Source: Bacteroidaceae bacterium
Lineage (GTDB): Bacteria > Bacteroidota > Bacteroidia > Bacteroidales > Bacteroidaceae
NCBI GenBank assembly: GCA_017448965.1
Contig: JAFSKK010000058.1
Span: 961-64,960, forward strand
DNA length: 64,000 nt
Reading direction: 5' to 3'
Shown here: positions 1 through 64,000 of the stretch, piece after piece
Position numbering within the stretch: the first letter of the stretch is position 1
Layout: every line of letters begins with the position of its first letter
Position numbers and translations under genes: made by a program
Notes under the pieces: generated by a model
The model's input: only the letters and a program-made list of their open reading frames with translations
What the model was told of the DNA's origin: nothing
Database searches by the model: none

Positions 1-1
1 G

Positions 2-1069
2 TTTTATAAATTCTTGGATACTGATGGTGACGGGAAAATGGATGGGCAGGCTGAATATATCTTTAAGAACATAGACTATGCGGAAATGAGTATCTATGAC
101 CCATACAACCCGAATAAAGGATATGATGCCGTTGGATTCACTCAGACTGTGCATTTCCTTTCTACGATTCCGTTCAACGTAAAGAGTGATGCTCCGTGGT
201 TGTCTGTAGAGAAAAAGACTATTGCCGAAAATATTTACGCCATTGGTATCGTGGCTCAGCCCAATACGACTGAAAACAGAACTGCTCATGTAATATATAC
301 GGATAATTCGGGCAAAGAGCTGTGGACTTCCACCTATCAGCAGAAAGTTCCCGACGAGATGGTTCCACAGCGTTTCATAGTTGAAACATCTGGCAACGAA
401 TACAAATACATCATTAAAGAAAAAGTCGGTGTGAATGGCAAAGTTTATGATTTTAAAGAATTAGACAATAGCTACTATTATTATAGTGATAGAACTTCAC
501 GTTATTTCGATATTCCGAGCGCAGACAAGGCTAATGAATATCAATGCTATTTCCCGGTCAACATGGTATCCATGCCCGACGGAATAGGCTCTTATACACT
601 TACCATTCCAACCTCTTTAACAACAGATGATTTCCCATTTGTAGCGTTACGAAACGACGTATACGGACCAATAAACAATCCAACTTCAATCAGTTTTATA
701 CAGGCTTGTCCTGCCATCATGATTGAAGGTAGTATGTTTGAAGGTAGTTTTGAAACTATAGATCATCTTATCCTGACAGCCGACCAACCTATTTGTGGTA
801 CTGCTACTTATGACTTTCAAAGAGGATATTTAAATTCTGAGCCTCGGATAGATGAATCACAAACAAAACCAAACAGTAACGGAGTATATCAGATGACCAT
901 TAAAGTGAACTATCACGAAAATGTCGAGAGAATATTTATTCCTGTTTTACTAAGTAATTGTCTCGTAAAGGTCGCCTATTACGCAGCTAATGGTGACTTT
1001 ATTCAATCGGTGATACGACCCTCTTATTACTACGGAGGTGGATTCGGCGGACAGACTCGTGGAAAGTAA
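2..1069 (+). CDS. hypothetical surface/secreted protein, N-terminus outside window (BACON-like segment)
   Basis: The frame is open to the window edge, with no stop upstream of the TTG at 14. The segment SDAPWLSVEK...NRTAHVIYTD resembles BACON-type beta-sandwich repeats. No catalytic motif recognised. Confidence 0.55.
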   Translation, partial: FYKFLDTDGDGKMDGQAEYIFKNIDYAEMSIYDPYNPNKGYDAVGFTQTVHFLSTIPFNVKSDAPWLSVEKKTIAENIYAIGIVAQPNTTENRTAHVIYTDNSGKELWTSTYQQKVPDEMVPQRFIVETSGNEYKYIIKEKVGVNGKVYDFKELDNSYYYYSDRTSRYFDIPSADKANEYQCYFPVNMVSMPDGIGSYTLTIPTSLTTDDFPFVALRNDVYGPINNPTSISFIQACPAIMIEGSMFEGSFETIDHLILTADQPICGTATYDFQRGYLNSEPRIDESQTKPNSNGVYQMTIKVNYHENVERIFIPVLLSNCLVKVAYYAANGDFIQSVIRPSYYYGGGFGGQTRGK

Positions 1070-1178
1070 AAGACAACATCAACCATGCGATTGGCCGAAA
1101 AAACTATATTTTTTTATCCCTCAACATTTAAATTCTAAAAAAAACACGGAAAAGTTTTGGCAGTCGGTGAAAAAGTCG

Positions 1179-1186
1179 TACCTTTG
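1179..1186 (+). promoter_or_regulatory. Bacteroidetes-type -7 promoter box (TACCTTTG) for tRNA-Glu
   Basis: Matches the TAnnTTTG consensus and lies about 30 nt upstream of the tRNA 5' end. Confidence 0.4.
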
Positions 1187-1216
1187 CACTCGCAATTGAA
1201 AAATTGCCTACAGGTT

Positions 1217-1291
1217 GGCCCGTTCGTCTATCGGCTAGGACGAGAGATTTTCATTCTCTAAAGAGGAGTTCGACTCTCCTACGGGCTACCA
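1217..1291 (+). tRNA. tRNA-Glu (anticodon UUC), CCA encoded
   Basis: Cloverleaf folded by hand. Acceptor GGCCCGT/ACGGGCT (G1:U72 wobble); D stem GTCT/GGAC with GG in the loop; anticodon stem AGAGA/TCTCT with loop TT-TTC-AT. It has a 4-nt variable loop, T arm AGGAG-TTCGACT-CTCCT, discriminator A, then CCA. Confidence 0.85.
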
Positions 1292-1315
1292 GCCCACGCG
1301 CTGGGCGTTTTTTTT
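1292..1315 (+). terminator. intrinsic terminator after tRNA-Glu
   Basis: GCCCA-CGCGC-TGGGC hairpin followed by T8. Confidence 0.6.
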
Positions 1316-1432
1316 GAAAAGGATTTTTGCCGCTCAAAGAAAACAAACATGGAGATGGGTGCGAGGTCTAAGCGCCATACCACATCGGACTCCACAAAAC
1401 AACCAATCATTAACAATTAACAATTCAAACAA

Positions 1433-1687
1433 ATGGCACACCACAAATCATGTCTGAAGCGCATCCGCCAGAACGAGAAGCGCAGAATTCACAACCGTTA
1501 CTACGCAAAGACAATGCGTAACTACCTCCGCGACATCCGCAACACCAAGGACAAGGCTACAGCGCAGGAAATGTTCCCAACACTCCAGAAGATGCTGGAC
1601 AAGCTTGCTAAGCAGAACATCATCCACTGGAAGAAGGCTGCCAACCTGAAGTCAGGTACTGCCAAGATGATTGCAAAACTCGCTTAA
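1433..1687 (+). CDS. rpsT: 30S ribosomal protein S20
   Basis: 84-aa basic protein. The N-terminus [18 protein letters not shown]... is typical of S20. Confidence 0.9.
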
Positions 1688-1761
1688 ACGAAACCGACGC
1701 AGAAGCAAAGACCGACAACATAAAAGATGGTCATAGCTAAAACGATTCGTTAGAGATACGC

Positions 1762-1794
1762 GGTCAGGATTCACACAGAATCCTGACCTTTTTT
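1762..1794 (+). terminator. intrinsic terminator after rpsT
   Basis: GGTCAGGATTC / GAATCCTGACC 11-bp stem followed by T6. Confidence 0.75.
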
Positions 1795-1923
1795 ATGCCC
1801 TTTTGGGAAGTAAAATGTGCTCTTTGAAAGTTTTTTCCCCGTAGGGGAACTTTTCTTCACTTTTTCTTTCGTCATGTCAAGTTTTTTCCGTAACTTTGTA
1901 ACGAATAAAAGAGAATATAAACA

Positions 1924-3900
1924 ATGGATGAAACACTTATGAACGGGGCGGAATATTCTGCCAGTAACATCCAAGTCCTTGAGGGCTTGGAGGCCGTAAG
2001 AAAACGCCCCGCCATGTACATCGGTGACATCAGCGAGAAGGGTTTGCACCACCTCGTTTATGAAACCGTAGATAACTCTATCGATGAGGCGTTGGCAGGT
2101 TTCTGCACGCACATCGAAGTAACAATCAACGAAGACAATTCCATCACCGTACAGGACAACGGTCGTGGTATTCCTGTGGATATGCACGAGAAGGAGCATC
2201 GCAGTGCCCTCGAAGTGGTGATGACTGTGTTGCATGCCGGTGGTAAGTTCGACAAAGGCTCATACAAAGTGTCGGGCGGTCTGCACGGTGTGGGTGTGAG
2301 CTGTGTGAACGCACTTTCCACCCACATGACCTCGCAGGTGTTCCGCGACGGCAAGATTTATCAGCAGGAATATGAAAAGGGCAAGCCGCTCTACGACGTG
2401 AAAGTGGTGGGCGAGACAGAGCTGCGAGGCACCCGTCAGCAGTTCTGGCCTGACAAGACTATCTTCATCACCACCACATACAAGTATGACATCTTGGCAA
2501 ACCGTATGCGCGAACTCGCCTATCTGAACGCTGGCATCAAGATCACGTTGACTGATATGCGTCTGGACAAGAACGCTGAAGTGGGCATCGAAGGCATCCG
2601 TCAAGAAGTGTTCCACAGCGAAGGCGGTTTGAAGGACTTTGTGCGTTACATCGACTCTACACGCACCTGCCTGTTCGACGACGTGATTTATCTGAACACA
2701 GAGAAGCAGAACACGCCTATCGAAGTGGCTATCATGTATAACACTTCCTACAGCGAGAACATCCACTCTTACGTCAACAACATCAACACCATCGAGGGTG
2801 GTACGCACCTGCAAGGTTTCCGCACGGCATTGACCCGTGTGTTGAAGAAGTATGCTGATGACAACAAGATTACGGAGAAGCTGGAGAAACAGAAGATAGA
2901 AATCAGCGGTGAAGACTTCCGCGAGGGACTTACAGCTGTTATCAGCGTGAAGGTGGCAGAACCTCAGTTTGAGGGTCAGACGAAGACCAAGCTGGGCAAC
3001 AGCGAGGTAGCAGGTGCTGTTCAGCAGGCTGTAGGCGAGGCATTGTCTTACTATCTGGAAGAGCACCCCAAGGAGGCCAAGATGGTCATCGACAAAGTGG
3101 TGCTGGCTGCTGAGGCTCGTGTTGCCGCCCGTGCTGCCCGCGAGAAGGTGCAGCGCAAGAACCCGATGACAGGTGGTGGTCTGCCAGGCAAACTGGCTGA
3201 CTGCTCAGACAAGGATGCTGCCAACTGCGAGATGTTCATTGTCGAGGGAGATTCGGCCGGCGGCTCTGCCAAGCAGGGACGTGACCGCCACTTCCAAGCG
3301 ATATTACCTATCCGTGGTAAGATCTTCAACGTGGAGCGCGTCAAATGGCATCAGGCCTTCGAACACGAGGAGGTGAACAACATCTTCCAGGCACTCGGCG
3401 TGAAGTTCGGACTCAACCCAGAAGACCAGAAAGAAGCCAACTACGACAAGCTGCGTTACTACAAGACCATCATCATGACCGATGCCGATGTCGATGGCTC
3501 TCACATCGACACCCTTCTGATGACCCTGTTCTTCCGCTTCTTGCCACAGTTGATTCGCGACGGCCGTCTCTACATCGCCACACCCCCACTCTACAAGTGT
3601 ACAAAGGGAAAGGTGAGCGAGTATTGCTACGACGAGTCGGCTCTTCAGCGCTTTATCGACACCTACGGAGAAGGCTCCGAGGACAAGATTAAGGTACAGC
3701 GCTACAAAGGTCTTGGAGAGATGAACCCAGAGCAACTCTGGGAGACCACCATGAACCCCGCAACGCGTCTCCTGAAGCAAGTGACCATCGATGATGCTGC
3801 CGAGGCTGACTACACCTTCTCCATGCTGATGGGTGAAGACGTCGGTCCACGCCGCGAGTTCATCGAGAAGAACGCTACTTACGCCAACATCGACGCATAA
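1924..3900 (+). CDS. gyrB: DNA gyrase subunit B
   Basis: 658 aa. Contains GHKL ATPase motifs (LEAVRKRPAMYIGD, HAGGKF), Toprim EGDSAGG and PLRGKI-like IRGKIFNVE, and the C-terminal KGLGEMNP motif. Confidence 0.97.
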   Translation: MDETLMNGAEYSASNIQVLEGLEAVRKRPAMYIGDISEKGLHHLVYETVDNSIDEALAGFCTHIEVTINEDNSITVQDNGRGIPVDMHEKEHRSALEVVMTVLHAGGKFDKGSYKVSGGLHGVGVSCVNALSTHMTSQVFRDGKIYQQEYEKGKPLYDVKVVGETELRGTRQQFWPDKTIFITTTYKYDILANRMRELAYLNAGIKITLTDMRLDKNAEVGIEGIRQEVFHSEGGLKDFVRYIDSTRTCLFDDVIYLNTEKQNTPIEVAIMYNTSYSENIHSYVNNINTIEGGTHLQGFRTALTRVLKKYADDNKITEKLEKQKIEISGEDFREGLTAVISVKVAEPQFEGQTKTKLGNSEVAGAVQQAVGEALSYYLEEHPKEAKMVIDKVVLAAEARVAARAAREKVQRKNPMTGGGLPGKLADCSDKDAANCEMFIVEGDSAGGSAKQGRDRHFQAILPIRGKIFNVERVKWHQAFEHEEVNNIFQALGVKFGLNPEDQKEANYDKLRYYKTIIMTDADVDGSHIDTLLMTLFFRFLPQLIRDGRLYIATPPLYKCTKGKVSEYCYDESALQRFIDTYGEGSEDKIKVQRYKGLGEMNPEQLWETTMNPATRLLKQVTIDDAAEADYTFSMLMGEDVGPRREFIEKNATYANIDA

Positions 3901-3910
3901 AACTCATAGG

Positions 3911-3980
3911 ACTAGTCAAACTAGCCATTCTAGTCAAACTAGATATACTAGGGAAACTAGATATACTAGGGAAACTAGTT
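3911..3980. repeat. ACTAG-rich tandem repeats (18-bp unit ACTAGATATACTAGGGAA x2, plus two ACTAGTCAAACTAG copies)
   Basis: Perfect 18-bp tandem duplication at 3938-3955 and 3956-3973. Related 14-mers lie at 3911 and 3930. Confidence 0.8.
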
Positions 3981-4019
3981 TCAATTAGTACATTTCATTC
4001 AATTCTTACATATATTCTC

Positions 4020-4067
4020 GTGCCGACCATCCAGAAGTGATTCTAACCGCGTCGGCACATCTTTTTT
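4020..4067 (+). terminator. candidate gyrB terminator
   Basis: GTGCCGAC / GTCGGCAC stem with a 23-nt loop, followed by T6. Confidence 0.45.
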
Positions 4068-4107
4068 CTCATCCTCAGACCCACCCTTGAGGTAAATAAA
4101 GGACAAC

Positions 4108-4151
4108 AAAAAAAGGCTGGCTACGCTTCGCAAGCATAGCCAGCCTTTTTT
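4108..4151. terminator. bidirectional terminator between convergent gyrB and ftsZ
   Basis: A7-GGCTGGCTA...TAGCCAGCC-T6 hairpin flanked by an A-run and a T-run. Confidence 0.7.
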
Positions 4152-4168
4152 GTTGATGAGGATGAGTA

Positions 4169-5482
4169 TCAACTGAAAAGAATTGTTGCTCCTGGTTCCA
4201 ACACGTTCGACTTATTGGAACCCATATCTGTGAGTTGACGCAATGTCTCTTTTGAACGTTTGTAAGTAGGCGATGTCTCCACCATGCTGATGACATCTTC
4301 GTTGTCGAGGTCTTCCTCTTTGAAGATATAACTATAGATGGGACGACGGATGATGCTGTGGTTCTTGTCAGGACCATAGATGGTTTCGCGACGATGTGCA
4401 CGTTCAGCCTCCAGTTCCGCTTTCTCTGCATCACGCTGCTGCTGCTCCTTATCACGGGCCATCAGACGGTTACCAAGTTCATCAGAGTCGATGTCCTCCA
4501 CACCGAAGCCTGTGGCAAGAATGGTAATCTTCACCTGATCAGTCAACGACGGGTCAACAGAAAGACCCCACTTGGTCTCGACATCATCGCGCTTCACCTT
4601 GGCCATAAACTCATGCACCTCGTTCATCTCGTCCATCATCAGAGCGCTATTACCCTCTCCTGCCTCATCAGGCACGGAGATACGGATAAGTATCTTGTTG
4701 GCACGATAGATGTCGTTGTTGTTGAGCAATGGGGAATTCAAAGCATCGCTGATACCCTTCGTAACGCGGTTTTCGCCCGAACCATAACCCGTACTCATGA
4801 TGGCCACACCACCATCTTTCAACACTGTGCTGACATCGTTGAAGTCGAGGTTGATGATACCATGCATGGTGATGATTTCCGCGATAGAACGTGCCGCATT
4901 GCAAAGCGTGTCGTCTGCCTTTGCGAAGGCCTTGATGACGGTAAAGTCCTGATAAATCTCACGCAGACGCTCATTGTTGATAACAAGCAAAGCATCCACA
5001 TTCTTGCTCATCTCCTCCACACCGTCGAGTGCCTGGTCAATCTTCTTGTTACCCTCCCAACGGAATGGAATGGTCACAATACCCACGGTGAGGATGCCCA
5101 TGTCCTTGGCCGTCTTGGCAATGAGTGGTGCGGCACCAGTACCAGTTCCGCCACCCATACCAGCCGTAATGAAGGCCATCTTCGTTCCATCGGAAAGCAT
5201 GCTCTTGATTTCCTCGATAGACTCTTCTGTGGCCTTACGTGCACGGTCAGGACGGTTGCCCGCTCCAAGACCTTCACTACCCAGCTGAATCTTTTCTGGT
5301 ACAGGAGAGTCCTGCAACGCCTTGTTATCCGTGTTACACACGACGAACGTAACATCGTGGATACCTTCATTGTACATGTGGTTGACTGCATTGCTACCGC
5401 CGCCGCCAACACCAATCACCTTAATGATGCTTGTGGTGCCCTTTGTAAAGTTGAAAACACCAATATTATCGTCTTCTGCCAT
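4169..5482 (-). CDS. ftsZ: cell division protein FtsZ
   Basis: 437 aa with the tubulin signature GGGTGTGAAP and N-terminal IKVIGVGGGGSNAVN. Confidence 0.97.
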   Translation of the reverse strand: MAEDDNIGVFNFTKGTTSIIKVIGVGGGGSNAVNHMYNEGIHDVTFVVCNTDNKALQDSPVPEKIQLGSEGLGAGNRPDRARKATEESIEEIKSMLSDGTKMAFITAGMGGGTGTGAAPLIAKTAKDMGILTVGIVTIPFRWEGNKKIDQALDGVEEMSKNVDALLVINNERLREIYQDFTVIKAFAKADDTLCNAARSIAEIITMHGIINLDFNDVSTVLKDGGVAIMSTGYGSGENRVTKGISDALNSPLLNNNDIYRANKILIRISVPDEAGEGNSALMMDEMNEVHEFMAKVKRDDVETKWGLSVDPSLTDQVKITILATGFGVEDIDSDELGNRLMARDKEQQQRDAEKAELEAERAHRRETIYGPDKNHSIIRRPIYSYIFKEEDLDNEDVISMVETSPTYKRSKETLRQLTDMGSNKSNVLEPGATILFS

Positions 5483-5505
5483 ATCTTATTCTGTTTTTTA
5501 CTTGT

Positions 5506-7131
5506 TTATTGATCGTCACTCACAAGGTCATTAAGCGTACGCTTGATACGTCCCCAAGCGCTGTTTTCCTTGTTTGCATGATTCACATTCTCCGTCAGTT
5601 CATCAACAGCATCCTTGAGCAGGTTGGCAAGATCTGCGCCTTCTTTGAGGCTCTGCTTGAACTTATCCTTCCCTTGCAAGGCTGCAACAGCCTTTTCGTA
5701 CTTCTCGCCTATCGTTTCATCGAGAATGGCCAACGAAAGTTCTTTCGCATTCTGACGAACCTTCTTGTCACTACCATATTTCCTCAACTCATCGTTCTGC
5801 TTTTTGACCTTGTCAATTGCATTACGAATCTCTGTCTTCACGTTATCGAAAGCGATGGCATCCTGTGCCTCAGCTGCTGCTGCTGCATCAGCCTCTTCAC
5901 GAAGACGGCGACGCTCCTCTTCCTTCTGTTGCTGGTCAAACATGTCGGGAACACGGTCAAAGGTCTCACCGCCACAAGGAACTGTGCCTGCAAGCAACAG
6001 GGAAACAATGGTTGCCGACTGTGCACTGTCAAGCACAATGTTGGAGGCATTGGAAGTCTTCACCACCATTTGGTTCACCTTGGTGGCCACACGTACCTTA
6101 TCAATCTTTGTGCCCTTCACAAAGGCCTTCACAATGTTCTTCATGCTGCTGCCACCACCTGTGATAACCAACCCTGCCAGAAGTTTTCCGCTATAGTCAG
6201 AGTTAATAATCTGATTGCTGACATTAGCAATAATCTCGTTCATACGCGCCTCAGCCACATTCTTGATCGTTGCGATGTCTATCTGTCGACCATCTGACGT
6301 CGTGTAGAACTGTGGATCAGCCTCCTCAGACATGTCGGTGTCTTGGCAGGCATCCCCATACTTCAGCTTCACATCCTCCGTCTCAGCATCATCAATGGGC
6401 AAGGTGGCAAGGTCTTTGTTGATGTTGCTACATCCCAGTGGAATGGTGACAAGATAGCGAACAATGTTGTTTTTGTAAACCACCAGCGTAGTGGTGTCAG
6501 CGCCCAGGTCAACAAGCGCACAACCAGAACGCTTCTCTGCATCTGTCAAAACGTTGTTGGCCAACTGAAGCGGAGAAATCAATCCCTCAGCAATCGCCAC
6601 TCCTGCGTTAGCAAAGACCGTCTCGATGTTCGTGCGGAGATTCGACTTGGCTATCACATCCAGGAACTCACCTTCGATGTTCGTACCCATCACACCTACA
6701 GGATCAGCAATGATACTGGAATCCACCACATACTCCTGCGGGAAGTTCTCCAGCACTTCATAATCATTGAAAGGAATCTCGTAACTCTCCTGACGGATAG
6801 CGTCAATCGCCTCGTTGGTGATGTAACTCTGCGTGAGCAGGTTCCGTTTGATAACGCACTTGTAAGAACGTACCGACTGACCGCCCAAGCCAACATAAGC
6901 ACGAGAAATCTTGGTCTTGAGTACAGCCTCAAGTTTCGCGATGATGTTGTTGACACTCTGGTAGGTCTTCTCAATGTTGTAGACAACACCACGCTTCACA
7001 CACCCTACCGTTTTCTCTTCTGCATAGGCGAGAATTTGCATCGTGCCATCCTTTTTCTTGCCTGCGATGCCCGAAATCTTGGACGAGCCAAGTTCCACCG
7101 CAACAATGAACTCTTTATCTGAATTGGCCAT
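5506..7131 (-). CDS. ftsA: cell division protein FtsA (long charged C-terminal extension)
   Basis: 541 aa with an actin-like ATPase N-terminus (VELGSSKISGIAG, DLGADTTT, VITGGGS). It sits between ftsQ and ftsZ. Confidence 0.92.
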   Translation of the reverse strand: MANSDKEFIVAVELGSSKISGIAGKKKDGTMQILAYAEEKTVGCVKRGVVYNIEKTYQSVNNIIAKLEAVLKTKISRAYVGLGGQSVRSYKCVIKRNLLTQSYITNEAIDAIRQESYEIPFNDYEVLENFPQEYVVDSSIIADPVGVMGTNIEGEFLDVIAKSNLRTNIETVFANAGVAIAEGLISPLQLANNVLTDAEKRSGCALVDLGADTTTLVVYKNNIVRYLVTIPLGCSNINKDLATLPIDDAETEDVKLKYGDACQDTDMSEEADPQFYTTSDGRQIDIATIKNVAEARMNEIIANVSNQIINSDYSGKLLAGLVITGGGSSMKNIVKAFVKGTKIDKVRVATKVNQMVVKTSNASNIVLDSAQSATIVSLLLAGTVPCGGETFDRVPDMFDQQQKEEERRRLREEADAAAAAEAQDAIAFDNVKTEIRNAIDKVKKQNDELRKYGSDKKVRQNAKELSLAILDETIGEKYEKAVAALQGKDKFKQSLKEGADLANLLKDAVDELTENVNHANKENSAWGRIKRTLNDLVSDDQ

Positions 7132-7201
7132 ATATTTGAATATCTTTGAATTTGTTTTTTTCTATTTACTTTCTCTCGTTGTCATTAAGACGCTCATCTT
7201 A

Positions 7202-7960
7202 TCAACGTTTGGTGCAGATGATTTGTCCATCATACTCCAGGTTCACCCTTGCATACTTCTCCCAGCCCACTGTCTTTACGGCCTTGTTGTAGAATATCTC
7301 AAGTTTGTGGAGTTTCTTCTGATAGTCATCCATCTTACCTAAGAATACGATGTGGTTGCCAACGCGCGGAACGAGTTCCACCACACGCTCACCCTTTCGG
7401 TTCTTCTGCACATACACCTGTTCAATCTGGTTATTCCAGAACTCATCGTTCTGAAGGAACTGTCCAAACTCCGCCAACTTCGTACTGGCATACCGAGTAT
7501 CTATATCACCCGAAGCCACCACCAAGTCGGTAGCGTTGTTCTTATTGGGAATCACATTACCCTGTGCATCGACAAAATAGCCATCTTTGCCATCAGGAGA
7601 CACATAGATGACTGGCACACGCTGCTCCACACTGATGCAGAGTTTGCCATGAGAGGTCTTGTAGCACTCCACCTTCGAGATGAACTCGTTCTTGGCAATG
7701 GTCTCCTCGATTTTCTCCGTGTCCACATCCTTCATCAACTTGCCCGTTGGATAGACATGAGCACGTTTCAGCATCTTTTCCACATCTTGCTTGTCGATAA
7801 AAGCAGACTTCTCATTCTGCTTCACCTGCAATTCCACAGCCACACACCTCTCTTCTTCATCCGGTCCCGACAAGAACAGCATCGCATACGCCACATAGCC
7901 AACCAGCCCAATGGCGAGCAGCGACACCAGCGTAATCTTCACAATCTTTCCTGCTTTCAT
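7202..7960 (-). CDS. ftsQ: cell division protein FtsQ-like
   Basis: 252 aa with a single N-terminal TM helix, followed by a POTRA-like region. It sits between murC and ftsA. Confidence 0.8.
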   Translation of the reverse strand: MKAGKIVKITLVSLLAIGLVGYVAYAMLFLSGPDEEERCVAVELQVKQNEKSAFIDKQDVEKMLKRAHVYPTGKLMKDVDTEKIEETIAKNEFISKVECYKTSHGKLCISVEQRVPVIYVSPDGKDGYFVDAQGNVIPNKNNATDLVVASGDIDTRYASTKLAEFGQFLQNDEFWNNQIEQVYVQKNRKGERVVELVPRVGNHIVFLGKMDDYQKKLHKLEIFYNKAVKTVGWEKYARVNLEYDGQIICTKR

Positions 7961-8013
7961 CTTCTTGTTCTTATTTTGAGTGATTCGTTATCTTCTCCGA
8001 GAGGTTCTTTTGT

Positions 8014-9384
8014 CTATTTTGATAGAATCTCCGCAATCTGCGGAACATAGTTTTCAATGTCTCCTGCACCCAATGACATCAACACATCAAAGTTTCTGCT
8101 ACGAGCCACATCGAGGATGTCCTCTTTGTGAATGAGATGCTTCTCAATGCCTGGACGCAGATTGTCATAGATGAGCTGGCTCGTCACCCCTTCTATCGGC
8201 AGTTCACGGGCAGGGTATATGTCACACAGGTACACCGTGTCGAGCAGTGAGAGGGCTGCGGCAAATTCCTTGTAGAAGTCGCGGGTACGTGTGTAAAGAT
8301 GCGGTTGAAAGATGGCCGCAATCTTCTTGTCCTTGTACAACTCACGCACAGACTTCACGCTCTGCTCTATTTCGTTGGGATGGTGTGCATAGTCGCTGAG
8401 GAACACGATGTCCTCCTTCTTCACTTTGAAGTCAAAACGACGGTCAACCCCACCAAAACTCTTCATGCCCGCACGCAGTTCTTCTTCCTTCACTCCATTC
8501 AAGATAGCCAATGCCATCGCGGCGATGCCGTTGTCGATGTTGATGCTCACGGGCACACCCAGTTGAATGTCTTTCACCACTCCGTTGGGGTGCACAAAGT
8601 CAAACACGATTTCGCCTCCACCGATGCGGATGTTCTCAGCATGGAAGTCACCCTCCTCACGTGAATACTCATACACCTTCACACCTTCCTGCACATCGGC
8701 CTTCATCTCCAAACCCTTGTGGATAATCAGGGCACCACCTGGCTGAATGAGTGTGGTATATTTTCGGAAACTCTCCAGATACGCCTCTTTCGTTCCGTAG
8801 ATATCCAGATGGTCTGGATCAGTGGCCGTGATGACAGTCATATAGGGTCTCAGCCAGTGGAACGAGCGGTCGAACTCATCGGCCTCAATCACCACATAGT
8901 CGCTGTCGCTGAGGATGTAGTTCGTGCCATAGTTCTTCGAGATACCTCCCAAGAAGGCGTTGCAATCCACATGGCTCTGATGGAGCAGATGTGCCGCCAT
9001 CGTTGAGGTTGTGGTTTTTCCATGAGTACCAGCCACACACAGCCCCTTATGCGACTGCGTGAGGAAGCCCAACACTTGAGCACGTTTCTGTATCTCAAAA
9101 CCATTCTCGCGGAAGTACACAAGCTCCGCATGTTCTGCTGGAATGGCAGGTGTGTACACCACCAATGTGCTGTCTTTCTGTTTGAAGCAGTTGTCTATGG
9201 CATCCACATTCTCTTCGTAGTGTATCTTGGCACCCTCCTCTATCAACTTTTCGGTGAGTTCGCTGGGCGTCTTGTCATATCCTCCCACATGATAACCTTT
9301 CGTGAGGAAATAACGCACCAACGCACTCATGCCTATGCCGCCTGCGCCCACAAAATACACCGATTTTATTTCGTTCGTCTGCAT
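8014..9384 (-). CDS. murC: UDP-N-acetylmuramate--L-alanine ligase
   Basis: 456 aa. Has the Mur ligase P-loop GTHGKTTT and N-terminal FVGAGGIGMSALV. Position fits the dcw order. Confidence 0.95.
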   Translation of the reverse strand: MQTNEIKSVYFVGAGGIGMSALVRYFLTKGYHVGGYDKTPSELTEKLIEEGAKIHYEENVDAIDNCFKQKDSTLVVYTPAIPAEHAELVYFRENGFEIQKRAQVLGFLTQSHKGLCVAGTHGKTTTSTMAAHLLHQSHVDCNAFLGGISKNYGTNYILSDSDYVVIEADEFDRSFHWLRPYMTVITATDPDHLDIYGTKEAYLESFRKYTTLIQPGGALIIHKGLEMKADVQEGVKVYEYSREEGDFHAENIRIGGGEIVFDFVHPNGVVKDIQLGVPVSINIDNGIAAMALAILNGVKEEELRAGMKSFGGVDRRFDFKVKKEDIVFLSDYAHHPNEIEQSVKSVRELYKDKKIAAIFQPHLYTRTRDFYKEFAAALSLLDTVYLCDIYPARELPIEGVTSQLIYDNLRPGIEKHLIHKEDILDVARSRNFDVLMSLGAGDIENYVPQIAEILSK

Positions 9385-9398
9385 CAGTTCTCTATTTT

Positions 9399-10535
9399 TC
9401 AGTCTTTCTTATTCTTATATTCCACTGCCAGTTTCCACACCTCCTCGGCTATTACATCGGCCGAGTTGTGGAAAGTCAGTTTCTTCACGTTCTCACTCAA
9501 CGATGCCAGTTTCTTATCATCTGCCACTGTCTTCAGCGCCACTCCTATCAACGCATCCTTTGCATCCCTGTCTGCAATAAAAATCGCAGCATCCTTAGTC
9601 GAAAGTGCCATAGCATTCTTCGTTTGATGATCTTCTGCCACATTGGGCGAAGGCACCAGAATGCAGGGCTTACCCAACAGGCACAACTCCGAAATAGAAC
9701 TTGCTCCTGCACGGCTCACCACGATGTCGGCTGCCGCGTATGCATTGTCCATACTGCTGATGAAATCCATCACCTTCATGTTAGGCACCTCATCCGTCTT
9801 GCTCAAAGCCTCTGCGATGCTCTGGCTATAATACTTGCCTGTTTGCCAAATGATTTGCACATCGCTTTGACGGATATCCTCCAGATGAGCCAACACACTT
9901 TCGTTCATCGTCCGTGCGCCCAGACTTCCACCGATGATAAGTACCGTCTTCTTGTCGGGGTCGAGGCCAAAACTCTTTCTCGCCTCTTCTTTTGTCGTCT
10001 TGTTGTCAAGCAAATTCTGACGGACAGGGTTGCCTGTCATGATTATTTTATCGGCAGGGAAGAAACGTTCCATCCCACTATAAGCCACACAAACCTTCTG
10101 CGCTTTCTTGGCTAATGACTTGTTGGTCACACCTGCATAAGAATTCTGTTCCTGAATCAGACAGGGAATGCCCATCGAGTAAGCGGCATTAAGCGTCGGA
10201 GCTGAAGCATAGCCACCCACACCCACCGCCACTTGCGGACGGAAGTCGCGAATAATCTGCTTCACCATCTTCTTGCTCTTGAAGAAGTCCATCATCACAC
10301 CAAAGTTCTTCGGACTCCACAAAGGACGCACAAGGCCACGCACTGGCAAACCAACAATCTTGTATCCAGCAGCAGGCACACGCTGCATTTCCATACGTCC
10401 CTCCGCACCCACAAACAGAATCTCCGCCTCGGGATGCTGCTTCTTGATGGCATTAGCAATCGAAACGGCCGGGAAAATGTGTCCGCCCGTTCCACCACCA
10501 CTCACAATCACTCTGAAAGGTCTATTATCCTCCAT
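9399..10535 (-). CDS. murG: undecaprenyldiphospho-muramoylpentapeptide beta-N-acetylglucosaminyltransferase
   Basis: 378 aa with N-terminal GGGTGGHIFPA and a GT28 fold pattern. Position fits the dcw order. Confidence 0.95.
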   Translation of the reverse strand: MEDNRPFRVIVSGGGTGGHIFPAVSIANAIKKQHPEAEILFVGAEGRMEMQRVPAAGYKIVGLPVRGLVRPLWSPKNFGVMMDFFKSKKMVKQIIRDFRPQVAVGVGGYASAPTLNAAYSMGIPCLIQEQNSYAGVTNKSLAKKAQKVCVAYSGMERFFPADKIIMTGNPVRQNLLDNKTTKEEARKSFGLDPDKKTVLIIGGSLGARTMNESVLAHLEDIRQSDVQIIWQTGKYYSQSIAEALSKTDEVPNMKVMDFISSMDNAYAAADIVVSRAGASSISELCLLGKPCILVPSPNVAEDHQTKNAMALSTKDAAIFIADRDAKDALIGVALKTVADDKKLASLSENVKKLTFHNSADVIAEEVWKLAVEYKNKKD

Positions 10536-10575
10536 TTTCTGCTACACTTATGCTCTGATAGAACTATTGAATGGG

Positions 10576-10583
10576 CAAAAGTA
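10576..10583 (-). promoter_or_regulatory. candidate internal dcw promoter (-7 box TACTTTTG) upstream of murG
   Basis: Reverse complement of CAAAAGTA, about 40 nt upstream of the murG ATG, in the 135-nt ftsW-murG gap. Confidence 0.35.
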
Positions 10584-10670
10584 CGAAAAAATCACGAATT
10601 TCCTATCACAAATGCCCACAAATCACACTTTTACTTCGTAAAAAACTTTCACCGAAGCTTGTTTTGACTC

Positions 10671-12002
10671 TCAAGCCATAGCACCGTCCGTATAATACTC
10701 ACTTGTCTCACCATCAGGAACGGCTGTCACCAACGGTGCTTTCTGTTCTTTCTTCTCTGCGTATCGGCTCACACTGAGAATGACACCGATGTAGAAACTC
10801 GTTATCAAGATAGACGTTCCACCCTTACTGATGAGCGGGAGTGTCTGTCCCGTGACAGGTGCCAAACCAACAGCCACGCTCATATTGACAAACGCCTGCA
10901 GCACCATCATGATGCCAAAGCCCAGCACCAAATAGGCAGGGAAGAAACTCGTACACTTCTGCGCGATGCGCCCCACTCGAATGAGCAAGGCTAAATAGAG
11001 GAAAGCCACGAAGAACGCACCCAGAACACCCATTTCCTCCACAATGATGGCGTAGATGAAGTCTGACTCCGCATGCTGCAAGAAGTCGCGCTGAATGGAG
11101 TTGCCTGGGCCGCGGCCGATGACATCGGAATTGGCGATGGCAATGGATGCGTAAGTTGTCTGCGAGTTTTCATCGTCGAGCAGAATCTGTAGTTCGGTTT
11201 TCTTTGCCTTTTTCGCGGCCACATCACGACCAATGTTGAGTTTACGTTCAATACGGTGCTTCACCGTCACCACACGCTTACAGCCGGGGATTTGCTCCCA
11301 TGTGGTTTCGGGCACGACGATGACCAACATCACGAAGAACACACCCACACCCAAAATGGCACCAAGCCCTTTGAACATGAGGTCGTTGGGCACTTGACCA
11401 ATAAACATCATCACGACAATGACAGAAAAAAGCATCAAGGCGGTTGACACGTTATCCATAATGATCAGTCCACACACCAGCAAGGCTGCGCCACCCACAA
11501 TGGCGAAAGCCAGATAGCGCTTGCCCTTGATGGCACCCACCACCTTGCGTCGCTTGCCACGCACCACATCTTCACGTTCGGTTTGCGTTTTGGCCAACAC
11601 CACGGCCGCCGTCATCAGCAACGCTGCCTTCGCCACCTCTGAAGGCTGGAAACTGATGGAGCCAAAACTGAGCCAACGGTTGGTGCCGTTGATTTCGCCA
11701 CCACCGCCCAGCACTGCAATCAGCAGAAAGAGCACAGCCAAAGGAAACAACAGGAACGGAAAGAGCATGAACCACTTGCAAGGAATACGGTGAACCAAAA
11801 GGATAATGACCAACCCGGCCAGCAGGAAACCTGCCTGGCTGACCATTGGAGCCCAGTGGTGGCCACCCTCGAACGTCAGACGGCTCGATGCGCTATACAC
11901 TTCCACTAGCGAAATCATACAGAGGAAGAAGTATATCATCCACACTCCCTTGTCCCCCTTGAAAAGATTGCCCCCTAAGAGGGCGTTCACAAACTTTCCC
12001 AT
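10671..12002 (-). CDS. ftsW: FtsW/RodA/SpoVE family cell-division glycosyltransferase
   Basis: 443 aa, polytopic membrane protein with SEDS family motifs (SEVAK, DFIYAII, PLISKGGTS). Confidence 0.9.
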   Translation of the reverse strand: MGKFVNALLGGNLFKGDKGVWMIYFFLCMISLVEVYSASSRLTFEGGHHWAPMVSQAGFLLAGLVIILLVHRIPCKWFMLFPFLLFPLAVLFLLIAVLGGGGEINGTNRWLSFGSISFQPSEVAKAALLMTAAVVLAKTQTEREDVVRGKRRKVVGAIKGKRYLAFAIVGGAALLVCGLIIMDNVSTALMLFSVIVVMMFIGQVPNDLMFKGLGAILGVGVFFVMLVIVVPETTWEQIPGCKRVVTVKHRIERKLNIGRDVAAKKAKKTELQILLDDENSQTTYASIAIANSDVIGRGPGNSIQRDFLQHAESDFIYAIIVEEMGVLGAFFVAFLYLALLIRVGRIAQKCTSFFPAYLVLGFGIMMVLQAFVNMSVAVGLAPVTGQTLPLISKGGTSILITSFYIGVILSVSRYAEKKEQKAPLVTAVPDGETSEYYTDGAMA

Positions 12003-12039
12003 ATATCGTTTCCTTTTTCTTTCTCTTTCGACTGCCGTT

Positions 12040-12121
12040 GTTCATAACTTATGGATAATTGTTCATAACTTATGGATAATTATTCGCAACTTATGAACAA
12101 ATATTCATAACTTATGAACGA
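12040..12121. repeat. four phased copies (21-bp spacing) of a 15-bp palindromic motif TTCATAA-N-TTATGAA, including a perfect 21-bp tandem duplication
   Basis: GTTCATAACTTATGGATAATT at 12040-12060 is repeated exactly at 12061-12081. Degenerate copies begin at 12083 and 12104. Confidence 0.85.
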
Positions 12122-12153
12122 CTTCTCCACCGACAGTTCGTCCCAAGCGTTCC

Positions 12154-13485
12154 TTACAAATTCTTCACACACTCTTTGAACTGCTCGCCTCGGTCCTCCA
12201 TGTTCTTGAAGAGATCGAAGCTCGCGCAACAAGGGCTCAACAGCACGGTGCTGCCCGGTTTGGCCATCTTGAAGCACTCATCCACACAATCCTTCATGCT
12301 CCGCACATCGGCAATCGGAATGCCGAAACCGTCGAACGCCGCATGGAGTTTTGAATTATCGACACCCAAGAAGACGAGGCCAATGCACTTCTCCCTGACG
12401 AGGTCAAAAATCTCCGAATAATCATTGCCCTTGTCCTTGCCGCCGAGGATGAGCACGACGGGAGTGCGCATGCTGTCCAGCGCATACCAACAGGCATTCA
12501 CGTTGGTGGCCTTCGAGTCGTTGATGAACTCCACTCCACGCACACGGCCTGCCTTCTCCAAACGATGCTCCACACCCTCGAAACTCTTCAAGCCCTCGCG
12601 AATCTGTTCGTTGCTCACACCTGCCAAATCGGCCGTAATACCTGCGGCGAGTGAGTTGTAGAGATTGTGCTTGCCACGCAAAGCCAACTCCTCCTGCTCC
12701 ATGTTGAAAGGCGTGGGACCCTCAATCACGTATTCGTCCTCATCCACATAGCCAATCACGCTATCGCTCTTGAACTCGCTGAAGGGGCAGAGACGCGCCT
12801 TGATGTTATATTTCTTCAGTTCAGCCGCCACGATGGGGTCATCGTTCCAGAAGACGAAAGCATCGTCGGGTGTCTGGTTCTGGATGATGCGCATCTTGGA
12901 GTCGACATAATTTTGCATCTTGAAATCGTAGCGGTCGAGATGGTCGGGCGTGATGTTCATCAGCACGGCAATATCGGCCTTGAAATCATACATATTGTCG
13001 AGCTGGAAACTGCTCAGTTCTATCACATAGTAATCGTGCTGTTCCTCAGCCACCTGCAAGGCGAGGCTGCTGCCGATGTTTCCGGCCAAGCCCACATTGT
13101 AGCCCGCATTCTTCAGAATGTGATAAATCAGCGAGGTGGTGGTCGTCTTGCCGTTACTACCCGTAATACAAATCATCTTCGCGTTCGTGTAACGTCCGGC
13201 GAACTCAATCTCGGAGATGATGGGGATGTTCTTCGCCTTGACTTTCTGAATCATCGGCGCATTCTCAGGAATGCCAGGACTCTTGATGATCTCATCAGCA
13301 TTGAGAATCAGCTCCTCCGTATGATGTCCTTCCTCCCACACAATCCCGTGGTCGTTCAGGAGTTTCTTGTATTTATCCTTGATGTTCGACATGTCGCTCA
13401 CAAACACATCAAACCCCTTCTTCTTGGCCAACACGGCCGCACCCGCACCGCTCTCAGCAGCACCTAACACAACGATTCTTTTCAT
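12154..13485 (-). CDS. murD: UDP-N-acetylmuramoylalanine--D-glutamate ligase
   Basis: 443 aa. Has the Mur ligase P-loop GSNGKTTT and an N-terminal Rossmann motif VLGAAESG. Confidence 0.95.
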   Translation of the reverse strand: MKRIVVLGAAESGAGAAVLAKKKGFDVFVSDMSNIKDKYKKLLNDHGIVWEEGHHTEELILNADEIIKSPGIPENAPMIQKVKAKNIPIISEIEFAGRYTNAKMICITGSNGKTTTTSLIYHILKNAGYNVGLAGNIGSSLALQVAEEQHDYYVIELSSFQLDNMYDFKADIAVLMNITPDHLDRYDFKMQNYVDSKMRIIQNQTPDDAFVFWNDDPIVAAELKKYNIKARLCPFSEFKSDSVIGYVDEDEYVIEGPTPFNMEQEELALRGKHNLYNSLAAGITADLAGVSNEQIREGLKSFEGVEHRLEKAGRVRGVEFINDSKATNVNACWYALDSMRTPVVLILGGKDKGNDYSEIFDLVREKCIGLVFLGVDNSKLHAAFDGFGIPIADVRSMKDCVDECFKMAKPGSTVLLSPCCASFDLFKNMEDRGEQFKECVKNL

Positions 13486-13500
13486 CTTATTGTATGTTTT

Positions 13501-14760
13501 TTATCTAATTTTTAATGTAATGATGGTGATGGCGGCCAACAGGATGGTGACAATCCAGAAGCGCGTCGTAATCATCGACTCAAACAACAAACCCTTAGGA
13601 CGCTTGATGAGGTAGGTGACCCCCTCTTCCATCCTGTGACGATAGTGGTCGTGGAACGGCGCACGCTTGAACACACGCCACTTCTTCCCCCGCTTGTTGC
13701 CCTGCTTAGCATAGGCAATCTGGAGCATCACCGAAAGACTTTCCATCAGGAAGATGCCGCACAAGATGGGCAGCAACAGTTCCTTGTGAATGATGACCGC
13801 CGTGACGGCAATGACACCACCGATGGCCAAACTGCCCGTATCGCCCATGAACACCTTAGCAGGATATGCATTATACCAAAGGAAACCGACCAATGCACCC
13901 ACAAAGGCACTAAGGAAGACCACAATCTCCTCTGAGCCTGGAATATACATCACGTTCAGATAGTCGGCAAAACGGATGTGACCGCTCACATAGGCAAGAA
14001 TACCCAACGTGACGCCGATGATGGCAGAGTTGCCTGCACACATACCGTCCATACCATCGTTCAGGTTGGCCCCGTTGCTCACAGCAGCAATGACGAAAGT
14101 GGTCACCAGCACAAAGAGAATCCAGCCACAAGCACGTTTCGTCTTGCCATCCTTGATGAAGCTGAACACCTCGTAATAGTCGATGTTGTTGCTCTTCACG
14201 AAAGGCACCGTTGTCACCGTGCTCTTACGCGCTTCACTCTTATGATACACCTCCACCTTATCGCCAATTTCACGCTCCACATTCTCACGCACCACAGCGT
14301 CAGGACTGAGCCACAACGTCAGGCCTACCGCAACACCAAACACCAACTGCGCCAACATTTTCCATCGTGGCGCAAGACCATCCTTGTTGCCCGACAACTT
14401 GATTTTGTCATCCAGGAATCCGATGACACCAAAGAAGGCAATGGTCACAATCAGCAACACCACGTACACATTATTCAATCTGCCAAACAGCAAAGCCGGC
14501 ACAATCACCGCTGCGAGAATGACGACACCACCCATCGACGGCACACCTTTCTTCTGCACCCCGTATGGGTCGATGGCTGCATCACGAGCCTCCTCAATAT
14601 GCTTCTTCTTTCGCATATACTTAATGAAGTATTCTCCTGCCACCATCGAGATGAACAGCGAAAGAATGAGTGATAGCAAAGCCCGGAAGGACACATAACC
14701 AAACATGCCCGCTCCCGGGATGTCAAACTCTTGCAGATACTTGAATAAGTCGTATAACAT
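13501..14760 (-). CDS. mraY: phospho-N-acetylmuramoyl-pentapeptide transferase
   Basis: 419 aa, polytopic. Has MraY motifs KKGVPSMGG, NLNDGMDG, FMGDTGSLAIGG and HHH-like FHDHY. Confidence 0.95.
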   Translation of the reverse strand: MLYDLFKYLQEFDIPGAGMFGYVSFRALLSLILSLFISMVAGEYFIKYMRKKKHIEEARDAAIDPYGVQKKGVPSMGGVVILAAVIVPALLFGRLNNVYVVLLIVTIAFFGVIGFLDDKIKLSGNKDGLAPRWKMLAQLVFGVAVGLTLWLSPDAVVRENVEREIGDKVEVYHKSEARKSTVTTVPFVKSNNIDYYEVFSFIKDGKTKRACGWILFVLVTTFVIAAVSNGANLNDGMDGMCAGNSAIIGVTLGILAYVSGHIRFADYLNVMYIPGSEEIVVFLSAFVGALVGFLWYNAYPAKVFMGDTGSLAIGGVIAVTAVIIHKELLLPILCGIFLMESLSVMLQIAYAKQGNKRGKKWRVFKRAPFHDHYRHRMEEGVTYLIKRPKGLLFESMITTRFWIVTILLAAITIITLKIR

Positions 14761-14815
14761 GATTCTCTAATCAATATGGTAGTTACTAATCGTCTATGTT
14801 TACCGCCCGTTTCTA

Positions 14816-16261
14816 TCAAAAACAGGCTCTCACTTCTTCCTTATCGTCAAAGTGATGCTTCACACCTTTCACGTCCTGATAGTCCTCATGTCCCTTGCCG
14901 GCAATGAGAATCACATCACCCGGCTTGGCCATCACACAAGCGGTCTTGATGGCCTGACGACGGTCAACGATGGCTATCACCTTCTTCATCTGCTCCTCGT
15001 CAAGACCTGCAAGCATATCGTTGATGATGTCCTGCGGCTCTTCAAAACGCGGATTATCGCTGGTGATGATGACACGATCGCTCTGCTTCACAGCCTCACG
15101 GGCCATGAGCGGACGCTTGCCCTTATCACGGTTACCACCTGCACCGCATACGGTGATGACTTCACCCTTTCCCTCGAGCACACCATGAATGGCATTGAGC
15201 ACATTCTCCAAAGCATCGGGTGTGTGGGCATAGTCAACAATAGCCGTGTAACCTGAAGGGGAACGCAACGCCTCGAAACGTCCATTCACCGGCTTCATCG
15301 CGCTCAGCGCCACCAACACTTCCTGTTCGCTTTTGCCCAACATGATGGCTGCACCATACACCGCCAACAGGTTGCTCACATTGAATTTGCCGATGAACTG
15401 AACACCAACCTCTTTTCCATTGATATCGAGATACATACCCTCAAAGTGGCACTCTATAATCTTTGCTTTGAAGTCGGCAGGACTCTGCACGGAATAAGTC
15501 TTCACCTGCGCCTTCGTGTTCTGCACCATCACCAAGCCGTTCTTGTCGTCCGCATTCGTGATGGCAAAGGCCGTTTCTGGAAGGTTGTCGAAGAATTGCT
15601 TCTTGGCCTTGATGTAGTTCTCGAAAGTCTTATGATAGTCGAGATGGTCGCGTGTGATGTTCGTGAAAAGGCCGCCCACAAAGTTCAAACCGCCAATACG
15701 GTTCTGCACCACGCTATGGCTGCTCACTTCCATAAAGGCATATTCACATCCAGCCTCCACCATACGTGCCAAGAGAGCATTAAGCGTGATAGGATCAGGG
15801 GTGGTGTGCTCCGTCGGAACTGCCTCGCCATCAATGTAGTTGCACACAGTGGAAAGAAGTCCTGCCTTGTGCCCCATGTAACGGAACATCTCGTAAAGCA
15901 CGGTCGCAATGGTGGTCTTTCCGTTGGTACCCGTCACACCCACCAGTTTCAGTTTACTCGTCGGGGCACCATAGAAAGTGGTGGCCACCTGACCCACCGA
16001 CTGCTCCGTATTCGCCACCTTCACATAAGTGGCACCTTCTTGGGCATCAGCAGGAATCTCCTCACACAACACAGCCACAGCACCCTTCTCCAACGCCTTG
16101 TCTATATAGTTATGACCATCAGCCACCGTTCCTCGCACGGCTACAAAAAGGTTTCCATCCACAATCTGGCGAGAATCAATCTGCACACCAGTGATGTCAC
16201 GCTCCATGTCGCCCTGCACCGCGAGGACATCGAGTTTACTTACGAGTTTTTCCAGTTTCAT
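14816..16261 (-). CDS. murE: UDP-N-acetylmuramoyl-L-alanyl-D-glutamate--2,6-diaminopimelate ligase
   Basis: 481 aa with P-loop GTNGKTT and the DNPR motif near the C-terminus (TSDNPRFE). Confidence 0.95.
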
Positions 16262-16294
16262 TGTTTATCTGTTCTTTTAGTTCCACACCTGAGT

Positions 16295-18505
16295 TTACTT
16301 GAGCGCCAAAGTCAACATCACAGTTTGTCCCTTCACCACCTTGCTGCCACTTGACACACTTTGCGCAACCACCTTCCCACGTCCAGTCATCCGCACCTTC
16401 AAGCCACGATTGCTGAGCGCAGACACAGCATCTCTGGCACCCATTCCCAACACGTTGGGCACAATGTCATTGCCCACCTTCACCGACTGGAACTCAACCG
16501 CATCATCGCCTGCAACAGCAGTTCCCCACTCATATCCTTTACCGCCTTCTGACTTCACGCCCAATTTATTAAGCACATACTGAGCCGCTATCACATTGCC
16601 GTTCTTCACACCAGGCACAAAAACGGCTGTCGAGTCTTTCGCCACATTGATGTCGGTAGTCACGTTCTTGGAGTAAATGCGCTGCGCAATCTTCGAGAAC
16701 ACAGGACCCGCCTGACCACCACCACTGGCCACATAGTAAGAGTGGCGAATGGCCACGATACAAGTGTATTTAGGATCTTCTGAAGGATAATATCCACAGA
16801 AACTCACCAAGTGTTCATTCTGCCCACCTTTATAGCCACCCTTACCAGCCACCTGTGCAGTACCTGTCTTTCCGCTCACATGGAAATACGGATTGCCCGC
16901 CTTCTTTCCAAGTCCCTCGCGGTCGTTCACCACACGATAGAGAATCTTCTGGATGTCGTCCAATGCAGCCTGACCACAGATATGCGGACGGATCACCTCC
17001 ACAGGGAACTCTTCCACCATCTCGCCATTCTTCGAGATGCCCTTTGCGAAACGCGGACGCACCAGTTTGCCGTTGTTGGCTATCGCATTGTAGAAGGAAA
17101 CCGTGCTGATGGGAGGAATCTGCGTCTCATATCCAATTGACATCCACGCCAACGCCGTAGCTGACCAGTTGTCAGACATTTTATAACCACCTGTACGATC
17201 CTTATGAGGCATGCGGATTCTCGGTTCTGCAGCGCCATCGAAAGGCAAGCCAAGCGGCGTGCCAATACCCACACGGCGCAAACCTTCCACAAACTTCTCT
17301 GGTTGGTTATGATAATGAGCATCAATAAGTTTGCTCACGCCGACGTTGCTCGAGAACATCAACACGTGTGGCACATCAATGGTGCCGTAACCACCACGAT
17401 ACCAGTTGTGGTCCTTCATCTTCGCACCATACATGTTGCAGATACCACTTCCTGTGTCCACATGATCGTTCACCGTAATGTATCCATCATCCAGCGCCAC
17501 GAGAATGGAAGCGGTCTTGAAGGTGGAACCCGGCTCCATCAAGGCAGCCAGAGCAAAGTTTTGTGCCTCATAATAATTGCCGTCATCATAACGCACGAGG
17601 TTCACAATTGCCTTCACGTCGCCCGTCTTCACCTCCATCAGAATCACCACACCCATCGAGGCATCCACTTCGTACAACTTCTCGCGCAACGCACTCTCGC
17701 AGATGTCCTGCATACTCACATCGATGGTCGTCACCAAATCGTAGCCGTCCACAGGTTCCTTATCCACAATGGAGAGGTACTTTGAGAGCACTTTCTTGTT
17801 ATGCACCTTTCCAGGTTCGCCTCTCAGCAACGAGTCGTAAGCCAATTCCAAGCCTGAGCGTGCAGAGTCCTTCGCGCCATACATCTCGCCAAGAGTACGC
17901 TTTGCCAACGAACCAAAAGGTTTGTTGCGGTTGTTGCGTTCCTCTGCCACCAAACCGCTGCGGTTGCGGTTCTTCAAGTTGAAGATGGGGAGTTTTATCA
18001 ACTGGTTATACTGAATGAAATTCAGCACCGTGTGTGGACACACCTCCCAGTAGCGCTTGCGTTTCTCCAAACCTTCAAGCAGGTGCGCTTTGTATTCCTC
18101 GAATGTGTACTTCGGACAAATCTCCACCAACCCACGGCAAATGGTGTCCACATCAGCCCTCCACATGGAGTCTTTCTCATGCAACTGTTTGGGGTCATAC
18201 ACCTTCTTTTTCTGTCCAACAGCAATCGAGTCATACCACCACTCTATGCCTGAAAGAAAGTCCACATACACCTTGTAGTCGGGCAAACTGCTGGCCATCA
18301 ACTGACCGTCAGCGCTCAAGATGTTACCTCGATTCGGCTTCAGCAGCATCGTGTCGCTCACGCTCACCGCTCCCACTTTCTTCCATTTCTCATTCTGCAC
18401 AGTGGCCGTAAACACAGCTTTGCCGATGATGGCAAGCATCAGCAAGGCAGCCATCACAACAATGACCGTGATGCGGGTATTGATATATTTCTTGTCAAAT
18501 TTCAT
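16295..18505 (-). CDS. ftsI: penicillin-binding protein (class B transpeptidase, FtsI-like) with C-terminal PASTA-like domain
   Basis: 736 aa with an N-terminal TM helix. Has the active-site STFK motif (PGSTFK), SSN, and KTGT (SGKTGTA). Position fits the dcw order. Confidence 0.9.
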   Translation of the reverse strand: MKFDKKYINTRITVIVVMAALLMLAIIGKAVFTATVQNEKWKKVGAVSVSDTMLLKPNRGNILSADGQLMASSLPDYKVYVDFLSGIEWWYDSIAVGQKKKVYDPKQLHEKDSMWRADVDTICRGLVEICPKYTFEEYKAHLLEGLEKRKRYWEVCPHTVLNFIQYNQLIKLPIFNLKNRNRSGLVAEERNNRNKPFGSLAKRTLGEMYGAKDSARSGLELAYDSLLRGEPGKVHNKKVLSKYLSIVDKEPVDGYDLVTTIDVSMQDICESALREKLYEVDASMGVVILMEVKTGDVKAIVNLVRYDDGNYYEAQNFALAALMEPGSTFKTASILVALDDGYITVNDHVDTGSGICNMYGAKMKDHNWYRGGYGTIDVPHVLMFSSNVGVSKLIDAHYHNQPEKFVEGLRRVGIGTPLGLPFDGAAEPRIRMPHKDRTGGYKMSDNWSATALAWMSIGYETQIPPISTVSFYNAIANNGKLVRPRFAKGISKNGEMVEEFPVEVIRPHICGQAALDDIQKILYRVVNDREGLGKKAGNPYFHVSGKTGTAQVAGKGGYKGGQNEHLVSFCGYYPSEDPKYTCIVAIRHSYYVASGGGQAGPVFSKIAQRIYSKNVTTDINVAKDSTAVFVPGVKNGNVIAAQYVLNKLGVKSEGGKGYEWGTAVAGDDAVEFQSVKVGNDIVPNVLGMGARDAVSALSNRGLKVRMTGRGKVVAQSVSSGSKVVKGQTVMLTLALK

Positions 18506-19230
18506 TGTCCTTCAGTTTTTACGGGGTTCTGCGCCCCGGTTTCCGTCACTCCATTTTTCTTATTTTCCGTCTCTCCAGCCACTTCACCGCTGTCCTCCTT
18601 CTTCTGTTCAGCCGACTGGTTTTCAGTCGGTTTCTCCTCAGTCTTTTTCTTCTCCACCTGACCTTTCTTCGTTGCATCCTGTTGCTCTTGTGCCGCCACC
18701 AGTTCGGATGAGTCGACCAACACTTCTTCCACTTTCTCCTCATCAGCCACACTTCTGCGGTCATTCTGTTTAATGAGATAAGGTGGCGTAATGGAGTTAT
18801 GCAGCAGGCTATCGGGAGTGCTTTTCAGCATCTTCTCCACATTCGATTGCCTGGTCAAGTTCATCAACTCACTTGACTGCGTGAGCACATTATATTTGAC
18901 TTCCTGCAAACGTCCACGCAAGCTGTCTATCAAGATGGCATCTTGCTGACTATCATAACGATTTCCTGTATAAAGAATCATCAGCAACACACAGAACATC
19001 ACAAACATGATCTGCTTCACCATGAATTTACTCATCAAGAAATCACCGCCGAGGATGGACTTGACAGAGATTTCCCCCAAGTCATCTTCATCCTCGTTGG
19101 TAAATTTGCGGATTGCTTCAATCGCCTCTTGTTCCTCTGTGAGCACCACTTCTTCCGCCCCAGTGTCTTCGGGAAGAGTCATCGCCGACTCCTCCTGCTC
19201 TACATTCCTTTTTTCCTCTTTTTTGGACAT
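18502..19230 (-). CDS. FtsL-like cell division protein with extended acidic N- and E/K/T-rich C-terminal regions
   Basis: 242 aa with a single TM helix (IMFVMFCVLLMILY). It lies between rsmH and ftsI, where Bacteroidetes FtsL-like genes sit, and overlaps ftsI by 4 nt. Confidence 0.65.
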   Translation of the reverse strand: MSKKEEKRNVEQEESAMTLPEDTGAEEVVLTEEQEAIEAIRKFTNEDEDDLGEISVKSILGGDFLMSKFMVKQIMFVMFCVLLMILYTGNRYDSQQDAILIDSLRGRLQEVKYNVLTQSSELMNLTRQSNVEKMLKSTPDSLLHNSITPPYLIKQNDRRSVADEEKVEEVLVDSSELVAAQEQQDATKKGQVEKKKTEEKPTENQSAEQKKEDSGEVAGETENKKNGVTETGAQNPVKTEGQ

Positions 19231-19388
19231 AATACTCTTTCGTTGGCTATCTTCTCAAGCCTCTTCTTTTAATATAATAATGTATAACTCACTTTATCGC
19301 CTCTCTAAAGGCGTGGATTTCGCTATTTGAAGTTGTCTTGTGACTGAAACACAAGACTTGCTCACAGTCTTTTACAAACGCACTCGGC

Positions 19389-20327
19389 TCACACTCTCTC
19401 CGCCACTCTCAGTTTCGCGCTCCTGCTTCTCGGATTCTGAAGCATCTCCTCCTCGCTCGGCACAATCACCTGTCGGTTCACCAATCTGTAAGGAGTGTTC
19501 ACCCGGCCGAAGAAGTCCTTGTCTTCCTTCCCCTCCACATTGCCTGTCTTCATCAGGTTCTTCACGATGCGGTCTTCCAGCGAATGATACGTGATGACGA
19601 CCAAACGTCCGCCAGGCCTCAACATTTCCGTCGCCCCTTTCAGCATGTCGCGCAAGGCATCCATCTCGTGGTTCACCTCGATGCGCAACGCCTGGAACAC
19701 CTTCGCCAACTCCTTCTTCTCCCGCTCGTTGCGAAAGAACGGCTTGACTATCTCCAAGAAGTCGCCTATTGTCACCACCATCTTCGCTTGTCTTGCCTTC
19801 ACGATGGCGGCTGCCAACTTTCTACTCTGCTTCAGTTCTCCATAGAGATAAAACACATCGGCCAACTGCTTCTCATCATACGTGTTCACCACATCGGCGG
19901 CTGTCAAACCTGCCCGTTGGTTCATCCGCATGTCAAGTTTCCCTTCAAAACGGAAAGAGAAGCCGCGTTCGCTGTCATCGAAGTGGTGAGAACTCACCCC
20001 CAGATCGGCCAGCAAACCGTCTATCTGCTCGACGCCGTGATACTTGAGGAAGTTTTTCAAGAAGCGGAAGTTGCTCCTCACAAACGTGAACCTCTCCGCA
20101 TCAAACCCTTCAGCGTTCTTTTCCGCGTCGGCATCTTGGTCAAAACTGTACAAATGGCCGTTCCTGTCGAGCCTCGACATGATTTCACGGCTGTGCCCAC
20201 CGCCACCAAACGTCACATCCACATAGCAACCGCCCTGTCCGATGTTCAATCCGTCCACGCTCTCCTTGAGCAGCACCGGCACGTGGTAAGCAGTTCCTTG
20301 TTCAGCCATCATTGCGTCCTCCTTCAT
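19389..20327 (-). CDS. rsmH: 16S rRNA (cytosine1402-N4)-methyltransferase
   Basis: 312 aa. Has HVPVLL, DVTFGGGGHS and SLEDR motifs, and shares a TAATG overlap with mraZ. Confidence 0.95.
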   Translation of the reverse strand: MKEDAMMAEQGTAYHVPVLLKESVDGLNIGQGGCYVDVTFGGGGHSREIMSRLDRNGHLYSFDQDADAEKNAEGFDAERFTFVRSNFRFLKNFLKYHGVEQIDGLLADLGVSSHHFDDSERGFSFRFEGKLDMRMNQRAGLTAADVVNTYDEKQLADVFYLYGELKQSRKLAAAIVKARQAKMVVTIGDFLEIVKPFFRNEREKKELAKVFQALRIEVNHEMDALRDMLKGATEMLRPGGRLVVITYHSLEDRIVKNLMKTGNVEGKEDKDFFGRVNTPYRLVNRQVIVPSEEEMLQNPRSRSAKLRVAERV

Positions 20328-20791
20328 TAAACGTTCTGCATATCCGGCTGTCCAAACATCGCCTCCAGTTCCTGACCGAGATTTTCGTTCTGTGCTTTCA
20401 CCTCCTCCAGCGCCTGCTTGCTCCAGATTTCTATGCGGTCAACCATCGAGAGGAAACGCACGTCGCCCTCAATGCCTGCATATTGCAATTTCCGTTTCGA
20501 GATGAGCAAGCGTCCCTGGCTGTCCAGTTCTATGGGTTCGGCATCGGCTTCGAACATACGCAGCAACATCTGCTGCTTGCTGTTCCATTGATTCACTCTT
20601 CCGCGCAAATCCTCGAGTTGCCGTCCCCACACCGATTCAGGGTAGAGCACCAGGCAATGCTGAAAGACGTCTTGGCGCAGCACGAGCCCCTGCTCGCCCT
20701 CTGCCTCAAGCACCTTCCTGAACGCTGCTGGCAGGAAGACCCGCCCCTTTGCGTCGGTTTTTGCTGGATATTCACCTATGAATCGAACCAT
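20327..20791 (-). CDS. mraZ: transcriptional regulator MraZ
   Basis: 154 aa. The N-terminus FIGEY..K.DAKGR..LP is the MraZ/SpoVT-AbrB repeat, and this is the first gene of the dcw cluster. Confidence 0.92.
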   Translation of the reverse strand: MVRFIGEYPAKTDAKGRVFLPAAFRKVLEAEGEQGLVLRQDVFQHCLVLYPESVWGRQLEDLRGRVNQWNSKQQMLLRMFEADAEPIELDSQGRLLISKRKLQYAGIEGDVRFLSMVDRIEIWSKQALEEVKAQNENLGQELEAMFGQPDMQNV

Positions 20792-20857
20792 CTTGTCGCT
20801 GTTGAGATTTGTTACTGATTTTCAACTCTTTTCAAGTCGCGTTTTTCAAAACGTGTG

Positions 20858-20865
20858 CAAATATA
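20858..20865 (-). promoter_or_regulatory. candidate dcw promoter -7 box (TATATTTG)
   Basis: Reverse complement of CAAATATA, about 65 nt upstream of the mraZ ATG. Confidence 0.4.
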
Positions 20866-21141
20866 CAGAAATTCCCCACAATTCCCCACTTTTTATGAAA
20901 AAAAATAAAAAAAAGTTATCAACACAGTTGTTAATAACTACTTATTTTACTGATTTTGTTACATTTAATCATTTTTATAAAAAAGTGGGGGAACATCCAT
21001 TTGCAAAGTCGGAGTTTACAAACGACGTGTAAAACGCAGTCACTACCCACTTGCTTGTCCGCTTCGCCCACCTTTTCATACCCACCAAAGAGGTTGCGAC
21101 GCAGCCGCCTCTACCCCACACCAACAACCTCCCGTGCGTTC

Positions 21142-21233
21142 CTTCCACTGCCTCCAAACCGACGTCGGGGACATCGGTCGACCGACATCGGGGACATCGG
21201 TTAACCGACATCGGGGACGTCGGTTTAGAGGCT
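21142..21233. repeat. palindromic intergenic element, family A copy 1 (three 23-bp ACCGACRTCGGGGAC units)
   Basis: ACCGAC recurs at 21158, 21181 and 21204. The termini CCTCCAAACCGAC / GTCGGTTTAGAGG are inverted. It is closely similar to 31822-31923. Confidence 0.85.
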
Positions 21234-21415
21234 ACGACGGTGCCGAAATGACGGTAAACGAAAAGCCGCACAAGCGGCAAACGAACAACCCCTGAAGGGC
21301 TATTTTCAACACGGCCGACACAATTTTTCGTCCAAAACATTTCCGTATTCAAGAAAAAAGTGTTTACTTTGCCAACGAAAACCCATTTATTAAAAAACCA
21401 AAACACATAAAACGT

Positions 21416-22078
21416 ATGAAAAAGAACATCTTGAGCCTCACTGTCCTTGTGGCAGCACTCGCATTCGCAATGCCTTCTCAGGCACAAATCAAGTTTGGTG
21501 TTAAGGCCGGTCTTAACGTCAACTCTTTTAGCGTGAAGAATCTCCCTATGGCTGTCAACAAGAAAAACCGCAACGGTTTCTTCGCAGGTGTGACAGCCGA
21601 CGTCACTGTTCCTCTTGTGGGTCTTGGCGTTGACGCTTCATTATTGTACGACAACCGCTGCATCGGTCTTAGAGGCACTGAGATAGAATATGAGGATGAT
21701 GAGATCATACCAGTCGGACAGATTGAATCTCACAAGACTTTCCACTACATCTCAGTGCCTATCAACGTGAAATACACCGTGGGCTTGAGCAGTTTGGCAA
21801 GTGTCTATCTCGCCACAGGTCCTCAGTTCTCATGGAACGTCGGCGACCGTCACTGGCGTTTTGACGAATTGGACGAAGGTTGGGAAATGAAAAGTTCTCA
21901 ATTCAGCTGGAACGTTGGTTGCGGTGCTACTGTAATGAGCCACGTACGCGTAGGCTACAACTTCAACATTGCGCTCGGCAACACAGCCGAAACGACCTTC
22001 TGGACAGTGGGCGAAAAAGCCTTCAAGAGCAAACTCAAGAACAACACCCATCAGATTTCTTTGACTTATATCTTCTAA
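21416..22078 (+). CDS. outer-membrane beta-barrel (porin-family/OmpW-PorT-like) protein
   Basis: 220 aa with signal peptide MKKNILSLTVLVAALAFAMPSQA. It then shows the alternating beta-strand pattern QIKFGVKAGLNV... and ends in an aromatic residue (YIF). Confidence 0.7.
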   Translation: MKKNILSLTVLVAALAFAMPSQAQIKFGVKAGLNVNSFSVKNLPMAVNKKNRNGFFAGVTADVTVPLVGLGVDASLLYDNRCIGLRGTEIEYEDDEIIPVGQIESHKTFHYISVPINVKYTVGLSSLASVYLATGPQFSWNVGDRHWRFDELDEGWEMKSSQFSWNVGCGATVMSHVRVGYNFNIALGNTAETTFWTVGEKAFKSKLKNNTHQISLTYIF

Positions 22079-22081
22079 TTG

Positions 22082-24103
22082 ATGTTTGCCGACATCATAC
22101 TCCCCATACCATTCGACAGCTTCACATACCTCATTCCTCCGGCCTTGGAGGACAGAGTGATGCGAGGCTGTCGAGTTGTTGTGCCCCTCGGCAAGAACAA
22201 AATCTACACAGGCGTGGTGCTCCGCACTCACAACAATGCCCCAGCTGGCGTGGAGATGAAGGCCATCATAGAGGTGCTCGACAACACGCCCGTCGTGAAC
22301 GAGCCGCAATTCGCCTTTTGGCAATGGGTGGCCAACTATTATCTTTGTCCGCTGGGCGATGTGATGAAAGCCGCTCTGCCTGGCGCGATGAAACCCAAAG
22401 ACGAGAAGGCACTACGAGAGTCTTCTCGCAAACGTCGAAGCAGCACCATCGACTCGCTCTATAGCAATGATGTCGCAACGCTCTCGGCTCTCTCACCCCC
22501 TCAGCAGAAGGCTTTCGACGAAATCGGAACCTCTTTCCTCACCAAGAACGTCACCCTCCTTCATGGAGTCACCTCTTCGGGCAAGACGGAAATCTATATC
22601 CATCTCATCGACAAGTATCTAAGTCAGGGCAAGCAGGTGCTCTATCTTTTGCCAGAGATTGCCTTGACCACCCAAATCACCGATCGCCTTCGACGCTTCT
22701 TTGGCGACCGCATGGGTGTCTATCATTCCAAGTTTACAGACGCACAACGTCTGGATGTTTACAAACGTCAGGCCTCTCCCACCCCCTACCAACTCATATT
22801 GGGTGTGCGCTCCAGCGTTTTTCTTCCTTTCCAGAACCTTGGCCTCGTCATCGTCGACGAAGAGCACGAGCAGAGTTACAAGCAGCAAGAACCGGCACCA
22901 CGCTATCATGCCCGCAACGCCGCCATCATGCTTGCCCACATGTTTAAGGCCAAAACGTTGCTGGGAACAGCCACACCTTCCTTCGAGGTGTATCATCTGG
23001 CCAAGAAAGAGCGTTATGGCTACGTGCGGCTCACACAGCGCTTTCGCGACATGCAACTGCCCACCATCGAAGTCGTCGACACCAAAGAAGCCAAGCGCAA
23101 GCGGCTCATGAAGGGACTCTTCTCCCCTCGTCTCATCGAGGTGATGAAGACCGCCCTCGAAAAGAAGGAACAAATCATCCTCTTTCAGAACCGTCGCGGC
23201 TTTTCCTCTTTTATCGAGTGCAAGACGTGCGGCTGGGTGCCCCATTGCCCTCATTGCGATGTCACGCTGACCCTCCACAAGAAAACCTCTACCCTCACTT
23301 GCCACTATTGCGGCTACACCACACGCATTCCCGAGCGTTGCCCCGCCTGCGAAGAGAACAAATTCACAGATGTAGGTACAGGCACAGAAAAGGTGGAAGA
23401 ACAGATGGCCAAACTCTTCGAAGGCGCCACCACCCTGCGAATGGATCTCGACACCGCAACGACACGCACCCAATACGAACAAATCATCAGCGACTTTGCA
23501 GAACATAAGGCCGACATCCTCATCGGAACCCAGATGGTCACGAAAGGACTCGACTTCGACAATGTCTCTGTCGTGGGCATTCTCGATGCCGACACGATGC
23601 TCAACCTGCCCGATTTCCGCAGTTATGAACGCACCTTCCAGACACTCAGCCAAGTGGCTGGGCGTGCAGGTCGCAACAACACCAGCGGACACGTCATCCT
23701 GCAAACCCGCTCGGCCGACAGCGACATCATCCGCCAAATCACACAAGCCGACTATTGGCAGATGTTCTGTACTCAAATGACTGAGCGCCAGTTGTTTCAC
23801 TATCCACCCTTCCGCCGCCTCATCTACGTTTACCTGCGCCATCGCGACGACCAACTGCTCGACCATCTCGCCAACGATATGGCCGACCGCCTTCGTGCCG
23901 TCTTTGGAGAACGCGTGTTGGGACCTGACCGACCACCTGTGGCTCGCATCCACTCCCTCTTCATTCGCAAAATCATGCTTAAAATCGAGTTAGAAGCCTC
24001 CACAGAGAAAGTGCGGCAAAATCTCATCGCCATCCAGCAACAGATGCTCGCACTCCCTGTCGCCAAGAATCTCAACATCTATTACGATGTAGATCCGCTC
24101 TGA
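22082..24103 (+). CDS. priA: primosomal protein N' (replication restart helicase PriA)
   Basis: Has Walker A GVTSSGKTE, DEEH box VIVDEEHE and Cys-rich zinc motifs CKTCGW..CPHCD...CHYCG..CPAC. The ATG at 22082 is preferred over the TTG at 22079. Confidence 0.93.
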   Translation: MFADIILPIPFDSFTYLIPPALEDRVMRGCRVVVPLGKNKIYTGVVLRTHNNAPAGVEMKAIIEVLDNTPVVNEPQFAFWQWVANYYLCPLGDVMKAALPGAMKPKDEKALRESSRKRRSSTIDSLYSNDVATLSALSPPQQKAFDEIGTSFLTKNVTLLHGVTSSGKTEIYIHLIDKYLSQGKQVLYLLPEIALTTQITDRLRRFFGDRMGVYHSKFTDAQRLDVYKRQASPTPYQLILGVRSSVFLPFQNLGLVIVDEEHEQSYKQQEPAPRYHARNAAIMLAHMFKAKTLLGTATPSFEVYHLAKKERYGYVRLTQRFRDMQLPTIEVVDTKEAKRKRLMKGLFSPRLIEVMKTALEKKEQIILFQNRRGFSSFIECKTCGWVPHCPHCDVTLTLHKKTSTLTCHYCGYTTRIPERCPACEENKFTDVGTGTEKVEEQMAKLFEGATTLRMDLDTATTRTQYEQIISDFAEHKADILIGTQMVTKGLDFDNVSVVGILDADTMLNLPDFRSYERTFQTLSQVAGRAGRNNTSGHVILQTRSADSDIIRQITQADYWQMFCTQMTERQLFHYPPFRRLIYVYLRHRDDQLLDHLANDMADRLRAVFGERVLGPDRPPVARIHSLFIRKIMLKIELEASTEKVRQNLIAIQQQMLALPVAKNLNIYYDVDPL

Positions 24104-24222
24104 CTCACAATCCTTTCCTCTCAAACACCCACAATTCGCCCCTCTTTTTGTTTGGCTTGTGCCACAATGCCCTTGTTACAAATATTTTTTCATCTAAGCC
24201 TTTGATATTCCGAAAAGTTTGT

Positions 24223-24230
24223 TTACCTTT
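24223..24230 (+). promoter_or_regulatory. -7 promoter box TACCTTTG
   Basis: TAnnTTTG match about 38 nt upstream of the ATG at 24268. Confidence 0.45.
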
Positions 24231-24267
24231 GCCCCAAATGTTTTATGCTCATTAACTTGACTATCTT

Positions 24268-27200
24268 ATGACTTACACTAACCTATCTACTCATCTACAG
24301 AAAGCATTGTCTTTCGTCATCATTTTCACCTGCTTCTTGACCGCTAAAGCGGAACTCACCGCAAATGGTGAATACTACATCTGGCTCAACATCTACGAGA
24401 AATTGCTGGGTAGCAGCGAAGACGGCAGCGAGCCTGCTCTCTCTGCCTTTTCGAAAAACAGCGATGCTGACAGTTACGTCTTCGTGGCAGAAGCATCGGG
24501 TAAAAGTGGCTATGTCCTGCTGCGCCAGAAGAGCAGCGGAAGGTATCTTGCCGCCAGCAGTTCCAGCAGCTACAGCGTTGTTTTCGAGAGCAACCGCTCG
24601 ACAGACGACCGCTTTTGCTGGAAGGTGGACGAAGGCACTTACACCTACCTCATCAACAAGAAGAACAGCAAATACCTGGGCGTGGATGGAGCCAACAAAG
24701 GTTCCGACTACGTGAGCGTCTATTACAACAAGCCAAAGGGCAGCCACTCCCAGTTCTCAGCCATCCCCACCGCAGGAGGCACATGGTCGGTAGCACGCCA
24801 GTCTTACGAATCGGAAGTTTACACCAACGCACAGGGAATCAATGAGATTGACTATTGCCAACTGAAGAACAAAAGCATCAGCTACTCGGATGCCATCGAC
24901 ATCCACATCACGGCAAACGACAACCCTCTGCTCGGTACCACAACCATCAACCTGGGTAGCGAGGACACGTGGCTCATCTTCGACAACATCGTGCCCACCA
25001 GCGTCATCGGCAATTGCCTCAAATATGTGACCATCAACGGGAAGAAGGCAAAAGAAGGAACCAACTGCCGAGTGGCCATCTACCTGAATGGTGCAGCAGT
25101 CATTCCTACCCCTAAGACCGTTATGGCCTGCAACGGCACCAACGGCGAGTTCACGCTTGCTGTGGGCAACCACACCAACCTGAGCAAACAAAGCAACAGC
25201 ATGACCAGTTTCGTGCTTCGCCGCGGCTATATGGCAACGCTCGCAACAGGCTCTAACGGAAGCGGTTACAGCCGCGTCTATGTGGCTGATCATGCAGACC
25301 TTGAAGTCACTCTTCCCACGGCTCTGACCAAGCGTGTCACCTCTGTGAACGTGAAAGAGTGGCAATACCTGTCAAAGAAGGGATGGGGACATCTGGGTGG
25401 TTCTGCAGGCACCGACAAACTGCGTGCTACTTGGTTCTGGACATGGAGTGCCGACCAAAGTTCCACCAAGGATTATGAATACGTTCCCTGCCGGCAACAC
25501 CGCTACTGGCCAAGCAAAGACGACGTGAACAGCCATACGGCTACAGCCGCCATCTCGCTCAATGAGCCAGAGCACTCTGAGCAACACGATAAATGTGCTT
25601 GCGGAGGTACCATCGACGCATGGACGGCATACCAACTCTCTCCCGACTTTCTGGAAGGCGGCGGACGCATCGGCTCTCCACAACCCACCGACCTCAGTTA
25701 TCTCACCAAGTTCTGCGAATATGTGGACAACAACGCCAAACGCTGCGATTTTACGGTGACCCATGCCTACTGGGATCTTGCCAGTTACGACGAAACCAGT
25801 TATGCCAACTGGTTCTGCAACACTGAGTGCAAGAGCATCTGGAACAACACTGGCCGCCCCGTCTGGCTCACAGAAATGGAAATCAGCGCATCGTGGAACA
25901 CCAATAAAGTGAGCGACTACGAGCAGAACAGGAAATACCTGCAAGCGTTGCTGCAGAAGATGGATGAATGCCCCTGGATTGAACGCTACGCCATCTACGG
26001 CACCGACATGTGGCAGACCTACATGTTCTACGATGCCAACACCAGCAAGGGTCTCACCCCTGCTGGTCAGGTGTATCGTGACCACCGTGCCACCTTTGCT
26101 TACAACAGCAAATACACCAAAGTCCCCACATGGTGGCAGCCCAGCATGAAATCACCCACTCTCGACTACTCCATCAACGCATCGGCCAACACCATCACTT
26201 TCACGATCGGCAACACCAATGGCGACGCGACCGACCAACTCGTCCTGCAACGCAAAGTGGGGGACAATTGGGAAGACCTTTACAGCGTGACCAACCGCTC
26301 TCAGTTAGAAAACGAGAAAGTCACCTGCACCCTCTCGCTCGATGACATTGACCGCGAGAATGACATCTTCCGTGTGGCTGCCACCAACCTCTATGGTGGT
26401 GAAGCCACCAGCGAAGACAAGGGAACAGGGTTCATCACCAATCCTAAGATTGTGACCACCAGCAAGAGCGAAGTGCCAGGTTGGACTTGCGAGCGCAACG
26501 CCTTGAATGGCTACACCAAAGCAGAATCAGGAGACACCTATTTCGAGGTGTGGGGACCCACAGCCACACAAATGGACTTCAACTACTATCAGGACATCAA
26601 GGACATCCCCAATGGTGTTTACCAACTTTCTGCAGCATGCTTCAACGCCACCAACGGAGAGGCTGGCGCATCAGTGAACGGAAACGTTGGGCTTTACGCT
26701 GTGGCTGATGGAATTGGCTACTTCACGCCTGTGACTACCGACGGTGAACTGGACAGCAACAACCGCCTCACCGTCGATGCCATCATCGTGCGCAACAACT
26801 CCATCCGCATCGGCATCCGCAACATTGGACAAATGACCGCACGGTGGGCAGGAGCCGACGATTTCTCCCTGAGTTATCTGGGCACAGAGGAAGAGGTGCT
26901 GAGAGAGACCTATCAAGAAGTCATTGGAAGCGCCGAACAGGGCATCATCAACCTTTTCCCCATCCTTGGCAACGACCAGCGTGACGCTTCAGGCCTCATT
27001 GCCAATGCTGACTGCAGTAGAGGCACCACTGACCGTTGGACAGTCAACAACCTCAGCACCAGTGCCAGTGAGAACAACAAGACGCCCTACGACAATGATG
27101 CCAGCAACCCCTACTTCAACATCTGGAAGTCAGGCAGCCTCAACTCCTCCTTACAGCAAACCATTTCTTACCTGCCAGCAGGTGAGTATCAACTCCAGGC

Positions 27201-27627
27201 GTTGTTCCGAGGAACAGATGGGCTCGCCATCACGCTGAAAGCAGAGCTGAACAGAGCCGATGGCACCAGCCAAACCTTTAGTCAGAGTGTGACAGGCGTT
27301 GGAGCCTTAACCATTGAAGGAAGCAACTATCCATACGGATGGATGGAAGCCACAACAGAACCCATCACCGTCAAGCATGGAGACCAACTCACCATTGGTG
27401 CCGAAACCAGCTCCAACAAGACGGCATGGTGGAGTATCGACCACTTCCGACTCATCTTCAGCCCGCTGCCAGAAGAGCCTGATGTCATCAACGGCACAAA
27501 ATCCCGTACATCAACAGACGGCACTTTCTACACACTTGACGGTCGTAAGACACAAGGGAAGAAGGCACCTGGCATCTATATTATCCGCCATGCTGACGGA
27601 ACACCTCGCAAGGTGCTTGTTCGCTAA
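24268..27627 (+). CDS. T9SS-secreted multidomain protein with a glycosyl-hydrolase catalytic-core (PF11790/GH128-like) module, two CBM-like beta-sandwich repeats and a Por C-terminal sorting domain
   Basis: 1119 aa with a signal peptide. The core pattern is WFWTWS...YEYVPC...ISLNEPEH...GGRIGSPQP...DFTVTHAYW...PVWLTEME. The C-terminus FYTLDGRK...GIYIIRHADGTPRKVLVR is typical of T9SS CTDs. Confidence 0.6.
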   Translation: MTYTNLSTHLQKALSFVIIFTCFLTAKAELTANGEYYIWLNIYEKLLGSSEDGSEPALSAFSKNSDADSYVFVAEASGKSGYVLLRQKSSGRYLAASSSSSYSVVFESNRSTDDRFCWKVDEGTYTYLINKKNSKYLGVDGANKGSDYVSVYYNKPKGSHSQFSAIPTAGGTWSVARQSYESEVYTNAQGINEIDYCQLKNKSISYSDAIDIHITANDNPLLGTTTINLGSEDTWLIFDNIVPTSVIGNCLKYVTINGKKAKEGTNCRVAIYLNGAAVIPTPKTVMACNGTNGEFTLAVGNHTNLSKQSNSMTSFVLRRGYMATLATGSNGSGYSRVYVADHADLEVTLPTALTKRVTSVNVKEWQYLSKKGWGHLGGSAGTDKLRATWFWTWSADQSSTKDYEYVPCRQHRYWPSKDDVNSHTATAAISLNEPEHSEQHDKCACGGTIDAWTAYQLSPDFLEGGGRIGSPQPTDLSYLTKFCEYVDNNAKRCDFTVTHAYWDLASYDETSYANWFCNTECKSIWNNTGRPVWLTEMEISASWNTNKVSDYEQNRKYLQALLQKMDECPWIERYAIYGTDMWQTYMFYDANTSKGLTPAGQVYRDHRATFAYNSKYTKVPTWWQPSMKSPTLDYSINASANTITFTIGNTNGDATDQLVLQRKVGDNWEDLYSVTNRSQLENEKVTCTLSLDDIDRENDIFRVAATNLYGGEATSEDKGTGFITNPKIVTTSKSEVPGWTCERNALNGYTKAESGDTYFEVWGPTATQMDFNYYQDIKDIPNGVYQLSAACFNATNGEAGASVNGNVGLYAVADGIGYFTPVTTDGELDSNNRLTVDAIIVRNNSIRIGIRNIGQMTARWAGADDFSLSYLGTEEEVLRETYQEVIGSAEQGIINLFPILGNDQRDASGLIANADCSRGTTDRWTVNNLSTSASENNKTPYDNDASNPYFNIWKSGSLNSSLQQTISYLPAGEYQLQALFRGTDGLAITLKAELNRADGTSQTFSQSVTGVGALTIEGSNYPYGWMEATTEPITVKHGDQLTIGAETSSNKTAWWSIDHFRLIFSPLPEEPDVINGTKSRTSTDGTFYTLDGRKTQGKKAPGIYIIRHADGTPRKVLVR

Positions 27628-27652
27628 CGCACACGTACATACATATAATAAA

Positions 27653-27683
27653 GGGCATAAAGTTCGAACTTTGTGCCCTTTTT
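27653..27683 (+). terminator. intrinsic terminator
   Basis: GGGCATAAAGTT-CG-AACTTTGTGCCC hairpin followed by T5. Confidence 0.75.
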
Positions 27684-27748
27684 GCACTCTTTTCGCCCTT
27701 TTGAGCATTAAAAATCCTTTAATTCATGGCTAAACGGAAAAAATGTGG

Positions 27749-27756
27749 TAAATTTG
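27749..27756 (+). promoter_or_regulatory. -7 promoter box TAAATTTG upstream of etfB
   Basis: TAnnTTTG match about 85 nt upstream of the etfB ATG. Confidence 0.4.
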
Positions 27757-27841
27757 CAACTCGGAACGTCTTGTCCAAACCGCAGATAGACAAGGTAAGA
27801 AAGAGAACAAATATACCAAAAACTATCAATAACACTATTTT

Positions 27842-28651
27842 ATGAGTCTAAAAATTATTGTGCTCGCAAAGCAGGTGCCAGACACACGTAATGTTGGCCC
27901 TGATGCGATGACTCCAGAGGGTACTGTGAACCGTGCCGCATTGCCAGCCGTGTTCAACCCCGAGGACTTGAACGCCCTTGAACAGGCACTTCGCCTGAAG
28001 GACGCAAACCCAGGTTCCACCATCACTATGCTCACTATGGGTCTCCCCAAGGCTGCCGAGGTGCTGAAAGAAGGTATCTACCGTGGTGCCGACGAAGGCA
28101 TCCTCATTTCTGACCGTCCACTGGGAGGTGCTGACACCCTTGCCACTTCCTACACACTGGCTCAGGCCATCAAGAAGGTGGGCGACTACGACATCATCCT
28201 CTGCGGTCGTCAGGCTATCGACGGTGACACTGCACAGGTAGGTCCACAGGTGGCAGAGAAGTTGGGTCTCACCCAGATCACTTACACCGAGGAGATTATC
28301 TCTCTCGACAAGGAAGCCAAAAAGATTGTGGCACGCCGCCACATTGACGGAGGCGTTGAGACGGTGGAAGGTCCACTTCCCATCGTGGTTACTGTAAACG
28401 GAAGCGCCGCTCCTTGCCGTGTACGCAACGTGAAGCGTGTGTGGGCAAACAAGAACCGCGAGTTCACCACTTGGGGTGCTGCCGACATTGAGGCTGATCC
28501 AGCACAGATTGGTAAGGCAGGTTCTCCCACCAACGTGAAGGCTGTGAAGAGCATTGTCTTCAAGGCGAAAGAAAACAAGACCCTCACTTCCAGCGATGCT
28601 GACGTGGAGAGTCTGATTGTTGAACTCATGGAAAGCAACACCATCGGATAA
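27842..28651 (+). CDS. etfB: electron transfer flavoprotein subunit beta
   Basis: 269 aa. The N-terminus KIIVLAKQVPDT and the motif ILCGRQAIDGDTAQVG are typical of EtfB/FixA. Confidence 0.93.
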   Translation: MSLKIIVLAKQVPDTRNVGPDAMTPEGTVNRAALPAVFNPEDLNALEQALRLKDANPGSTITMLTMGLPKAAEVLKEGIYRGADEGILISDRPLGGADTLATSYTLAQAIKKVGDYDIILCGRQAIDGDTAQVGPQVAEKLGLTQITYTEEIISLDKEAKKIVARRHIDGGVETVEGPLPIVVTVNGSAAPCRVRNVKRVWANKNREFTTWGAADIEADPAQIGKAGSPTNVKAVKSIVFKAKENKTLTSSDADVESLIVELMESNTIG

Positions 28652-28660
28652 TGAATAGCA

Positions 28661-28773
28661 GACCCTCTCCCCAACCCTCCCCCATAATGGGGAGGGCGAC
28701 CGTGCGGGATGTTGGGAACAAGCCGGATGGCTCTCCCCATTACGGGGGAGATGTCCGAAGGACAGAGAGGGTC
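28661..28773. mobile_element. MITE-like palindromic element (family B) inserted between etfB and etfA, flanked by a duplicated CATCGGATAAT
   Basis: Terminal inverted repeats GACCCTCTC / GAGAGGGTC. Internal hairpins are CTCCCCCATAATGGGGAGGG and CTCCCCATTACGGGGGAG. The 11-bp direct repeats lie at 28642-28652 and 28779-28789. Confidence 0.75.
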
Positions 28774-28790
28774 TAAAACATCGGATAATC

Positions 28791-29831
28791 ATGAATAACG
28801 TATTTGTATATTGTGAACTTGAAGGCAACAAGGTTGCTGACGTAAGTTTGGAGCTTTGCACCAAGGGTCGCAAACTCGCCAACCAACTTGGTGTACAGTT
28901 GGAGGCTGTCCTTGTAGGTACAGGCCTCGACGGTGTTGAGAAGCAGGTGATTCCTTTTGGTGTTGACCGTGTACACATCTTCGACGCAGAGGGTCTTTTC
29001 CCTTACACATCACTTCCCCACACTTCTGCTGTCGTGAACCTCTTCAAGGAGGAGAAGCCACAGATTTGCCTCTTGGGTGCTACCGTCATTGGCCGTGACC
29101 TCGGTCCTCGTGTATCTTCTGCACTGCACTCAGGTCTGACTGCTGACTGCACCCAGTTGGAGATTGGCTCTTTCGACATGAAGGTGAAGGATGCTGAGGG
29201 CAACATGGTTGATAAGCACTACGAAGATCAGCTCTATCAGATTCGTCCTGCATTCGGTGGTTCCATCATCGCCACCATCGTCAACCCCGAACATCGCCCA
29301 CAGATGGCAACCGTTCGTGACGGTGTGATGAAGAAGGAAATCCTTGACGAGAACTACAAGGGCGAAGTGGTGAAGCACGATGTGGCCAAGTACATCCCAA
29401 CTACCGACTATGTGGTGAAGGTGCTTGACCGTCACGTAGAGAAGGCTAAGCACAACCTCAAGGGTGCTCCTATCATCGTGGCAGGTGGTTACGGCGTAGG
29501 TGGTCCTGAAGGCTTCAACCTCCTGTTCGACCTCGCGAAGGAGCTTCACGCAGAGGTAGGTGCCAGCCGTGCAGCTGTCGATGCAGGTTGGATTGACCAC
29601 GACCGTCAGATTGGTCAGACAGGCACCACAGTTCGTCCTAAAGTCTATATTGCTTGCGGCATCTCAGGTGCCATTCAGCACGTGGCAGGTATGAAGGACT
29701 CTGGCATCATCATCTCCATCAACTCCGACCCACAGGCACCCATCAACCAGATTGCCGACTACATCATCAACGGCACCATCGAAGAGGTTGTTCCAAAACT
29801 CATCAAGTATTACAAAAAGAACAGTAAGTAA
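28791..29831 (+). CDS. etfA: electron transfer flavoprotein subunit alpha
   Basis: 346 aa. Has the C-terminal FAD-binding pattern VYIACGISGAIQHVAGM and follows etfB. Confidence 0.93.
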   Translation: MNNVFVYCELEGNKVADVSLELCTKGRKLANQLGVQLEAVLVGTGLDGVEKQVIPFGVDRVHIFDAEGLFPYTSLPHTSAVVNLFKEEKPQICLLGATVIGRDLGPRVSSALHSGLTADCTQLEIGSFDMKVKDAEGNMVDKHYEDQLYQIRPAFGGSIIATIVNPEHRPQMATVRDGVMKKEILDENYKGEVVKHDVAKYIPTTDYVVKVLDRHVEKAKHNLKGAPIIVAGGYGVGGPEGFNLLFDLAKELHAEVGASRAAVDAGWIDHDRQIGQTGTTVRPKVYIACGISGAIQHVAGMKDSGIIISINSDPQAPINQIADYIINGTIEEVVPKLIKYYKKNSK

Positions 29832-30011
29832 ATGAATAATATCTTTTTGCATATTGCTACTATCGTATTGATTCTTGTCATTATGTTCTCCATTGTGGCA
29901 CTTCTGAGAGGAATCGTTAATCCTGCTATCGCTTATGCCCTTGGTGCTGGCATTGGCTATGTAATAGGCGTTAGTCTTACAAACGCAATAAGAAAAAGAA
30001 AAAAGAAATAA
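29832..30011 (+). CDS. small membrane protein (59 aa, two predicted TM helices, KRKKK tail); below the ORF-track cut-off
   Basis: The ATG directly abuts the etfA stop, and the TAA lies 2 nt before the acyl-CoA dehydrogenase ATG. Translation: MNNIFLHIATIVLILVIMFSIVALLRGIVNPAIAYALGAGIGYVIGVSLTNAIRKRKKK. Confidence 0.5.
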   Translation: MNNIFLHIATIVLILVIMFSIVALLRGIVNPAIAYALGAGIGYVIGVSLTNAIRKRKKK

Positions 30012-30013
30012 TC

Positions 30014-31723
30014 ATGGCAAATTCCTATACAGACGTTCCTGAGATTAAATTCCACATGGAACACCCTTTGATGAAACGTATCGTTGAGTTGAAGGAGAGA
30101 AATTACGCTGACTACGGTCAGTATGACTATGCACCCAAGGACTACGAGGATGCACAGGAGAATTATGACAGCCTGCTCGAAATCACAGGCGACATCAACG
30201 CTAACATCATCGGTCCTAACTCTGAGGATGTGGACGCTGAAGGTCCTCACTGCGAGAACGGCCGTGTGCGCTATGCCAGCAAGACCTACGAGAACCTTGA
30301 TGCTACCATCAAGGCTGGTCTCTGCGGCATGACGATGCCACGTCGTTACGGCGGCCTCAACCTGCCTAACGTGGTTTATACAGCAGCCAACGAAATCATC
30401 GCTGAAGGTGATGCAGGTTTTGAAAACATCTGGTCACTCCAAGACTGTATCGAGACCCTCTATGAGTTCGGTGACGAAGACCAGCGCAAGCGTTATATTC
30501 CACGTGTGTGTGCAGGTGAAACCATGTCTATGGACCTCACTGAGCCAGATGCTGGTTCCGACCTCCAGAGTGTGATGCTCAAGGCTACCTTCGACGAGAA
30601 GGAGAACTGCTGGCGTCTGAATGGTGTGAAGCGTTTCATCACCAACGGTGACGCTGACATCCACCTCGTGCTGGCTCGTTCAGTGGAAGGCACTCGCGAC
30701 GGTCGTGGTCTTTCCATGTTCATCTACGACAAGCGCAACGGTGGCGTGAATGTACGTCGTATCGAGAACAAACTCGGTATCCACGGTAGCCCTACTTGCG
30801 AACTTGTTTACAAGAATGCGAAGGCAGAACTCTGCGGCTCTGAGAAACTCGGTCTTATCAAGTATGTGATGGGTCTGATGAACGGCGCCCGCCTCGGTAT
30901 CGCATCTCAGTCAGTCGGTGCAGAACAGGCTGCATACGAAGAGGCTATCAACTATGCCCGCGACCGCAAGCAGTTCGGTAAGGAGATTATCCACTTCCCT
31001 GCCGTTTACGATATGATAGCCCGCATCAAGGCAAAACTCGATGCCGGTCGTTCACTCCTCTACATGACGGCTCGTTACGTGGACATCTACAAGTGCCTCG
31101 ACGACATCTCCAAAGAGCGCAAGCTCACCCCCGAAGAGCGTGACGAGTTCAAGAAGTACAGCAAACTCGCTGATGCCTTTACGCCACTGGCTAAGGGCAT
31201 GAACTCCGAATTCGCCAACGAAAGTGCTTACGACTCCATTCAAGTGCATGGTGGTTCAGGCTTCATGCTCGAGTACAAGTGCCAGCGAGTCTATCGCGAT
31301 GCCCGCATCATGTCTATCTATGAGGGTACTACTCAGTTGCAGACCGTTGCAGCCATCCGCTACATCACCAGCGGCTTCTATGCCAATGTCATCAAGGACT
31401 TTGAGGCAGAACCCGTCGCAGCCGAGTACGCAGCCTACGCTGAGCGCATCAAGGCAATGGCAGAGAAACTTGCCGCTTGCATCGACAAGGCAAAGGCACC
31501 AGGCAATCAGGACTTCCTCGACCTCTGCGCACGCAAGCTCTACGAGATGACTGCTTACGTCATCATGAGCCATCTGCTCCTGCAAGACACCCAGCGTGCT
31601 CCCGAACTCTTCGGCAAGTCGCTCGTGGTCTTCATGAACTACGCCGAGAGCGAAGTGGCCAAGCACAGCAACTACATCAACCAACTCGATGTAGAGCAGT
31701 TGGCAAGCTACGTGCAGGAATAA
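30014..31723 (+). CDS. acyl-CoA dehydrogenase family protein (long form)
   Basis: 569 aa. ACAD pattern: LTEPDAGSDL, KRFITNGD, QVHGGSGFMLEY...RDARIMSIYEGT. It lies adjacent to etfBA. Confidence 0.9.
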   Translation: MANSYTDVPEIKFHMEHPLMKRIVELKERNYADYGQYDYAPKDYEDAQENYDSLLEITGDINANIIGPNSEDVDAEGPHCENGRVRYASKTYENLDATIKAGLCGMTMPRRYGGLNLPNVVYTAANEIIAEGDAGFENIWSLQDCIETLYEFGDEDQRKRYIPRVCAGETMSMDLTEPDAGSDLQSVMLKATFDEKENCWRLNGVKRFITNGDADIHLVLARSVEGTRDGRGLSMFIYDKRNGGVNVRRIENKLGIHGSPTCELVYKNAKAELCGSEKLGLIKYVMGLMNGARLGIASQSVGAEQAAYEEAINYARDRKQFGKEIIHFPAVYDMIARIKAKLDAGRSLLYMTARYVDIYKCLDDISKERKLTPEERDEFKKYSKLADAFTPLAKGMNSEFANESAYDSIQVHGGSGFMLEYKCQRVYRDARIMSIYEGTTQLQTVAAIRYITSGFYANVIKDFEAEPVAAEYAAYAERIKAMAEKLAACIDKAKAPGNQDFLDLCARKLYEMTAYVIMSHLLLQDTQRAPELFGKSLVVFMNYAESEVAKHSNYINQLDVEQLASYVQE

Positions 31724-31745
31724 GCCGACACATATATATAATAAC

Positions 31746-31790
31746 AGCAAAAGGGCTGGCTTCGATGATGAAGCCAGCCCTTTTGCTATT
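31746..31790 (+). terminator. strong hairpin terminator after acyl-CoA dehydrogenase
   Basis: 18-bp perfect stem AGCAAAAGGGCTGGCTTC / GAAGCCAGCCCTTTTGCT with a 6-nt loop. Confidence 0.65.
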
Positions 31791-31821
31791 ATGGGTATCA
31801 CTCTATATCCTTTCAACATCC

Positions 31822-31923
31822 TCTTCCACTACCTCTAAACCGACCTCCCCGACGTCGGTCGACCGACATCGGGGACATCGGTTGACCGACGTCGGGGAGG
31901 TCGGTTTAGAGGTAGTGGAAGGA
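31822..31923. repeat. palindromic intergenic element, family A copy 2 (about 100 bp, 38-bp perfect arms)
   Basis: CTTCCACTACCTCTAAACCGACCTCCCCGACGTCGGTC is mirrored exactly at the other end. The centre carries ACCGACATCGGGGAC units as in 21142-21233. Confidence 0.9.
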
Positions 31924-32145
31924 AGTCATGAGCGCCTACGACGTAAAGACAATGGAGAATGTGCCGCCCAGGAGTAAGCGGTTCTTCCTCCACTTGTCAA
32001 AACACAGCGAAAATGCCCCTTCACGTAAATCCTTACGCCGAACTCACGTTTCTTAGACGATATTCCCATCTTCTTGGACAATCGTAACATCCTGTTCCAT
32101 CGTTTTGTTGTTACTTTGCCACAGAAAACAAAAAACATCATCCGT

Positions 32146-33657
32146 ATGAAGAAAACGCTTCTGACACTCCTGCTACTTGTTGCCTCGCTTAGTTTGCAGG
32201 CACAAATGGATTTTGAGATGCATTACTTCGTGACACCTGACACCACGAACCACTATCTCAACGTGACGCTCAACTACCAACAAACATCCGACACCAAGGA
32301 ACTGGTACTCAATATGCCCCGATGGGCACCGGGTTACTACGAGATGCTCGATTTTGCCAAGCACCTTTGCGACTTCTCTGCCATCGACAACCAGGGCAAT
32401 GCCCTCACATGGCGGAAAGAAGGTCTGAACCGCTGGCGAATTCAGTTGCCCGAAGACCGATGTGCCAAGGTGTCCTACCGTATCTATGCCAATGAACGTG
32501 ATGTAGCCTCCAGCCGTGTGGAAGGCAACATTGCCTTCATCGCTCCCCCAGGCGTGTTCATGCACGTGGATGGTCATCTGCAGCATCCCGTCACTGTCAC
32601 CTTTCTGTTGCCCCCTCATTGGCAGCACATCTCCACAGGCTTAAAGCCCCATGCCGACGACACCAGTACGTTTACGGCTCCCGACTTTGACACCCTCTAC
32701 GACTCTCCCCTCCTGCTGGGCAACTATTACTTATCGCACTTTTCCCACGAGGGGCACGACTATGAGTTTGCCCTCGAGACCCCTGATGGCGTAGAGGAGT
32801 GTGGTTTGCAAGAAGACTTCAAACGCATCGTCAGTGCCGCCACAGAGATGATGGGACATGTGCCCTACGACAACTACTGCCTCATCCACATGGGGCAAGG
32901 CGGAGGCGGCTTGGAACACCTGAACTCGCAAGCCTGCTACACCGACGGCACCTACCGCTTCCCATCCCGTCAGGCACACGTCAAGTTCCTCGCCTTCGTG
33001 GCTCATGAGTATTTCCACCTCTATAATGTGAAGTGCATCCGTCCTGCCGAACTTTGGCCGCTCGACTACGACCACGAGGCAATCACCCCGATGCTTTGGG
33101 TGAGCGAGGGTCTGACATGCTATTATGAATTCCGCCTCTTGCAGTATGCCGGCATCACCAACACCGACGAGGCTCTGCAGTTGCTTTCCACCTACTTCTC
33201 GCTCTATGCCCCCTACGAAGGGCAACGCCATACGAGTTTGCGTCAGAGTAGCTACGACATCTGGCTGAACTTCATGAACAAAGATGCCAACGAGCGTGAT
33301 GTGCGTGTGAACTACTACTTCAAAGGTCCCATCATCGGCCTGTTGCTCGATGTTGCCATCCGACAGCAGAGCCACCAGCAACATTCTTTGGACGACGTGA
33401 TGCGTCTGCTCTACAACCGCTACTACCGTCAGTTGCAGCGTGGATTCACCGAAGAGGAGTTTTGGGCAGCCGTTGCGGAAGTGGCAGGAACGCCATTGCC
33501 AGAGATGCGCCAGCTGGTGGACACCACCGCCGACATCGACTACGACCGCCTGCTCGCACCTGCCGGTCTCTGCATCGACACCACCGATTGGAGCATCCGC
33601 CGAGTAGCCAATCCCACCAAATCACAGTCAGCATTCCTCAAGTCCATGCAACTGTGA
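32146..33657 (+). CDS. M61 family (glycyl aminopeptidase-like) metallopeptidase
   Basis: Signal peptide MKKTLLTLLLLVASLSLQAQ begins at 32146. Has the HExxH zinc motif in VAHEYFHLYNVKCIRP, typical of M61. Confidence 0.8.
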   Translation: MKKTLLTLLLLVASLSLQAQMDFEMHYFVTPDTTNHYLNVTLNYQQTSDTKELVLNMPRWAPGYYEMLDFAKHLCDFSAIDNQGNALTWRKEGLNRWRIQLPEDRCAKVSYRIYANERDVASSRVEGNIAFIAPPGVFMHVDGHLQHPVTVTFLLPPHWQHISTGLKPHADDTSTFTAPDFDTLYDSPLLLGNYYLSHFSHEGHDYEFALETPDGVEECGLQEDFKRIVSAATEMMGHVPYDNYCLIHMGQGGGGLEHLNSQACYTDGTYRFPSRQAHVKFLAFVAHEYFHLYNVKCIRPAELWPLDYDHEAITPMLWVSEGLTCYYEFRLLQYAGITNTDEALQLLSTYFSLYAPYEGQRHTSLRQSSYDIWLNFMNKDANERDVRVNYYFKGPIIGLLLDVAIRQQSHQQHSLDDVMRLLYNRYYRQLQRGFTEEEFWAAVAEVAGTPLPEMRQLVDTTADIDYDRLLAPAGLCIDTTDWSIRRVANPTKSQSAFLKSMQL

Positions 33658-33687
33658 CAGGAAGCATATCGGTTCACAACAAAACAA

Positions 33688-33726
33688 AGCCCATCACCGT
33701 TCTCCACGATGATGGGCTTTTTCTTT
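33688..33726 (+). terminator. intrinsic terminator after M61 peptidase
   Basis: AGCCCATCA / TGATGGGCT stem followed by TTTTCTTTT. Confidence 0.6.
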
Positions 33727-33793
33727 TATTCTAAAAAGATAAAGCAAAGATGCCACAAGAAGTTCGCAAGAACCCTTTTTCTTTACCACCCTG

Positions 33794-34924
33794 TCAAAGG
33801 AAACGGCGACGGAACCATAGAGAAAACACAGGATCGGTCACATAAAGTTGGCGCATCTCGGAGTAAATAAGGTCACGCTCAATGAGTGCATCACGCAAAC
33901 GAACCATGTTGGAAGGGCTACCAAGGTCGAAGGTCGTTCGGACACGTTTTTCATTGTAGCCACTATGAACTCCTGAGACAATGGCACGAAGCAGGTTCAT
34001 CTGATAGGCAGACAACGGCTCAACCTGTTGCATGTACAGCATCTCGTTAGTACTAATCAATTCTGCTATCGATGGCTCCATCAGTTCCTCTGTCACCGCT
34101 TCACCTTCCTGTAGACGATGGAGAATGATGGAAGCGAGGTGCTGCACATAGGATGGATAGTTATCAACAACTTCACAGATACGTGTTGCAAATTCTTCAC
34201 TGATATGACGACCTGCTTGCTCAAAATGGCTGGTGATATAGCCTATCCAATCACTGGTAGGAATCTTTTGCAGCCACATCAAGTCACCAAACTGATAGAA
34301 AGGCATACTACGATTAAGGAAGATGCCACTCATCATGTGTTGTTTACCGCCAAACAGACAATAGGAGGTCATGTGATGATGTTGCCACACAGAACGAAGT
34401 CGAGCTTGTATGCTTCGGCTATTGTCCATTTCGCCAATTTGTTGGAACTCATCGATGCACACCACAACGTGTCGCCCTTTCTGCATCGCAATCCTTTCCA
34501 CCATGCCCAGCACCTGTTCGGGAGTATGTGTCTCGGGGGTAATGCCAAGCGACACACTAAAATCAGAAGAAGGGTCTGGTGAAAAAGAAATCTTTGGGGT
34601 GAGACGCATCAGAAAATCCCGTGCCTCTTCCATCCACAGCTGAGCTTTGCTGGCAGTCTGTTGCAAGACTGCTGTTGCCAATGCATTGTAAAACTCATAC
34701 TCACTCTTGCAACCGAAAATATCCAAATACACGGTAATAACATCACCACCAGCAATCTGTCGGCACACATGTTTCACCAAAGAAGTTTTACCCCAACGAC
34801 GTGGTGAAATAAGAATGGTATTTAGACCATTTTCAAAATTCAGTTTTAATCGCTGAGTCTCCTTCTCACGTCCTGTGAAATTGTAGTCAGTCACAGCCAC
34901 TCCATATACAAAACTTTTATCCAT
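33794..34924 (-). CDS. AAA+ ATPase (archaeal-ATPase/DUF234-type)
   Basis: The N-terminus FTGREKE...ILISPRRWGKTSLV carries Walker A, and VVCIDEFQ is Walker B. The start MDKSF at 34924 is downstream of the -7 box, so the longer ORF start at 34948 is unlikely. Confidence 0.75.
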   Translation of the reverse strand: MDKSFVYGVAVTDYNFTGREKETQRLKLNFENGLNTILISPRRWGKTSLVKHVCRQIAGGDVITVYLDIFGCKSEYEFYNALATAVLQQTASKAQLWMEEARDFLMRLTPKISFSPDPSSDFSVSLGITPETHTPEQVLGMVERIAMQKGRHVVVCIDEFQQIGEMDNSRSIQARLRSVWQHHHMTSYCLFGGKQHMMSGIFLNRSMPFYQFGDLMWLQKIPTSDWIGYITSHFEQAGRHISEEFATRICEVVDNYPSYVQHLASIILHRLQEGEAVTEELMEPSIAELISTNEMLYMQQVEPLSAYQMNLLRAIVSGVHSGYNEKRVRTTFDLGSPSNMVRLRDALIERDLIYSEMRQLYVTDPVFSLWFRRRFL

Positions 34925-34945
34925 GAGCAATCTCCATTTTCGGGG

Positions 34946-34953
34946 CAAAGATA
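34946..34953 (-). promoter_or_regulatory. -7 promoter box TATCTTTG for the ATPase gene
   Basis: Reverse complement of CAAAGATA, about 22 nt upstream of the ATG at 34924. Confidence 0.5.
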
Positions 34954-34965
34954 CATCTTTTATAC

Positions 34966-35004
34966 AAATTTCACAAACTTGTGAATCACAAGTTTGTGAA
35001 ATTT
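34966..35004. promoter_or_regulatory. 39-bp perfect palindrome (operator-like) overlapping the -33 region of the ATPase promoter
   Basis: AAATTTCACAAACTTGTGA-A-TCACAAGTTTGTGAAATTT. Both 19-nt arms were verified base by base. Confidence 0.7.
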
Positions 35005-35212
35005 ACTGATTTTTCCACTATTACATTGATTTTCTTTTCAATAAATGCATAGAAAACTATTCACCAAGTGGTGTAACGCGCCTGTTGGTGAACAGTTTTT
35101 GCTAGCCAAAAGTAAGTTTGAATACCTATACAACAAATGTTTTATTTATCCTTTATACCCCACCAGCATCTATAATGGGGCACCAGTTGAGCTTCTCAGA
35201 GCATACCCTTCG

Positions 35213-36238
35213 TCATTTCTTTTCTAAAATTTCTCTTAGAATAGACACACGTTCCACGAATCGATCTACGATCTCACGTTGTTCCATGGTCAATCCCTTT
35301 ATATCCCTACCGCATTGCGAACAGAATTTCTCATCTTTTCCATTTTTCTCACCACATTGGCAAATGAATTTCACACCGCCAGAGGAAAAAAGGCTCCCTT
35401 TCACTTCTTCTATTTTGCCCGTATCTGGCATATTCTGTAAGAAATTCACCAGTTCCTGCATTTCGCTTAAATCCTTCTTGTTATATGTAGGTTTGTCCGT
35501 TTTGAGCAAGCGGCACATCACATCAAAGTCTTCATTCGTTTGGGCATATTCCAAAATCTTTTTTGCATTGAAAAGATACAAATCTTTAATGATTCTAGTA
35601 TAGCACTGCTCTTTACCGTACATCAAGGAAACAGCTTGTTCATAACTCAATTTGGAGACATATATGGGGAAGTTGCGCCTTGTTTCCTCGCCAGTTTCTT
35701 CAGCGTATCCACTACATGCTTGAACATACGATAAGTATAATGGCTCCGATAATTCCGGCACATGATGGGCGAGAACATATTGCCATTCTTCTTTCGTCAA
35801 ATAATCACCATTGTTAAGTTTTCTTTCAAACACACGTTTATTGTATTCGCATTCCAAATCATCCATGTTGACAATACCAGAAGGTGCCTCCTCTCTGTTT
35901 TCCATCTCTCTCAACTTCACGGCAGTTCCCTGTATGGAAACCATAAACATCGACATGTTTTTTGCGGAGATGTTATCAAAATCCACACGCACACCAACGA
36001 CAGCATTTCCTCCCAATGCAAAGGCTTGCTGTGAAATGTTTTCTATCACATCAGAATACAAACGATTCATCTCATTGCGATAGGCTCCAGAGTTTCCTCC
36101 AAAGAAATCAGAAAAAGAGGCCGTAAAATCAGTGAGGAAACCAGTGCCTGCAACTTGATTGGCGGTGACCAAACCCAAATAAGCTTCAATAGGGATTCCC
36201 TCTACTGTTGGGGTTGTGAACAATCTAATACTTCTCAT
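35213..36238 (-). CDS. YbjQ (UPF0145) domain protein fused to an unknown helical region and a C-terminal zinc ribbon
   Basis: The N-terminal 110 aa (TTPTVEGIPIEAYLGLV...GGNAVVGVRVDFD...VSIQGTAVKL) match the YbjQ_1 pattern. The C-terminus is CQCG...CSQCG. The -7 box TATCTTTG at 36275-36282 makes the ATG at 36238 the usable start. Confidence 0.65.
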   Translation of the reverse strand: MRSIRLFTTPTVEGIPIEAYLGLVTANQVAGTGFLTDFTASFSDFFGGNSGAYRNEMNRLYSDVIENISQQAFALGGNAVVGVRVDFDNISAKNMSMFMVSIQGTAVKLREMENREEAPSGIVNMDDLECEYNKRVFERKLNNGDYLTKEEWQYVLAHHVPELSEPLYLSYVQACSGYAEETGEETRRNFPIYVSKLSYEQAVSLMYGKEQCYTRIIKDLYLFNAKKILEYAQTNEDFDVMCRLLKTDKPTYNKKDLSEMQELVNFLQNMPDTGKIEEVKGSLFSSGGVKFICQCGEKNGKDEKFCSQCGRDIKGLTMEQREIVDRFVERVSILREILEKK

Positions 36239-36362
36239 TATTCCATAAGATTTAAGTTTTATACTCCATTTTTGCAAAGATATAACTATATTCGTTACAA
36301 AAATACAATTTATTTTTGATGTTTCAAACGTTCCAAGAAGAAAAACTTTAGAGCATGCATAT

Positions 36363-37169
36363 CTATTTCAGAAGTTTTCTCTCCCCTTCCAGCACTTTCA
36401 TTTGCTGAATGGCTATCTGGTTGAGTTTCATGAGCCGTTCCGACTGGGGCATTCCTTCGTTGATGAGCACGGCATTGATGTTCTCCATGTTTGAGAGACA
36501 AATGAGTTCGTTGATGGTGGCATAGTCGCGGATGTTGCCTTGCAGAGTTGGATTAGCATCTCGCCATTGTTTGGCAGTCATGCCGAACATCGCCACATTG
36601 AGCACATCAGCTTCTTCAGCATAGATGATGCTGGCTTGCAAAGGGGTGACTTCTTCAGGTATCAGATGGTGCTTGATGGCATCTGTATGGATTCGGTAGT
36701 TTATCTTAGAGAGTTCCCGTTTAGCTGTCCAACCCAAAAGTTTTTGCTCATCTTCTTTCAAACGCTGGAACTCTTCAATCAGATAAAGTTTGAATGGAAC
36801 GCTTATCGCTGTTCCAAATTCAAAAGCGATGTCCTTGAAAGCGTATGTGCCACCATAACGACCTTTCTTCACGATAATGCCTATCGCATCAGTTTTTTCG
36901 ATCCACTCACTGACGCTCATGACAAAGCTTGGCATACCTGCCTGCATTCTAAAGTGGTCAAATTCGACCACTTTGAAATTTGGGTTATGAATCATCTCCC
37001 ACGTCCCGAGAAATTCGATAGTGTATCGAGTCCGAATCCAGTTCTTGATGATATCAGCCGCACGACTCTCATTTTGTTTGGCATTTGCCATATCAGTCAA
37101 TGAGATATAATCTTGCTCATGATGAGAAAGAACTGTGATTTCAGTATTCTGTACTGTAATTTTTGCCAT
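36363..37169 (-). CDS. KilA-N domain-containing protein
   Basis: 268 aa. The N-terminus TVLSHHEQDYISLTDMANAK...IKNWIRTRYTIEFLGTWE is typical of Bacteroidales KilA-N proteins. Confidence 0.75.
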   Translation of the reverse strand: MAKITVQNTEITVLSHHEQDYISLTDMANAKQNESRAADIIKNWIRTRYTIEFLGTWEMIHNPNFKVVEFDHFRMQAGMPSFVMSVSEWIEKTDAIGIIVKKGRYGGTYAFKDIAFEFGTAISVPFKLYLIEEFQRLKEDEQKLLGWTAKRELSKINYRIHTDAIKHHLIPEEVTPLQASIIYAEEADVLNVAMFGMTAKQWRDANPTLQGNIRDYATINELICLSNMENINAVLINEGMPQSERLMKLNQIAIQQMKVLEGERKLLK

Positions 37170-37414
37170 ATTGATTATCTGAGTTTATCCAAGGACTTGT
37201 TTCAATAGATCTTCTGAATTCTTCACATGGTAAAGTTTTCCTCTGCAAATGTCATCTTTACATCTGCAAATGTAAGGACTTTTTTCTTTACCATCCAAAC
37301 ATTTGCAACTTTCTTTTGAAAAAACAAAAACCAGTGGAAAGAAACACCAAAAGGGGGAGCGTCGCTTCCTCTTGATGGGCTTGCTCAGTTCCGCCAGAAG
37401 GGTGACGTATATAC

Positions 37415-37506
37415 CACAAAAACGGTGTGAGTCACACCGATGGGGTCGGTCTGAGTCAGACCGAGGGTGGCGGTGTGAGTCACACCGATTCTGAGGTTGT
37501 GGAAGA
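37415..37506. repeat. three phased palindromes (CGGTNTGAGTCANACCG, 24-bp spacing) ending in GAGGTTGTGGAAG; possibly a diverged family A element
   Basis: The palindromes lie at 37423-37439, 37446-37464 and 37471-37487. The terminal GAGGTTGTGGAAG resembles GAGGTAGTGGAAG at 31909-31921. Confidence 0.8.
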
Positions 37507-37598
37507 GGGGATGAGGAGGATGTGGAAAAGGGTATAAAGAGGATGTGGAAGGAAGGCTATGATGGCAAAGAAAGGGAGAGGGAATCGCATGGGTTCTC

Positions 37599-39671
37599 TC
37601 ACGCCGTTGTCTCATTTCCCTCGCCCAATTCCGGATAAGAAATGCGGGTGTGGTAGATGGTTTTCAGTTTCTCCTTCAACACGGCTTTGGCCGTGGCGAT
37701 ATCCTTGAAAGTGATGGAGCACTCGCTGAAGAAGCCTTCGGCCACCTGAGAATCGATGATTTTGTCGACCAACTGGTTAATGCTGTCTTCTGTGTATTCG
37801 GGCAGGGAACGGGAAGCAGCTTCGGTGGCGTCGCACATCATAAGGATGGCTTCCTCTTTGGTGCTGGGGTTAGGACCTGGGTAGGTGAAGGCGGCTTCGT
37901 CGATTTCCTCGTCGGGATGGTCTTTCTTGTAGGTGATGTAGAAGTATTTGGCTTTGCCCAATCCATGATGGGTGGTGATGAATCGCTTGATGGCTTCGGG
38001 AATGTGGTTCTTCTCAGCGAGGGCAACACCGTTCTTCACGTGGGCAATGATGACCTCGGCACTCTTCAGCGGTGTGAGGTGCTTGTGGGGCGAGATGCCG
38101 TTCTGGTTTTCGGTGAAGAAGACAGGACGTTCCATCTTGCCGATGTCGTGGTAGAGGGCTCCTGTGCGCACCAACTGCGCTTTGGCTCCAATCTTGTTGG
38201 CGACTTCGGCACTGAGGTTAGCCACCTGCATGGAGTGCTGGAAGGTGCCTGGAGCCACTTCCGTCATGCGTTGCAGGAGAGGGTTGTGCACGTTGCTGAG
38301 TTCGACGAGCGTGACGTCGCTGGTGAAGCCAAACACTTTCTCGAGCATCCAGAGAAGGGGATATGTGAAGAGGAGGAGCACACAGTTGACGGTGAAGCAA
38401 ACATACAGCCACGTGTCGGTGTTGAGGTCGTTCTCGTGATGGAGGGAATAACCTGTGTAGAAAAGTACATACACCAAGAAGATGATGAAGGCGGTGCGGA
38501 CAATCTGGGAGCGTTGAGAGAGTTCCCTGAGCGTTTGTATGGCCGCCATACCTGCCACGAGTTGCAGGATGAGGTATTCGTATGAACTTACGAGAGTGAT
38601 GGAGATGATGAGCACCATCGCACTATGGAACATGAAGGCGGTTCGCGAATCCATGAACACGCGGATGACGATAGGCACGAGGCAACATGGGAGCATGAAG
38701 ACATTGAGTATCTTGTGCGACACCATGAGGGATGCGATGATGCAGAAGAGGACGGGCAACGCAAACAGCAGGGTGACGTTGCGCACGTTCTCGAAATAGT
38801 CGGCACGGAAAAGGGAGAGATAGGTGATGAGCACAAAGAAGATGACGAACACGAAGATGGTTTGTCCGATGGTGCGATAGGGAATGCTGGTGGTCGTGGT
38901 GTTGCGACGCTCATATTCCTTCTCGTAAGACCTGAGGATGTCGTACACCTCGTCGGTGACGGTCTCGCCTCTATCCACAATCTTCTGACCTGCCTGCACA
39001 TAGCCGTTGTAGCTGGAGATGTGCTGCATCAACTCGTTCAGTTCAGTTTCCGACTTCAGAGCATCGTAGGTCAGGTTCGGCACGATGAGTTCGTTGATGT
39101 TGTATTGCCGCAGGACGGCTGGGGAGTATTTGGCCGTGTCGGCTGTCACGATGTAGTGATAGGCCATACGAGGCGTGAACAGATGGGTCAGCGGCTGGGA
39201 TGTGGCGATGCTGCCCGACACAACACGGACACTCTTGCGGTGCTCGGTGTCCTGAATGCGTGTGTAGTCATCGCTGGAGAGCACTCCTCGCCGATAGATG
39301 GTGTCGAGCAGCGTAGCGATGTAATGAACATACATGGCCGAGTTTTGCCCCTTCCAGTCGTTGGCAGAGTAGGCATAGAGACGGCGAACCATCGAATCCC
39401 TGACGGCAGGATTGGAGTTGTAGTAGGGTTGAAAGCTACGTATGGTGACCGCCTGCTCCTGCTTGATGATAGAGTCGTTCTTGAGGATGGGAAACTTGGT
39501 GTTGGCAATGAGCAAGCCATAATTCCAGGGCTTGTTGACTTCGTAAAGATAGCCAAACTCATCTCCACGCGGCATGAAGTAAACCACCAATGCTGTGGAG
39601 ACGATGACCAAAATACTCTTCATCAAGAAGCGGGTCAAATTGGTGCGTCGCTGCTGTTTGCTGGGTTTCAT
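37599..39671 (-). CDS. 7TM-receptor HD/HDIG phosphohydrolase (PgpH/YqfF-like)
   Basis: 690 aa with an extracellular N-domain and about 7 TM helices. The C-terminal HD domain carries HSMQV...LYHDIGK...HH. Confidence 0.85.
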   Translation of the reverse strand: MKPSKQQRRTNLTRFLMKSILVIVSTALVVYFMPRGDEFGYLYEVNKPWNYGLLIANTKFPILKNDSIIKQEQAVTIRSFQPYYNSNPAVRDSMVRRLYAYSANDWKGQNSAMYVHYIATLLDTIYRRGVLSSDDYTRIQDTEHRKSVRVVSGSIATSQPLTHLFTPRMAYHYIVTADTAKYSPAVLRQYNINELIVPNLTYDALKSETELNELMQHISSYNGYVQAGQKIVDRGETVTDEVYDILRSYEKEYERRNTTTTSIPYRTIGQTIFVFVIFFVLITYLSLFRADYFENVRNVTLLFALPVLFCIIASLMVSHKILNVFMLPCCLVPIVIRVFMDSRTAFMFHSAMVLIISITLVSSYEYLILQLVAGMAAIQTLRELSQRSQIVRTAFIIFLVYVLFYTGYSLHHENDLNTDTWLYVCFTVNCVLLLFTYPLLWMLEKVFGFTSDVTLVELSNVHNPLLQRMTEVAPGTFQHSMQVANLSAEVANKIGAKAQLVRTGALYHDIGKMERPVFFTENQNGISPHKHLTPLKSAEVIIAHVKNGVALAEKNHIPEAIKRFITTHHGLGKAKYFYITYKKDHPDEEIDEAAFTYPGPNPSTKEEAILMMCDATEAASRSLPEYTEDSINQLVDKIIDSQVAEGFFSECSITFKDIATAKAVLKEKLKTIYHTRISYPELGEGNETTA

Positions 39672-39688
39672 TGTTTCACTGAACTTTC

Positions 39689-39835
39689 GGAAGTTACCGC
39701 TTCGCTCAGAAGTTATAGAAGTTATCGCTTCGCTTAGGAGTTAAAGCCTATACCACCATGCGGGGTGTAAGTTACCATCTGTCGTACATAACATACGGCT
39801 TTAACTCCTCTAACTCCTTTAACTTCTTTAACTCC
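39689..39835. repeat. inverted GGAGTTAAAG-type decamer arrays flanking a 50-bp core (empty version of the 42422-42896 cassette)
   Basis: The left arm ends ...TTAGGAGTTAAAGCC (39745). The right arm is GGCTTTAACTCCTCTAACTCCTTTAACTTCTTTAACTCC (39797-39835). The left arm also has a 17-bp direct repeat, GAAGTTAYCGCTTCGCT. Confidence 0.8.
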
Positions 39836-39857
39836 AAGAAAGTGGAGCTTGCGAAAC

Positions 39858-41162
39858 TTAAGATTGTTTTATTAAATATTGCTTGAAGTCGGCAAAATCC
39901 TTCGTCATCGGAATGCTCTGCTTCGTACCCTTCATAAAGGCTTGCAACTTAGCTGGAATGTCGATATTGTCGTCAAGAATGCGGTCAACAGTATCCTTGA
40001 ACTTAGCAGGATGAGCCGTTTCCAAGAATACACCTACTTCGCCTGCCTTCAATCCCTCCTTCAAAGCACGATAGCCACAGGCACCATGAGGGTCACATAC
40101 ATAACCTGTCTCAACCTTCACCTCCTTGATGGTCTCGGCAATCTGCTCATCCTTGTAGGTCGCACCGCTGATGTCGGCACAGATGGCTTCGTGGCTCTTG
40201 CCATAGAGTTCATACACACGGGCAAAGTTGCTGGGGTCGCCCACATCCATCGCATTGGCAATGGTCTGTACCGATGCCTTGGGTTCATACTTGCCTGTCT
40301 GCAGATACTTAAAGAAGATGTCATTCGCATTGTTGGCAGCAATGAAACGCTTGACGGGCAGCCCCATCTTCTTGCCAAAGAGTGCCGAACAGATGTTGCC
40401 AAAGTTGCCCGAAGGCACACACACCACCAGTTGGTCGGCTAAACCCTTCTTCTTCATCTGAGCGTATGCATAGAAGTAGTAGAATGCCTGCGGGAGGAAA
40501 CGAGCCACATTGATGGAGTTGGCAGAGGTCAACTGCATGTGCTTGTTCAGGTCGGCATCCATAAAGGCATTCTTCACCAGTGCCTGACAGTCGTCGAACA
40601 CGCCATCCACCTCCACTGCGGTGATGTTCTGACCCAATGTCGTGAACTGACACTCCTGAATCGGACTTACTTTCCCCTTCGGATAGAGCACATACACATG
40701 AATGCCATCCACACCAAGGAATCCGTTTGCCACAGCACTACCCGTATCACCCGATGTTGCCACGAGCACATTCACCTGCCCTGCCCCTTCCTTCTTTAGG
40801 AAGAACTGCAAGAGACGCGCCATGAAACGTGCACCCACATCCTTGAACGCGAGTGTAGGACCGTGAAAGAGTTCCAGAGAATAGATGCTGTCGGTCACCT
40901 TCACACAAGGGCAATCGAACGCCAGCGTGTCATACACGATTCGCTTCAGATCCTCAGCAGGCACATCCTCGCCAAAGAAGGCATCAGCCACCGTATAGGC
41001 AATCTCTTGGAAAGAAAGGTTCTCTATGTTGTCGAAAAACTCCTGAGGCAAGGCCTTGATGCGCTCAGGCATATAGAGTCCCTTGTCCTCTGCGAGTCCT
41101 TTCACCACCGCCTTCTCCAGTGTGGCGATAGGTGCATGTCCGTTAGTCGAATAAAATTTCAT
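39858..41162 (-). CDS. thrC: threonine synthase
   Basis: 434 aa with the PLP lysine motif HGPTLAFKDVG. It is the last gene of the thr operon. Confidence 0.93.
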   Translation of the reverse strand: MKFYSTNGHAPIATLEKAVVKGLAEDKGLYMPERIKALPQEFFDNIENLSFQEIAYTVADAFFGEDVPAEDLKRIVYDTLAFDCPCVKVTDSIYSLELFHGPTLAFKDVGARFMARLLQFFLKKEGAGQVNVLVATSGDTGSAVANGFLGVDGIHVYVLYPKGKVSPIQECQFTTLGQNITAVEVDGVFDDCQALVKNAFMDADLNKHMQLTSANSINVARFLPQAFYYFYAYAQMKKKGLADQLVVCVPSGNFGNICSALFGKKMGLPVKRFIAANNANDIFFKYLQTGKYEPKASVQTIANAMDVGDPSNFARVYELYGKSHEAICADISGATYKDEQIAETIKEVKVETGYVCDPHGACGYRALKEGLKAGEVGVFLETAHPAKFKDTVDRILDDNIDIPAKLQAFMKGTKQSIPMTKDFADFKQYLIKQS

Positions 41163-41173
41163 GCTTATCTTTT

Positions 41174-42400
41174 TTATATCTTCATTAGCTCTTTAATAAA
41201 CTCATCCTTTTCCAACTGGCCGTAACTCCCCTTCTGGCAAGCCACCTCGTCAAAGGTCTCCACTTCATCTGCCTCTATGCCTGGTGCATAGATGAGGAAG
41301 GGAATCGGTTCGTTGGTGTGGGTGCGATGTGCCACAGGTGTAGGATGGTCGGGCAACACGGCGATGGCCACCTGCTGATCCTTCACGGCTTCATAGACTG
41401 GCTTCACGATGCGGCTGTCCAGATATTCAATGGTCTTCAGCTTCAGCTCCAAGTCGCCATCATGTCCTGCCTCATCCGAAGCCTCCACATGCACATAGAC
41501 GAAGTCGTCCGTCTCCAGTGCCTTGATGGCTGCCTGCGCCTTACCTTCGTAGTTGGTGTCAGCCAACCCTGTGGCTCCTGGCACATCAATCACTCTCAAT
41601 CCTGCCAACGTGCCAATGCCCCTGATGAGGTCAACGGCCGTGATGACAGCACCTCGCTTGATTTGCGGGAAAGTCTCGGTGAGCGGCACCATGTGGGGGC
41701 GATACCCTCCTGCCCAAGGCCAGATGCTGTTTGCCTGACGTTCGCCACGCTTCGCCTTCTCCACGTTGTAGGGATGACGAGCCAGCAACTCCTGCGAACG
41801 GAGAATCAAGTCATTGAGCAGGTCTGCTGTTTCCTGAGCCGTCAGTTCGTTATCTTTAGGTGCATCTGCCTTTGCCGTCACGAGCAGCGGACGCCAAGGT
41901 TCGCCTGGATGATCGTGTGGCGGCTGACATTCCACATGCTTGTTGCCGCCTTTGATGACGAGCAGATGGCGATATTGCACACCACAATAGAATCTCACCC
42001 TGTCTGTAGCCAGATGCTCATTGAGGTAGTCAATCAACACCGCCGCATCATCCGTCTGCAGATTTCCTCCATTGTGCGTGACAATGTTGCCGTCCTCCAG
42101 CGTGATGATGTTGCAGCGAATCGCCATATCGTCGGGCGCCAAGTCCACACCGATGCTGGCAGCCTCCAGAGGGCCACGACCTTCATACACCTCGTTCTGG
42201 TCATATCCGAGGATGCTACTGTTCGCCACTTCACTGCCCGGATGGAACCCGTCTTGCACCGTCTTCAACATGCCACAACGCCCCATCCTTGCCAACATGT
42301 CCATGTAGGGCGTCTCGGCATACTGCATTAAGGTCTTATTTCCCAGCGACTCAACTGGCCAATCGGCCATACCGTCGCCTAATATGATGATGTGTTTCAT
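41174..42400 (-). CDS. cofactor-independent phosphoglycerate mutase-like protein (proposed homoserine kinase of thrB-less Bacteroidetes)
   Basis: Start MKHIIILGDGMAD at 42400. It has an alkaline-phosphatase-superfamily metal-site pattern (DGMAD, HVEASDEAGH) and is embedded between thrA and thrC. Confidence 0.8.
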   Translation of the reverse strand: MKHIIILGDGMADWPVESLGNKTLMQYAETPYMDMLARMGRCGMLKTVQDGFHPGSEVANSSILGYDQNEVYEGRGPLEAASIGVDLAPDDMAIRCNIITLEDGNIVTHNGGNLQTDDAAVLIDYLNEHLATDRVRFYCGVQYRHLLVIKGGNKHVECQPPHDHPGEPWRPLLVTAKADAPKDNELTAQETADLLNDLILRSQELLARHPYNVEKAKRGERQANSIWPWAGGYRPHMVPLTETFPQIKRGAVITAVDLIRGIGTLAGLRVIDVPGATGLADTNYEGKAQAAIKALETDDFVYVHVEASDEAGHDGDLELKLKTIEYLDSRIVKPVYEAVKDQQVAIAVLPDHPTPVAHRTHTNEPIPFLIYAPGIEADEVETFDEVACQKGSYGQLEKDEFIKELMKI

Positions 42401-42421
42401 TGTCTCTATTTCTCTTGATGA

Positions 42422-42461
42422 GGAGTTAAAGGAGTTAGAGGGAGTTATAGGAGTTAAAGCC
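42422..42461. repeat. left inverted decamer array (GGAGTTAAAG GAGTTAGAGG GAGTTATAGG AGTTAAAGCC)
   Basis: About 93 percent complementary to 42856-42896 (two mismatches, one indel, aligned by hand). Confidence 0.9.
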
Positions 42462-42470
42462 AGATGCTGG

Positions 42471-42848
42471 CTACATTTCTGCACTATAATCCTTATCAAT
42501 TACTCCCTTACAATATGCATTAAGCATTTTGCTGGCATCTTCTATGGACTTTCCCATCATACTATACTCTTCTGTATTTATATAACCTAAGTCTCGCGAG
42601 AGAATGATATAATATCGACACTCCTCCAAACTTCCTTGTGCAATGTTAAAGAAACGGAGTTTGTCAGCCTTACTCAACTTTCTATATCCTTCTGCTATAT
42701 TAGCAGGAATGGACACAGCTGCTCTTTGAAACTGAGAGCCCAAACCGAATCTCTCATACTCAGGGAAATTTCTCGTCACCTGATATACTTTCAGCACAAA
42801 ATCATGTGCCTTCTTCCAAGCCACAATATCCTGAAAAGTATTTGTCAT
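42471..42848 (-). CDS. four-helix-bundle protein (23S rRNA intervening-sequence protein family, TIGR02436-like)
   Basis: 125 aa. Pattern: W.KAHDFVLKVY..T..FP..E.FGL.SQ..RAAVSIPANIAEG......K...FF.IA.GSLEE. Confidence 0.85.
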   Translation of the reverse strand: MTNTFQDIVAWKKAHDFVLKVYQVTRNFPEYERFGLGSQFQRAAVSIPANIAEGYRKLSKADKLRFFNIAQGSLEECRYYIILSRDLGYINTEEYSMMGKSIEDASKMLNAYCKGVIDKDYSAEM

Positions 42849-42855
42849 CGCATTC

Positions 42856-42896
42856 GGCTTTTAACTCCTTTAACTCCTTCTAACTCCTTTAACTCC
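42856..42896. repeat. right inverted decamer array (GGCTTTTAACTCCTTTAACTCCTTCTAACTCCTTTAACTCC)
   Basis: Reverse complement of the left array. It ends 4 nt before the thrA stop codon. Confidence 0.9.
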
Positions 42897-42900
42897 TGTT

Positions 42901-45396
42901 TTAAATATTCGCAATACTCATGATGTCGGCAAACACACCAGCTGCGGTCACAGAGGCACCGGCACCATAACCCTGAATGAGCATGGGGTACTGGTTGTAG
43001 CGTTCCGTAGTGATGAGAATGATGTTGTTCGAGCCTTCGAGGTCGTAGAATGGATGACGCTCACCCACACGCTCCAACGACACGGAACCCTTGCCGTTTT
43101 CCAGCTTGGCCACGAAGCGCCAATGCTGATGAGCTGCCTCCACCTCCTTGCGCTCTGCCTCGAACTGGGCATCGAGTGTTGGGAGGTTCTTCCAGAAGTC
43201 TTCCAACGAACCATCAAAGAAGGGCTGCGGAATGAAGAGGTTTTTCTCCACATCCTCCTGATTCATCTTGTAGCCAGCCTCACGAGAGAGGATGACCAAC
43301 TTGCGAATCACGTCTTTACCGCTCAAGTCAATACGTGGGTCTGGCTCAGCATAACCCTCTTCCTTAGCTCTACGCACCGTCTCGCTGAAAGGCACATTCT
43401 CCGAAATCGTGTTGAAGATGAAGTTCAGCGTACCGCTCAGCACAGCCTCCAACTTCAGAATCTTGTCACCCGAATTGATGAGGTCATTGATGGTGTTGAT
43501 AATCGGCAGACCTGCACCCACATTCGTCTCGAACAGATACTTCACACCACGCTTACGGGCAGTAGCCTTCAGACGTGCATAGTTATCGTAGTCGCTCGAT
43601 GCAGCCACCTTGTTGGCAGCCACCACCGAGATGTTATTGCTCAGCAAATCCTCATACAGCCCTGCCACATCGGCGCTGGCCGTGCAATCCACAAACACGC
43701 TGTTGAAGATGTTCATGCCGATGACTTCCTCCTTCAGACGTTCCAGGTCACTTGCCTCAGCAGCCTTCAAACCGGCACGCAGTTCTGCAATGGAGAACTT
43801 GCCATCCTTTTCCCACTGTGACAGGTTGATGCCGTTTCTGTCAAACATCGCATTGTGTCCGCTGGCGATGCCCACCACATTGATTTGCAGGTTACGCTCC
43901 TTCATCAGCTTCTGACGTTGCCCGGCAATCTGCTCCAACAGACTTCCACCCACGGTGCCGACGCCACACAGGAAGACGTTCAGCACCTGGTATTCTGACA
44001 GAAAAAACGAGTCGTGAATCACATTCAGCGACTTTCTGAGGCTCTTCCGCTCCACCACAAACGAGATGTTCGTCTCGCTGGCACCCTGTGCACAAGCAAT
44101 CACGCTGATACCGTTACGTCCCAACGTACCAAAGAGCTTACCAGCAATACCAGGCGTATGCTTCATGTTCTCACCCACGATAGCCACCGTCGCCAAGTCA
44201 CGCTCCAGCTTCATCTTGTACATCGCGCCCATCTCTATCTCCTTCGCGAACTCCTTGTTCAGCACCTCACAAGCACGGTCAGCATCCGCATCGGTCACAC
44301 CAATGGATGTGCTGTTTTCCGAACTTGCCTGACTCACCATGAACACGCTGATACCGTTCTCTGCCAAAGTCGTGAAGATGCGGCGGTTCACACCAATCAC
44401 ACCCACCATCGACAAACCGCTCACCGTGATCAGGCTCGTGTTGTTGATGGAAGAGATGCCCTTGATGGCACGTCCTTCATCCTCCGTCTCATCCATATTC
44501 GTGATGATGGTTCCCTTGTCCTCAGGACGGAACGTGTTCTTAATGAGAATTGGAATGTTCTTGAGGCAAACAGGGTAAATCGTCGGAGGATACACCACCT
44601 TCGCACCGAAGTTGCAAAGCTCCGTCGCCTCCACATACGAAAGTCGTTCGATGGGGTATGCCGTATTGATGACACGTGGGTCAGCCGTCATAAAGCCGCT
44701 CACGTCCGTCCAGATTTCCAACACCTCAGCATTCAGCGCAGCCGCCAAGATAGCAGCCGTGTAGTCAGAACCACCACGTCCGAGGTTCGTCACCTCGCCC
44801 GTCACACTGTCTGTCGAAATGAAACCACCGCAGACACCCACAGTATTCATTCCTGATTCCTCATTCCTAATTCCTAATTCACCAAAGGTTTCCAGAATCA
44901 GTGGCATACTGATAGAATTGCTGAACAAGTTACGACCCTGCTTCTTCTTCGTCTTGATGAACTCCAGCGAATTGTACCACTTGGCACCCGCAATCAACGT
45001 TGCCACGATGTTCGAACTGATACGCTCGCCATACGACACAATCGCATTGCTCGTCTTCTCGCTCAGGTCGCCAATCAGATACACACCCTGATAGATGCTC
45101 TTCAACTGACCCAGCAACTCGTCCACCGTCGCCAGCAACGTCTGTTTCTTCTCCGTGTCTGTGATAATGGCGTCAATCATCTGGTGGTGACGCTCCACCA
45201 TCTCTTCATAAGCCGTGAGGTACGCCCCGTCGCCGGCAACCGCCAGTTTCGAGGTGTTGATGAGCTTGTCGGTAATGCCGCCCAAAGCCGACACCACCAC
45301 CACGACAGGCTCCTGCTGTCCCTCCACAATCTTCTTCAAATTGAGAATGCTCTCCACGGAACCAACCGAAGTTCCGCCAAACTTTAATACCTTCAT
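42901..45396 (-). CDS. thrA: bifunctional aspartokinase / homoserine dehydrogenase
   Basis: Start MKVLKFGGTSVG at 45396 (aspartokinase N-terminus). It has ACT regions and a C-terminal homoserine dehydrogenase domain (FLCGVGTVGG). The longer ORF to 45531 runs through the promoter. Confidence 0.93.
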   Translation of the reverse strand: MKVLKFGGTSVGSVESILNLKKIVEGQQEPVVVVVSALGGITDKLINTSKLAVAGDGAYLTAYEEMVERHHQMIDAIITDTEKKQTLLATVDELLGQLKSIYQGVYLIGDLSEKTSNAIVSYGERISSNIVATLIAGAKWYNSLEFIKTKKKQGRNLFSNSISMPLILETFGELGIRNEESGMNTVGVCGGFISTDSVTGEVTNLGRGGSDYTAAILAAALNAEVLEIWTDVSGFMTADPRVINTAYPIERLSYVEATELCNFGAKVVYPPTIYPVCLKNIPILIKNTFRPEDKGTIITNMDETEDEGRAIKGISSINNTSLITVSGLSMVGVIGVNRRIFTTLAENGISVFMVSQASSENSTSIGVTDADADRACEVLNKEFAKEIEMGAMYKMKLERDLATVAIVGENMKHTPGIAGKLFGTLGRNGISVIACAQGASETNISFVVERKSLRKSLNVIHDSFFLSEYQVLNVFLCGVGTVGGSLLEQIAGQRQKLMKERNLQINVVGIASGHNAMFDRNGINLSQWEKDGKFSIAELRAGLKAAEASDLERLKEEVIGMNIFNSVFVDCTASADVAGLYEDLLSNNISVVAANKVAASSDYDNYARLKATARKRGVKYLFETNVGAGLPIINTINDLINSGDKILKLEAVLSGTLNFIFNTISENVPFSETVRRAKEEGYAEPDPRIDLSGKDVIRKLVILSREAGYKMNQEDVEKNLFIPQPFFDGSLEDFWKNLPTLDAQFEAERKEVEAAHQHWRFVAKLENGKGSVSLERVGERHPFYDLEGSNNIILITTERYNQYPMLIQGYGAGASVTAAGVFADIMSIANI

Positions 45397-45435
45397 TCCG
45401 TATATCTTTAGGGTACCATATTCAAAAAACAGTTG

Positions 45436-45443
45436 CAAAGGTA
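45436..45443 (-). promoter_or_regulatory. -7 promoter box TACCTTTG for the thr operon
   Basis: Reverse complement of CAAAGGTA, about 40 nt upstream of the thrA ATG. Confidence 0.5.
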
Positions 45444-45518
45444 CGTCATTTTCACCGAACGGCAAAGAAAAATCCTCAAAACCAACTTTTTGAGGAAGGA
45501 AAATGTAGGGGTAGAAAG

Positions 45519-45554
45519 AAAGAACGTGCATTCGATGTCGAACGCACGTTCTTT
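45519..45554 (-). terminator. hairpin terminator downstream of the GH115 gene
   Basis: AAAGAACGTGC / GCACGTTCTTT 11-bp stem, 9 nt after the stop at 45563, with a T-rich tail on the minus strand. Confidence 0.5.
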
Positions 45555-45562
45555 ATAAGTTA

Positions 45563-48073
45563 TCACAATGTCGGGTTCCCGAAGTAACTGTAGTGGTTGT
45601 TGTCGGGGTTGACCACGATTTGCTCGACGACGATTTCGGGGTCAATCATGATGAGTCGGAGCGTATGCTTGCCCTCTGCGATGTCGTGGAAAGTGACGGA
45701 GAGCCAGCGGAGGTTGTCGAACACTTCGTCACGACGGGGCAGTTTCCGTCCGTTCCAATAGCCGCTGAGGGCGAGTTGGCCGTGAGGCGGCAGGGGCTTG
45801 AGCACTTTGGAACGGGCGATATTCTTGGGGGTGTACTCCTGAAACTCGTCGTGCAATCCCTGACGGGCATCAATCGTCTGCATGGGCTGGTTGTCTATCT
45901 GCACGCCGATGCGGAGACCACGGGCAGGATAGATGTCCTGTGTGGGAAGGATGCCGATAGCCACTTTTCCTTCAGCGGTGAGATGGACTTCATATTCGAG
46001 TGTGGCTCCGCTGTCTTGTGCCTTCACGTTGCTGCTGCCCATGCAGCCGTCGGCACGTCCGAGGTCGGGCAGGAACATCCACGTGGCTTCCTTGCCGTCG
46101 GTTTTGCAGGTGTAGCGATGGGCTGGAATGCTGTATTCAAGAGTGGATGCTGTGCCGCTGGCGATATGGTCAACATTGAAACCGAGGGTCACAGGATTGA
46201 CGTTCTTGTCGGGAATCGACCACTTGGTGTAGCCGATGTGATTGTCCTGCATCATCTTGTTCCACTTGCCGCCAGCCAATTGGTGGTAGTAGTCGCTGAG
46301 TTGGCGGTCGCGAGCCATCAGTTGCTCCACGAGCGGAGAGTTTCCACGGGTGGCAGCGTTGTAAATCTGAACCACTCCTGCACTCGCCACCACGGGGTAG
46401 TACACCAACTGGTAGTAGGCATCCTGAGCATCAGCAGGAATCTTCGTCCGCAACGCCTCAGCACGGGCAGCAAGGGAGAGCCAAAGGCTGTCCATTCGGT
46501 TCATTTCTTCGCTGTTGAAGATGCCAGGCACTTGCACTTCGGGCTTGCGCAACAGGTTGTATTTCGAGTATTGCGCGATGAGGGCGGCGGATTCCTTGAC
46601 TATTTCAGCAGGACAACCGCTGAACACGGAAGCAGAGAACTGCTCCAGCCACGCCTGCTCGTCGCCAGCCTTGATGGCTTCGGGATTCCAGGCATAGTGC
46701 ATGATGAAGTCGATGGGCACCTCCTTGGGCTTCAGGTCGCCCACGTTGATGATCCAGATGCGGTCGATGCCCGTCTGATAGGCGAGGTTGAGTTGCTCGC
46801 GCAGTTTGGGAATGGTGGTGGTGTTCACCCATCGGTCGTTCCAAGGGCCACCGTTCATGTCGATATGGTAGTAGAGGCCAAGTCCTCCCTTGCGTTTGCG
46901 CTCGAAGTCGCGTCCGATGCGACGGATGTAGCCCCAGTTGTTGTCGCAAAGCAGCAGGGTCACGTCGTCGGGCACCGTGAAGCCAGCATCGTAGTAACGC
47001 TGCACTTCGGTGAAGATGGCCCACAATTGCGGCACAGCATCCTCACGCCCATACACCTTCTTGATGATGGCACGCTGACCCTTCACCACCTCGGCCAAGG
47101 TCTTCATGTTGTCCTCGTCATCGCCCTTTCCCATCGCCACATCGCCGTCGCCTCGCATACCGATGGTGACAAGATTGTCGTAGTTCTTGTTGCGCTGCAT
47201 GCCCTCGAGGAAAAACTCATCCACTCGCTGCTTGTTCGTGGCATAATCCCAAGGTCCCACCTGCTCCTTCCGCTTCAGGTATTCGCGATGCGACCGCATC
47301 ATCGGCTCATGATGAGAAGTGCCCATCACAATGCCGTACTCATCGGCCAGACGTGGGCTTTCGGGGTCATCCTCATTGAAGGCCGTTGCCCACATGGCTG
47401 GCCACAGGTAGTTGGCCTTCAAGCGCAAGAGCAACTCAAACATGTGGGCATACATCTTGGAGTTCACGCCTCCGAAGTGTTCCGTTGCCCATCCGCCAAA
47501 CGAGGGCCATTCGTCGTTGATGAAGATGCCACGATACTTCACTTTGGGCGATGGCTGCACAAAGCGTCCATCCGTCCAATACACCTCGTCCTGATGCTGC
47601 ACAGGCACATCTGCCCACCAGTACCAGGGCGACACACCTATTCTCTGGCTTATCTCGTAGATGCCGTAGATGGTGCCTCGCTTGTCGCTTCCAGCCACCA
47701 CCAGACAACCGTCCACCACATCGATAACGAACGACTCCCATTGCCCCTTCACCTTGTTTACATCGAGTTTCCTCTGCTTCACAAGCCCGTCAATCAAGCG
47801 GCTCTTACCAATGGTTCCGACATAAATGGTGCCAGTGCAATTTTCAATTTTCAACTTTCCATTTTCAATTTCCACAGCACTCGCTGTGCCCGTCACCCTC
47901 CGCACATCGTCGCCCAAGTCGCGGGCAGCGCGAATCACTCCTACCCAATCCTTCTCATCCACCACGATGGAAGCCGCCTTGCCGTCTTTGGCAATGCAGA
48001 ACTGCTTACTTTGTGCTGCCACGTTCATCGCCATCACAACACAGGCGATGCATATTGTCCATAATCTTTTCAT
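45563..48073 (-). CDS. glycoside hydrolase family 115 (xylan alpha-glucuronidase-like), copy 1
   Basis: 836 aa with a signal peptide. Has the hallmark GSDKRGTIYGIYEISQRIGVSPWYWWADVP and MGTSHHEPM. Confidence 0.85.
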   Translation of the reverse strand: MKRLWTICIACVVMAMNVAAQSKQFCIAKDGKAASIVVDEKDWVGVIRAARDLGDDVRRVTGTASAVEIENGKLKIENCTGTIYVGTIGKSRLIDGLVKQRKLDVNKVKGQWESFVIDVVDGCLVVAGSDKRGTIYGIYEISQRIGVSPWYWWADVPVQHQDEVYWTDGRFVQPSPKVKYRGIFINDEWPSFGGWATEHFGGVNSKMYAHMFELLLRLKANYLWPAMWATAFNEDDPESPRLADEYGIVMGTSHHEPMMRSHREYLKRKEQVGPWDYATNKQRVDEFFLEGMQRNKNYDNLVTIGMRGDGDVAMGKGDDEDNMKTLAEVVKGQRAIIKKVYGREDAVPQLWAIFTEVQRYYDAGFTVPDDVTLLLCDNNWGYIRRIGRDFERKRKGGLGLYYHIDMNGGPWNDRWVNTTTIPKLREQLNLAYQTGIDRIWIINVGDLKPKEVPIDFIMHYAWNPEAIKAGDEQAWLEQFSASVFSGCPAEIVKESAALIAQYSKYNLLRKPEVQVPGIFNSEEMNRMDSLWLSLAARAEALRTKIPADAQDAYYQLVYYPVVASAGVVQIYNAATRGNSPLVEQLMARDRQLSDYYHQLAGGKWNKMMQDNHIGYTKWSIPDKNVNPVTLGFNVDHIASGTASTLEYSIPAHRYTCKTDGKEATWMFLPDLGRADGCMGSSNVKAQDSGATLEYEVHLTAEGKVAIGILPTQDIYPARGLRIGVQIDNQPMQTIDARQGLHDEFQEYTPKNIARSKVLKPLPPHGQLALSGYWNGRKLPRRDEVFDNLRWLSVTFHDIAEGKHTLRLIMIDPEIVVEQIVVNPDNNHYSYFGNPTL

Positions 48074-48082
48074 CTTTTTGCA

Positions 48083-50557
48083 CTATTGATTCACCTGATA
48101 GGCTGACTCATCCATGAACAGATAAGAAGGCTTGTAGCCACCAAAGTCGATGACCAGTTTCTCGAACACGAGTCCTGGATGCTGCGGACGAAGCGTCAAC
48201 TCGTGGCTGCCATCCTTTCCAACTGACAGTTCCACCTCTTTCTCGATGACGCGGCGAGCCACCGTGGGATAGAACACTGAGTACATATAAGGTTGCTTGT
48301 CGAGTAGCGTCTTGTTGAAGTTGATGGTTTCGGGTTGCCCGCCGTCGAGGCTCACCCGACACTCATGACCGCCCACATTGAGGAAATCGAGGGTCGATTT
48401 GACAATGATGCGCACCTTCACCTTCTTCGTTCCATCGGGCAAGTTGAAGCGGTAAGTCAGCGAAGCATCGCCAACAGGTTGCGTGTAGGGGGTTAAGGCC
48501 ACAGCGCTGCGAGTACGTCCATAATACGGATAAACACTCCATTGGGTGCCCTTCGGAGCCTCGGCACGATAGTAGTGCTCGGCTTCCATCGATACATAAC
48601 CCTCACTCGCCTGGAAGGTGTAACCACCCTTCACATCGGTAGGCACAGCAGTGGTGGAAGGCAACATGTCTTTTGGGAATCTGTCATCCCAACTGGTGTA
48701 ACCGATATGCTTCTGTATCATCATGCCGTTCCACTTGCCGCCAGCAATATCGCGGTTATAGGAAGCACAGAGTAGCGAGTCGCGCTGGAAGCATCGCTTC
48801 ACCTCTGCTGCCCACTCATTGGCATCAGGACTTCCCTTTTTGGCCAGGTGCTGATTCATCGCCTGCGCATAGTACATATCGTAGAGGTTGGCCATTGCCT
48901 GCACGGGGAAGAGGATGAGTTGGCGATAGAAATCGCGGGCATCAGCAGGAATCTCCTGATACTGGCGCAGGGCACGCAATTCGAGGCGCTGGTAGGCATC
49001 GGCCACCTGACGCCATTCACCCGTCTCCACATTGTAGGTCTTGGCATCGAGCATCTCAGGCGTGACACGAGCCATATACTGACAATTGCGGTTATAGATG
49101 TCGGCTGCCTCATCTGCCACCTCATCGTTGAACACGCTGCTGAAGAATCGTCGTGTGTGGTCTTTCACTGTCTGCTGGGTGTATTCCTTCGGATTCCACG
49201 CCATATCCATGAAGAGCGTGATGGGATATTCCATCGGCTTCAAGTCACCCACATTGAGAATCCACATACGCTGGATGCCGAAGTCGTAAGCCAACGAGAG
49301 CTGCTCGAACATCTGCTGTGTCTGCGTCACATTAATCCACTTCGAGTTGCGGGGAGCGCCCACATAATCCACATGATAGTAGATGCCCCATCCACCCTTT
49401 CGGGCACGTTCCTCTTTGGTGACAGGCACACGCCGGATGTTTCCCCAGTTGTCGTCGCTGATGAGAATCATCACATCGTCGGGCACTTTGAGACCTGCAT
49501 CGTAGTAGTCCTGCACCTCCTTGTAGAGTGCCCACACCTGTGTGGTTTTCTCCGCAGGTTGACCCGTCACTTCCTTGATGATATTGCGCTGGTTGGTGAT
49601 GATGCTCTCCATCAACTTCGTGTCGGCCGTCTCACTCATGGCGGCATCGCCGTCACCTCGCATACCGATAGTCACGATGTCTTCGGTACCCTTCATGCGC
49701 TCGATGCCCTCACGGAAGAACTGGTCAAGTTTCTCCTTGTTGGTCTCGTAGTTCCAAGCTCCCCACTCCTTGCGGTTGCGCGCATATTCCTGATGGTTGC
49801 GTGCCATCGGTTCATGGTGCGAAGTTCCCATCATGACACCCATGCGGTCGGCCAACTTGCCATTCTCAGGGTCATCGGCATAGAAAGCCCACCCCCACAT
49901 GGCAGGCCACATCATGTTGCCCTTCAGACGGAGAATCAGTTCAAACACCTTCTCATAGAACGCGTGCCCTCCATAGTTGGTGCCAAAGGTGTTCTTCACC
50001 CATGTGGTCAGACACGGAGCCTCATCGTTCAGGAAGATGCCACGGAACTCCACCGCTGGCTCCCCGTCGGTGTAGGTGCCTTTCACGACGTAGGCATTGT
50101 CGTGCTTGCGGGCAGGAGCATCTGCCCACCAATACCAGGGTGACACACCCAACTGGCGGCTCAGTTCGTAGATGCCGTAGATGGTGCCGCGCTTGTCGCT
50201 GCCTGCAATGACAACCTTCTCGCCCACCGTCGTGATAATATACTTCTCGCGCTTGCCCTTCAGGTCAGCAAGTTTCAGTTTGTCAATCTCCTTGTTCTTG
50301 CCCAAGGTGCCAATCAGAATGGTGGGGTTGTCAGCCGATTCGGCAGGCACAAAACCCATCACCCGATTCATGTCCTCACGGAGATTCTGAATCGCGATTT
50401 TCACTCCTTCATACTCTTGTTCACTGTAACCGATGGTGGCACCCTTCAATGATACAGCATTTCCCTGCTGAGCATAAGTGACAAACGGTTCTGCAGCCAG
50501 CATCCCGTTGCACACAGCAAAGAATGCGATAAGCACTGTCAATGTTGTACGTATCAT
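48083..50557 (-). CDS. glycoside hydrolase family 115, copy 2 (tandem paralogue)
   Basis: Start MIRTTLTVLIAFFAV at 50557. It has the same motifs (GSDKRGTIYGIYELSRQLGVSPWYWWADAP, MGTSHHEPM) and lies 9 nt from copy 1. Confidence 0.85.
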   Translation of the reverse strand: MIRTTLTVLIAFFAVCNGMLAAEPFVTYAQQGNAVSLKGATIGYSEQEYEGVKIAIQNLREDMNRVMGFVPAESADNPTILIGTLGKNKEIDKLKLADLKGKREKYIITTVGEKVVIAGSDKRGTIYGIYELSRQLGVSPWYWWADAPARKHDNAYVVKGTYTDGEPAVEFRGIFLNDEAPCLTTWVKNTFGTNYGGHAFYEKVFELILRLKGNMMWPAMWGWAFYADDPENGKLADRMGVMMGTSHHEPMARNHQEYARNRKEWGAWNYETNKEKLDQFFREGIERMKGTEDIVTIGMRGDGDAAMSETADTKLMESIITNQRNIIKEVTGQPAEKTTQVWALYKEVQDYYDAGLKVPDDVMILISDDNWGNIRRVPVTKEERARKGGWGIYYHVDYVGAPRNSKWINVTQTQQMFEQLSLAYDFGIQRMWILNVGDLKPMEYPITLFMDMAWNPKEYTQQTVKDHTRRFFSSVFNDEVADEAADIYNRNCQYMARVTPEMLDAKTYNVETGEWRQVADAYQRLELRALRQYQEIPADARDFYRQLILFPVQAMANLYDMYYAQAMNQHLAKKGSPDANEWAAEVKRCFQRDSLLCASYNRDIAGGKWNGMMIQKHIGYTSWDDRFPKDMLPSTTAVPTDVKGGYTFQASEGYVSMEAEHYYRAEAPKGTQWSVYPYYGRTRSAVALTPYTQPVGDASLTYRFNLPDGTKKVKVRIIVKSTLDFLNVGGHECRVSLDGGQPETINFNKTLLDKQPYMYSVFYPTVARRVIEKEVELSVGKDGSHELTLRPQHPGLVFEKLVIDFGGYKPSYLFMDESAYQVNQ

Positions 50558-50595
50558 AATTTCAAAGTTTTCCTTACAAATAGTTTTTGGCGCTA

Positions 50596-50603
50596 CAAAG
50601 GTA
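50596..50603 (-). promoter_or_regulatory. -7 promoter box TACCTTTG for the GH115 pair
   Basis: Reverse complement of CAAAGGTA, about 40 nt upstream of the ATG at 50557. This argues against the ORF-track start at 50635. Confidence 0.5.
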
Positions 50604-50755
50604 CAACGATGAGGGAGAAAGCCACAACAGCACACGTTTCACAAACTTTACCATAAGTTACATAACACACTCAGGGGCTGCATCGTCGCCTCATACGAAA
50701 CAACAACACATCCCCTGAGTAACCTTGAAAGCAGGAGAATTATCTTTGCATCTCC

Positions 50756-52576
50756 CTATTTCTTGAATAATTTCTTTCCGTTCTTGATGTAGATGCCCCT
50801 TGTCGATGGACCATTTTCAATTTGATGGCCTTGCAGGTTGTAGAGGACACCTGATGCACCTTTGGTATCCGACACACGCTGAATGCCCGTCACTTCCTCC
50901 TCCGTGAGGGTGCGCAGCACAATGTTGCTGATGGCAATATCGTCGGTGGTTTTCTTGCGTATGAAGGAAAGCTTGTACTGCCCGAAGTCATCGTTATTGA
51001 TGTCGAAGTAGATGGTGACATCCTCGCCCACATTGACGGTCTTGTTGAACACCGTCTTCGAGGTCTGGAAACGCGTCATTTTCACGCTCACGGTCTTGCC
51101 CTCCTCGCCATCGGCTCTGAAGGAAAGCTTGTAGTGACCCGTGGTGAGTTGCAGCGATGGATACACATTCTGGTTGGCATCCGTCTTCGAGCCCTGTCCG
51201 AACGCCAGGAGCGTCGTGCCGCTCTTCACCGTCCAGCCATGCGTCTTAGGCGTGAATCCCTCCTCCTCAACACGAGGCATCCACTTCAAGGTGGGGTCGC
51301 AAGGCGAGTCGAGGGTGTACCGACGGAAGAAGCGCCACATCGTGAGCGACGAGTTGCCGTCCTCCGTGTTGGTCGTGAAGTCATTATGCCCCATGCCGTC
51401 AATTTCGTAGTAGATGTAGGGGAAACTGCCCTCTGTGGCTTCATACACGCTCTTGTCGTACTTGCCGCTCACCGCGCTCTTCACAGGAACTGGATTGGCA
51501 CCCATACGTGCCACCATCTCATCGACGATGGTCGGCATGAGCGAATACTTCACAAAATTGTCACCCTTTCCGTGGATATGCAGGAAAGGCACAGGACGTG
51601 CGCCCACATGACGCAGATGGAACTCATTGAGCGGGAAGCCGCTGATGCTGGCAAAGGCGGCAAACACATCGCTGCACACATTCGCCATCGCATAGGTGTT
51701 CATGCCTCCGTTGGAGAATCCGCAGCAATACACGCGCTTGCGGTCAATCCCGTAGTTCTCTGCCAGTTCATCCACAATCGCCCTGATGAAGGCTGCATCG
51801 GCATTATCCTCACCCGACGCATCCCATCCTGTGGTGTTTCCTCCAAACACAGGGAAGAAGATTTCGTCACCCTGCGGATAGGCAATGATGAACTTCGCCG
51901 TATCGGCAATCTCGTTGAAGTGTGGACTCTGATCGTCCATCTTGCCGCTGGCGCCATGCATGGCCACCACCAACGGAGCACCCGACGGACACCCCTTTGG
52001 CACATAGAGCCTGTACTGCCGCTGCTTGCTGCCCACGGTGATGCCCACCACCTCATTGATGGTGCCACCCTCGCTCACGTAGTATGCATCCGTCACCACG
52101 ACCGAAGCATTCTTCGAATTGTCGTCACGGGCACCACCATAGATGGTCAAGTCCTGAATCTTCGTGATGTCGCAGTTACCCCATGTCACACCCTCCAGAT
52201 TGATGTCGATGTCACCATTCTCATCAGGCGAAACCACAAACTCATTCGTGGGGCCATTCGGTGGGAACGACCCGTCGTTCTTCTTAAACACCACCCTCAA
52301 CTGCTTCGCACTGGCATTCGTGAAATTCTCCACATGCAGATGCAGGCGTGTCCAGCCGCTCAGGTCGCCGCTGATGCCCTCGGCAGCCATGAACGTCCAT
52401 GCAGAATTGGAACCACCCAATCCCCAAGTGAAGGTGTTGGTGCTCGCGTTCCATGTAGCGGCACAATAGTCCTCCGTTCTGAACGTCAGCGCCTGTTTCT
52501 TTTCGGCATACACCCCTGTTGCCATACAGGAGAACAGCACCAGCGTAAGCCATAATTTCATCATACTTCTTTTCAT
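50756..52576 (-). CDS. secreted esterase (PHB-depolymerase/feruloyl-esterase-type, CE1-like) with N-terminal CBM-like domain and T9SS C-terminal sorting domain
   Basis: 606 aa with a signal peptide. Pattern: LVVAMHGASG...CCGFSNGGMNTY (nucleophile-elbow-like GFSNGG)...HGKGD. The C-terminus VLYNLQGHQI...GIYIKNGKKLFKK is CTD-like. Confidence 0.7.
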   Translation of the reverse strand: MKRSMMKLWLTLVLFSCMATGVYAEKKQALTFRTEDYCAATWNASTNTFTWGLGGSNSAWTFMAAEGISGDLSGWTRLHLHVENFTNASAKQLRVVFKKNDGSFPPNGPTNEFVVSPDENGDIDINLEGVTWGNCDITKIQDLTIYGGARDDNSKNASVVVTDAYYVSEGGTINEVVGITVGSKQRQYRLYVPKGCPSGAPLVVAMHGASGKMDDQSPHFNEIADTAKFIIAYPQGDEIFFPVFGGNTTGWDASGEDNADAAFIRAIVDELAENYGIDRKRVYCCGFSNGGMNTYAMANVCSDVFAAFASISGFPLNEFHLRHVGARPVPFLHIHGKGDNFVKYSLMPTIVDEMVARMGANPVPVKSAVSGKYDKSVYEATEGSFPYIYYEIDGMGHNDFTTNTEDGNSSLTMWRFFRRYTLDSPCDPTLKWMPRVEEEGFTPKTHGWTVKSGTTLLAFGQGSKTDANQNVYPSLQLTTGHYKLSFRADGEEGKTVSVKMTRFQTSKTVFNKTVNVGEDVTIYFDINNDDFGQYKLSFIRKKTTDDIAISNIVLRTLTEEEVTGIQRVSDTKGASGVLYNLQGHQIENGPSTRGIYIKNGKKLFKK

Positions 52577-52617
52577 GTCGTGATAGTTTTATTGTTCGTC
52601 AATCTCTTACGGCTGCA

Positions 52618-52625
52618 AAGTTACA
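52618..52625 (-). promoter_or_regulatory. -7 promoter box TAACTTTG for the esterase gene
   Basis: Reverse complement of CAAAGTTA, about 42 nt upstream of the ATG at 52576. Confidence 0.4.
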
Positions 52626-53133
52626 CATCTATTTCGGAACTACCCACGTCAGAGCCACATTTTTTCATCTGGCTTGGGAGATTTGTCCTCATTTCGCCAT
52701 CGTGAGAGATGTATTTGCACTTCTTGTTCACATTGATAGGTGTGCTCTTCGGAAAGGCGATGCTATACGCCTTGTCGAGGGCATTCAGGTTCACCTTCCG
52801 CATGCCGATGCCCAGTTTCACGCAGACGATGGCTCTCAGCAATTCGCGGTGCTTGCGTGGATAGAGTTTCGGCGATGGCAGTTCATCCCATCCGCACACC
52901 TCGTCCTCTTCGTTGAGCACGTTCGATGCCTGAAAGCACACCTCCCAAATGAAGTCATCGTCGGCTTCACTTCCGAACCACGATTGCAGCACACGGCGGA
53001 TGCAGAACCGCCTGTACTGCCCCTTGAAGAGGCGCCTTGTGCGCTCCAGCCGAAGCCAGAGCTGCACAAAGCATTCTTGAGTATTTTGAATATCAATCAT
53101 AGCGGTAGCAAATTTTTCACCTTTCATTTTCAC
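52621..53133 (-). CDS. hypothetical protein (island gene)
   Basis: 170-aa ORF with no recognised domain. The first 11 codons are encoded by the heptamer microsatellite, so MIDIQNT at 53100 is an alternative start. Confidence 0.45.
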   Translation of the reverse strand: MKMKGEKFATAMIDIQNTQECFVQLWLRLERTRRLFKGQYRRFCIRRVLQSWFGSEADDDFIWEVCFQASNVLNEEDEVCGWDELPSPKLYPRKHRELLRAIVCVKLGIGMRKVNLNALDKAYSIAFPKSTPINVNKKCKYISHDGEMRTNLPSQMKKCGSDVGSSEIDV

Positions 53134-53178
53134 TTTTCATTTTTCACTTTTCACTTTTCACCTTTCACTTTTCACTTC
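53113..53178. repeat. heptamer microsatellite, about nine units of (G)TGAAA(A/G) on the minus strand
   Basis: TTTTCACC TTTCAT TTTCAC TTTTCAT TTTTCAC TTTTCAC TTTTCACC TTTCAC TTTTCAC. It lies between the stop of the 766-aa gene and the next ORF. Confidence 0.85.
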
Positions 53179-53180
53179 TT

Positions 53181-55481
53181 CTATACCTTCCCACCGATTT
53201 TCTGTTTGTATTCAGGCGTCTTGCAGAAGCGTCCGCAAACATCATCATAGGCAATGTATCCTCGGTTCTGCCATACTCGCAGGGTGCTTTCACCGTCACC
53301 TTTACGACCTTGCTGCTGGCGCATCTGGTGGTACTGCTCACGGGTGAACTCATCAGGCAGCAACTCCAGCAGGTTCTGAGGTCCCGACTGACGCTGAATC
53401 TCCACTTCCTCGCGAAGTTCACGTTCCAGTTGCTGACCGAAGTAGAGCATCTTGCACCAGAGATTGTACGACTGGCTCCAGCGGACGAAATCGGCAATCT
53501 CGTGCGACCACTTGTAGCCGTGAGCCACGTAGAGCACCATTCCCTTCAGCCAGGCAATCACGTTGGCACGATAGCTCAAAACTCGGTAGGCTTCGCTCTC
53601 ATACAGTCGGGCGGCGTCCTTGTTCTCCTGCTTCATGTCGAGCGACAGACGCTTGGCTTGCTGACATTCTATCAGCCCGTTGGCAGCCTCCAGACGGTCG
53701 ATATAGGGCTTCAGCTCATTGGCAAACAGATGGTCGTAGATGCCCAGGATAGGTGCCGTGTCATCGTCGTCATCTGAATGGATGATGGTGCTGATGTCGA
53801 GTCGGCTCACCGTGCCGTCATTGACCATTCGTGCAAAAAACTTCCTGGCATTGGGAGGGGTCGTCGAGGCGTTAAAATTCCATCTCAGAGGGGCAATTCC
53901 CGACACCGAATCCGCACCTACACGCTCCTGCCCTGCATCGGAGTTGTCAAACGCTTTTCTGATCAGCAACCCCACCTCATCGACCGTTCCCTTCGAGGTC
54001 ACCTTCTTCAAGGCCTCAATCTCGTCCACGATGGTGTAGATGAAACGCTGGCCGTTGTTGTGGGCATCGATGATGCGCTGGTTGAAGACCGCATCTGTCA
54101 GGTTGTCGATGAGCATCTGGATGCAGATGTCTGTCGGACGCGGGGCTTTCTTCTGCTTCGCACCCGGATTCTTCTGCTTCCAATCGGCCTCGCGCTGGCG
54201 GTTGGGGATGTCGCGCTGCTTGATGTCCTCCATGATGTACTCGATGGGCTTCTTGATGGTGCCCTTGCCGATACTCTGACGGCCAATCAAGACATTCATG
54301 AAGGTTGCCTCATGCTCCACGTTGTCCCAGTAGCGGAACTTCACGCCGTGCAGGTGAACACCCAGTGCTGGGAACACCGCATTAGCTACAGCAGGCTTGT
54401 AGAACCAGGGGACGTTCTTCGTCAGCAACTTCACCAGTGGCGGCAACTTCTTCGGCATCGGAGGAGGTGTGGTGAGCGTACCGCCACAAGCCTTCACACC
54501 TGCCTGCGACTTCAATGCCTGCAACACCTGCTTCAATCGGTACGGCATACCCTTCTTCGGCTCCTTCAGCGCGTTCTCGATGGTCTTGCGCCATTCGGCC
54601 ACATCCTCCTGGTTCTGGGTTCCCCAATAGTTCGGAATGATCTGCATCATCTTCTCCAACGAATATCCGCAGATGCTTCTCAGCGTCACAGCCAGCTCGA
54701 ACGTCAGCACATTGCGGTCGCCATCCACAGGCTCCTTGCCGTCGTTGAACAGCTCCCAATACTTCTGAATGATGTCCTTAAACAGCATCCCGTTGTACCT
54801 CGCGTCAGGGTCATAGGGAACCGATGTCAGAGGGCTGATGTTTGATGTCTGAGAGACAGCCTTTTCGGAACTGTAACACTGTAACACTGTAACATTTTCT
54901 GTTTCTCTCATCTCCACAGGTGTTGTATCAAAAATCTCGTCGTCCAGAAACAGCAACTCATCGTCATCAGCAGTCGTTGTGAAGAACACCCTCGTGATGT
55001 CCTTGGCACCCTCGTCGAACTTCACGCCCAGCACGTCGCTTGCCCACCGCAGGTTCTCCTCCTGTGAGAGGTCCTCATGGCGACGGAACACCAGATGGTA
55101 GCCCTTCGATGCCGAACGCTCCAGCATGAGCAACCCCAATGCCTCCCGTTTTTCCATCACGAGTTCTGGCACACACTTCATCTTCTCTTCCATCCAAGCC
55201 TTCTTTTCCTCCTCCGAAAGCCCTGCGGGAGCCACGAAGTCGATATCCATGCCCACCGAACGCGATGCCGTCTTGCACCCCTTCAGGGCACCATCCTCGC
55301 CGGGGATGCACGAGTAGTTCATCTGAATGAGCCGATGCTTCTGCCGGGTGTCGCCCTCTCTCACCGTCTTCAGAATTGCCTTCTGTTTCTCACTGCCACG
55401 CAGACGCAGATACTCGTCTCGTGAGAGGACGGGGCGCATCACCTTCGCCCCATCCTGATATGTTACAAAATATACACTCAT
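53181..55481 (-). CDS. VirE/BT4734-like primase-helicase-type protein
   Basis: 766 aa. The N-terminal roughly 190 aa follow the BT4734/VirE_N pattern (...REGDTRQKHRLIQMNYSC...SRSVGMDIDF). The central region has a P-loop-like LIGRQSIGKGT resembling VirE/D5 NTPases. Confidence 0.5.
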   Translation of the reverse strand: MSVYFVTYQDGAKVMRPVLSRDEYLRLRGSEKQKAILKTVREGDTRQKHRLIQMNYSCIPGEDGALKGCKTASRSVGMDIDFVAPAGLSEEEKKAWMEEKMKCVPELVMEKREALGLLMLERSASKGYHLVFRRHEDLSQEENLRWASDVLGVKFDEGAKDITRVFFTTTADDDELLFLDDEIFDTTPVEMRETENVTVLQCYSSEKAVSQTSNISPLTSVPYDPDARYNGMLFKDIIQKYWELFNDGKEPVDGDRNVLTFELAVTLRSICGYSLEKMMQIIPNYWGTQNQEDVAEWRKTIENALKEPKKGMPYRLKQVLQALKSQAGVKACGGTLTTPPPMPKKLPPLVKLLTKNVPWFYKPAVANAVFPALGVHLHGVKFRYWDNVEHEATFMNVLIGRQSIGKGTIKKPIEYIMEDIKQRDIPNRQREADWKQKNPGAKQKKAPRPTDICIQMLIDNLTDAVFNQRIIDAHNNGQRFIYTIVDEIEALKKVTSKGTVDEVGLLIRKAFDNSDAGQERVGADSVSGIAPLRWNFNASTTPPNARKFFARMVNDGTVSRLDISTIIHSDDDDDTAPILGIYDHLFANELKPYIDRLEAANGLIECQQAKRLSLDMKQENKDAARLYESEAYRVLSYRANVIAWLKGMVLYVAHGYKWSHEIADFVRWSQSYNLWCKMLYFGQQLERELREEVEIQRQSGPQNLLELLPDEFTREQYHQMRQQQGRKGDGESTLRVWQNRGYIAYDDVCGRFCKTPEYKQKIGGKV
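54859..54894. repeat. ACTGTAAC octamer-triplet repeat, copy A (inside the primase-like gene)
   Basis: GCCTTTTCGGAACTGTAACACTGTAACACTGTAACA. It encodes the linker VTVLQCYS and matches 61343-61380 in the same orientation. Confidence 0.9.
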
Positions 55482-55505
55482 ACGTCATTCACAGTTTTAA
55501 GAGTT

Positions 55506-55889
55506 TTACCACTGAGTCTCCGTGCGTCTCGTCTTGATGAACGCTGCCTGTTCCTCCGCTTCCTCCCGATGCAATGCCTCGATGAGAGCCTTGCCCAGTT
55601 TCTTGGGGAATCGCAGCAGGAAAATCACGCTCTCCTGCGTCTCCTTCACCTCGCCATGTGCAGTCGTGAAGAGCCTTGTGTAGCGGCTTCCGCTGTCCTT
55701 CGCATACGGGTGAAAATGGCTTGTTCCCGATTCGTCGGTCACCATCCGTCCCTTCTGACTTGCTTCGTTACCTCCCACCACGATGTGCTGTCCCAACTCG
55801 AACGCACAAGGAAAGATGTTGATGCCACCGTTCTGGCAGAAAACTGTCTGTGTCTCCATCTGGAGATTGTTAATGAAAATGTTGTTCAT
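55506..55889 (-). CDS. hypothetical protein
   Basis: 127-aa ORF, 24 nt upstream of the primase-like gene on the same strand. No recognised domain. Confidence 0.45.
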   Translation of the reverse strand: MNNIFINNLQMETQTVFCQNGGINIFPCAFELGQHIVVGGNEASQKGRMVTDESGTSHFHPYAKDSGSRYTRLFTTAHGEVKETQESVIFLLRFPKKLGKALIEALHREEAEEQAAFIKTRRTETQW

Positions 55890-56130
55890 GTTGTGATACT
55901 TCTAATTTTAATTTGAGAATTAAAAGCATCGTGCGCACGTTGCCGTAGTCAATGAAGATGTGTTTGCAACCACATGCTTCATGTCTGTGAGAGTTTGTCG
56001 GACCATTTCAAACTGATGGCGCAAAAAAACATTGCACCCCCGAAAGTCAGAAGCCATTTGTGTGTGCTTCTTTTCCTTTCGACGGTGCAAAGTTCGGGAG
56101 AATAAAAAATGTGTTTGTTTTAGTAAAACT

Positions 56131-56163
56131 CACAAAAATGTTTTAGTAAAACAACATTTTGTG
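56131..56163 (-). terminator. hairpin terminator at the end of the R-M-linked operon
   Basis: CACAAAAATGTT / AACATTTTGTG stem, 3 nt after the stop at 56167, with a U-containing tail on the minus strand. Confidence 0.45.
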
Positions 56164-56166
56164 AAA

Positions 56167-57015
56167 TCAGTCGTTTTGGGGTAGATTTTCCAATAGTTCA
56201 TCAAAATAATCCTGTATGTCCGATTTGTTTCGTTTATATGCGGCATTCAATAATTGTCCCACATTCGTTTCCTTTTTATTGAAAGCATACCGCATAATTT
56301 GTTTAATGGTCTTTTCTTTGTTTTTTACAGGTTTGCCTTTTCTGTCAACAAACCATTTTGCTTTATACATACAATCGAGCACCACAAGCATGGATGTTTC
56401 TTTGCCATCCGCTATTTTCAAATCAGCGGTTTCAACTCTGGGAGAAGAATCCAGAAGAGACACCTTACCATTGTCCACAGCATTTTCAACCATCTCTTCA
56501 ATCGTATCAGACAAAAACACATCACTCTGTATGTATTCTATAACAACGGCTCTCAATTTCTCTTCGCCTAAACGATAGACATTAGGCATGAATGTATTCC
56601 TCAATTCTTCCATACAGGCATCATGCTCATCCATCTGTTCCATTAGGCACAAAGCAAGGGTGTTATGTAAAGACTTTTTTGTCACAATCAGACACATGGA
56701 AACACAATACATCACCACATTCACAGCAAGAGCCAGTTCCTTTTCTTCTGTTCCATCATCTGACAGATCTCTAAAATCATTGTACATTCTGTCCCAAAGA
56801 TTTCCCATGTTGAAAACAGCCTTGCTCTCATCTTCCTTGATGTCATCAAGAACGGCAAGACACTCCATAAAAACCTCCTCTGCAGAAAGGCGGAACTTTG
56901 CCATCTTTCTACAGAAATGCTCGCAGGGATTCTTCAGGGAAAGATAGATGACATGCTCGCCATATTCATTTCTGACCGCCTCTCTTGCGCTTCTTCTTAG
57001 TCGGTTCCTCATCAT
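56167..57015 (-). CDS. hypothetical protein (operon gene 5, no recognisable domain)
   Basis: 282-aa ORF that overlaps gene 4 by 50 nt. An alternative ATG at 56904 (MAKFRL, 246 aa) would leave a 61-nt gap. No P-loop or nuclease motif seen. Confidence 0.55.
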   Translation of the reverse strand: MMRNRLRRSAREAVRNEYGEHVIYLSLKNPCEHFCRKMAKFRLSAEEVFMECLAVLDDIKEDESKAVFNMGNLWDRMYNDFRDLSDDGTEEKELALAVNVVMYCVSMCLIVTKKSLHNTLALCLMEQMDEHDACMEELRNTFMPNVYRLGEEKLRAVVIEYIQSDVFLSDTIEEMVENAVDNGKVSLLDSSPRVETADLKIADGKETSMLVVLDCMYKAKWFVDRKGKPVKNKEKTIKQIMRYAFNKKETNVGQLLNAAYKRNKSDIQDYFDELLENLPQND

Positions 57016-57940
57016 TGTATGTTTCTGTTATATGCCTCACGCTTTCCAACCATTGCATGATGGAAAAATCCCCTCTGTCCGTTTTCGTTCCAAAGGAAGT
57101 TTGACCAGAGATAAATTCCTTCAACATTTCGTCGCCCAAAGTCACCATGGCCTTCGTCTCCTGCCCGTGACGATACACTCCATACATGCGGAAATGCACG
57201 GCAATGTTATATCCGTTGTCACAACACAAATTCACCATCTGAGCCATATCTTCCTGTGTCCTGTCCAAATGCAAAGTGCCATCCTTCGATGCCTCAAAAT
57301 GCATTCCTGCTTTCTTCGCCCTGAAAGCCTTAGCCAAATAGTGCATCATCTCCAGACGTTTCTGCACATCGTCTGGGTCATCGACCGATTTCACCTTTTC
57401 GGAATCGGGGAAATCAAACACCACCTTCCTGACGGTATCGCCAAATTCCGTCTGCTTGCCGACTGCATCCCAGAAATCCTCGGCATTCATCTTGGCCTTC
57501 AACTCAAGGTGAATCCCGTAGTCATGTTCCAAAGTGCTGTTGAAAGATTCCTGCAAGATGTCACGCACCTTGTCGGGCTTGCTGTCGAAAGCCGCAGAAC
57601 GCTCGATGGCAATCAAACCGACATCAGCACGGTTATAAACCAACACATAACAGCCTGGCTGAGCCTTTTCCGTCAGTTCCTCATGCTTCTTGGGAATTTT
57701 CACATTCTTCTCATTGCAGACAAATAGAGCCATTGCGTCCCCATACTTCCGTTCCACATCACATTCCAGCGGCACCTGTTCACCCTTCCTGTTCGTCTTG
57801 CACACCTTCACATTGCCTCCAACAAACAGTGTGGAGAAATATTCATGCGCCTTGTCAATGGTCTTCACACCATCCTTGCCAAACACATCTTTCTGTCCAG
57901 CCTGTTCAAAATGAATTTTGTAAATTGCAAATACCGCCAT
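56966..57940 (-). CDS. hypothetical protein (operon gene 4, no recognisable domain, basic KKKRKRGGQK tail)
   Basis: 324-aa ORF starting 4 nt after the stop of the HpaII-family gene. No known motif recognised. Confidence 0.6.
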   Translation of the reverse strand: MAVFAIYKIHFEQAGQKDVFGKDGVKTIDKAHEYFSTLFVGGNVKVCKTNRKGEQVPLECDVERKYGDAMALFVCNEKNVKIPKKHEELTEKAQPGCYVLVYNRADVGLIAIERSAAFDSKPDKVRDILQESFNSTLEHDYGIHLELKAKMNAEDFWDAVGKQTEFGDTVRKVVFDFPDSEKVKSVDDPDDVQKRLEMMHYLAKAFRAKKAGMHFEASKDGTLHLDRTQEDMAQMVNLCCDNGYNIAVHFRMYGVYRHGQETKAMVTLGDEMLKEFISGQTSFGTKTDRGDFSIMQWLESVRHITETYNDEEPTKKKRKRGGQK

Positions 57941-57944
57941 ATAC

Positions 57945-59027
57945 CTATTTCTTAAACCTTATCTGCAAGTTCAACTTAATATATACCTCACCGTCTTCTC
58001 CTCGATACAAAGCCCCGAAATGGTAACGGCTGCGACTCGCGCGCTCAAAACGCGTATTATTATATAAATAATCTTCCACTTCGTTCCGATTGTAAAAATG
58101 ATAGCAAACGATGTCGCCATCCTTTTTCACAACCAAATAGCCACCATTGGCATCATAACGTCCAGTCCATTCCTTTGCCGGTGTCATACCTAGAGCAGCA
58201 TCTAGCAAAAGTACTTTCATCTTGTGCTCATAAAAAGTATAGACATTCTTTCCTGTAAATCCAAAGGGATTCTGTTTTGCCACCAGTTCTACTGCTTCTT
58301 TGATAGAAGATGTGGATGCTGGCATACTGTCGCAAATCAGACACATTGCAATGAATTCAGGCATACATAAATCGAGAAAAAGCAGATTATTCTTGAAAGT
58401 TTGATGTTCTATGTCTGAATACATCAACTGTAATCCCTTATCTTGGATTTTCTTCATCCTCGGAAGATGGTCTTCTATCGCATTAACTTCCCGTATCTCA
58501 TCGTCCGTTATCTGTCCTCCCTCTACACGATAGCGAATATTCGTTGTTTCTCCAGCATTGAGCAGAGTTGAAGCACTCCCCAATTGTGACTTTATGCTGA
58601 AACCAAGCAAGGGAGTCATATTTGTGCGTAAATCGTGGATAACAATGTGGATGTCCGCTTTGTCTTTCGAAGGGGCTTTCAGTTTTGTACACCCAATTTG
58701 GTTCATGAAACACTCTGTAGCGGGAATTGCAAAAGCACTTTTACTCCCTGCCTTTATCTCGTCAAGCAAGTTGGCTGATTCTTTCATGAACTTATCCATT
58801 GACACACGAACAAACTCTTTGCCATCTTCATCCACCACAACTATGTTCTGCTCACTGCAAGGCTTGTACTCATATTTTTTACTTTCTTCACGAATCACAT
58901 TCAAGATGGGATAATATAATTCCAACTTGTTAAGATTCTCGTCTCCAGCATGGACTTTTCCTTCTCCGAGGAGTCGGAACAATGTGTAAATCTCACTCCA
59001 TTCTCCTTTATTTCCTGTCAATGACAT
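57945..59027 (-). CDS. HpaII-family type II restriction endonuclease (putative)
   Basis: 360 aa. The N-terminal GNKGEWSEIYTLFRLLGEGK motif and the size match my memory of the RE_HpaII family. It also has a PD...SxK-like site (DIHIVIHD...GFSIKSQ) and sits next to a C5-MTase. Confidence 0.55.
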   Translation of the reverse strand: MSLTGNKGEWSEIYTLFRLLGEGKVHAGDENLNKLELYYPILNVIREESKKYEYKPCSEQNIVVVDEDGKEFVRVSMDKFMKESANLLDEIKAGSKSAFAIPATECFMNQIGCTKLKAPSKDKADIHIVIHDLRTNMTPLLGFSIKSQLGSASTLLNAGETTNIRYRVEGGQITDDEIREVNAIEDHLPRMKKIQDKGLQLMYSDIEHQTFKNNLLFLDLCMPEFIAMCLICDSMPASTSSIKEAVELVAKQNPFGFTGKNVYTFYEHKMKVLLLDAALGMTPAKEWTGRYDANGGYLVVKKDGDIVCYHFYNRNEVEDYLYNNTRFERASRSRYHFGALYRGEDGEVYIKLNLQIRFKK

Positions 59028-59075
59028 ATCTTTCCATCCTATTTTCTAAGAGTTATGACTAATTTATCGTTATGG

Positions 59076-59714
59076 CTACTGGAATTTGTCCATTTTCTTA
59101 TCCTTTGGGGTAGGATGAATGTTTACCAGATTTCCCTCCACAACATCAATCTTTGTAGACTCGCAGAACTTCATACTTTTCAATTTTGTGACGAGTTCAT
59201 CTATCTGTTTTGTGTTACAATCAATCACATCATCAAGACCGATAAGCAGACCTTCCGGGATTTTGGCTTTTGTGGCCCTTGCTTCTTGGGCATCCAATGT
59301 CAACAGATAACTTTGTGCCTTGCGATGAACATATTTCAATGCAATGGCTTCAAGGTCAGCCTGCTTGTATCTTTCACGAAGGCTTGTCTTTAGGGATAGA
59401 CATACAGGCCGTTCTTTCGAATAAAGAATGGTGTCAAACTCTATATTGGGAACAAAAGCCACTTTTGCCTGTGTGTAAAACGGCAGGATTCCCTCACGGT
59501 ATAGAAGAGTGTATATCACTAATTCGAAATAACCTCCCCCAATTGAATTGTTTTTATTTTCACATGCTTGATATTTGTCCCAATAAAATTTCACGTATTC
59601 ATGGGGATAAGTGTATTTGACATCGCAAAATGTCTCATTGGGAGTCATACTCTCAAAGAGTTTTGAGATTTCACCTTCATTTTTGATAAAACCGTTTTCT
59701 AATAGTACCGACAT
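59076..59714 (-). CDS. small PD-(D/E)XK nuclease with the SxK-x3-RER signature of CCGG-family restriction enzymes (putative)
   Basis: 212 aa from MSVLLENG (ATG at 59714, 11 nt after the MTase stop). Motif: EFD-x14-SLK-TSL-RER. The ORF-track start at 59870 would overlap the MTase by 145 nt. Confidence 0.5.
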   Translation of the reverse strand: MSVLLENGFIKNEGEISKLFESMTPNETFCDVKYTYPHEYVKFYWDKYQACENKNNSIGGGYFELVIYTLLYREGILPFYTQAKVAFVPNIEFDTILYSKERPVCLSLKTSLRERYKQADLEAIALKYVHRKAQSYLLTLDAQEARATKAKIPEGLLIGLDDVIDCNTKQIDELVTKLKSMKFCESTKIDVVEGNLVNIHPTPKDKKMDKFQ

Positions 59715-59725
59715 AACCTTTGTGT

Positions 59726-61042
59726 TTATAAAATCCCTAACATTTGTAATTCTCTCTCCGCTGTTGCTTGTATAGCTGGAATAGCCACAGAATTGCCAAA
59801 CTGCTTGTAAGCAGAAGCATCGGCCACAACAATTCTGAATCTGTCGGGAAATCCCTGCAATCTGGCCCATTCACGGGGAGTCATTTTACGAATTCCGTCA
59901 CGATTAACCTCGCCCTTGATATGAGTCTCTGGTACATAATTAGTCAGACGATTATCCACCACCAAATTGCACTCTCTCCCCATTCCTCCAACAACAATAG
60001 CATTTGCCACTCCATCAATATCAATAATCTTGTATCCAAAACCATGCCCAGCCGCTTCATGTCGTGCGCGATGACGTTTCAAAGTTTCAATATACACTGT
60101 AGAAAGATAATATTTCACCGAAACCTCGTGTTCTTCCATCACATCACGGAAACGTGGGCGTAATGCGCCAGGTGTAGTAGGCTCCGGATAACGAAATTCA
60201 TCAATGGCAACATGCAAGTCCTTTCTGAAACCAATGATATAAATACGTTCACGATGCTGAGGCACCCCAAAATCCATCGCGTTCAAAATCCGAGGAGGTA
60301 CAACATCATATCCTGCATCATCCAAATGCTCAAGGATTGTCCTCAGCGTTCTGCCTTTGTCATGAATGGCCAATCCTTTCACATTTTCAAGAAAGAAAGC
60401 CCTCGGCTGATGCTTCCGCAAAATATCTTCAATCTCAAAAAACAGCGTTCCCCTAGTCTCATCCTTAAAGCCGAGCCTTCTGCCAGCCAAAGAAAACGCC
60501 TGACAAGGAAAGCCAGCACAAAGGATGTCAAAATGCTCTGGAATATACTTTTTCGTGATGTCCTTCGTGATGTCACCAAAGGGCATCTCCCCATAGTTGG
60601 CAAAATATGACTCCTGTGCCTTTGCGTCAAATTCCGAAGAATACACGCACTTGCCACCCAGATTCTGCATGGCGATACGAAAACCTCCAATGCCTGCAAA
60701 CAAATCAATGAAAGTGAACTTAGGGTGCTCGGGAGCAGGGAATGGAACATCGAAGAAATCGTTGAACAAATCATATTGCAAAGGGTCTTCTGCCACATGC
60801 CACACATCCTCGTCAGAAGCCACATCCACAACATCCTGCCGCACATGTTTCCTTGCCAAAAAGTCACGGACAGCTTCTACAATCTCTCCACGCTCAGCAT
60901 CAGTCCCCCCATTATGCAGATACTGGCTCAGCACCGCCATCTGCGTTTCATAGGACAATTCTCCATACACCTTCATGCCCGTTGCCTCATCCACCTCTTC
61001 AGGGAAATCCGTCAATTTTATGTTTTCTTTCTTCTTTGCCAT
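59726..61042 (-). CDS. DNA (cytosine-5)-methyltransferase with about 100-aa N-terminal extension
   Basis: Motif I FIDLFAGIGGF, motif IV GFPCQAFS, motif VI ENVKGL, motif VIII QHRERIYI, motif X QFGNSVAIP. Confidence 0.93.
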   Translation of the reverse strand: MAKKKENIKLTDFPEEVDEATGMKVYGELSYETQMAVLSQYLHNGGTDAERGEIVEAVRDFLARKHVRQDVVDVASDEDVWHVAEDPLQYDLFNDFFDVPFPAPEHPKFTFIDLFAGIGGFRIAMQNLGGKCVYSSEFDAKAQESYFANYGEMPFGDITKDITKKYIPEHFDILCAGFPCQAFSLAGRRLGFKDETRGTLFFEIEDILRKHQPRAFFLENVKGLAIHDKGRTLRTILEHLDDAGYDVVPPRILNAMDFGVPQHRERIYIIGFRKDLHVAIDEFRYPEPTTPGALRPRFRDVMEEHEVSVKYYLSTVYIETLKRHRARHEAAGHGFGYKIIDIDGVANAIVVGGMGRECNLVVDNRLTNYVPETHIKGEVNRDGIRKMTPREWARLQGFPDRFRIVVADASAYKQFGNSVAIPAIQATAERELQMLGIL

Positions 61043-61065
61043 TTTGCAATAGTCTATTTGAGTTG

Positions 61066-61073
61066 CAAATTTA
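61066..61073 (-). promoter_or_regulatory. -7 promoter box TAAATTTG for the methyltransferase operon
   Basis: Reverse complement of CAAATTTA, about 24 nt upstream of the ATG at 61042. Confidence 0.5.
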
Positions 61074-61158
61074 CAATTTTTCTGTGAGATTTAGAAGAAA
61101 GCCCACAGAAAATATAAATTATTTAATAGAAACGCTTGGGCTTTTGTTTGCAAATGTC

Positions 61159-61223
61159 TATCTTTGCATCGGGATTCCCCGAAGTCCCTGCTTTCGCATA
61201 CTTCGGGGTTAGTGTTTTATTTT
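61159..61223 (+). ncRNA. candidate tiny transcript: -7 box TATCTTTG, 9-bp hairpin, U-rich tail
   Basis: -7 box at 61159-61166. Hairpin CCCCGAAGT (61177-85) / ACTTCGGGG (61200-08), followed by TTAGTGTTTTATTTT. Confidence 0.3.
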
Positions 61224-61235
61224 GAGTAAGGCAAC

Positions 61236-61270
61236 ACCGTGTTACAGCGTTACAGTGTTACAGTTCCAAA
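61236..61270. repeat. ACTGTAAC octamer-triplet repeat, copy B (inverted)
   Basis: CACCGTGTTACAGCGTTACAGTGTTACAGTTCC is the reverse complement of GGAACTGTAACACTGTAACGCTGTAACACGGTG. Confidence 0.9.
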
Positions 61271-61342
61271 AACAATCATGGAAGGCAAAAATAAACTCTA
61301 TATTTATATATAAATATAGAAGTATATTTAGGGGTTTGGAAA

Positions 61343-61380
61343 GGCCTTTCGGGAACTGTAACACTGTAACAAGTGTAACA
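61343..61380. repeat. ACTGTAAC octamer-triplet repeat, copy C
   Basis: GGCCTTTCGGGAACTGTAACACTGTAACAAGTGTAACA. With copy B it forms an inverted pair around an 85-bp AT-rich spacer containing CTATATTTATATATAAATATAG. Confidence 0.9.
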
Positions 61381-61468
61381 GATTGCGGTCAACTTCTTCA
61401 GTACAATTTTTTTTCAAATCGTTGAAACTTTTTTGGGGAAATATTCGTAGACCGCACTCTGGATGTTG

Positions 61469-61476
61469 TACCTTTG
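61469..61476 (+). promoter_or_regulatory. -7 promoter box TACCTTTG for the plus-strand G-rich unit
   Basis: TAnnTTTG match about 210 nt upstream of the ATG at 61689. Confidence 0.4.
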
Positions 61477-61688
61477 CATCGTCGAAAATGAGAGGGGCGC
61501 GGAGACGGTGTGCAGGGGGAAGGGTGCACGGCATGCACGGGGAAGCCTGCACGGCACACGCGGAGAGGCGGTGACGGGGTGAGCGATGGAGTGAGAATGG
61601 TTGGATGTGTGGAGTGAGAATGGGTTCGAAAATGTTGTTTAATCAGAAAAAGGAATTTAATCAGAAAAACGGAAAGGAGGACGGAAAG

Positions 61689-62189
61689 ATGAAGATACGG
61701 ATGTCGAGGTATTATGGCGACGGGAGCGTGACGAAGTCGGTCATGCGGATTGAGAGCGAGCGGGGCGGTTTCGAGCCGATGGAGTGCGAGGCGCGGGAGA
61801 TGGCTTTCAAGGTGTACACGGAGAAGTTCAGGGGCAGCAGCGGGTATTGTGTGCCGGAGGGGACTTACACGATGCAGCCGAGGTGCACGGAGTTTGGGGT
61901 GATGACGCTGCGCACGAAGGACATGAGGGGGCATGCGAACGTGAGCATCGGATGGAGCTGGACGAGGCAGACGAAGCATGACACCATTCTGGTGGGATGG
62001 AGCGACGGGAGCCAGGCGGCTGAGGTGAGGCGCATCACGGGGAGCAGGGAGTGCTTCGACGAGCTGACGAAGAGGGTGTATGCGGCTTGGGCGGATGGCG
62101 AGGAGTTCACGCTGGAGATTGTGAATGAAGACCCTCTCTGTCCTGACGGACATCTCCCCCATAATGGGGAGACCATGCGGAATGTTTAA
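61689..62189 (+). CDS. hypothetical protein, possibly DUF5675-like (phage L,D-peptidase-like fold)
   Basis: 166 aa from MKIRMSRYYG. It loosely matches the pattern T.S...IE....F...E......G.CVPEGTY.......F.......T.....H..V.IG.......T.ILVG. It has strongly G-ending codons, and its last roughly 18 codons are encoded by a family B repeat fragment. Confidence 0.4.
   Translation: MKIRMSRYYGDGSVTKSVMRIESERGGFEPMECEAREMAFKVYTEKFRGSSGYCVPEGTYTMQPRCTEFGVMTLRTKDMRGHANVSIGWSWTRQTKHDTILVGWSDGSQAAEVRRITGSRECFDELTKRVYAAWADGEEFTLEIVNEDPLCPDGHLPHNGETMRNV
62130..62180. repeat. partial family B element (half copy of the etfB/etfA insert)
   Basis: GACCCTCTCTGTCCTGACGGACATCTCCCCCATAATGGGGAGACCATGCGG compared with the reverse complement of 28723-28773, GACCCTCTCTGTCCTTCGGACATCTCCCCCGTAATGGGGAGAGCCATCCGG. 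Confidence 0.8.
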
Positions 62190-62275
62190 AAGGAAAAATA
62201 TATGTTGTTGCAACGGCTATATAAGTGTTTAAAAATGAATGTCTAACAAGTTTTAAAAAGAAAGGAGAAACGATT

Positions 62276-62713
62276 ATGTCTATTGTAGTTCGAAAGACGA
62301 AGATGAAGCTCACTTATCGTGAGGGAAAGCCCGAGGTGTACAAGATGCGCCAGCTGACTTACCAGCCGCTCACGTTCGAGCAGTTGCTGTCGGAGATTCA
62401 GGTGGTGGGTGTGAATCCCGCGCAGACGCAGGCGGTGGTGACTGCCTTGCTGAACCGAATGGTGCAGTATCTGAACCTCGGCCACGCGGTGCAGCTCGAC
62501 AACTTCGGCACCTTCAAGGTGTGCACCAAGTGGAAGGTGGCTCACACGCTGGAGGAGTGTACGGCTGACACGAACGTGGTGAAGAACCTCCGCTTCTACC
62601 CCTGCAAGGCGCTGCAGACGTTGCTGCGCGAGCAGACCATCAAGGTGAACGAGGCGGTGTCGGAGCAGGAGCCTGACAGCGGCGGTGGCGACGATGACGG
62701 CGACGGTGAGTAA
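62276..62713 (+). CDS. Bacteroidales HU-related DNA-binding protein with acidic tail
   Basis: 145 aa from MSIVVRKTKMKL, with AAGGAG 9 nt upstream. The pattern ...LTFEQLLSEI......QTQAVVTALLNRMVQYLNLGHAVQLDNFGTFKV matches the HU_rel family. Confidence 0.75.
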   Translation: MSIVVRKTKMKLTYREGKPEVYKMRQLTYQPLTFEQLLSEIQVVGVNPAQTQAVVTALLNRMVQYLNLGHAVQLDNFGTFKVCTKWKVAHTLEECTADTNVVKNLRFYPCKALQTLLREQTIKVNEAVSEQEPDSGGGDDDGDGE

Positions 62714-62719
62714 ATGAAG

Positions 62720-62756
62720 AGAGGGCTGACATCCGCAATGGTGCCAGCCCTCTTTA
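62720..62756. terminator. hairpin between convergent HU and gldN
   Basis: AGAGGGCTG / CAGCCCTCT stem with a 16-nt loop. The T-run is weak. Confidence 0.4.
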
Positions 62757-62791
62757 TGCTTGTGTGTGTGGGGGGGAGAAGTGGAAGAGCA

Positions 62792-63874
62792 TTAGTGGCG
62801 CTGTCTTCTGACAGACACACGGGGAGCGCCGCCACCGCTGGATGCACCACCTCCCGACTTTCCCTTCTTGCCCGAAGAGGCGGAGGAACCACGGCGGCTG
62901 GTGCGTGCGGCTGATGAGGAGGCTTTATCGGCAACGGACTTGCTCTTCTTGCCCTTGACCGATGCTGCGGCGATGGAGTCGCGACGTGCCTGCTCGACGG
63001 AATCGACGGGAGTGCTCCAGATGTGCTCTTCGAAGTCGGTGATCTGCTTCTCGATGCGGTTCTGCTCCTTCTTCAGCAGGGAGTCGGTGGCGCAGTATTG
63101 CTGGAGCGACTTGTTCTGCATGTTGGTAGTCATGTAGATTTCGCCCTTGTAGTGGTTGGTGGAGAAGAAATCATCCATCGACATGCGAGCTGCATTGTTG
63201 AGGTTGCTGGTCATCACTTCCTGGCCGCTGAGATAGGTCTTGACATCGTCGTATTTCACCCAGAAGAGAGGACGCTTCTGCACGTTGTCGGAGTAGGAGA
63301 ACTCGTCGGCTGCACGATGCAGCACAGGGCAAAGCGCCACGATGCGGCTATGGTAGGTGGCCGTGTTCTGGTCGTAGTAGCTGCTTTCCTTCACATAGTA
63401 ACTGAGCACTTCGGAAGAGGGTATGTCGCTCTGAGCCACCTTGATGCTGTTGCCATCCACCTCGTAGAAGATGTCCTGACGCTCCAACAAGTCCTTGAAG
63501 TGCATGCGGTTGCTCTGCTGGAAGTTTTCCACACCATCCAACTGATACTCGTAGGCAGGGATTTTGCCCGTGTTGAGCAGCTTGAACAGCAACGTGAACA
63601 GGTTCATGTTGCCGCCTTGTGGCTCGACGGGATAGTAGAGTGCCGCGTTCTCGTCCTTGGTCAGGTCGATGGAGCGGTAGATGTCGCGTCGCCAACTGGG
63701 GTCTTCAGGCACATCGACTGCCGTGGGGAACATGAGACTGGCTCTGTCGTTTCCTGTCGCACCTGTCTTCTTCGCAGCCGTTGTCTTTGTGTTCTGCACT
63801 CGGCTCTTCTGTGGCTGGGCAACCATCGTGCCAACCATGCAGAATGATAATAATATGAATAAAACCTTTTTCAT
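62792..63874 (-). CDS. gldN: T9SS/gliding motility protein GldN (PorN)
   Basis: 360 aa with a signal peptide. Has the pattern PSWRRDIYRSIDL...NAALYYP...NLFTLLFKLL..GKIPAYEY, a low-complexity C-terminus, and directly follows the gldM end. Confidence 0.85.
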   Translation of the reverse strand: MKKVLFILLSFCMVGTMVAQPQKSRVQNTKTTAAKKTGATGNDRASLMFPTAVDVPEDPSWRRDIYRSIDLTKDENAALYYPVEPQGGNMNLFTLLFKLLNTGKIPAYEYQLDGVENFQQSNRMHFKDLLERQDIFYEVDGNSIKVAQSDIPSSEVLSYYVKESSYYDQNTATYHSRIVALCPVLHRAADEFSYSDNVQKRPLFWVKYDDVKTYLSGQEVMTSNLNNAARMSMDDFFSTNHYKGEIYMTTNMQNKSLQQYCATDSLLKKEQNRIEKQITDFEEHIWSTPVDSVEQARRDSIAAASVKGKKSKSVADKASSSAARTSRRGSSASSGKKGKSGGGASSGGGAPRVSVRRQRH

Positions 63875-63881
63875 AATCTGA

Positions 63882-64000
63882 CTAATTTATGATGACCTCC
63901 ACTGGGGATGTCAATGTTCTTTCTATGCCATCGGGGCCAACCACACGGATGCGGCTGATGTTGAAGAGTTTGCCACGTGTGAGTGAACGGATGCGGTTGA
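63882..64000 (-). CDS. gldM: C-terminal end of GldM (PorM), rest outside window
   Basis: Hand translation gives ...NRIRSLTRGKLFNISRIRVVGPDGIERTLTSPVEVIIN-stop (TAG at 63882-63884). It lies 7 nt upstream of gldN, the standard gldLMN order. Confidence 0.6.
   Translation of the reverse strand, partial: NRIRSLTRGKLFNISRIRVVGPDGIERTLTSPVEVIIN

What the first reader, a model, noticed from the sequence alone, without database searches (positions are those of the whole stretch)
42422..42896. rRNA-IVS-type four-helix-bundle gene flanked by 40-bp inverted decamer arrays, inserted inside the threonine operon
A 125-aa four-helix-bundle gene belongs to the family first found inside 23S rRNA intervening sequences. 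It is bracketed by two arrays of four GGAGTTA(A/G/T)AG decamers in inverted orientation (42422-42461 and 42856-42896). These would form a roughly 40-bp stem with two mismatches and one indel.

The 475-bp cassette fills the thrA to homoserine-kinase-like gap almost exactly, lying 4 nt from the thrA stop and 21 nt from the next ATG. The architecture (long stem enclosing the ORF) mirrors rRNA IVSs that RNase III excises. Here it lies in an mRNA, so it might trigger processing of the polycistronic thr transcript, or it may represent a selfish mini-cassette.
Basis: partly seen in the sequence, partly recalled or inferred. Interest (0 to 1): 0.65.

Follow-up and report, generated by a model that had tools for sequence, protein, structure and literature searches.

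The report
Stem-framed IVS-type gene cassette in operon
A small, well-conserved gene of the family first found inside 23S rRNA intervening sequences sits between two threonine-operon genes of a rumen Prevotella, framed by inverted arrays of 9-nt repeats; comparison shows it is one copy of a widespread, apparently undescribed kind of insertable cassette that wedges into transcribed spacers (rRNA helices and gaps between operon genes) in several bacterial phyla.

Summary
A 125-aa PF05635/TIGR02436 four-helix-bundle (4HB) gene (42471-42848, minus strand) is framed by inverted arrays of GGAGTTA[A/G/T]AG units. The period is 9 nt, not 10. The cassette fills the thrA-to-apgM gap. It is not fixed at this site. 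Close relatives have thrA's stop 0-1 nt from the apgM ATG, and others carry different hairpin-bounded inserts there. Two contigs 99.5% identical in the flanks differ in the insert. Every 4HB gene examined (about 20 independent loci in Bacteroidota, Cyanobacteriota, Gemmatimonadota and a true Azospirillum 23S IVS) has short tandem arrays on both sides. The arrays are usually inverted, and the gene always points the same way as the upstream gene. ORF-less mini versions are commoner; one lies after thrC at 39690-39835. They sit only downstream of genes. The ORF is under strong purifying selection (dN/dS about 0.1), is AT-richer than the host genes, and clusters by insertion site. I read it as a promoterless IVS-type cassette, transcribed with the operon, whose roughly 45-bp RNA stem is a likely RNase III substrate. 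Cleavage could not be tested, and stem mismatches show no G·U excess. How it moves and what the protein does are unknown.

The parts
42858..42897 (-). 5' arm on the coding strand: four tandem units AGGAGTTAAAGGAGTTAGAAGGAGTTAAAGGAGTTAAAAG, starting 3-4 nt after the thrA stop codon
42849..42857 (-). Inner 5' junction CCGAATGCG, which extends the stem right up to the start codon. It pairs with 42462-42470.
42471..42848 (-). 125-aa four-helix-bundle gene (PF05635 / TIGR02436, the '23S rRNA intervening sequence protein' family, Avd-like). GC3 is 36.5% against 61-73% in neighbouring genes. dN/dS is 0.08-0.10 against orthologous cassettes.
42421..42461 (-). 3' arm on the coding strand: GGCTTTAACTCCTATAACTCCCTCTAACTCCTTTAACTCCT, the complement of the 5' arm
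42401..42420 (-). A-rich 20-nt spacer CATCAAGAGAAATAGAGACA between the 3' arm and the apgM ATG. It is absent from empty sites and homologous to the spacer of the L011/L031 cassettes, so it is part of the insert. It is the likely unstructured leader for the downstream gene.
42898..42900 (-). 3-nt spacer (AAC) between the thrA stop and the 5' arm
39690..39835 (-). ORF-less mini-element of the same family between thrC and the 7TM-HD gene. It has four GGAGTTAAAG/GAAGTTAAAG units, the AAGCC...GGCTT junction, a centre of about 50 nt, and a 3' arm interrupted by two AGCGAAGCG(A/G)T modules. It folds with z = -6.5.
42901..45399 (-). Host gene thrA (bifunctional aspartate kinase / homoserine dehydrogenase), upstream neighbour
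41174..42400 (-). Host gene for the apgM-like 'proposed homoserine kinase', downstream neighbour. The true start is the ATG at 42400; gene callers often extend it into the cassette.

Best explanation
This is a discrete, promoterless gene cassette of the same kind as the ORF-bearing intervening sequences of 23S rRNA, lodged here in an intercistronic spacer of an mRNA operon. The unit is: short spacer, tandem purine-rich repeats, inner junction, 4HB gene, inner junction, complementary pyrimidine-rich repeats, A-rich tail. It is transcribed by read-through from the thr promoter. In the transcript the arms pair into a stem of about 45 bp that encloses exactly the ORF. By analogy with rRNA IVSs, RNase III would cut that stem. 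That would separate thrA from apgM-thrC, release the 4HB message, and expose its buried start region. The A-rich tail would leave the downstream gene a free initiation region, which would make the insertion tolerable. The protein is functional and is probably a pentameric, Avd-like nucleic-acid binder acting on the element's own repeats. ORF-less minis are probably derivatives of the same element. Shown here: the anatomy; the empty site and strain-level turnover; the family-wide frame; co-orientation with the upstream gene; purifying selection; foreign composition; no own promoter or terminator. Inferred: RNase III cleavage, translational activation, the protein's target, and any mobility mechanism.
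For: (1) Empty site. In L025, L026, L028 and L029 (apgM 92-94% identical) the thrA stop and apgM ATG are 0-1 nt apart. Of 79 related thr operons, 37 have gaps of 15 nt or less, and 20 have inserts of 60 nt or more, 12 of them bounded by inverted repeats.
(2) Turnover. L011 (4HB cassette) and L027 (148-nt ORF-less element with GGAGTGAAAG arms and a different tail) are 99.4-99.6% identical in both flanking genes.
(3) Frame. All Prevotella-type 4HB genes found have inverted tandem arrays, in the slots thrA|apgM, etfA|acyl-CoA dehydrogenase, GDSL lipase|dnaG and eda|map, and in L132, L144 and L201. Distant members have other units (L093, L161). The same holds in Picosynechococcus, Nostoc, Aulosira, Geminocystis, Gemmatirosa and Riemerella, and in a true 23S rRNA IVS in Azospirillum. 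The Coxiella IVS stem also contains tandem heptamers of variable number and is cut by RNase III (PMC4990558).
(4) Orientation. In every context where the upstream gene could be identified (about 15 independent contexts), the ORF points the same way as that gene. There is no promoter motif or terminator in the cassette.
(5) Selection. dN/dS is 0.06-0.10 between orthologous cassettes.
(6) Composition. GC3 is 36.5 against 61-73 in neighbours, and lower than neighbours in all 11 hosts tested.
(7) Stem strength. z = -7.1.
(8) Minis. They lie only downstream of genes: about 17 between co-directional genes, 13 between convergent genes, 1 doubtful between divergent genes.
(9) Transcription. Rumen metatranscriptome contigs cover the ORF at 97-98% identity.
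Against: There is no direct evidence of cleavage: only assembled contigs were available, not reads. Stem mismatches on the sense strand are 24 G·U, 30 A·C and 48 other (p = 0.5), so nothing shows that the pairing is selected as RNA. Two family members (Pseudanabaena, Nostoc PCC 7120) have direct arrays that cannot form a stem, so the arrays, not the stem, may be the essential feature. There is no sign of recent movement: each exact protein occurs in one context only, proteins cluster by site, and synonymous sites between sites are saturated. No transposase, integrase or target-site duplication was identified. The protein's activity is unknown. PADLOC gives no hit and the DGR-Avd model scores below its cut-off.
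Confidence: 0.55

Rival explanations
1. The element works at the DNA level. The tandem units are multiple binding sites in inverted orientation for a protein (the 4HB pentamer itself or an unlinked recombinase), as in transposon ends with subterminal repeats or REPIN/RAYT systems. Alternatively they fold as single-stranded DNA hairpins during replication. The RNA stem is then a by-product.
For: There is no G·U excess in the stems. The unit sequence RGAGTTAAR is kept between cassettes whose synonymous sites are saturated, so the sequence itself, not just pairing, is constrained or homogenised. Two members have direct arrays. Minis can lie in either orientation relative to transcription, judged by the GCGAAGCG module (L177 and L146 opposite). 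Unit number changes in one arm only between strains. A gene flanked by inverted copies of a dispersed repeat is the RAYT/REPIN layout (PMC3116915, listed; the layout is from my own knowledge).
Against: The 4HB fold has no known catalytic or recombinase activity. No target-site duplication was found and there are no near-identical copies at different sites. The strict co-orientation of the ORF with host transcription and the placement only in transcribed spacers, including rRNA helices, point to an RNA-level constraint.
Confidence: 0.25
2. The cassette is domesticated operon punctuation. The host keeps the stem to set different stabilities or expression levels for thrA and apgM-thrC, as REP/BIME or Correia elements do, and the 4HB gene has a host-beneficial function.
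For: Cassettes reside for a long time at the same slot across species: etf-slot proteins are 75-88% identical in hosts whose EtfA is 87-94% identical. The ORF is under strong purifying selection. Minis sit where REP-like stabilisers sit.
Against: Very close relatives do without it: gaps of 0-1 nt and 37 of 79 operons with gaps of 15 nt or less. The slot holds unrelated inserts in other lineages, and contents differ between 99.5%-identical strains. Composition is persistently foreign. The same cassette occurs in functionally unrelated operons (thr, etf, dnaG, map, cas, par, rRNA).
Confidence: 0.12
3. It is a chance inverted repeat or an assembly artefact around an ordinary small gene.
For: None beyond the general frequency of short repeats in AT-rich spacers.
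Against: 8 matches were observed against 0.09 expected. The fold z-score is -7.1. The identical cassette is in 16 contigs from different samples. The same frame occurs in about 20 independent loci.
Confidence: 0.01

Closest known systems
ORF-bearing intervening sequences (IVS) of 23S rRNA (Leptospira, Coxiella, Brucella, Xanthomonas; Azospirillum lipoferum copy examined here)
   Same: Same protein family (PF05635, 'S23p'). The ORF is enclosed by complementary ends that form a long stem. The stems are built partly of tandem 7-9-nt units whose number varies between strains (Coxiella, PMC4990558; Azospirillum). There is no own promoter. Distribution among strains is patchy.
   Different: The host molecule is an mRNA operon spacer, not helix 9, 25 or 45 of 23S rRNA (no rRNA in the window). 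The ORF is under strong purifying selection here, whereas the Coxiella ORF is decaying and probably untranslated (PMC4990558). RNase III excision is shown for rRNA IVSs and is untested here.
REP / BIME / REPIN elements with their RAYT genes
   Same: Both are short palindromic repeats dispersed in 3' and intercistronic regions, never in divergent promoter gaps. Both form inverted pairs. Both include a gene flanked by inverted copies of the dispersed repeat. Both are long-lived and mostly vertically inherited.
   Different: The flanked gene is a 125-aa four-helix bundle, not a Y1/HUH transposase. The arms are tandem arrays of a 7-10-nt unit, not a single 20-40-nt palindrome. Several 4HB cassettes can occur per genome.
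Correia (nemis/CREE) elements of Neisseria and ERIC elements of enterobacteria
   Same: They are inverted-repeat elements co-transcribed inside operons that form long RNA hairpins. Correia hairpins are cut by RNase III and change the stability of flanking messages (my own knowledge, not checked here). This is the best model for how the stem would act on thr mRNA.
   Different: Those are non-coding MITEs with target-site duplications and many near-identical copies. Here an ORF is enclosed, copies are old and diverged, and no duplication was seen.
Avd, the accessory protein of diversity-generating retroelements
   Same: It is a homologous pentameric four-helix-bundle fold. The window protein hits PF22296 at E 4e-8 (score below that model's cut-off), PHROG Avd at 8e-12, and NF033474 at 3.5e-12. 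Avd binds nucleic acid and a reverse transcriptase (my own knowledge).
   Different: It scores 46.6 against a cut-off of 80 for the Avd equivalog. None of the neighbouring genes examined (thrA, apgM, thrC, 7TM-HD) is a reverse transcriptase.
Short tandemly repeated repetitive (STRR) heptamers of heterocystous cyanobacteria
   Same: The arrays flanking cyanobacterial 4HB genes are intergenic tandem heptamers (GGAGTCA, GCTAAAA) of variable number inside operons.
   Different: STRRs were described as repeats alone. I found no link to a framed gene or to inverted pairing in the searchable literature.

Membership tests
PF05635 / TIGR02436 four-helix-bundle ('23S rRNA IVS protein', S23p) protein family | Score above the curated cut-off of the family models | tested here: met
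   PF05635 134.3 bits (cut-off 33.8); TIGR02436 127.7 bits (cut-off 24)
PF05635 / TIGR02436 four-helix-bundle ('23S rRNA IVS protein', S23p) protein family | Conserved motif R-x3-S-x3-N-x2-E, and homology to the solved pentameric four-helix bundle Xcc0516 | tested here: met
   The sequence contains QRAAVSIPANIAEG. The motif is as reported in PMC3936711. 2GSC matches at E 6.5e-19 over residues 7-104. The pentameric state itself was not tested.
23S rRNA intervening sequence (IVS) | Inserted in a helix of the 23S rRNA gene | tested here: not met
   Rfam finds only one tRNA in the window. The flanks are thrA and apgM.
23S rRNA intervening sequence (IVS) | Complementary ends that form a long stem enclosing the insert (and its ORF, where present) | tested here: met
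   The stem is about 45 bp, z = -7.1, and begins 1 nt before the start codon and 3 nt after the stop codon.
23S rRNA intervening sequence (IVS) | Excised from the transcript by RNase III without re-ligation | not testable with these tools
   Only assembled metatranscriptome contigs were available. The 'skip 499/500' joints are about 95%-identical empty-site alleles also seen in DNA contigs, not RNA excision.
DGR accessory protein Avd | Score above the equivalog cut-off, and an adjacent reverse transcriptase with template and variable repeats | tested here: not met
   NF033474 scores 46.6 against a cut-off of 80. The neighbours are thrA, apgM, thrC and a 7TM-HD gene.
REPIN / RAYT system | The dispersed palindromic repeat flanks, in inverted orientation, a single-copy Y1 (HUH) transposase gene | tested here: not met
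   The flanked gene is a 4HB protein with no transposase domain. The dispersed ORF-less copies and their placement are REP-like.
MITE / IS-derived element | Terminal inverted repeats plus a target-site duplication, and multiple near-identical copies | tested here: inconclusive
   Inverted arms are present. No clear duplication appears when filled and empty sites are compared. Each exact protein is found at one site only, and paralogues have saturated dS.
Integron gene cassette | Promoterless ORF with a single attC at its 3' end, inserted at an attI next to an integrase | tested here: not met
   The cassette is promoterless and co-oriented, but it has arms on both sides and no integrase gene among the genes flanking the loci examined.

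The most novel reading that the evidence does not exclude
The 4HB gene plus its tandem-array arms is an autonomous mobile element of a kind not yet described. The pentameric Avd-like protein would recognise the repeated units of its own arms, one unit per subunit, and promote copying or insertion of the cassette into transcribed spacers and hairpin tips. This might go through an RNA intermediate with a host reverse transcriptase, as its homologue Avd does in diversity-generating retroelements. rRNA intervening sequences, 'cas-associated' 23S_rRNA_IVP genes and the Prevotella operon wedges would then all be one element family.
Probability: 0.15. Interest if true: 0.9.

Novelty: new variant of a known kind. 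Interest (0 to 1): 0.72.

Why it matters
ORF-bearing rRNA intervening sequences have been an unexplained curiosity for about 30 years. Their origin, their mobility and the role of the S23p/4HB protein are all unknown. This locus and its relatives show that the same framed cassette lives in ordinary operons. There, empty and filled alleles, strain-level turnover and selection on the ORF can all be read directly, and genetics is possible without touching the ribosome.

It also re-reads earlier observations. '23S_rRNA_IVP' genes reported as CRISPR-associated (between cmr2 and cmr3, or cas6 and cas4) look like the same wedge. A gmk-4HB-nadD locus in Flavobacterium columnare flagged as a phage region is another.

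There are practical consequences too. Gene callers extend apgM into the cassette. The arms are a multi-copy repeat at which the metatranscriptome contigs end. If the stems are cut by RNase III, thousands of Prevotella operons carry built-in processing sites. A standalone Avd-like protein with a defined, repeated nucleic-acid partner would also be a useful handle on how Avd proteins work.

Tried and rejected
(1) RNA splicing or excision. The joints 42399/42400 to 42899/42901 in metatranscriptome contigs looked like excision. They are about 95%-identical alleles, and the same empty junction exists in DNA contigs, so they come from empty-site strains.
(2) Read-level RNA end mapping.
(3) G·U versus A·C asymmetry as proof of RNA-level selection came out negative: 24 vs 30.
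(4) A nested phylogeny to decide gain versus loss at the thr slot. All relatives are about equally distant (85-92% nucleotide identity), so polarity cannot be read.
(5) A target-site duplication. None was convincing.
(6) A defence-system role. No PADLOC hit.
(7) Phage carriage. No tblastn hit in 50,697 phage records. The viral-contig pattern scan gave mostly unrelated repeats with a 27-nt spacing and was not analysed further.
(8) Rfam. No known RNA family covers the arms or the minis.
(9) The GCGAAGCG module as a strict sense-strand marker. It holds in the window mini, the L012 mini, L024, L144 and L221, but is reversed in L177 and L146.
(10) A strict AAGCC/GGCTT inner-junction test. Only 4 of 40 elements have both motifs, because a second sub-type (AAGAC/GTCTT) and module-bearing variants exist.
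(11) The original Leptospira IVS paper (PMC47033) is not held.

Full report
**Observation**

On the plus strand, 42421-42459 carries four tandem units GGAGTTA[A/G/T]AG, and 42858-42897 carries their reverse complement. Ungapped, the arms are 38 nt and 95% complementary. Tandem Repeats Finder gives a period of 9 nt with one 10-nt copy, so the 'decamers' are nonamers that share a G. A two-unit pattern occurs 8 times in the window against 0.09 expected, and no shuffle reached that number.

All genes are on the minus strand:
- thrA, a bifunctional aspartate kinase / homoserine dehydrogenase (42901-45399).
- The 125-aa ORF (42471-42848).
- An apgM-like 'proposed homoserine kinase' (41174-42400).
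- thrC (39858-41162).

The 5' arm starts 3-4 nt after the thrA stop. The 3' arm ends 20-21 nt before the apgM ATG. The ORF matches PF05635 (E 2.4e-39) and TIGR02436 (E 2e-37). It has weaker similarity to DGR Avd models and to the solved pentameric four-helix bundle 2GSC (E 6.5e-19).

Folded as RNA on the coding strand, the arms plus the inner junction form a stem of about 45 bp, in both the minimum-energy and the centroid structures (z = -7.1). The stem starts 1 nt before the start codon and 3 nt after the stop codon, so the loop is exactly the ORF.

The other half of the pattern hits lie at 39690-39835, between thrC and the next co-directional gene. This is an ORF-less version. It has four GGAGTTAAAG/GAAGTTAAAG units, the same AAGCC...GGCTT junction, and a centre of about 50 nt. 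Its complementary arm is interrupted by two AGCGAAGCG(A/G)T modules. It folds with z = -6.5.

**Which organism, and is it real**

The exact protein is encoded at this same position in 16 metagenome contigs from different samples. About 8,000 homologues at 67% identity or more are annotated, where named, as Prevotella, Bacteroidaceae or Bacteroidales MAGs. RNA runs that hold the locus are bovine and sheep gut metatranscriptomes.

**Is the frame a property of the gene family?**

Yes, in every case examined. Prevotella-type homologues sit in four other kinds of place, and each is framed by inverted arrays of RGAGTTAA(A)(G) units:
- Between etfA and an acyl-CoA dehydrogenase gene, in at least four species.
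- Between a GDSL lipase gene and dnaG.
- Between eda and map.
- In three further loci (L132, L144, L201).

Distant Prevotella family members have the same design with quite different units: AATGTAAAA in L093, and TTTTGAGTT with 87-nt arms in L161.

The design also holds outside Bacteroidales. Cyanobacterial plasmid copies wedge between cas10/cmr2 and cmr3 (Picosynechococcus, unit GGAGATAAG) and between small operon genes (Nostoc, Aulosira, heptamer GGAGTCA). Geminocystis (parA|parB), Gemmatirosa (9-nt GGGCAGGAG) and Riemerella (8-nt AAGGTTYA) have inverted arrays as well. All score well above shuffled controls.

The Azospirillum lipoferum copy lies inside a 23S rRNA gene, so it is a true IVS, and it is framed by inverted tandem heptamers. 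The Coxiella IVS stem also contains tandem heptamers whose number varies between strains (PMC4990558).

There are two exceptions. Pseudanabaena (cas6|cas4) and Nostoc PCC 7120 have tandem arrays on both sides in direct orientation, which cannot pair.

In every context where the upstream gene could be identified (about 15 independent contexts), the ORF points the same way as that gene.

**Is it fixed at this site?**

No. I fetched 80 related thr operons. In L025, L026, L028 and L029 (apgM 92-94% identical) the thrA stop and apgM ATG are 0-1 nt apart: TAAATG, TAG-C-ATG. Of 79 operons with a readable junction:
- 37 have gaps of 15 nt or less.
- 22 have gaps of 16-59 nt.
- 20 have inserts of 60 nt or more, 12 of them bounded by strong inverted repeats.

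The 4HB cassette orthologous to the window's occurs only in L011, L031 and L033 (82-83% protein identity, with homologous spacers). The closest relative, L024 (apgM 99% identical), has instead a 128-nt ORF-less element built of AAGTGAAAA units. L027 has a 148-nt one built of GGAGTGAAAG units. L046 and L093 carry AT-rich arrays around another ORF, and L048 carries a GC-rich inverted repeat.

L011 and L027 are 99.4-99.6% identical over 800 nt of thrA and 1,200 nt of apgM. Even so, one carries the 4HB cassette and the other the mini, with different arm units and a different 3' tail. So the content of the slot turns over at strain level.

The other junctions of the operon behave in a similar way. 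The apgM|thrC and thrC|HD gaps range from overlapping genes to hundreds of nucleotides of variable-copy palindromes or arrays.

**How old and how mobile?**

The proteins cluster by slot. Identity is 82-94% within the thr slot and 75-88% within the etf slot, against 68-74% between slots. EtfA of the same hosts is 87-94% identical. Between slots, synonymous sites are saturated. Each exact protein sequence was found in only one genomic context.

So the cassettes are old, mostly vertically inherited residents, with rare gain, loss or replacement. They are not active transposons. Even so, the arm unit RGAGTTAAR is shared between slots. That means either sequence-specific constraint or homogenisation among copies. 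L222 shows compensatory GTAG/CTAC unit changes in its two arms. Unit number changes by slippage between strains, often in one arm only.

**Is the gene functional and foreign?**

dN/dS is 0.06-0.10 between orthologous thr-slot cassettes. This contrasts with the decaying Coxiella ORF. GC3 is 36.5% against 61-73% for the neighbours. The 4HB ORF is AT-richer than its neighbours in all 11 hosts checked, yet it tracks the host's level.

The cassette has no Bacteroidota -7 motif (TAnnTTTG). It has no terminator-like site and no excess of promoter-like sites. It must therefore be expressed from the host operon's promoter, which explains the strict co-orientation.

**The ORF-less minis**

About 85 are from Prevotella, Bacteroidaceae or other Bacteroidales, including cultured Hoylesella loescheii and Prevotella sp. 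B2-R-102. Of 40 paired elements, 37 are ORF-less, with centres of 10-180 nt in all but a few.

Their placement is about 17 between co-directional genes, 13 between convergent genes, and one doubtful case between divergent genes. They start mostly 0-60 nt after a stop codon. That is the placement of REP/BIME-type elements.

Minis and cassettes share a similar inner junction, in two sub-types: AAGCC...GGCTT and AAGAC...GTCTT. This is consistent with common descent.

**RNA evidence**

Only assembled contigs were available. They show the ORF covered at 97-98% identity at low depth. The arm is a high-depth repeat with many different flanks. Two 'skipped' joints are diverged empty-site alleles, not splicing.

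A test for selection on RNA pairing was negative. Mismatches on the sense strand are 24 G·U, 30 A·C and 48 other. Cleavage by RNase III therefore rests on two things. One is the physical nature of a 45-bp RNA duplex. The other is the precedent of rRNA IVSs, for which cleavage is shown (PMC4990558).

**Interpretation**

The best-supported reading is a promoterless, self-framed IVS-type cassette that lives in transcribed spacers. rRNA helices are one niche and intercistronic gaps are another. The stem would be cut by RNase III, which would uncouple the flanking cistrons and free the 4HB message. The A-rich tail would give the downstream gene a free initiation region.

The main rival is that the tandem units act as DNA or RNA binding sites for a protein, possibly the pentameric 4HB itself, and that the stem is secondary. 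The lack of a wobble signature, the conserved unit sequence and the two direct-array exceptions keep this rival alive. A purely host-regulatory role is unlikely, given the empty sites, the turnover, the foreign composition and the unrelated host operons.

**Comparison with the literature**

I found no paper that describes this frame around 4HB genes outside rRNA, or that links it to cyanobacterial heptamer repeats. Earlier work listed the family as cas-associated, for example between cmr2 and cmr3 (PMC3936711; PMC10910872). A gmk-4HB-nadD locus with 35- and 33-nt gaps in Flavobacterium columnare was listed as a phage region (PMC5524665). Both fit the wedge habit described here. The literature search covers open-access text only.

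**Verdict**

The 'selfish cassette' reading is supported and generalised. RNase III processing is plausible but untested. The element fails the defining location test for a 23S rRNA IVS, but it shares the IVS's gene family and architecture. I class it as a new variant of a known kind.

Noticed in passing
window 31823-31921 and 21150-21232: Two copies of a GC-rich palindromic element (core AACCGACGTCGGGGACATCGGTCGACC). The first has 44-nt arms, 98% complementary, 11 nt apart. This is a different intergenic repeat family from the one studied.
   Followed up: no
window 61249-61272 / 61347-61370: Inverted arrays of GTTACAGT-type 8-nt units, 74 nt apart. It is another ORF-less 'inverted tandem array' element with its own unit.
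   Followed up: no
window 12037-12122; 53114-53177; 37423-37551: Other tandem arrays: a 21-nt unit TTCATAACTTATGGATAATTA x3.6 that is also palindromic; the heptamer TTTTCAC x9; and two adjacent 23/24-nt arrays downstream of the 7TM-HD gene.
   Followed up: no
window 42401-42499 (and L001-L004, L009): Gene callers start the apgM-like gene at an upstream TTG, giving a 436- or 441-aa product that runs through the cassette's 3' arm and overlaps the 4HB stop codon. Homology puts the true start at the ATG at 42400.
   Followed up: partly
L015 1488-1862, compared with L012 1775-1925: In one strain the etfB|etfA slot holds a small DUF559/Vsr-like endonuclease gene, preceded by a different GC-rich hairpin. 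Sister strains have an ORF-less array element there. The slot accepts unrelated small inserts.
   Followed up: partly
L011, L027, L031, L033: apgM|thrC and thrC|HD gaps: Palindromes GTACCCnnGGGTAC occur in 1-3 copies, and a direct array TTCTAGGCNT in about 3-8 copies, differing between near-identical strains. Gaps at these junctions range from -4 to over 1,000 nt across relatives.
   Followed up: partly
L350 (Picosynechococcus PCC 7003 plasmid), L356 (Pseudanabaena galeata plasmid), L358 (Geminocystis plasmid): 4HB genes are wedged co-directionally between cas10/cmr2 and cmr3, between cas6 and cas4, and between parA and parB. Earlier reports of this family as 'cas-associated' may simply reflect this habit.
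   Followed up: partly
window 39750-39790 region; L012 about 1880-1900; L024 about 3480-3500; L144: A short module AGCGAAGCGAT, whose core GCGAAGC could form a mini-hairpin, recurs inside or beside the 3' arms of several elements. GCGAAGCG occurs 96 times in 1.57 Mb of fetched loci, against about 48 expected on both strands.
   Followed up: partly
window 42901-45531: The thrA ORF as listed runs 876 aa from an upstream ATG. The family models align from the internal MKVLKFGG start (832 aa, 42901-45399).
   Followed up: no

What the first reader, a model, noticed from the sequence alone, without database searches (positions are those of the whole stretch)
54859..61380. Three copies of a 30-37-bp ACTGTAAC-octamer repeat bracket the R-M-linked operon, one inside the primase-like gene
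The core GGAACTGTAACACTGTAAC, with three octamers, occurs three times. Copy A is at 54859-54894, in-frame in the 766-aa gene, where it encodes the inter-domain linker VTVLQCYS. Copy B is at 61236-61270, inverted. Copy C is at 61343-61380, in the same orientation as A.

A and C are direct repeats enclosing about 6.5 kb. That segment holds the N-terminal third of the primase-like gene, the 127-aa ORF and the whole five-gene operon with its promoter. B and C form an inverted pair around an 85-bp AT-rich spacer containing the palindrome CTATATTTATATATAAATATAG.

Two readings are possible: iteron-like sites plus an unwinding element next to a primase-type protein (origin-like), or recombination sites that could excise or invert the defence cargo.
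Basis: seen in the sequence. Interest (0 to 1): 0.65.

Follow-up and report, generated by a model that had tools for sequence, protein, structure and literature searches.

The report
Origin-like binding sites of a primase-helicase
The three octamer repeats are most likely the DNA sites read by the winged-helix tail of the neighbouring primase-helicase: two inverted sets around an A+T-only palindrome look like a replication origin, the third is written into the protein's own disordered linker, and a swappable slot for defence genes lies between them.

Summary
ACTGTAAC occurs 8 times in the window against 1.2 expected, and 7 copies form sets A (54870-54893), B (61241-64) and C (61355-79).

It is a family-wide design, seen in 76 of 81 loci of rumen Prevotellaceae. 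Three-unit octamer sets form an inverted pair 1-10 kb upstream, each arm about 35 nt from a conserved A+T-only palindrome. A third set always lies on the gene strand, either in the gene's disordered linker or at the right end of the module.

The octamer variant is the same at all sites of a locus. It also tracks one residue, 736, in the predicted recognition helix of the protein's C-terminal winged helix (68 of 71 loci). That residue differs in 13 of 14 independent close pairs whose octamer types differ.

The protein is a divergent BT4734-like AEP primase fused to a DUF3987/MCM-like AAA+ ATPase and a winged helix. The anatomy matches the SaPI Pri-Rep iteron origin.

Site-specific excision or inversion is not supported: no recombinase, no variant junctions, constant orientation. 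Cargo and the N-terminal domain are nevertheless exchanged between loci.

Replication itself is unproven. Metagenome depth shows no amplification, and no plasmid or phage relatives were found.

The parts
54870..54893 (-). Iteron set A. Three perfect octamers (GTTACAGT on the gene strand) followed by TCCGAAAA, encoded in frame in the disordered linker of the 766-aa protein.
   Evidence: An equivalent linker set occurs in 45 of 81 loci, always on the gene strand.
61241..61264 (+). Iteron set B, the right arm of the dyad in gene orientation: GTTACAGC GTTACAGT GTTACAGT, then TCCAAAAA. Its last unit faces the palindrome.
61355..61379 (-). Iteron set C, the left arm of the dyad in gene orientation, with the same polarity as A. 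It has three units, the outermost at 9-nt spacing and degenerate.
61297..61320 (.). A+T-only perfect palindrome TCTATATTTATATATAAATATAGA at the centre of the dyad. It is the candidate unwinding or cruciform element.
   Evidence: It is conserved in the aligned loci although the octamer type varies. Exact copies occur in at least 120 metagenome contigs, with arms 34-35 nt away on each side.
61265..61354 (.). The whole spacer between arms B and C. It is A+T-rich and carries conserved asymmetric flanks: CCCTAAA(A/T)AT on the C side and TTTTTG(A/C)C on the B side, read in gene orientation.
   Evidence: Spacers are 92-153 nt with GC 0.16-0.36 in 25 loci.
53181..55481 (-). 766-aa Pri-Rep-like protein. 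It has an AEP-like (BT4734-like) N domain (residues 1-185), a disordered linker (192-219), a helical domain, an MCM-like/DUF3987 AAA+ ATPase (about 380-600) and a C-terminal winged helix (704-763).
53193..53372 (-). The coding region of the C-terminal winged helix. The codon of specificity residue Val736 is at 53274-53276.
   Evidence: Secondary structure. Covariation with octamer type.
55506..55889 (-). The 127-aa ORF (p127) directly upstream of the Pri-Rep gene. It has no family hit. An ORF of similar size sits in this place in most of the 24 related loci with a dyad whose upstream ORFs were listed.
52621..53100 (-). p170, the conserved downstream partner. Its core is about 125 aa, predicted as five helices, with no structural or family match. 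The start is probably the ATG at 53100.
56167..61042 (-). The variable cargo slot. Here it is a low-GC five-gene block: a C5 DNA methyltransferase, a weak BsaWI-like ORF, an HpaII-type endonuclease and two unknown ORFs.
   Evidence: Cargo is unrelated in other loci.
61605..62189 (+). DUF5675-like gene, transcribed away from the dyad. The likely start is the ATG at 61689.
62225..62713 (+). HU-HIG (HU-family) DNA-binding protein gene, the recurrent left neighbour of the dyad.

Best explanation
The octamers are iterons: the cognate binding sites of the C-terminal winged-helix domain of the locus's own 766-aa primase-helicase, a Pri-Rep-type initiator.

Sets B and C are three units each. They point towards each other, about 35 nt either side of a 24-nt A+T-only palindrome, and together form an origin-like dyad of the SaPI type. 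The proposed mechanism is that two initiator-helicase rings load there and melt the A+T core, probably helped by the adjacent HU-family protein.

Set A is a third, polar iteron set that this family keeps near the initiator gene. Here it is overprinted on the codons of the disordered inter-domain linker. In other loci it sits just after the gene or after p170. I do not think it is a crossover site.

The variable defence cargo sits in a slot between the dyad and the initiator genes.

**Shown here:** the sites exist, are family-wide and are fixed in position and polarity. They co-vary within a locus and with one recognition-helix residue. The catalytic motifs of the primase and the ATPase are conserved.

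**Inferred:** physical binding, origin firing, and the role of set A.
For: **1. Enrichment and stereotyped placement.** ACTGTAAC occurs 8 times against 1.2 expected in the window. In 1.26 Mb of 81 loci, 89 of 90 strict clusters fall in four fixed places.

**2. A conserved dyad.**
- 25 aligned loci share the plan: 3 units, spacer, A+T palindrome, spacer, 3 inverted units. Spacer GC is 0.16-0.36.
- An independent metagenome set has both arms in 65 loci. The arm type matches in 63, and the arms lie 34-35 nt from the palindrome on both sides.

**3. One variant per locus.** Different loci use GTTACAG, GTTGCAG, GCTACAG, GTGACAG, GTTTCAG or GATACAG. Two-copy genomes carry different variants.

**4. 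A residue-to-base code.**
- Residue 736 follows a code in 68 of 71 loci: S or C with G(Y)TGCAG, V with GTTACAG, T with GCTACAG or GTTTCAG, Q or K with GTGACAG.
- It is the best non-linker column (MI/H 0.66).
- It differs in 13 of 14 phylogenetically independent close pairs with different octamer types, against 3 of 22 same-type pairs (Fisher p = 3e-6).
- Residues 732 and 739, on the same helix face, come next.

**5. Structure.** The AlphaFold2 model (mean pLDDT 87.8) puts residue 736 in helix 731-739 of a helix-helix-helix-wing fold. It shows the linker 192-219 as disordered. The best fold matches are MCM helicases.

**6. Family and catalytic motifs.** Distant relatives hit BT4734-like_N and DUF3987. 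The AEP motif residues D79, D81 and D156 and the ATPase residues K406 and E487 are invariant down to about 30% identity; H129 is invariant among the closer relatives (A1) and is the majority residue among the distant ones.

**7. Fixed polarity of the third set.** It is on the gene strand in all 45 linker and 25 post-gene cases, although the post-gene cases have no coding constraint.

**8. Published paradigm.** SaPI Reps recognise iterons through a C-terminal winged helix. Their iterons lie on both sides of an AT-rich region and point in opposite directions, and Pri and Rep are fused in SaPI5 (PMC9371898).
Against: - No sign of replication. The assembler depth of the cargo and dyad flanks equals that of the chromosome in four rumen metagenomes: 68 against 67-75 in X1.
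- No relatives on plasmids, only one weak hit among phages, and none in IMG/VR. No member of the family is therefore known as an autonomous replicon.
- The dyad was found within 10 kb upstream in only 15 of 35 loci that have that much sequence.
- Covariation could in principle arise if another co-inherited factor read the sites.
- Binding sites in a divergent promoter region could be operators rather than an origin.
Confidence: 0.6

Rival explanations
1. The sites are operators, not an origin. The winged helix binds the octamers only to regulate transcription. The dyad would control the divergent HU/DUF5675 and cargo promoters, and set A would act as an autoregulatory roadblock inside or behind the protein's own gene. 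No DNA synthesis would start there.
For: - The dyad lies in a divergent intergenic region.
- No copy-number excess is seen in metagenomes.
- The module has no plasmid or phage relatives.
- A set placed inside or just behind the gene suits autoregulation.
Against: - The primase and ATPase catalytic residues are invariant over deep divergence, which a pure repressor would not need.
- The symmetric spacing of two inverted sets about an A+T-only palindrome is origin anatomy, as in SaPI (PMC9371898).
- The cargo next to the dyad is unrelated from locus to locus, so there is no constant regulated target on that side.
Confidence: 0.2
2. The sites are recombination sites. Crossing-over between A and C (direct) or A and B (inverted) would excise, invert or exchange the 6.5-kb segment with the defence cargo. 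It would be catalysed by an unrecognised recombinase, possibly p170, p127 or the primase-helicase itself.
For: - The segment between the dyad and set A is what varies. Identity of the N domain is uncorrelated with that of the C-terminal part (r = 0.03) and steps up at the linker.
- In L080 against L002, homology is confined to the dyad and then resumes within a few bases of the linker set.
- Where the third set lies behind the gene, homology between loci ends at it.
Against: - No recombinase family was found in the module. p170 is a small five-helix protein with no fold match.
- No recurrent integrase was found in the flanks.
- Breakpoints between loci are not fixed: -622, -500, +156, +343 and +620. 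That pattern fits homologous recombination in conserved flanks.
- No A/C or A/B junction appears in contigs of four metagenomes, and gene order is identical in four assemblies.
- The dyad has the same orientation in all 25 aligned loci.
- An A/C deletion would destroy the gene.
- The covariation with residue 736 is explained by binding and needs no crossover.
Confidence: 0.1
3. The repeat is selected as coding sequence or is a generic genomic repeat. The linker peptide VTxLQC(Y/C)SS would be what is selected, or the octamer would be a dispersed REP-like element of Prevotella with no link to this protein.
For: The peptide motif recurs in many homologues.
Against: - The same DNA lies in non-coding places: the dyad arms, and behind the gene in 24 loci.
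- The linker is predicted disordered, and its length and sequence are otherwise hypervariable.
- Clusters are essentially absent elsewhere in 1.26 Mb.
- The variant tracks residue 736, which is far from the linker.
Confidence: 0.03

Closest known systems
SaPI (Staphylococcus aureus pathogenicity island) replication module: Pri, Rep and an iteron ori, including the fused PriRep5 (PMC9371898)
   Same: - An AEP-type primase is joined to an AAA+ (MCM-like or SF3) self-loading helicase-initiator.
- A C-terminal winged helix reads short repeats.
- The iterons are split into two sets pointing in opposite directions around an AT-rich centre.
- Iteron type is matched to the cognate Rep.
- The element sits in the chromosome and carries accessory cargo.
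   Different: - There is no detectable sequence similarity: no PDB sequence hit, and the family is BT4734-like/DUF3987.
- The units are 8 bp, not 5-6 bp.
- The dyad lies 1-10 kb upstream of the gene, beyond a cargo slot, not immediately behind rep.
- There is an extra third iteron set inside the gene's linker or behind the gene.
- No integrase, repressor or packaging genes are present, and no helper phage is known.
- The host is rumen Prevotellaceae.
Phage-satellite P4 alpha protein with ori and crr
   Same: - A primase-helicase with a C-terminal DNA-binding domain recognises octamer iterons at two separate cis sites several kb apart (ori and crr).
- One of these sites lies next to the alpha gene.
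- P4-like elements carry hotspots of defence cargo (PMC9122126).
   Different: - P4 alpha has a Toprim/DnaG-type primase, not an AEP primase.
- P4 is an integrase-bearing satellite that can also live as a plasmid.
- Neither P4 site lies inside the coding sequence.
BT4734-like_N / DUF3987 'primase-helicase' genes of Bacteroidota (Pfam PF08800, PF13148; Kazlauskas et al. 2018, PMC5862659)
   Same: The protein belongs to this lineage through its distant relatives. From my own recollection, not checked here, Bacteroides chromosomes show a similar neighbourhood with HU-family and amidase-like genes.
   Different: - The 766-aa subfamily falls below the Pfam thresholds.
- I found no described cis sites, origin or function for any member in the searched literature.
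Viral SF3/AAA+ initiators with dyad origins (SV40 large T antigen, papillomavirus E1) and EBV oriP (dyad symmetry element plus family of repeats); from my own knowledge
   Same: Inverted initiator sites flank an A+T element for double-hexamer loading. In oriP, a second distant repeat set for the same protein modulates the origin and acts as a polar fork barrier.
   Different: These are unrelated proteins and hosts. The analogy concerns only how the system works.

Membership tests
Iteron-type replication origin with a cognate Rep (SaPI / Pri-Rep type) | Short repeats in two sets of opposite polarity flanking an AT-rich region | tested here: met
   B and C are 3 units each, inverted, with a 90-nt spacer holding a 24-nt A+T palindrome. 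The plan is conserved in 25 + 65 loci.
Iteron-type replication origin with a cognate Rep (SaPI / Pri-Rep type) | The initiator carries a helicase-type ATPase and a C-terminal winged helix that recognises the repeats | tested here: met
   The fold is met. The AF2 model shows AAA+ plus a winged helix, and MCM proteins are the best fold matches. Recognition is supported only by covariation of residue 736 with the repeat type. No binding assay was possible.
Iteron-type replication origin with a cognate Rep (SaPI / Pri-Rep type) | Matched specificity between Rep variants and iteron variants | tested here: met
   68 of 71 loci obey a residue-to-octamer code. 13 of 14 independent switches are accompanied by a change at residue 736.
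Iteron-type replication origin with a cognate Rep (SaPI / Pri-Rep type) | The site supports initiator-dependent DNA replication | not testable with these tools
   The only indirect data are metagenome depths, which show no excess over the flanks. That does not exclude inducible firing.
Phage satellite / PICI-like mobile island | Integrase and att sites, a repressor-derepression module, and capsid or packaging-redirecting genes | tested here: not met
   No integrase or packaging family was found in the module. None recurs in the flanks of 40 loci. There are no relatives in IMG/VR or phage records.
BT4734-like AEP primase + DUF3987 family | A match to PF08800 and PF13148 above their thresholds | tested here: inconclusive
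   The window protein has no hit at E <= 0.01. Among 30 relatives at 29-57% identity, 7 hit BT4734-like_N and 10 hit DUF3987.
BT4734-like AEP primase + DUF3987 family | AEP motifs I (DxD), II (sxH) and III (hD), plus Walker A and B | tested here: met
   The motifs are MDIDF (D79, D81), GYHLVF (G127, H129), D156/K160-D161, GKG (K406) and DEIE (E487). D79, D81, G127, D156, K406 and E487 are invariant and K160 and D161 nearly invariant in A2; H129 is invariant in A1 and the majority residue in A2.
Site-specific recombination cassette (integron-, shufflon- or invertase-like) | A linked recombinase, and alternative arrangements (empty, inverted or excised) joined exactly at the repeats | tested here: not met
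   No recombinase was found. No junctions were found. The dyad has a single orientation. Breakpoints between loci are variable.

The most novel reading that the evidence does not exclude
Rumen Prevotellaceae carry an integrase-less chromosomal 'replicon cassette'. It consists of an HU-family protein, a dyad origin, a Pri-Rep initiator and small partner proteins. When triggered, for example by phage attack, the cassette would fire in situ and over-replicate the adjacent, freely exchangeable defence-gene slot, giving gene-dosage immunity. Alternatively, it is a new kind of satellite-like element. Each cassette has a private iteron and winged-helix specificity, set largely by one residue, so that several copies can coexist in one genome. 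One of its cis sites is overprinted on the disordered linker of its own initiator gene.
Probability: 0.15. Interest if true: 0.88.

Novelty: new variant of a known kind. Interest (0 to 1): 0.72.

Why it matters
**An uncharacterised family gets a testable handle.** BT4734-like/DUF3987 'primase-helicase' genes are very common in gut and rumen Bacteroidota. This subfamily alone has more than 8000 clusters at 90% identity and 1499 at 50%. I found no function or cis site for them in the searched literature. This locus supplies both:
- a defined DNA target;
- a predicted reader domain;
- a near one-residue recognition code (S, V, T, Q/K against the variable bases of the octamer), which a handful of EMSAs and point mutants could test.

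**Possible uses and consequences:**
- If the dyad is an origin, it could seed much-needed replicons for Prevotella genetics.
- It would explain why defence genes collect next to these genes.
- The iteron set written into a disordered linker is a clean example of a cis-acting DNA element overprinted on coding sequence.
- The sharp break in relatedness at that linker shows domain-level cassette exchange in a replication protein.

Tried and rejected
- **Chromosomal origin.** The GC-skew sign change at about 61 kb suggested oriC. Extending the contig (L082) showed that skew follows gene strand and continues unchanged beyond the module. Rejected.
- **Rfam.** No RNA family matched in 52-64 kb.
- **Structural variants.** The joints listed by read laying (53172>62146, 54776>62128) have sides of only 27-33 nt, do not lie at the octamers, and come from community contigs. 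I do not accept them as deletions. Only assembled contigs were available, so rare variants cannot be excluded.
- **RNA runs.** There were only sparse metatranscriptome contigs over the cargo, which is uninformative.
- **Plasmid, phage and IMG/VR relatives.** No plasmid or IMG/VR relatives were found, and the phage collection gave only one weak hit, a 4-kb 'Bacteriophage sp.' contig at 31% identity.
- **PDB sequence search with the family profile.** No hit.
- **p170 as a recombinase.** The five-helix model has no fold match with E < 1.
- **A helicase-only relative (P0123/L081).** I checked whether it could be an A/C deletion product. Its upstream DNA has no octamers or dyad, so it is uninformative.
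- **A fourth set left of HU.** It is present in only 4 loci (L010, L029, L030, L060) and is not general.
- **Independent test of the residue code in metagenome contigs.** Only 4 contigs reached the C-terminus. All four were S with GTTGCAG, which is consistent but weak.
- **Technical failures.** Two alignment calls failed on in-frame stops. One Pfam call exceeded the size limit. One paper search had a term that was too short.

Full report
**1. The observation**

The octamer ACTGTAAC occurs 8 times in the 64-kb window against 1.19 expected, and none of 100 dinucleotide-preserving shuffles reached 8. Seven of the eight copies form three clusters:
- Set A at 54870-54893 has three perfect units.
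- Set B at 61241-61264 is on the other strand.
- Set C at 61355-61379 has the polarity of A.

A and C are a 28-nt direct repeat at 93% identity. A and B are a 33-nt inverted repeat at 94%. B and C are a 24-nt inverted repeat at 92%.

Set A is in frame in the 766-aa ORF 53181-55481 (minus strand) and encodes VTVLQCYS. Between B and C lies an A+T-rich spacer with the perfect palindrome at 61297-61320.

**2. The surroundings**

On the minus strand, in order, lie:
- two GH115 genes and an esterase;
- a 170-aa ORF (p170);
- the 766-aa ORF;
- a 127-aa ORF (p127);
- a low-GC five-gene block with a C5 methyltransferase and an HpaII-type endonuclease.

Beyond the B/C region, on the plus strand, lie a DUF5675-like gene and an HU-HIG gene, followed by gldN.

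The 766-aa protein has no direct hit in Pfam, NCBIfam or PHROGs. It nevertheless heads a very large family: more than 8000 clusters at 90% identity and 1499 clusters at 50%.

Among 30 relatives at 29-57% identity, 7 match BT4734-like_N and 10 match DUF3987. BT4734-like is an archaeo-eukaryotic primase (AEP) family, and DUF3987 is a predicted helicase of mobile elements (PMC5862659).

The AEP motif residues (D79, D81, D156) and the ATPase residues (K406, E487) are invariant in that deep alignment; H129 is invariant among the closer relatives (A1) and is the majority residue in the deep alignment.

An AlphaFold2 model (mean pLDDT 87.8) shows:
- an N-terminal alpha/beta domain (residues 1-185);
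- a disordered linker (192-219, pLDDT below 50);
- a helical domain;
- an AAA+ core;
- a C-terminal helix-helix-helix-wing domain (704-763).

Its best structural matches are MCM helicases.

**3. The repeats are a family-wide design**

I fetched 80 related loci from species-representative genomes. All come from rumen or gut Prevotellaceae/Bacteroidales assemblies apart from one contig binned as Lachnospiraceae (L056).

In these loci plus the window (1.26 Mb), 89 of 90 strict clusters of GTT[AG]CAG lie in stereotyped places. With further variants of the unit (G-Y-T-R-CAG-Y), 76 of 81 loci have at least one cluster. The places are:
- (i) the linker of the gene, 45 loci;
- (ii) just behind the gene or behind p170, 24 loci;
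- (iii) an inverted pair 1.0-9.7 kb upstream, 25 loci.

Places (i) and (ii) are always on the gene strand. This holds even for (ii), where no reading frame constrains orientation.

The aligned pairs share one plan: three units, about 35 nt, an A+T-only palindrome, about 35 nt, then three inverted units. Spacer GC is 0.16-0.36, and the flanks of the palindrome are conserved and asymmetric.

An independent scan of metagenome contigs for the 24-nt palindrome gave at least 120 contigs. Of 80 that could be oriented, 65 had both arms, 63 of those had the same unit type in both arms, and the arms lay 34-35 nt from the palindrome on each side.

An HU-HIG gene is the usual neighbour on the far side of the dyad.

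**4. Who reads the repeats**

Every site of a locus uses the same octamer variant, while loci differ. The one apparent exception is L074, whose distant pair may belong to a neighbouring element. Genomes with two copies use two variants, for example L018 against L062 and L015 against L022.

A sliding nearest-neighbour test placed the strongest association with octamer type in residues 677-756.

One alignment column, residue 736 in the motif TLR-x-W, carries most of the signal. Typed by the unit next to the TTC flank, the pairing is:

| Residue 736 | Octamer unit |
|---|---|
| S or C | G(Y)TGCAG |
| V | GTTACAG |
| T | GCTACAG or GTTTCAG |
| Q or K | GTGACAG |

This holds in 68 of 71 loci.

Among 14 phylogenetically independent pairs of close relatives (at least 88% identity in residues 232-700) that differ in octamer type, residue 736 differs in 13. 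That is more than any other column. Residues 732 and 739, one and two helical turns away, differ in 10. Among 22 same-type pairs residue 736 differs in 3 (Fisher p = 3e-6).

In the model, residue 736 lies in helix 731-739, the position of a winged-helix recognition helix.

I conclude that the octamers are the cognate sites of this protein's C-terminal domain. This rests on covariation and on a predicted fold, not on a binding assay.

**5. What the sites do**

The anatomy matches the SaPI replication module point by point (PMC9371898):
- a primase joined to a self-loading AAA+ helicase-initiator;
- a C-terminal winged helix that reads iterons;
- iterons on both sides of an AT-rich centre, pointing in opposite directions;
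- matched Rep and iteron specificities.

I therefore read B, the palindrome and C as an origin-like dyad.

Set A is the third site of the design. It sits in the only part of the gene that is disordered and hypervariable. Other loci keep it just outside the coding sequence, so it is a DNA element that tolerates being translated, not a selected peptide.

Its fixed polarity argues for a directional cis role. Phage P4's crr is the nearest precedent I can name; that comparison comes from my own knowledge. Which role it has cannot be decided here.

**6. The recombination reading**

Part of this idea survives, in a different form.

The identity of the N-terminal domain between loci is uncorrelated with that of the rest of the protein (r = 0.03). 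For example, WIN against L080 is 30% identical in the N domain and 90% in the C-terminal part. Identity steps up at the linker.

DNA comparisons show homology at the dyad, none across the cargo, and resumption at p127, inside the N domain, or within a few bases of the linker set. Where the third set lies behind the gene, homology between loci ends at it.

The cargo differs from locus to locus and is mostly restriction-modification, together with Bro-N/ANT and other accessory genes.

However:
- the breakpoints are not fixed;
- no recombinase is present, and p170 is a small helical protein without a fold match;
- no deletion or inversion junctions at the octamers appear in contigs of four metagenomes;
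- four assemblies from different samples have the same gene order;
- the dyad has the same orientation in all aligned loci.

Homologous exchange anchored in the conserved flanks explains the pattern without site-specific recombination.

**7. What speaks against an active origin**

- The depth of the cargo and dyad flanks equals that of the chromosome in the metagenomes.
- The family is absent from plasmid records and viral contigs, and the phage records hold only one weak hit at 31% identity.
- There is no integrase, and the flanks are unrelated housekeeping genes.
- The dyad was found within 10 kb in only 15 of 35 loci with that much upstream sequence.
- The GC-skew flip at 61 kb is local to the two plus-strand genes.

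Firing, if it happens, must be conditional. A purely regulatory role for the sites cannot be excluded.

**8. Novelty**

The kind of system is known: an iteron origin with a Pri-Rep initiator. The following features are new as far as the searched literature shows:
- the protein lineage;
- the split layout, with the origin separated from its initiator by a cargo slot;
- the third set overprinted on the initiator's linker;
- the near one-residue recognition code;
- the lack of any integrase or phage-related genes.

I rate it a new variant of a known kind, with interest 0.72.

Noticed in passing
window 53114-53177: There are nine tandem heptamers (GTGAAAA on the gene strand) between the stop of the 766-aa gene and p170. 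Other loci carry different heptamer arrays at the same two spots, before the start and after the stop of the gene. The stretch has several-thousand-fold depth in rumen metagenome contigs and several-hundred-fold in metatranscriptome contigs, because many community members share it.
   Followed up: partly
window 61398-62213 (minus) versus 61605-62189 (plus): Public gene calls on the source scaffold annotate a 271-aa minus-strand ORF here. The frame conserved in five related loci is the plus-strand DUF5675-like ORF, so the minus-strand call looks spurious.
   Followed up: yes
window 61160-61225: A Bacteroidota-type -7 box (TAtcTTTG) is followed by a strong hairpin, CCCCGAAGT...ACTTCGGGG, and a T run. 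It lies on the plus strand between the methyltransferase start and set B. It could be a small transcript or a terminator. There is no Rfam match.
   Followed up: no
window 61511-61556: A purine-rich 23-nt tandem repeat (2 copies) lies in the leader of the DUF5675-like gene.
   Followed up: no
window 52625-52641: At the stop of p170 the gene strand reads GTAGTTCCGAAAT. This resembles the 3' flank of an iteron set (CAGTTCCGAAAA) and may be a decayed post-p170 set like those of other loci.
   Followed up: partly
window 53181-55481 and loci L073, L080: The N-terminal primase domain is a swappable module. L073 and L080 carry a version only about 30% identical to the window's, joined to a C-terminal part that is 90% identical.
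   Followed up: yes
L084 11880-12861: In another sample's assembly of the same locus, the 324-aa cargo gene is split into 78-aa and 255-aa ORFs. This is a frameshift or a sequencing error.
   Followed up: no
window 21157-21225, 31839-31906, 37423-37489: There are 23-24-nt tandem repeats elsewhere in the window: CGACATCGG-type cores in the first two arrays, and a unit with inverted CGGTGTGA/TCACACCG halves in the third. They appear unrelated to this finding.
   Followed up: no
L081 1-2439: A relative (P0123, 561 aa) lacks the primase domain altogether and starts just after the linker position, with unrelated upstream DNA.
   Followed up: partly

What the first reader, a model, noticed from the sequence alone, without database searches (positions are those of the whole stretch)
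56131..61073. AT-rich five-gene operon: one C5-methyltransferase, two unrelated nucleases and two domain-less proteins
On the minus strand, a TAAATTTG -7 box (61066-61073) is followed by five same-strand ORFs running from 61042 down to 56167. They are separated by gaps of 11, 48 and 4 nt and one 50-nt overlap, and the run ends at a hairpin (56131-56163). The block is visibly more AT-rich than the flanking glycan and T9SS genes; I did not compute exact GC content.

Gene 1 has all C5-MTase motifs. Genes 2 and 3 are two different PD-(D/E)XK-type nucleases. Genes 4 and 5 match nothing I can recognise. A plain type II R-M system needs only two of these five genes. The operon therefore looks like an R-M core extended by an uncharacterised module, and it is the best candidate here for an undescribed defence system.
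Basis: partly seen in the sequence, partly recalled or inferred. Interest (0 to 1): 0.8.

Follow-up and report, generated by a model that had tools for sequence, protein, structure and literature searches.

The report
Restriction cassette plus unknown gene pair
This AT-rich five-gene block is an ordinary CCGG-type restriction-modification cassette (one methylase, two nucleases) followed by a conserved, uncharacterised two-gene module; that module also sits behind many unrelated restriction systems in small primase-carrying islands of Prevotella-like bacteria, so it is a candidate new defence-associated module, not part of the restriction enzyme machinery.

Summary
Five minus-strand ORFs have the stated spacings and lie in a GC trough. 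A TAAATTTG box sits 31 nt before the first ATG, and two weak terminator-like hairpins follow the last gene.

- **Genes 1-3.** These form a type II R-M cassette: a C5-MTase, a small CCGG-family PD-(D/E)XK nuclease (K-x3-R-E-R motif) and an HpaII-family nuclease. CCGG is depleted in the window (O/E 0.29).
- **Genes 4-5.** They have no family, no PADLOC hit and no PDB fold match. They are an obligate, co-evolving pair with overlapping reading frames.
- **Independence from this R-M.** Relatives of the pair follow type I, II and III, LlaJI-like, AIPR and RloB cassettes. 13 of 16 informative contexts have defence genes directly upstream.
- **Location.** The pair lies between an iteron-type origin and a BT4734_N/DUF3987 primase-helicase gene, in about 10-kb Prevotellaceae islands. 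That interval is a variable cargo hotspot. Only 1 of 39 sister islands carries the pair, and the pair's GC matches cargo.

Verdict: the block is R-M cargo plus a separable, undescribed, probably defence-related two-gene cassette. Its function is untested.

The parts
61066..61073 (-). Bacteroidetes-type -7 box TAAATTTG, candidate promoter of the block
   Evidence: Read directly from the sequence. It is one of only 3 TAnnTTTG motifs on this strand in 55400-61450 and the only one placed just upstream (31 nt) of a gene start. Function is not tested.
59726..61042 (-). g1: C5 cytosine DNA methyltransferase (438 aa; about 108-aa N-terminal extension plus MTase domain), presumed CCGG-specific
   Evidence: Pfam PF00145 4e-94; TIGR00675 7e-90; PADLOC MTase_II 3e-111. 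NCBI names it 'DNA cytosine methyltransferase'. The CCGG specificity is inferred from its two partner nucleases and from CCGG depletion.
59076..59714 (-). g2: small CCGG-family PD-(D/E)XK restriction endonuclease (212 aa)
   Evidence: Weak Pfam RE_BsaWI hit (9e-4, 19.7 bits, below the 26.2 cut-off) over residues 104-149. That stretch holds K109-x3-R113-E114-R115 followed by D120/E122. This is the same spacing as BsaWI K165/R169-D170-R171/D175, the family's catalytic Lys plus CCGG-reading R-(D/E)R motif (PMC4652773). 90%-identical homologues are the only nuclease next to a C5-MTase in L102-L105. A 43%-identical homologue overlaps a C5-MTase gene on a Desemzia plasmid.
57945..59027 (-). g3: HpaII-family type II restriction endonuclease (360 aa)
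   Evidence: Pfam RE_HpaII 1e-131, full length; PADLOC REase_II 2e-84. NCBI names it 'HpaII family restriction endonuclease'.
56966..57940 (-). g4: conserved protein of unknown function (324 aa; beta-rich N-terminal part plus alpha/beta C-terminal part; basic KKRKR tail)
   Evidence: No hit in Pfam, NCBIfam, PHROGs or PADLOC. Profile search finds 735 clusters at E<=1e-3 and 175 at <=1e-30. AF2 model has pLDDT 75.8 and pTM 0.72. No PDB fold match (best E 0.04) and no PDB sequence match. Four uncharacterised metagenomic phage proteins match in BFVD (E 8e-13 to 5e-7).
56167..57015 (-). g5: fast-evolving partner of g4 (282 aa; helical N-domain 1-181, small C-terminal domain 206-277)
   Evidence: No family hit. 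AF2 model has pLDDT 78 and pTM 0.64. No PDB fold match (best E 1.0) and no PDB sequence match. A g5 homologue follows a g4 homologue in 15 of 17 loci, with a 26-92 nt overlap. Pairwise identities of the two proteins correlate (r = 0.83), with mean identity 27% for g5 against 45% for g4.
56131..56163 (-). AT-rich imperfect hairpin just after the g5 stop codon
   Evidence: -9.7 kcal/mol, z -1.9. Weak, with no clear U tract.
56036..56054 (-). Second terminator-like stem followed by U7
   Evidence: Found by the terminator scan. -8.3 kcal/mol, z -1.8. It lies inside the stretch that is 99-100% identical to L009/L011.
61240..61371 (.). Origin-like site bounding the cargo region: two inverted arrays of 3 x octamer CTGTAACA flanking a 74-bp AT-rich spacer
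   Evidence: 5 matches in the window against 0.08 expected. The same layout, with different octamers, occurs in L009, L012, L016 and sister islands.
54859..54894 (.). Third iteron array (same octamer), inside the primase-helicase gene in the linker at about aa 196-207
   Evidence: The equivalent array sits at aa ~196-219 of the primase-like gene in L030, L039, L045 and L053.
53181..55481 (-). Island backbone: 766-aa primase-helicase-like protein (BT4734_N/DUF3987 family by homology)
   Evidence: No direct Pfam hit. It is 39% identical to the L002 protein that carries BT4734-like_N. Of 14 aligned homologues, 3 hit DUF3987, 2 hit BT4734-like_N and 1 hits Prim-Pol weakly. 511 metagenomic relatives were found.
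55506..55889 (-). Island backbone: conserved 127-aa ORF between the cargo and the primase gene
   Evidence: Homologues are present in L018 (93% identity), L103 (78%) and L091 (53%). No family hit.

Best explanation
The five genes are two separable cargo cassettes, transcribed in the same direction. They lie in the variable hotspot of a roughly 10-kb Prevotellaceae genomic island that appears to replicate like satellite phage P4.

(1) Genes 1-3 are a type II R-M system that most likely targets CCGG. One C5-methyltransferase protects host CCGG sites. Two unrelated nucleases cut unmethylated incoming DNA: a minimal CCGG-family PD-(D/E)XK enzyme that reads CCGG with an R-E-R motif, and an HpaII-family enzyme.

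(2) Genes 4-5 are an autonomous two-gene module with overlapping reading frames (likely translationally coupled), with no known relatives. My best guess is that it is a defence-type module that travels with restriction systems, not a subunit of them. In that guess the fast-evolving g5 (helical domain plus a variable small C-terminal domain) would be the sensing or specificity partner. The conserved g4 (near-invariant D102, R104, D231, Y244; basic tail) would be the effector acting on nucleic acid.

Shown: gene identities for g1 and g3; the g2 motif and its pairing with a methylase; modularity; context; co-evolution of the pair. Inferred: CCGG specificity; a single transcript; any defence role; the division of labour between g4 and g5.
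For: **R-M part.**
- Family hits are strong for g1 and g3.
- g2 carries the K-x3-R-E-R motif, matching BsaWI.
- M+g2 occurs as a two-gene R-M in L102-L105 and on a Firmicutes plasmid.
- CCGG O/E is 0.29, the third-lowest 4-mer palindrome in the window.

**Modularity.**
- Window versus L012: 77-79% nucleotide identity starts at the g4 start codon (57934) and runs through g5, the 127-aa ORF, the primase gene and the next ORF. The R-M is replaced by C5-MTase + SacI.
- Window versus L009/L011: the whole five-gene block is 99-100% identical, while the adjacent backbone is 64-92% identical.

**Pair.** A g5 homologue follows a g4 homologue with a 26-92 nt overlap in 15 of 17 loci, and identities correlate at r = 0.83.

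**Context.** 13 of 16 informative g4-g5 contexts have restriction or abortive-infection genes immediately upstream on the same strand. These include type I (L005, L100), type II (window, L001, L002, L003, L012, L103), type III-like (L091), LlaJI-like (L016), an MTase-S fusion plus PDC-S14 (L013), AIPR (L003) and AAA_21+RloB (L007).

**Cargo, not backbone.**
- Only 1 of 39 sister islands with a 72-88% identical primase carries a g4-like gene.
- g4/g5 GC is 5-20 points below the adjacent primase gene in 10 of 10 loci.
- The sister-island cargo region holds DpnII, TdeIII, GmrSD, MTases, WYL and Fic.

**Island.** Iteron arrays bound the cargo region.
Against: - There is no functional data and no recognisable catalytic or sensor domain in g4 or g5. 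Neither is in PADLOC 2.0, even when 69 diverse members are scanned.
- Guilt by association is confounded, because the pair sits in a hotspot that is already rich in defence genes. My enrichment estimate against sister islands is rough: 13/16 against at most about 8-10/26, Fisher p 0.004-0.01. The two sets were annotated with different sensitivity.
- In 10 contexts, including members only about 26% identical, the pair is followed within 5 kb by the primase-helicase gene. That also fits an island life-cycle function.
- The pair was not found on any phage or plasmid record or in IMG/VR.
- The CCGG specificity of g1 and g2 and co-transcription of all five genes are untested.
Confidence: 0.5

Rival explanations
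1. g4-g5 is a restriction-linked back-up ('guard') module. It would function together with whatever restriction system lies upstream, for example by sensing anti-restriction proteins or failed restriction and then triggering abortive infection. The analogies are PrrC in the EcoprrI locus and PARIS sensing Ocr.
For: The pair sits directly 3' of the restriction genes, co-oriented, with short gaps (4-64 nt in most loci), behind R-M systems of every type. 11 of 16 contexts are R-M specifically. The five-gene block recently moved as one unit.
Against: Three contexts (L017, L098, L107) have no recognisable restriction genes upstream. The M+g2 R-M occurs with no g4-like gene after it in L105. Co-orientation and tight packing are general features of the whole cargo region in sister islands. 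There is no homology to PrrC, RloC or AriA/B.
Confidence: 0.2
2. g4-g5 is an optional life-cycle module of the primase island. It might regulate replication or induction, interact with a helper phage, or help acquire cargo. On this view it is not an immune system.
For: The arrangement g4-like, overlapping partner, small ORFs, BT4734_N/DUF3987 primase-helicase persists down to about 26% identity (window, L001, L002, L005, L012, L016, L017, L091, L103, L106). In L012 the pair has diverged exactly as much as the backbone. L017 has the pair and a primase but no defence genes. Four uncultured phage proteins share the g4 fold.
Against: 38 of 39 close sister islands lack the pair. Its GC matches cargo, not backbone. 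It was exchanged together with the R-M between diverged backbones. L003 has the pair with no primase gene within 7 kb downstream.
Confidence: 0.2
3. One reading: all five proteins form one integrated, extended R-M-derived defence system.
For: Tight spacing, a single upstream -7 box, terminator-like hairpins only after g5, and 99-100% identity of the whole block across three chromosomal contexts.
Against: The g4-g5 pair occurs behind at least 11 unrelated cassettes. The break in homology with L012 falls at the g4 start. The MTases next to g4-g5 in other loci are only 26-30% identical to g1, and their nucleases are unrelated. M+g2 functions as a stand-alone pair elsewhere.
Confidence: 0.05

Closest known systems
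HpaII-type (CCGG) type II restriction-modification systems
   Same: A C5-MTase lies adjacent to a full-length HpaII-family endonuclease (Pfam 1e-131). The host DNA is depleted in CCGG.
   Different: A second, unrelated nuclease (g2) sits between M and R. The MTase has an N-terminal extension of about 108 aa. Specificity has not been measured.
CCGG-family PD-(D/E)XK endonucleases (BsaWI, NgoMIV, Cfr10I, Bse634I; PMC4652773)
   Same: g2 has the catalytic Lys followed at +4 to +6 by a continuous R-E-R, as in BsaWI (K165, R169-D170-R171), with acidic residues at +11 and +13. It is paired with a C5-MTase.
   Different: It scores below the Pfam gathering threshold (19.7 against 26.2 bits) and has no PDB sequence match. 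At 212 aa it is shorter than BsaWI (272 aa), with shorter spacing between the acidic residues and the Lys.
Defence hotspots of P4-like satellites and P2 prophages (Rousset et al. 2022, PMC9122126)
   Same: A small element with a primase-helicase and repeated octamer iterons at two separated sites. I recall P4 ori/crr being bound by the alpha protein; this is from memory and was not checked here. A bounded, highly variable, co-oriented cargo region is filled with R-M and other defence genes.
   Different: The host is Bacteroidota. The replication protein is BT4734_N (AEP-like)/DUF3987, not P4 alpha. No integrase, cos site or capsid-remodelling genes were found in the island. Mobility and helper dependence are unknown.
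Restriction-linked accessory genes (PrrC in the EcoprrI locus; rlo genes RloA/B/C in type I loci) and PARIS (AriA/AriB)
   Same: These are non-R-M genes that recur next to restriction cassettes, or in satellite hotspots, as a second line of defence. This is a conceptual analogy recalled from the literature.
   Different: g4 and g5 have no sequence, domain or fold similarity to them: no ABC ATPase, TOPRIM or anticodon-nuclease domains. No trigger is known.

Membership tests
Type II restriction-modification system | DNA methyltransferase with the full catalytic domain | tested here: met
   PF00145 4e-94 over profile positions 1-321 of 324; TIGR00675 7e-90.
Type II restriction-modification system | Adjacent cognate restriction endonuclease | tested here: met
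   g3 matches RE_HpaII at 1e-131. g2 is the sole nuclease beside a C5-MTase in L102-L105 and on NZ_CP126129.1.
Type II restriction-modification system | Methylase and nuclease(s) share one recognition sequence (CCGG) | tested here: inconclusive
   Indirect only: HpaII family membership, the g2 R-E-R motif, and CCGG O/E of 0.29. No methylome or cleavage data are available.
CCGG-family PD-(D/E)XK endonucleases (for g2) | Significant match to a family profile | tested here: not met
   RE_BsaWI scores 19.7 bits against a cut-off of 26.2. No PDB sequence hit.
CCGG-family PD-(D/E)XK endonucleases (for g2) | Catalytic Lys followed by the R-(D/E)R CCGG-reading motif and a downstream acidic residue | tested here: met
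   K109, R113-E114-R115, D120/E122 read from the sequence. The spacing equals that of BsaWI K165/R169-D170-R171/D175.
Any described anti-phage defence system (for g4-g5) | Match to a model of a known or candidate defence protein | tested here: not met
   PADLOC 2.0 gives 0 hits for the window's g4 and g5. Across 69 diverse g4 members there are only scattered single hits at E 8e-4 to 7e-3. DefenseFinder was not available.
Any described anti-phage defence system (for g4-g5) | Experimentally shown protection against phage or plasmid | not testable with these tools
   Needs cloning and challenge experiments.
P4-like satellite / replicative island with a defence hotspot | Primase-helicase replication protein | tested here: inconclusive
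   The window protein has no direct Pfam hit. Homologues hit DUF3987 (3 of 14), BT4734-like_N (2 of 14) and Prim-Pol weakly (1 of 14).
P4-like satellite / replicative island with a defence hotspot | Repeated iterons at an origin and at a second distant site, specific to each element | tested here: met
   three arrays per island, and the octamer differs between islands.
P4-like satellite / replicative island with a defence hotspot | Variable cargo region enriched in defence genes between conserved flanks | tested here: met
P4-like satellite / replicative island with a defence hotspot | Integrase and att sites; helper-dependent packaging | tested here: not met
   No integrase family was found among the island ORFs scanned with Pfam. 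No flanking direct repeats were found in the window. Packaging is not testable here.

The most novel reading that the evidence does not exclude
g4-g5 founds a new, fairly large family (about 735 clusters at 50% identity) of two-protein immune modules built from folds with no solved relatives. The module would specifically accompany restriction systems of all types in Bacteroidota islands and act as a generic second line, for example by sensing restriction failure or anti-restriction. In parallel, the iteron-bounded primase islands would be a previously undescribed Bacteroidota counterpart of P4-type defence-hotspot satellites.
Probability: 0.3. Interest if true: 0.75.

Novelty: new variant of a known kind. 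Interest (0 to 1): 0.55.

Why it matters
Prevotellaceae dominate rumen and many gut communities, yet their defence repertoire is mostly inferred from models built in Proteobacteria and Firmicutes. This locus provides three things:
- A concrete, cloneable candidate: two genes, about 1.8 kb, with no known domains, recurring behind restriction systems of every type.
- A way to find more candidates: the interval between the island's iteron origin and its primase gene is a bounded cargo hotspot present in hundreds of metagenomic contigs.
- An unusual one-methylase, two-nuclease CCGG R-M.

If g4-g5 is immune, it adds new protein folds to bacterial immunity. If it serves the island instead, it helps explain how these unannotated islands, common next to Bacteroidales polysaccharide loci, replicate or move.

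Tried and rejected
- **Family searches for g4 and g5.** Pfam, NCBIfam, PHROGs and PADLOC gave nothing. PADLOC on 69 diverse g4 members gave only scattered single borderline hits, which I treat as noise.
- **Structure.** AF2 models of both proteins are usable (pTM 0.72 and 0.64). Foldseek against the PDB found nothing: best E 0.04 for g4 and 1.0 for g5, with TM below 0.2. Weak START/helix-grip-like and T-fold rows were considered and rejected because they fall far below any threshold. Profile searches against PDB sequences were empty for g4, g5 and g2.
- **'g4-g5 is island backbone'.** I held this view. I rejected it once 38 of 39 sister islands proved to lack the pair and its GC matched cargo.
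- **Phage or plasmid origin.** No tblastn hit for g4 or g5 in 50,697 phage records, none for g4 in 72,556 plasmid records (g5 was not searched there), and none for g4 in IMG/VR.
- **Rfam.** Nothing in 52000-64000.
- **Island ends.** I looked for terminal repeats like the 38-nt inverted repeat of L009. None is present in the window.
- **Literature.** Searches found no description of this pair or of these islands.
- **First homology search.** The word-index search gave only 34 clusters for g4 and 13 for g5. That made the family look rarer than it is; the exhaustive profile search corrected this for g4.

Full report
**1. Observation**

ORF listing confirms five minus-strand ORFs at the stated coordinates, with gaps of 11, 48 and 4 nt and a 50-nt overlap. 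Identical gene calls appear on public contigs carrying the same block. Sliding-window GC falls to 0.37-0.49 across 55750-61500, against 0.50-0.58 on both flanks. The block is 42.6% GC and the rest of the window 50.3%.

TAAATTTG lies at 61073->61066, 31 nt before the g1 ATG. Only three TAnnTTTG motifs occur on this strand in 6 kb, about the chance number, so the position is suggestive but the count is not.

The hairpin after g5 is real but weak (-9.7 kcal/mol, z -1.9). A second stem followed by U7 lies at 56036-56054. The flanks are chromosomal: GH115 enzymes and an esterase on one side and GldN on the other.

**2. Genes 1-3 are a restriction-modification cassette**

- g1 is a C5-MTase (PF00145 4e-94; TIGR00675 7e-90).
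- g3 is a full-length HpaII-family endonuclease (1e-131).
- g2 has only a sub-threshold RE_BsaWI hit (9e-4) and no PDB sequence match.

The region of g2 that matches RE_BsaWI reads LSLK109-TSL-R113-E114-R115-YKQAD120-LE122. In the CCGG family the catalytic Lys is followed by the R-(D/E)R motif that reads CCGG. In BsaWI these are K165 and R169-D170-R171, followed by D175 (PMC4652773). The spacing in g2 is the same.

Independent support comes from context. 90%-identical g2 homologues form a two-gene unit with a C5-MTase, without any HpaII gene, in L102-L105. A 43%-identical homologue overlaps a C5-MTase gene on a Desemzia incerta plasmid.

CCGG is the third most depleted 4-mer palindrome in the window (45 observed against 156 expected, O/E 0.29). 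This fits long exposure to CCGG restriction. I therefore read genes 1-3 as one methylase serving two unrelated CCGG-directed nucleases. Specificity is inferred, not measured.

**3. Genes 4-5 are an obligate pair with no known relatives**

- Neither protein matches Pfam, NCBIfam, PHROGs or PADLOC.
- The word-index search found few relatives: 34 clusters for g4 and 13 for g5.
- The exhaustive profile search found 735 clusters for g4 at E<=1e-3 and 175 at <=1e-30.
- In GTDB species representatives only six loci were recovered, all Prevotellaceae or Bacteroidales MAGs. NCBI labels the source a Bacteroidaceae bacterium MAG.
- In 15 of 17 loci a g5 homologue follows the g4 homologue with a 26-92 nt overlap. 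Pairwise identities correlate (r = 0.83). g5 evolves faster: mean identity is 27%, against 45% for g4.
- The AF2 models are usable: g4 has pLDDT 75.8 and pTM 0.72; g5 has pLDDT 78 and pTM 0.64.
- Foldseek against the PDB finds nothing, with best E of 0.04 for g4 and 1.0 for g5. PDB profile searches are also empty.
- In BFVD, g4 matches four uncharacterised proteins of uncultured tailed phages (E 8e-13 to 5e-7, TM 0.31-0.48).
- Across 69 diverse g4 members, M1, P95, R104 and F250 are invariant. D102, W157, D231 and Y244 are nearly so. In the closer subfamily the C-terminus is a conserved DEEPTxKKRKR tail.

**4. The pair is not tied to this R-M**

I collected 16 informative contexts of g4-like genes. 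Thirteen have restriction or abortive-infection genes immediately upstream on the same strand:

| Context | Upstream genes |
|---|---|
| Window, L008-L011 | This CCGG cassette |
| L001 | C5-MTase + type II REase |
| L002, L015 | Two C5-MTases + BpuJI_N/NOV_C |
| L003, L004 | AIPR + C5-MTase + 199-aa protein |
| L005, L006 | AAA_15 + type I HsdM/S/R |
| L007 | AAA_21 + RloB |
| L012 | C5-MTase + SacI |
| L013 | PDC-S14/DUF4357 + N6-MTase-S fusion |
| L014 | Fic, truncated C5-MTase, SLFN_AlbA_2 ATPase (ambiguous as a defence gene) |
| L016 | C5-MTase + AAA_5 + LlaJI-like |
| L091 | Type III-like Res |
| L100 | Type I HsdR |
| L103 | C5-MTase + g2 |

Three contexts (L017, L098, L107) show nothing recognisable upstream. 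The MTases next to the pair in other loci are only 26-30% identical to g1, and their nucleases are unrelated.

Nucleotide comparison gives the sharpest evidence. Against L012, homology (77-79%) begins at 57934, which is the g4 start. It continues through g5, the 127-aa ORF, the 766-aa gene and the next ORF, while the R-M is different. Against L009 and L011, which lie in other chromosomal contexts, the whole five-gene block from the g1 ATG to about 55900 is 99-100% identical, but the backbone beyond it is 64-92% identical. Recombination breakpoints therefore occur on both sides of g4-g5, so it is a separable cassette. The present five-gene combination has recently spread as a unit.

**5. The setting is a replicative island with a cargo hotspot**

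The island spans roughly 52,600-62,750. On the + strand it has an HU-HIG gene and a DUF5675 gene. Then comes an origin-like site at 61240-61371, formed by two inverted arrays of three CTGTAACA octamers around a 74-bp AT-rich spacer. The cargo operon follows, then a 127-aa ORF and a 766-aa protein. A third CTGTAACA array lies inside that gene, at 54859-54894 (5 matches against 0.08 expected).

The 766-aa protein has no direct Pfam hit. It is 39% identical to a BT4734-like_N protein, and its homologues hit DUF3987 and weakly Prim-Pol.

The three-array layout recurs with a different octamer in each island: TGTTGCAG in L009, GCTACAG in L012, TGCCACA in L016, and likewise in L030, L039, L045 and L053. 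This is what is expected of iterons bound by each island's own replication protein. It resembles P4 ori/crr plus the alpha protein, a resemblance I recall from memory and did not check here.

A metagenome scan with the 766-aa protein found 511 relatives. Among the 39 loci with at least 2.5 kb of upstream sequence, only one (L091) has a g4-like gene. The equivalent interval in the others is highly variable. It holds Bro-N/ANT antirepressors (about half of loci) and various R-M and other defence-type genes: DpnII with a D12 MTase, TdeIII, N6_N4 MTases, a C5-MTase, GmrSD, WYL, Fic and others.

g4 and g5 are 5-20 GC points below the adjacent primase gene in 10 of 10 loci, like the upstream cargo. 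So g4-g5 is optional cargo in a defence hotspot, not island backbone.

**6. Interpretation**

The R-M part is ordinary in kind, a new member with an unusual second nuclease. For g4-g5 I weigh three readings.

- **Autonomous, undescribed defence-type cassette (favoured).** It behaves as circulating cargo, it is a co-evolving two-protein unit with one fast-evolving partner, and it keeps company with immune genes.
- **Restriction-linked guard.** The pair's persistent position directly behind restriction systems of every type keeps this model alive.
- **Island life-cycle role.** The pair's persistent proximity to the primase gene, even at about 26% identity (L106), keeps this model alive.

A rough comparison gives 13/16 contexts with defence genes for the pair, against at most 8-10/26 for pair-free sister islands (Fisher p 0.004-0.01). 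The two sets were not annotated with equal sensitivity, so this is only suggestive. Nothing here tests function.

**7. Novelty and score**

No paper in the library describes the pair or these islands. The nearest concept is the P2/P4 defence hotspots (PMC9122126). I rate the finding a new variant of a known kind: defence-hotspot cargo containing an undescribed gene pair. Interest is 0.55. The candidate is well defined and testable, and the island architecture is a useful discovery handle. However, candidates supported only by guilt by association are common, and there is no mechanistic clue yet.

Noticed in passing
window 61240-61371 and 54859-54894; L009 6657-6789 and 13048-13092; L012 1-152 and 6236-6267; L016 472-638 and 13032-13069: Each island has three arrays of an 8-bp iteron. 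Two inverted arrays flank an AT-rich spacer upstream of the cargo, and one lies inside or at the end of the primase-helicase gene. The octamer differs between islands but is the same at all three sites of one island. This suggests an ori/crr-like replication system and a neat way to delimit the cargo hotspot.
   Followed up: partly
window 53114-53178: Nine tandem copies of the heptamer GTGAAAA/GTGAAAG lie between the stop of the 766-aa gene and the next ORF. In L009 the same repeat plus TTTGCTACCGCA forms a 38-nt inverted repeat at both island ends (5091-5128 and 14740-14777). No second copy is present in the window.
   Followed up: partly
window 61170-61206 (minus strand): A strong GC-rich stem-loop (-19.5 kcal/mol, z -3.7, 0 of 200 shuffles as good) lies between the iteron origin and the g1 promoter box. 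On the + strand it is followed by a T-rich run. Its role is unknown and there is no Rfam match.
   Followed up: no
whole window: GATC is even more depleted than CCGG (47 observed against 294 expected, O/E 0.16). This points to a history of GATC-specific restriction in this lineage. DpnII plus D12-MTase cassettes occur in sister islands (for example L018 and L105).
   Followed up: no
L008 (= window), L009/L010, L011: The same island type, carrying the identical five-gene block, sits in at least three chromosomal contexts: GldN/GH115, a capsule-type glycosyltransferase locus, and a Peptidase_M15/LRR region. No integrase is present. L081 carries two primase islands 8 kb apart. How these islands move or duplicate is unexplained.
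   Followed up: partly
window 61605-62189 (+) and 62225-62713 (+): DUF5675-like and HU-HIG genes are transcribed divergently from the cargo operon. Both recur at island edges in L003, L005, L009, L018 and L102-L104. They seem to be conserved island genes of unknown role.
   Followed up: no
L103 7690-9590; L091 3110-4827: Very distant g4-like proteins (311 and 295 aa; E 2e-26 and 6e-34 to the g4 profile) are followed by helical partners (320 and 276 aa). These partners abut g4 without a long overlap and are not detected by the g5 profile. The partner may have been replaced in these lineages.
   Followed up: partly
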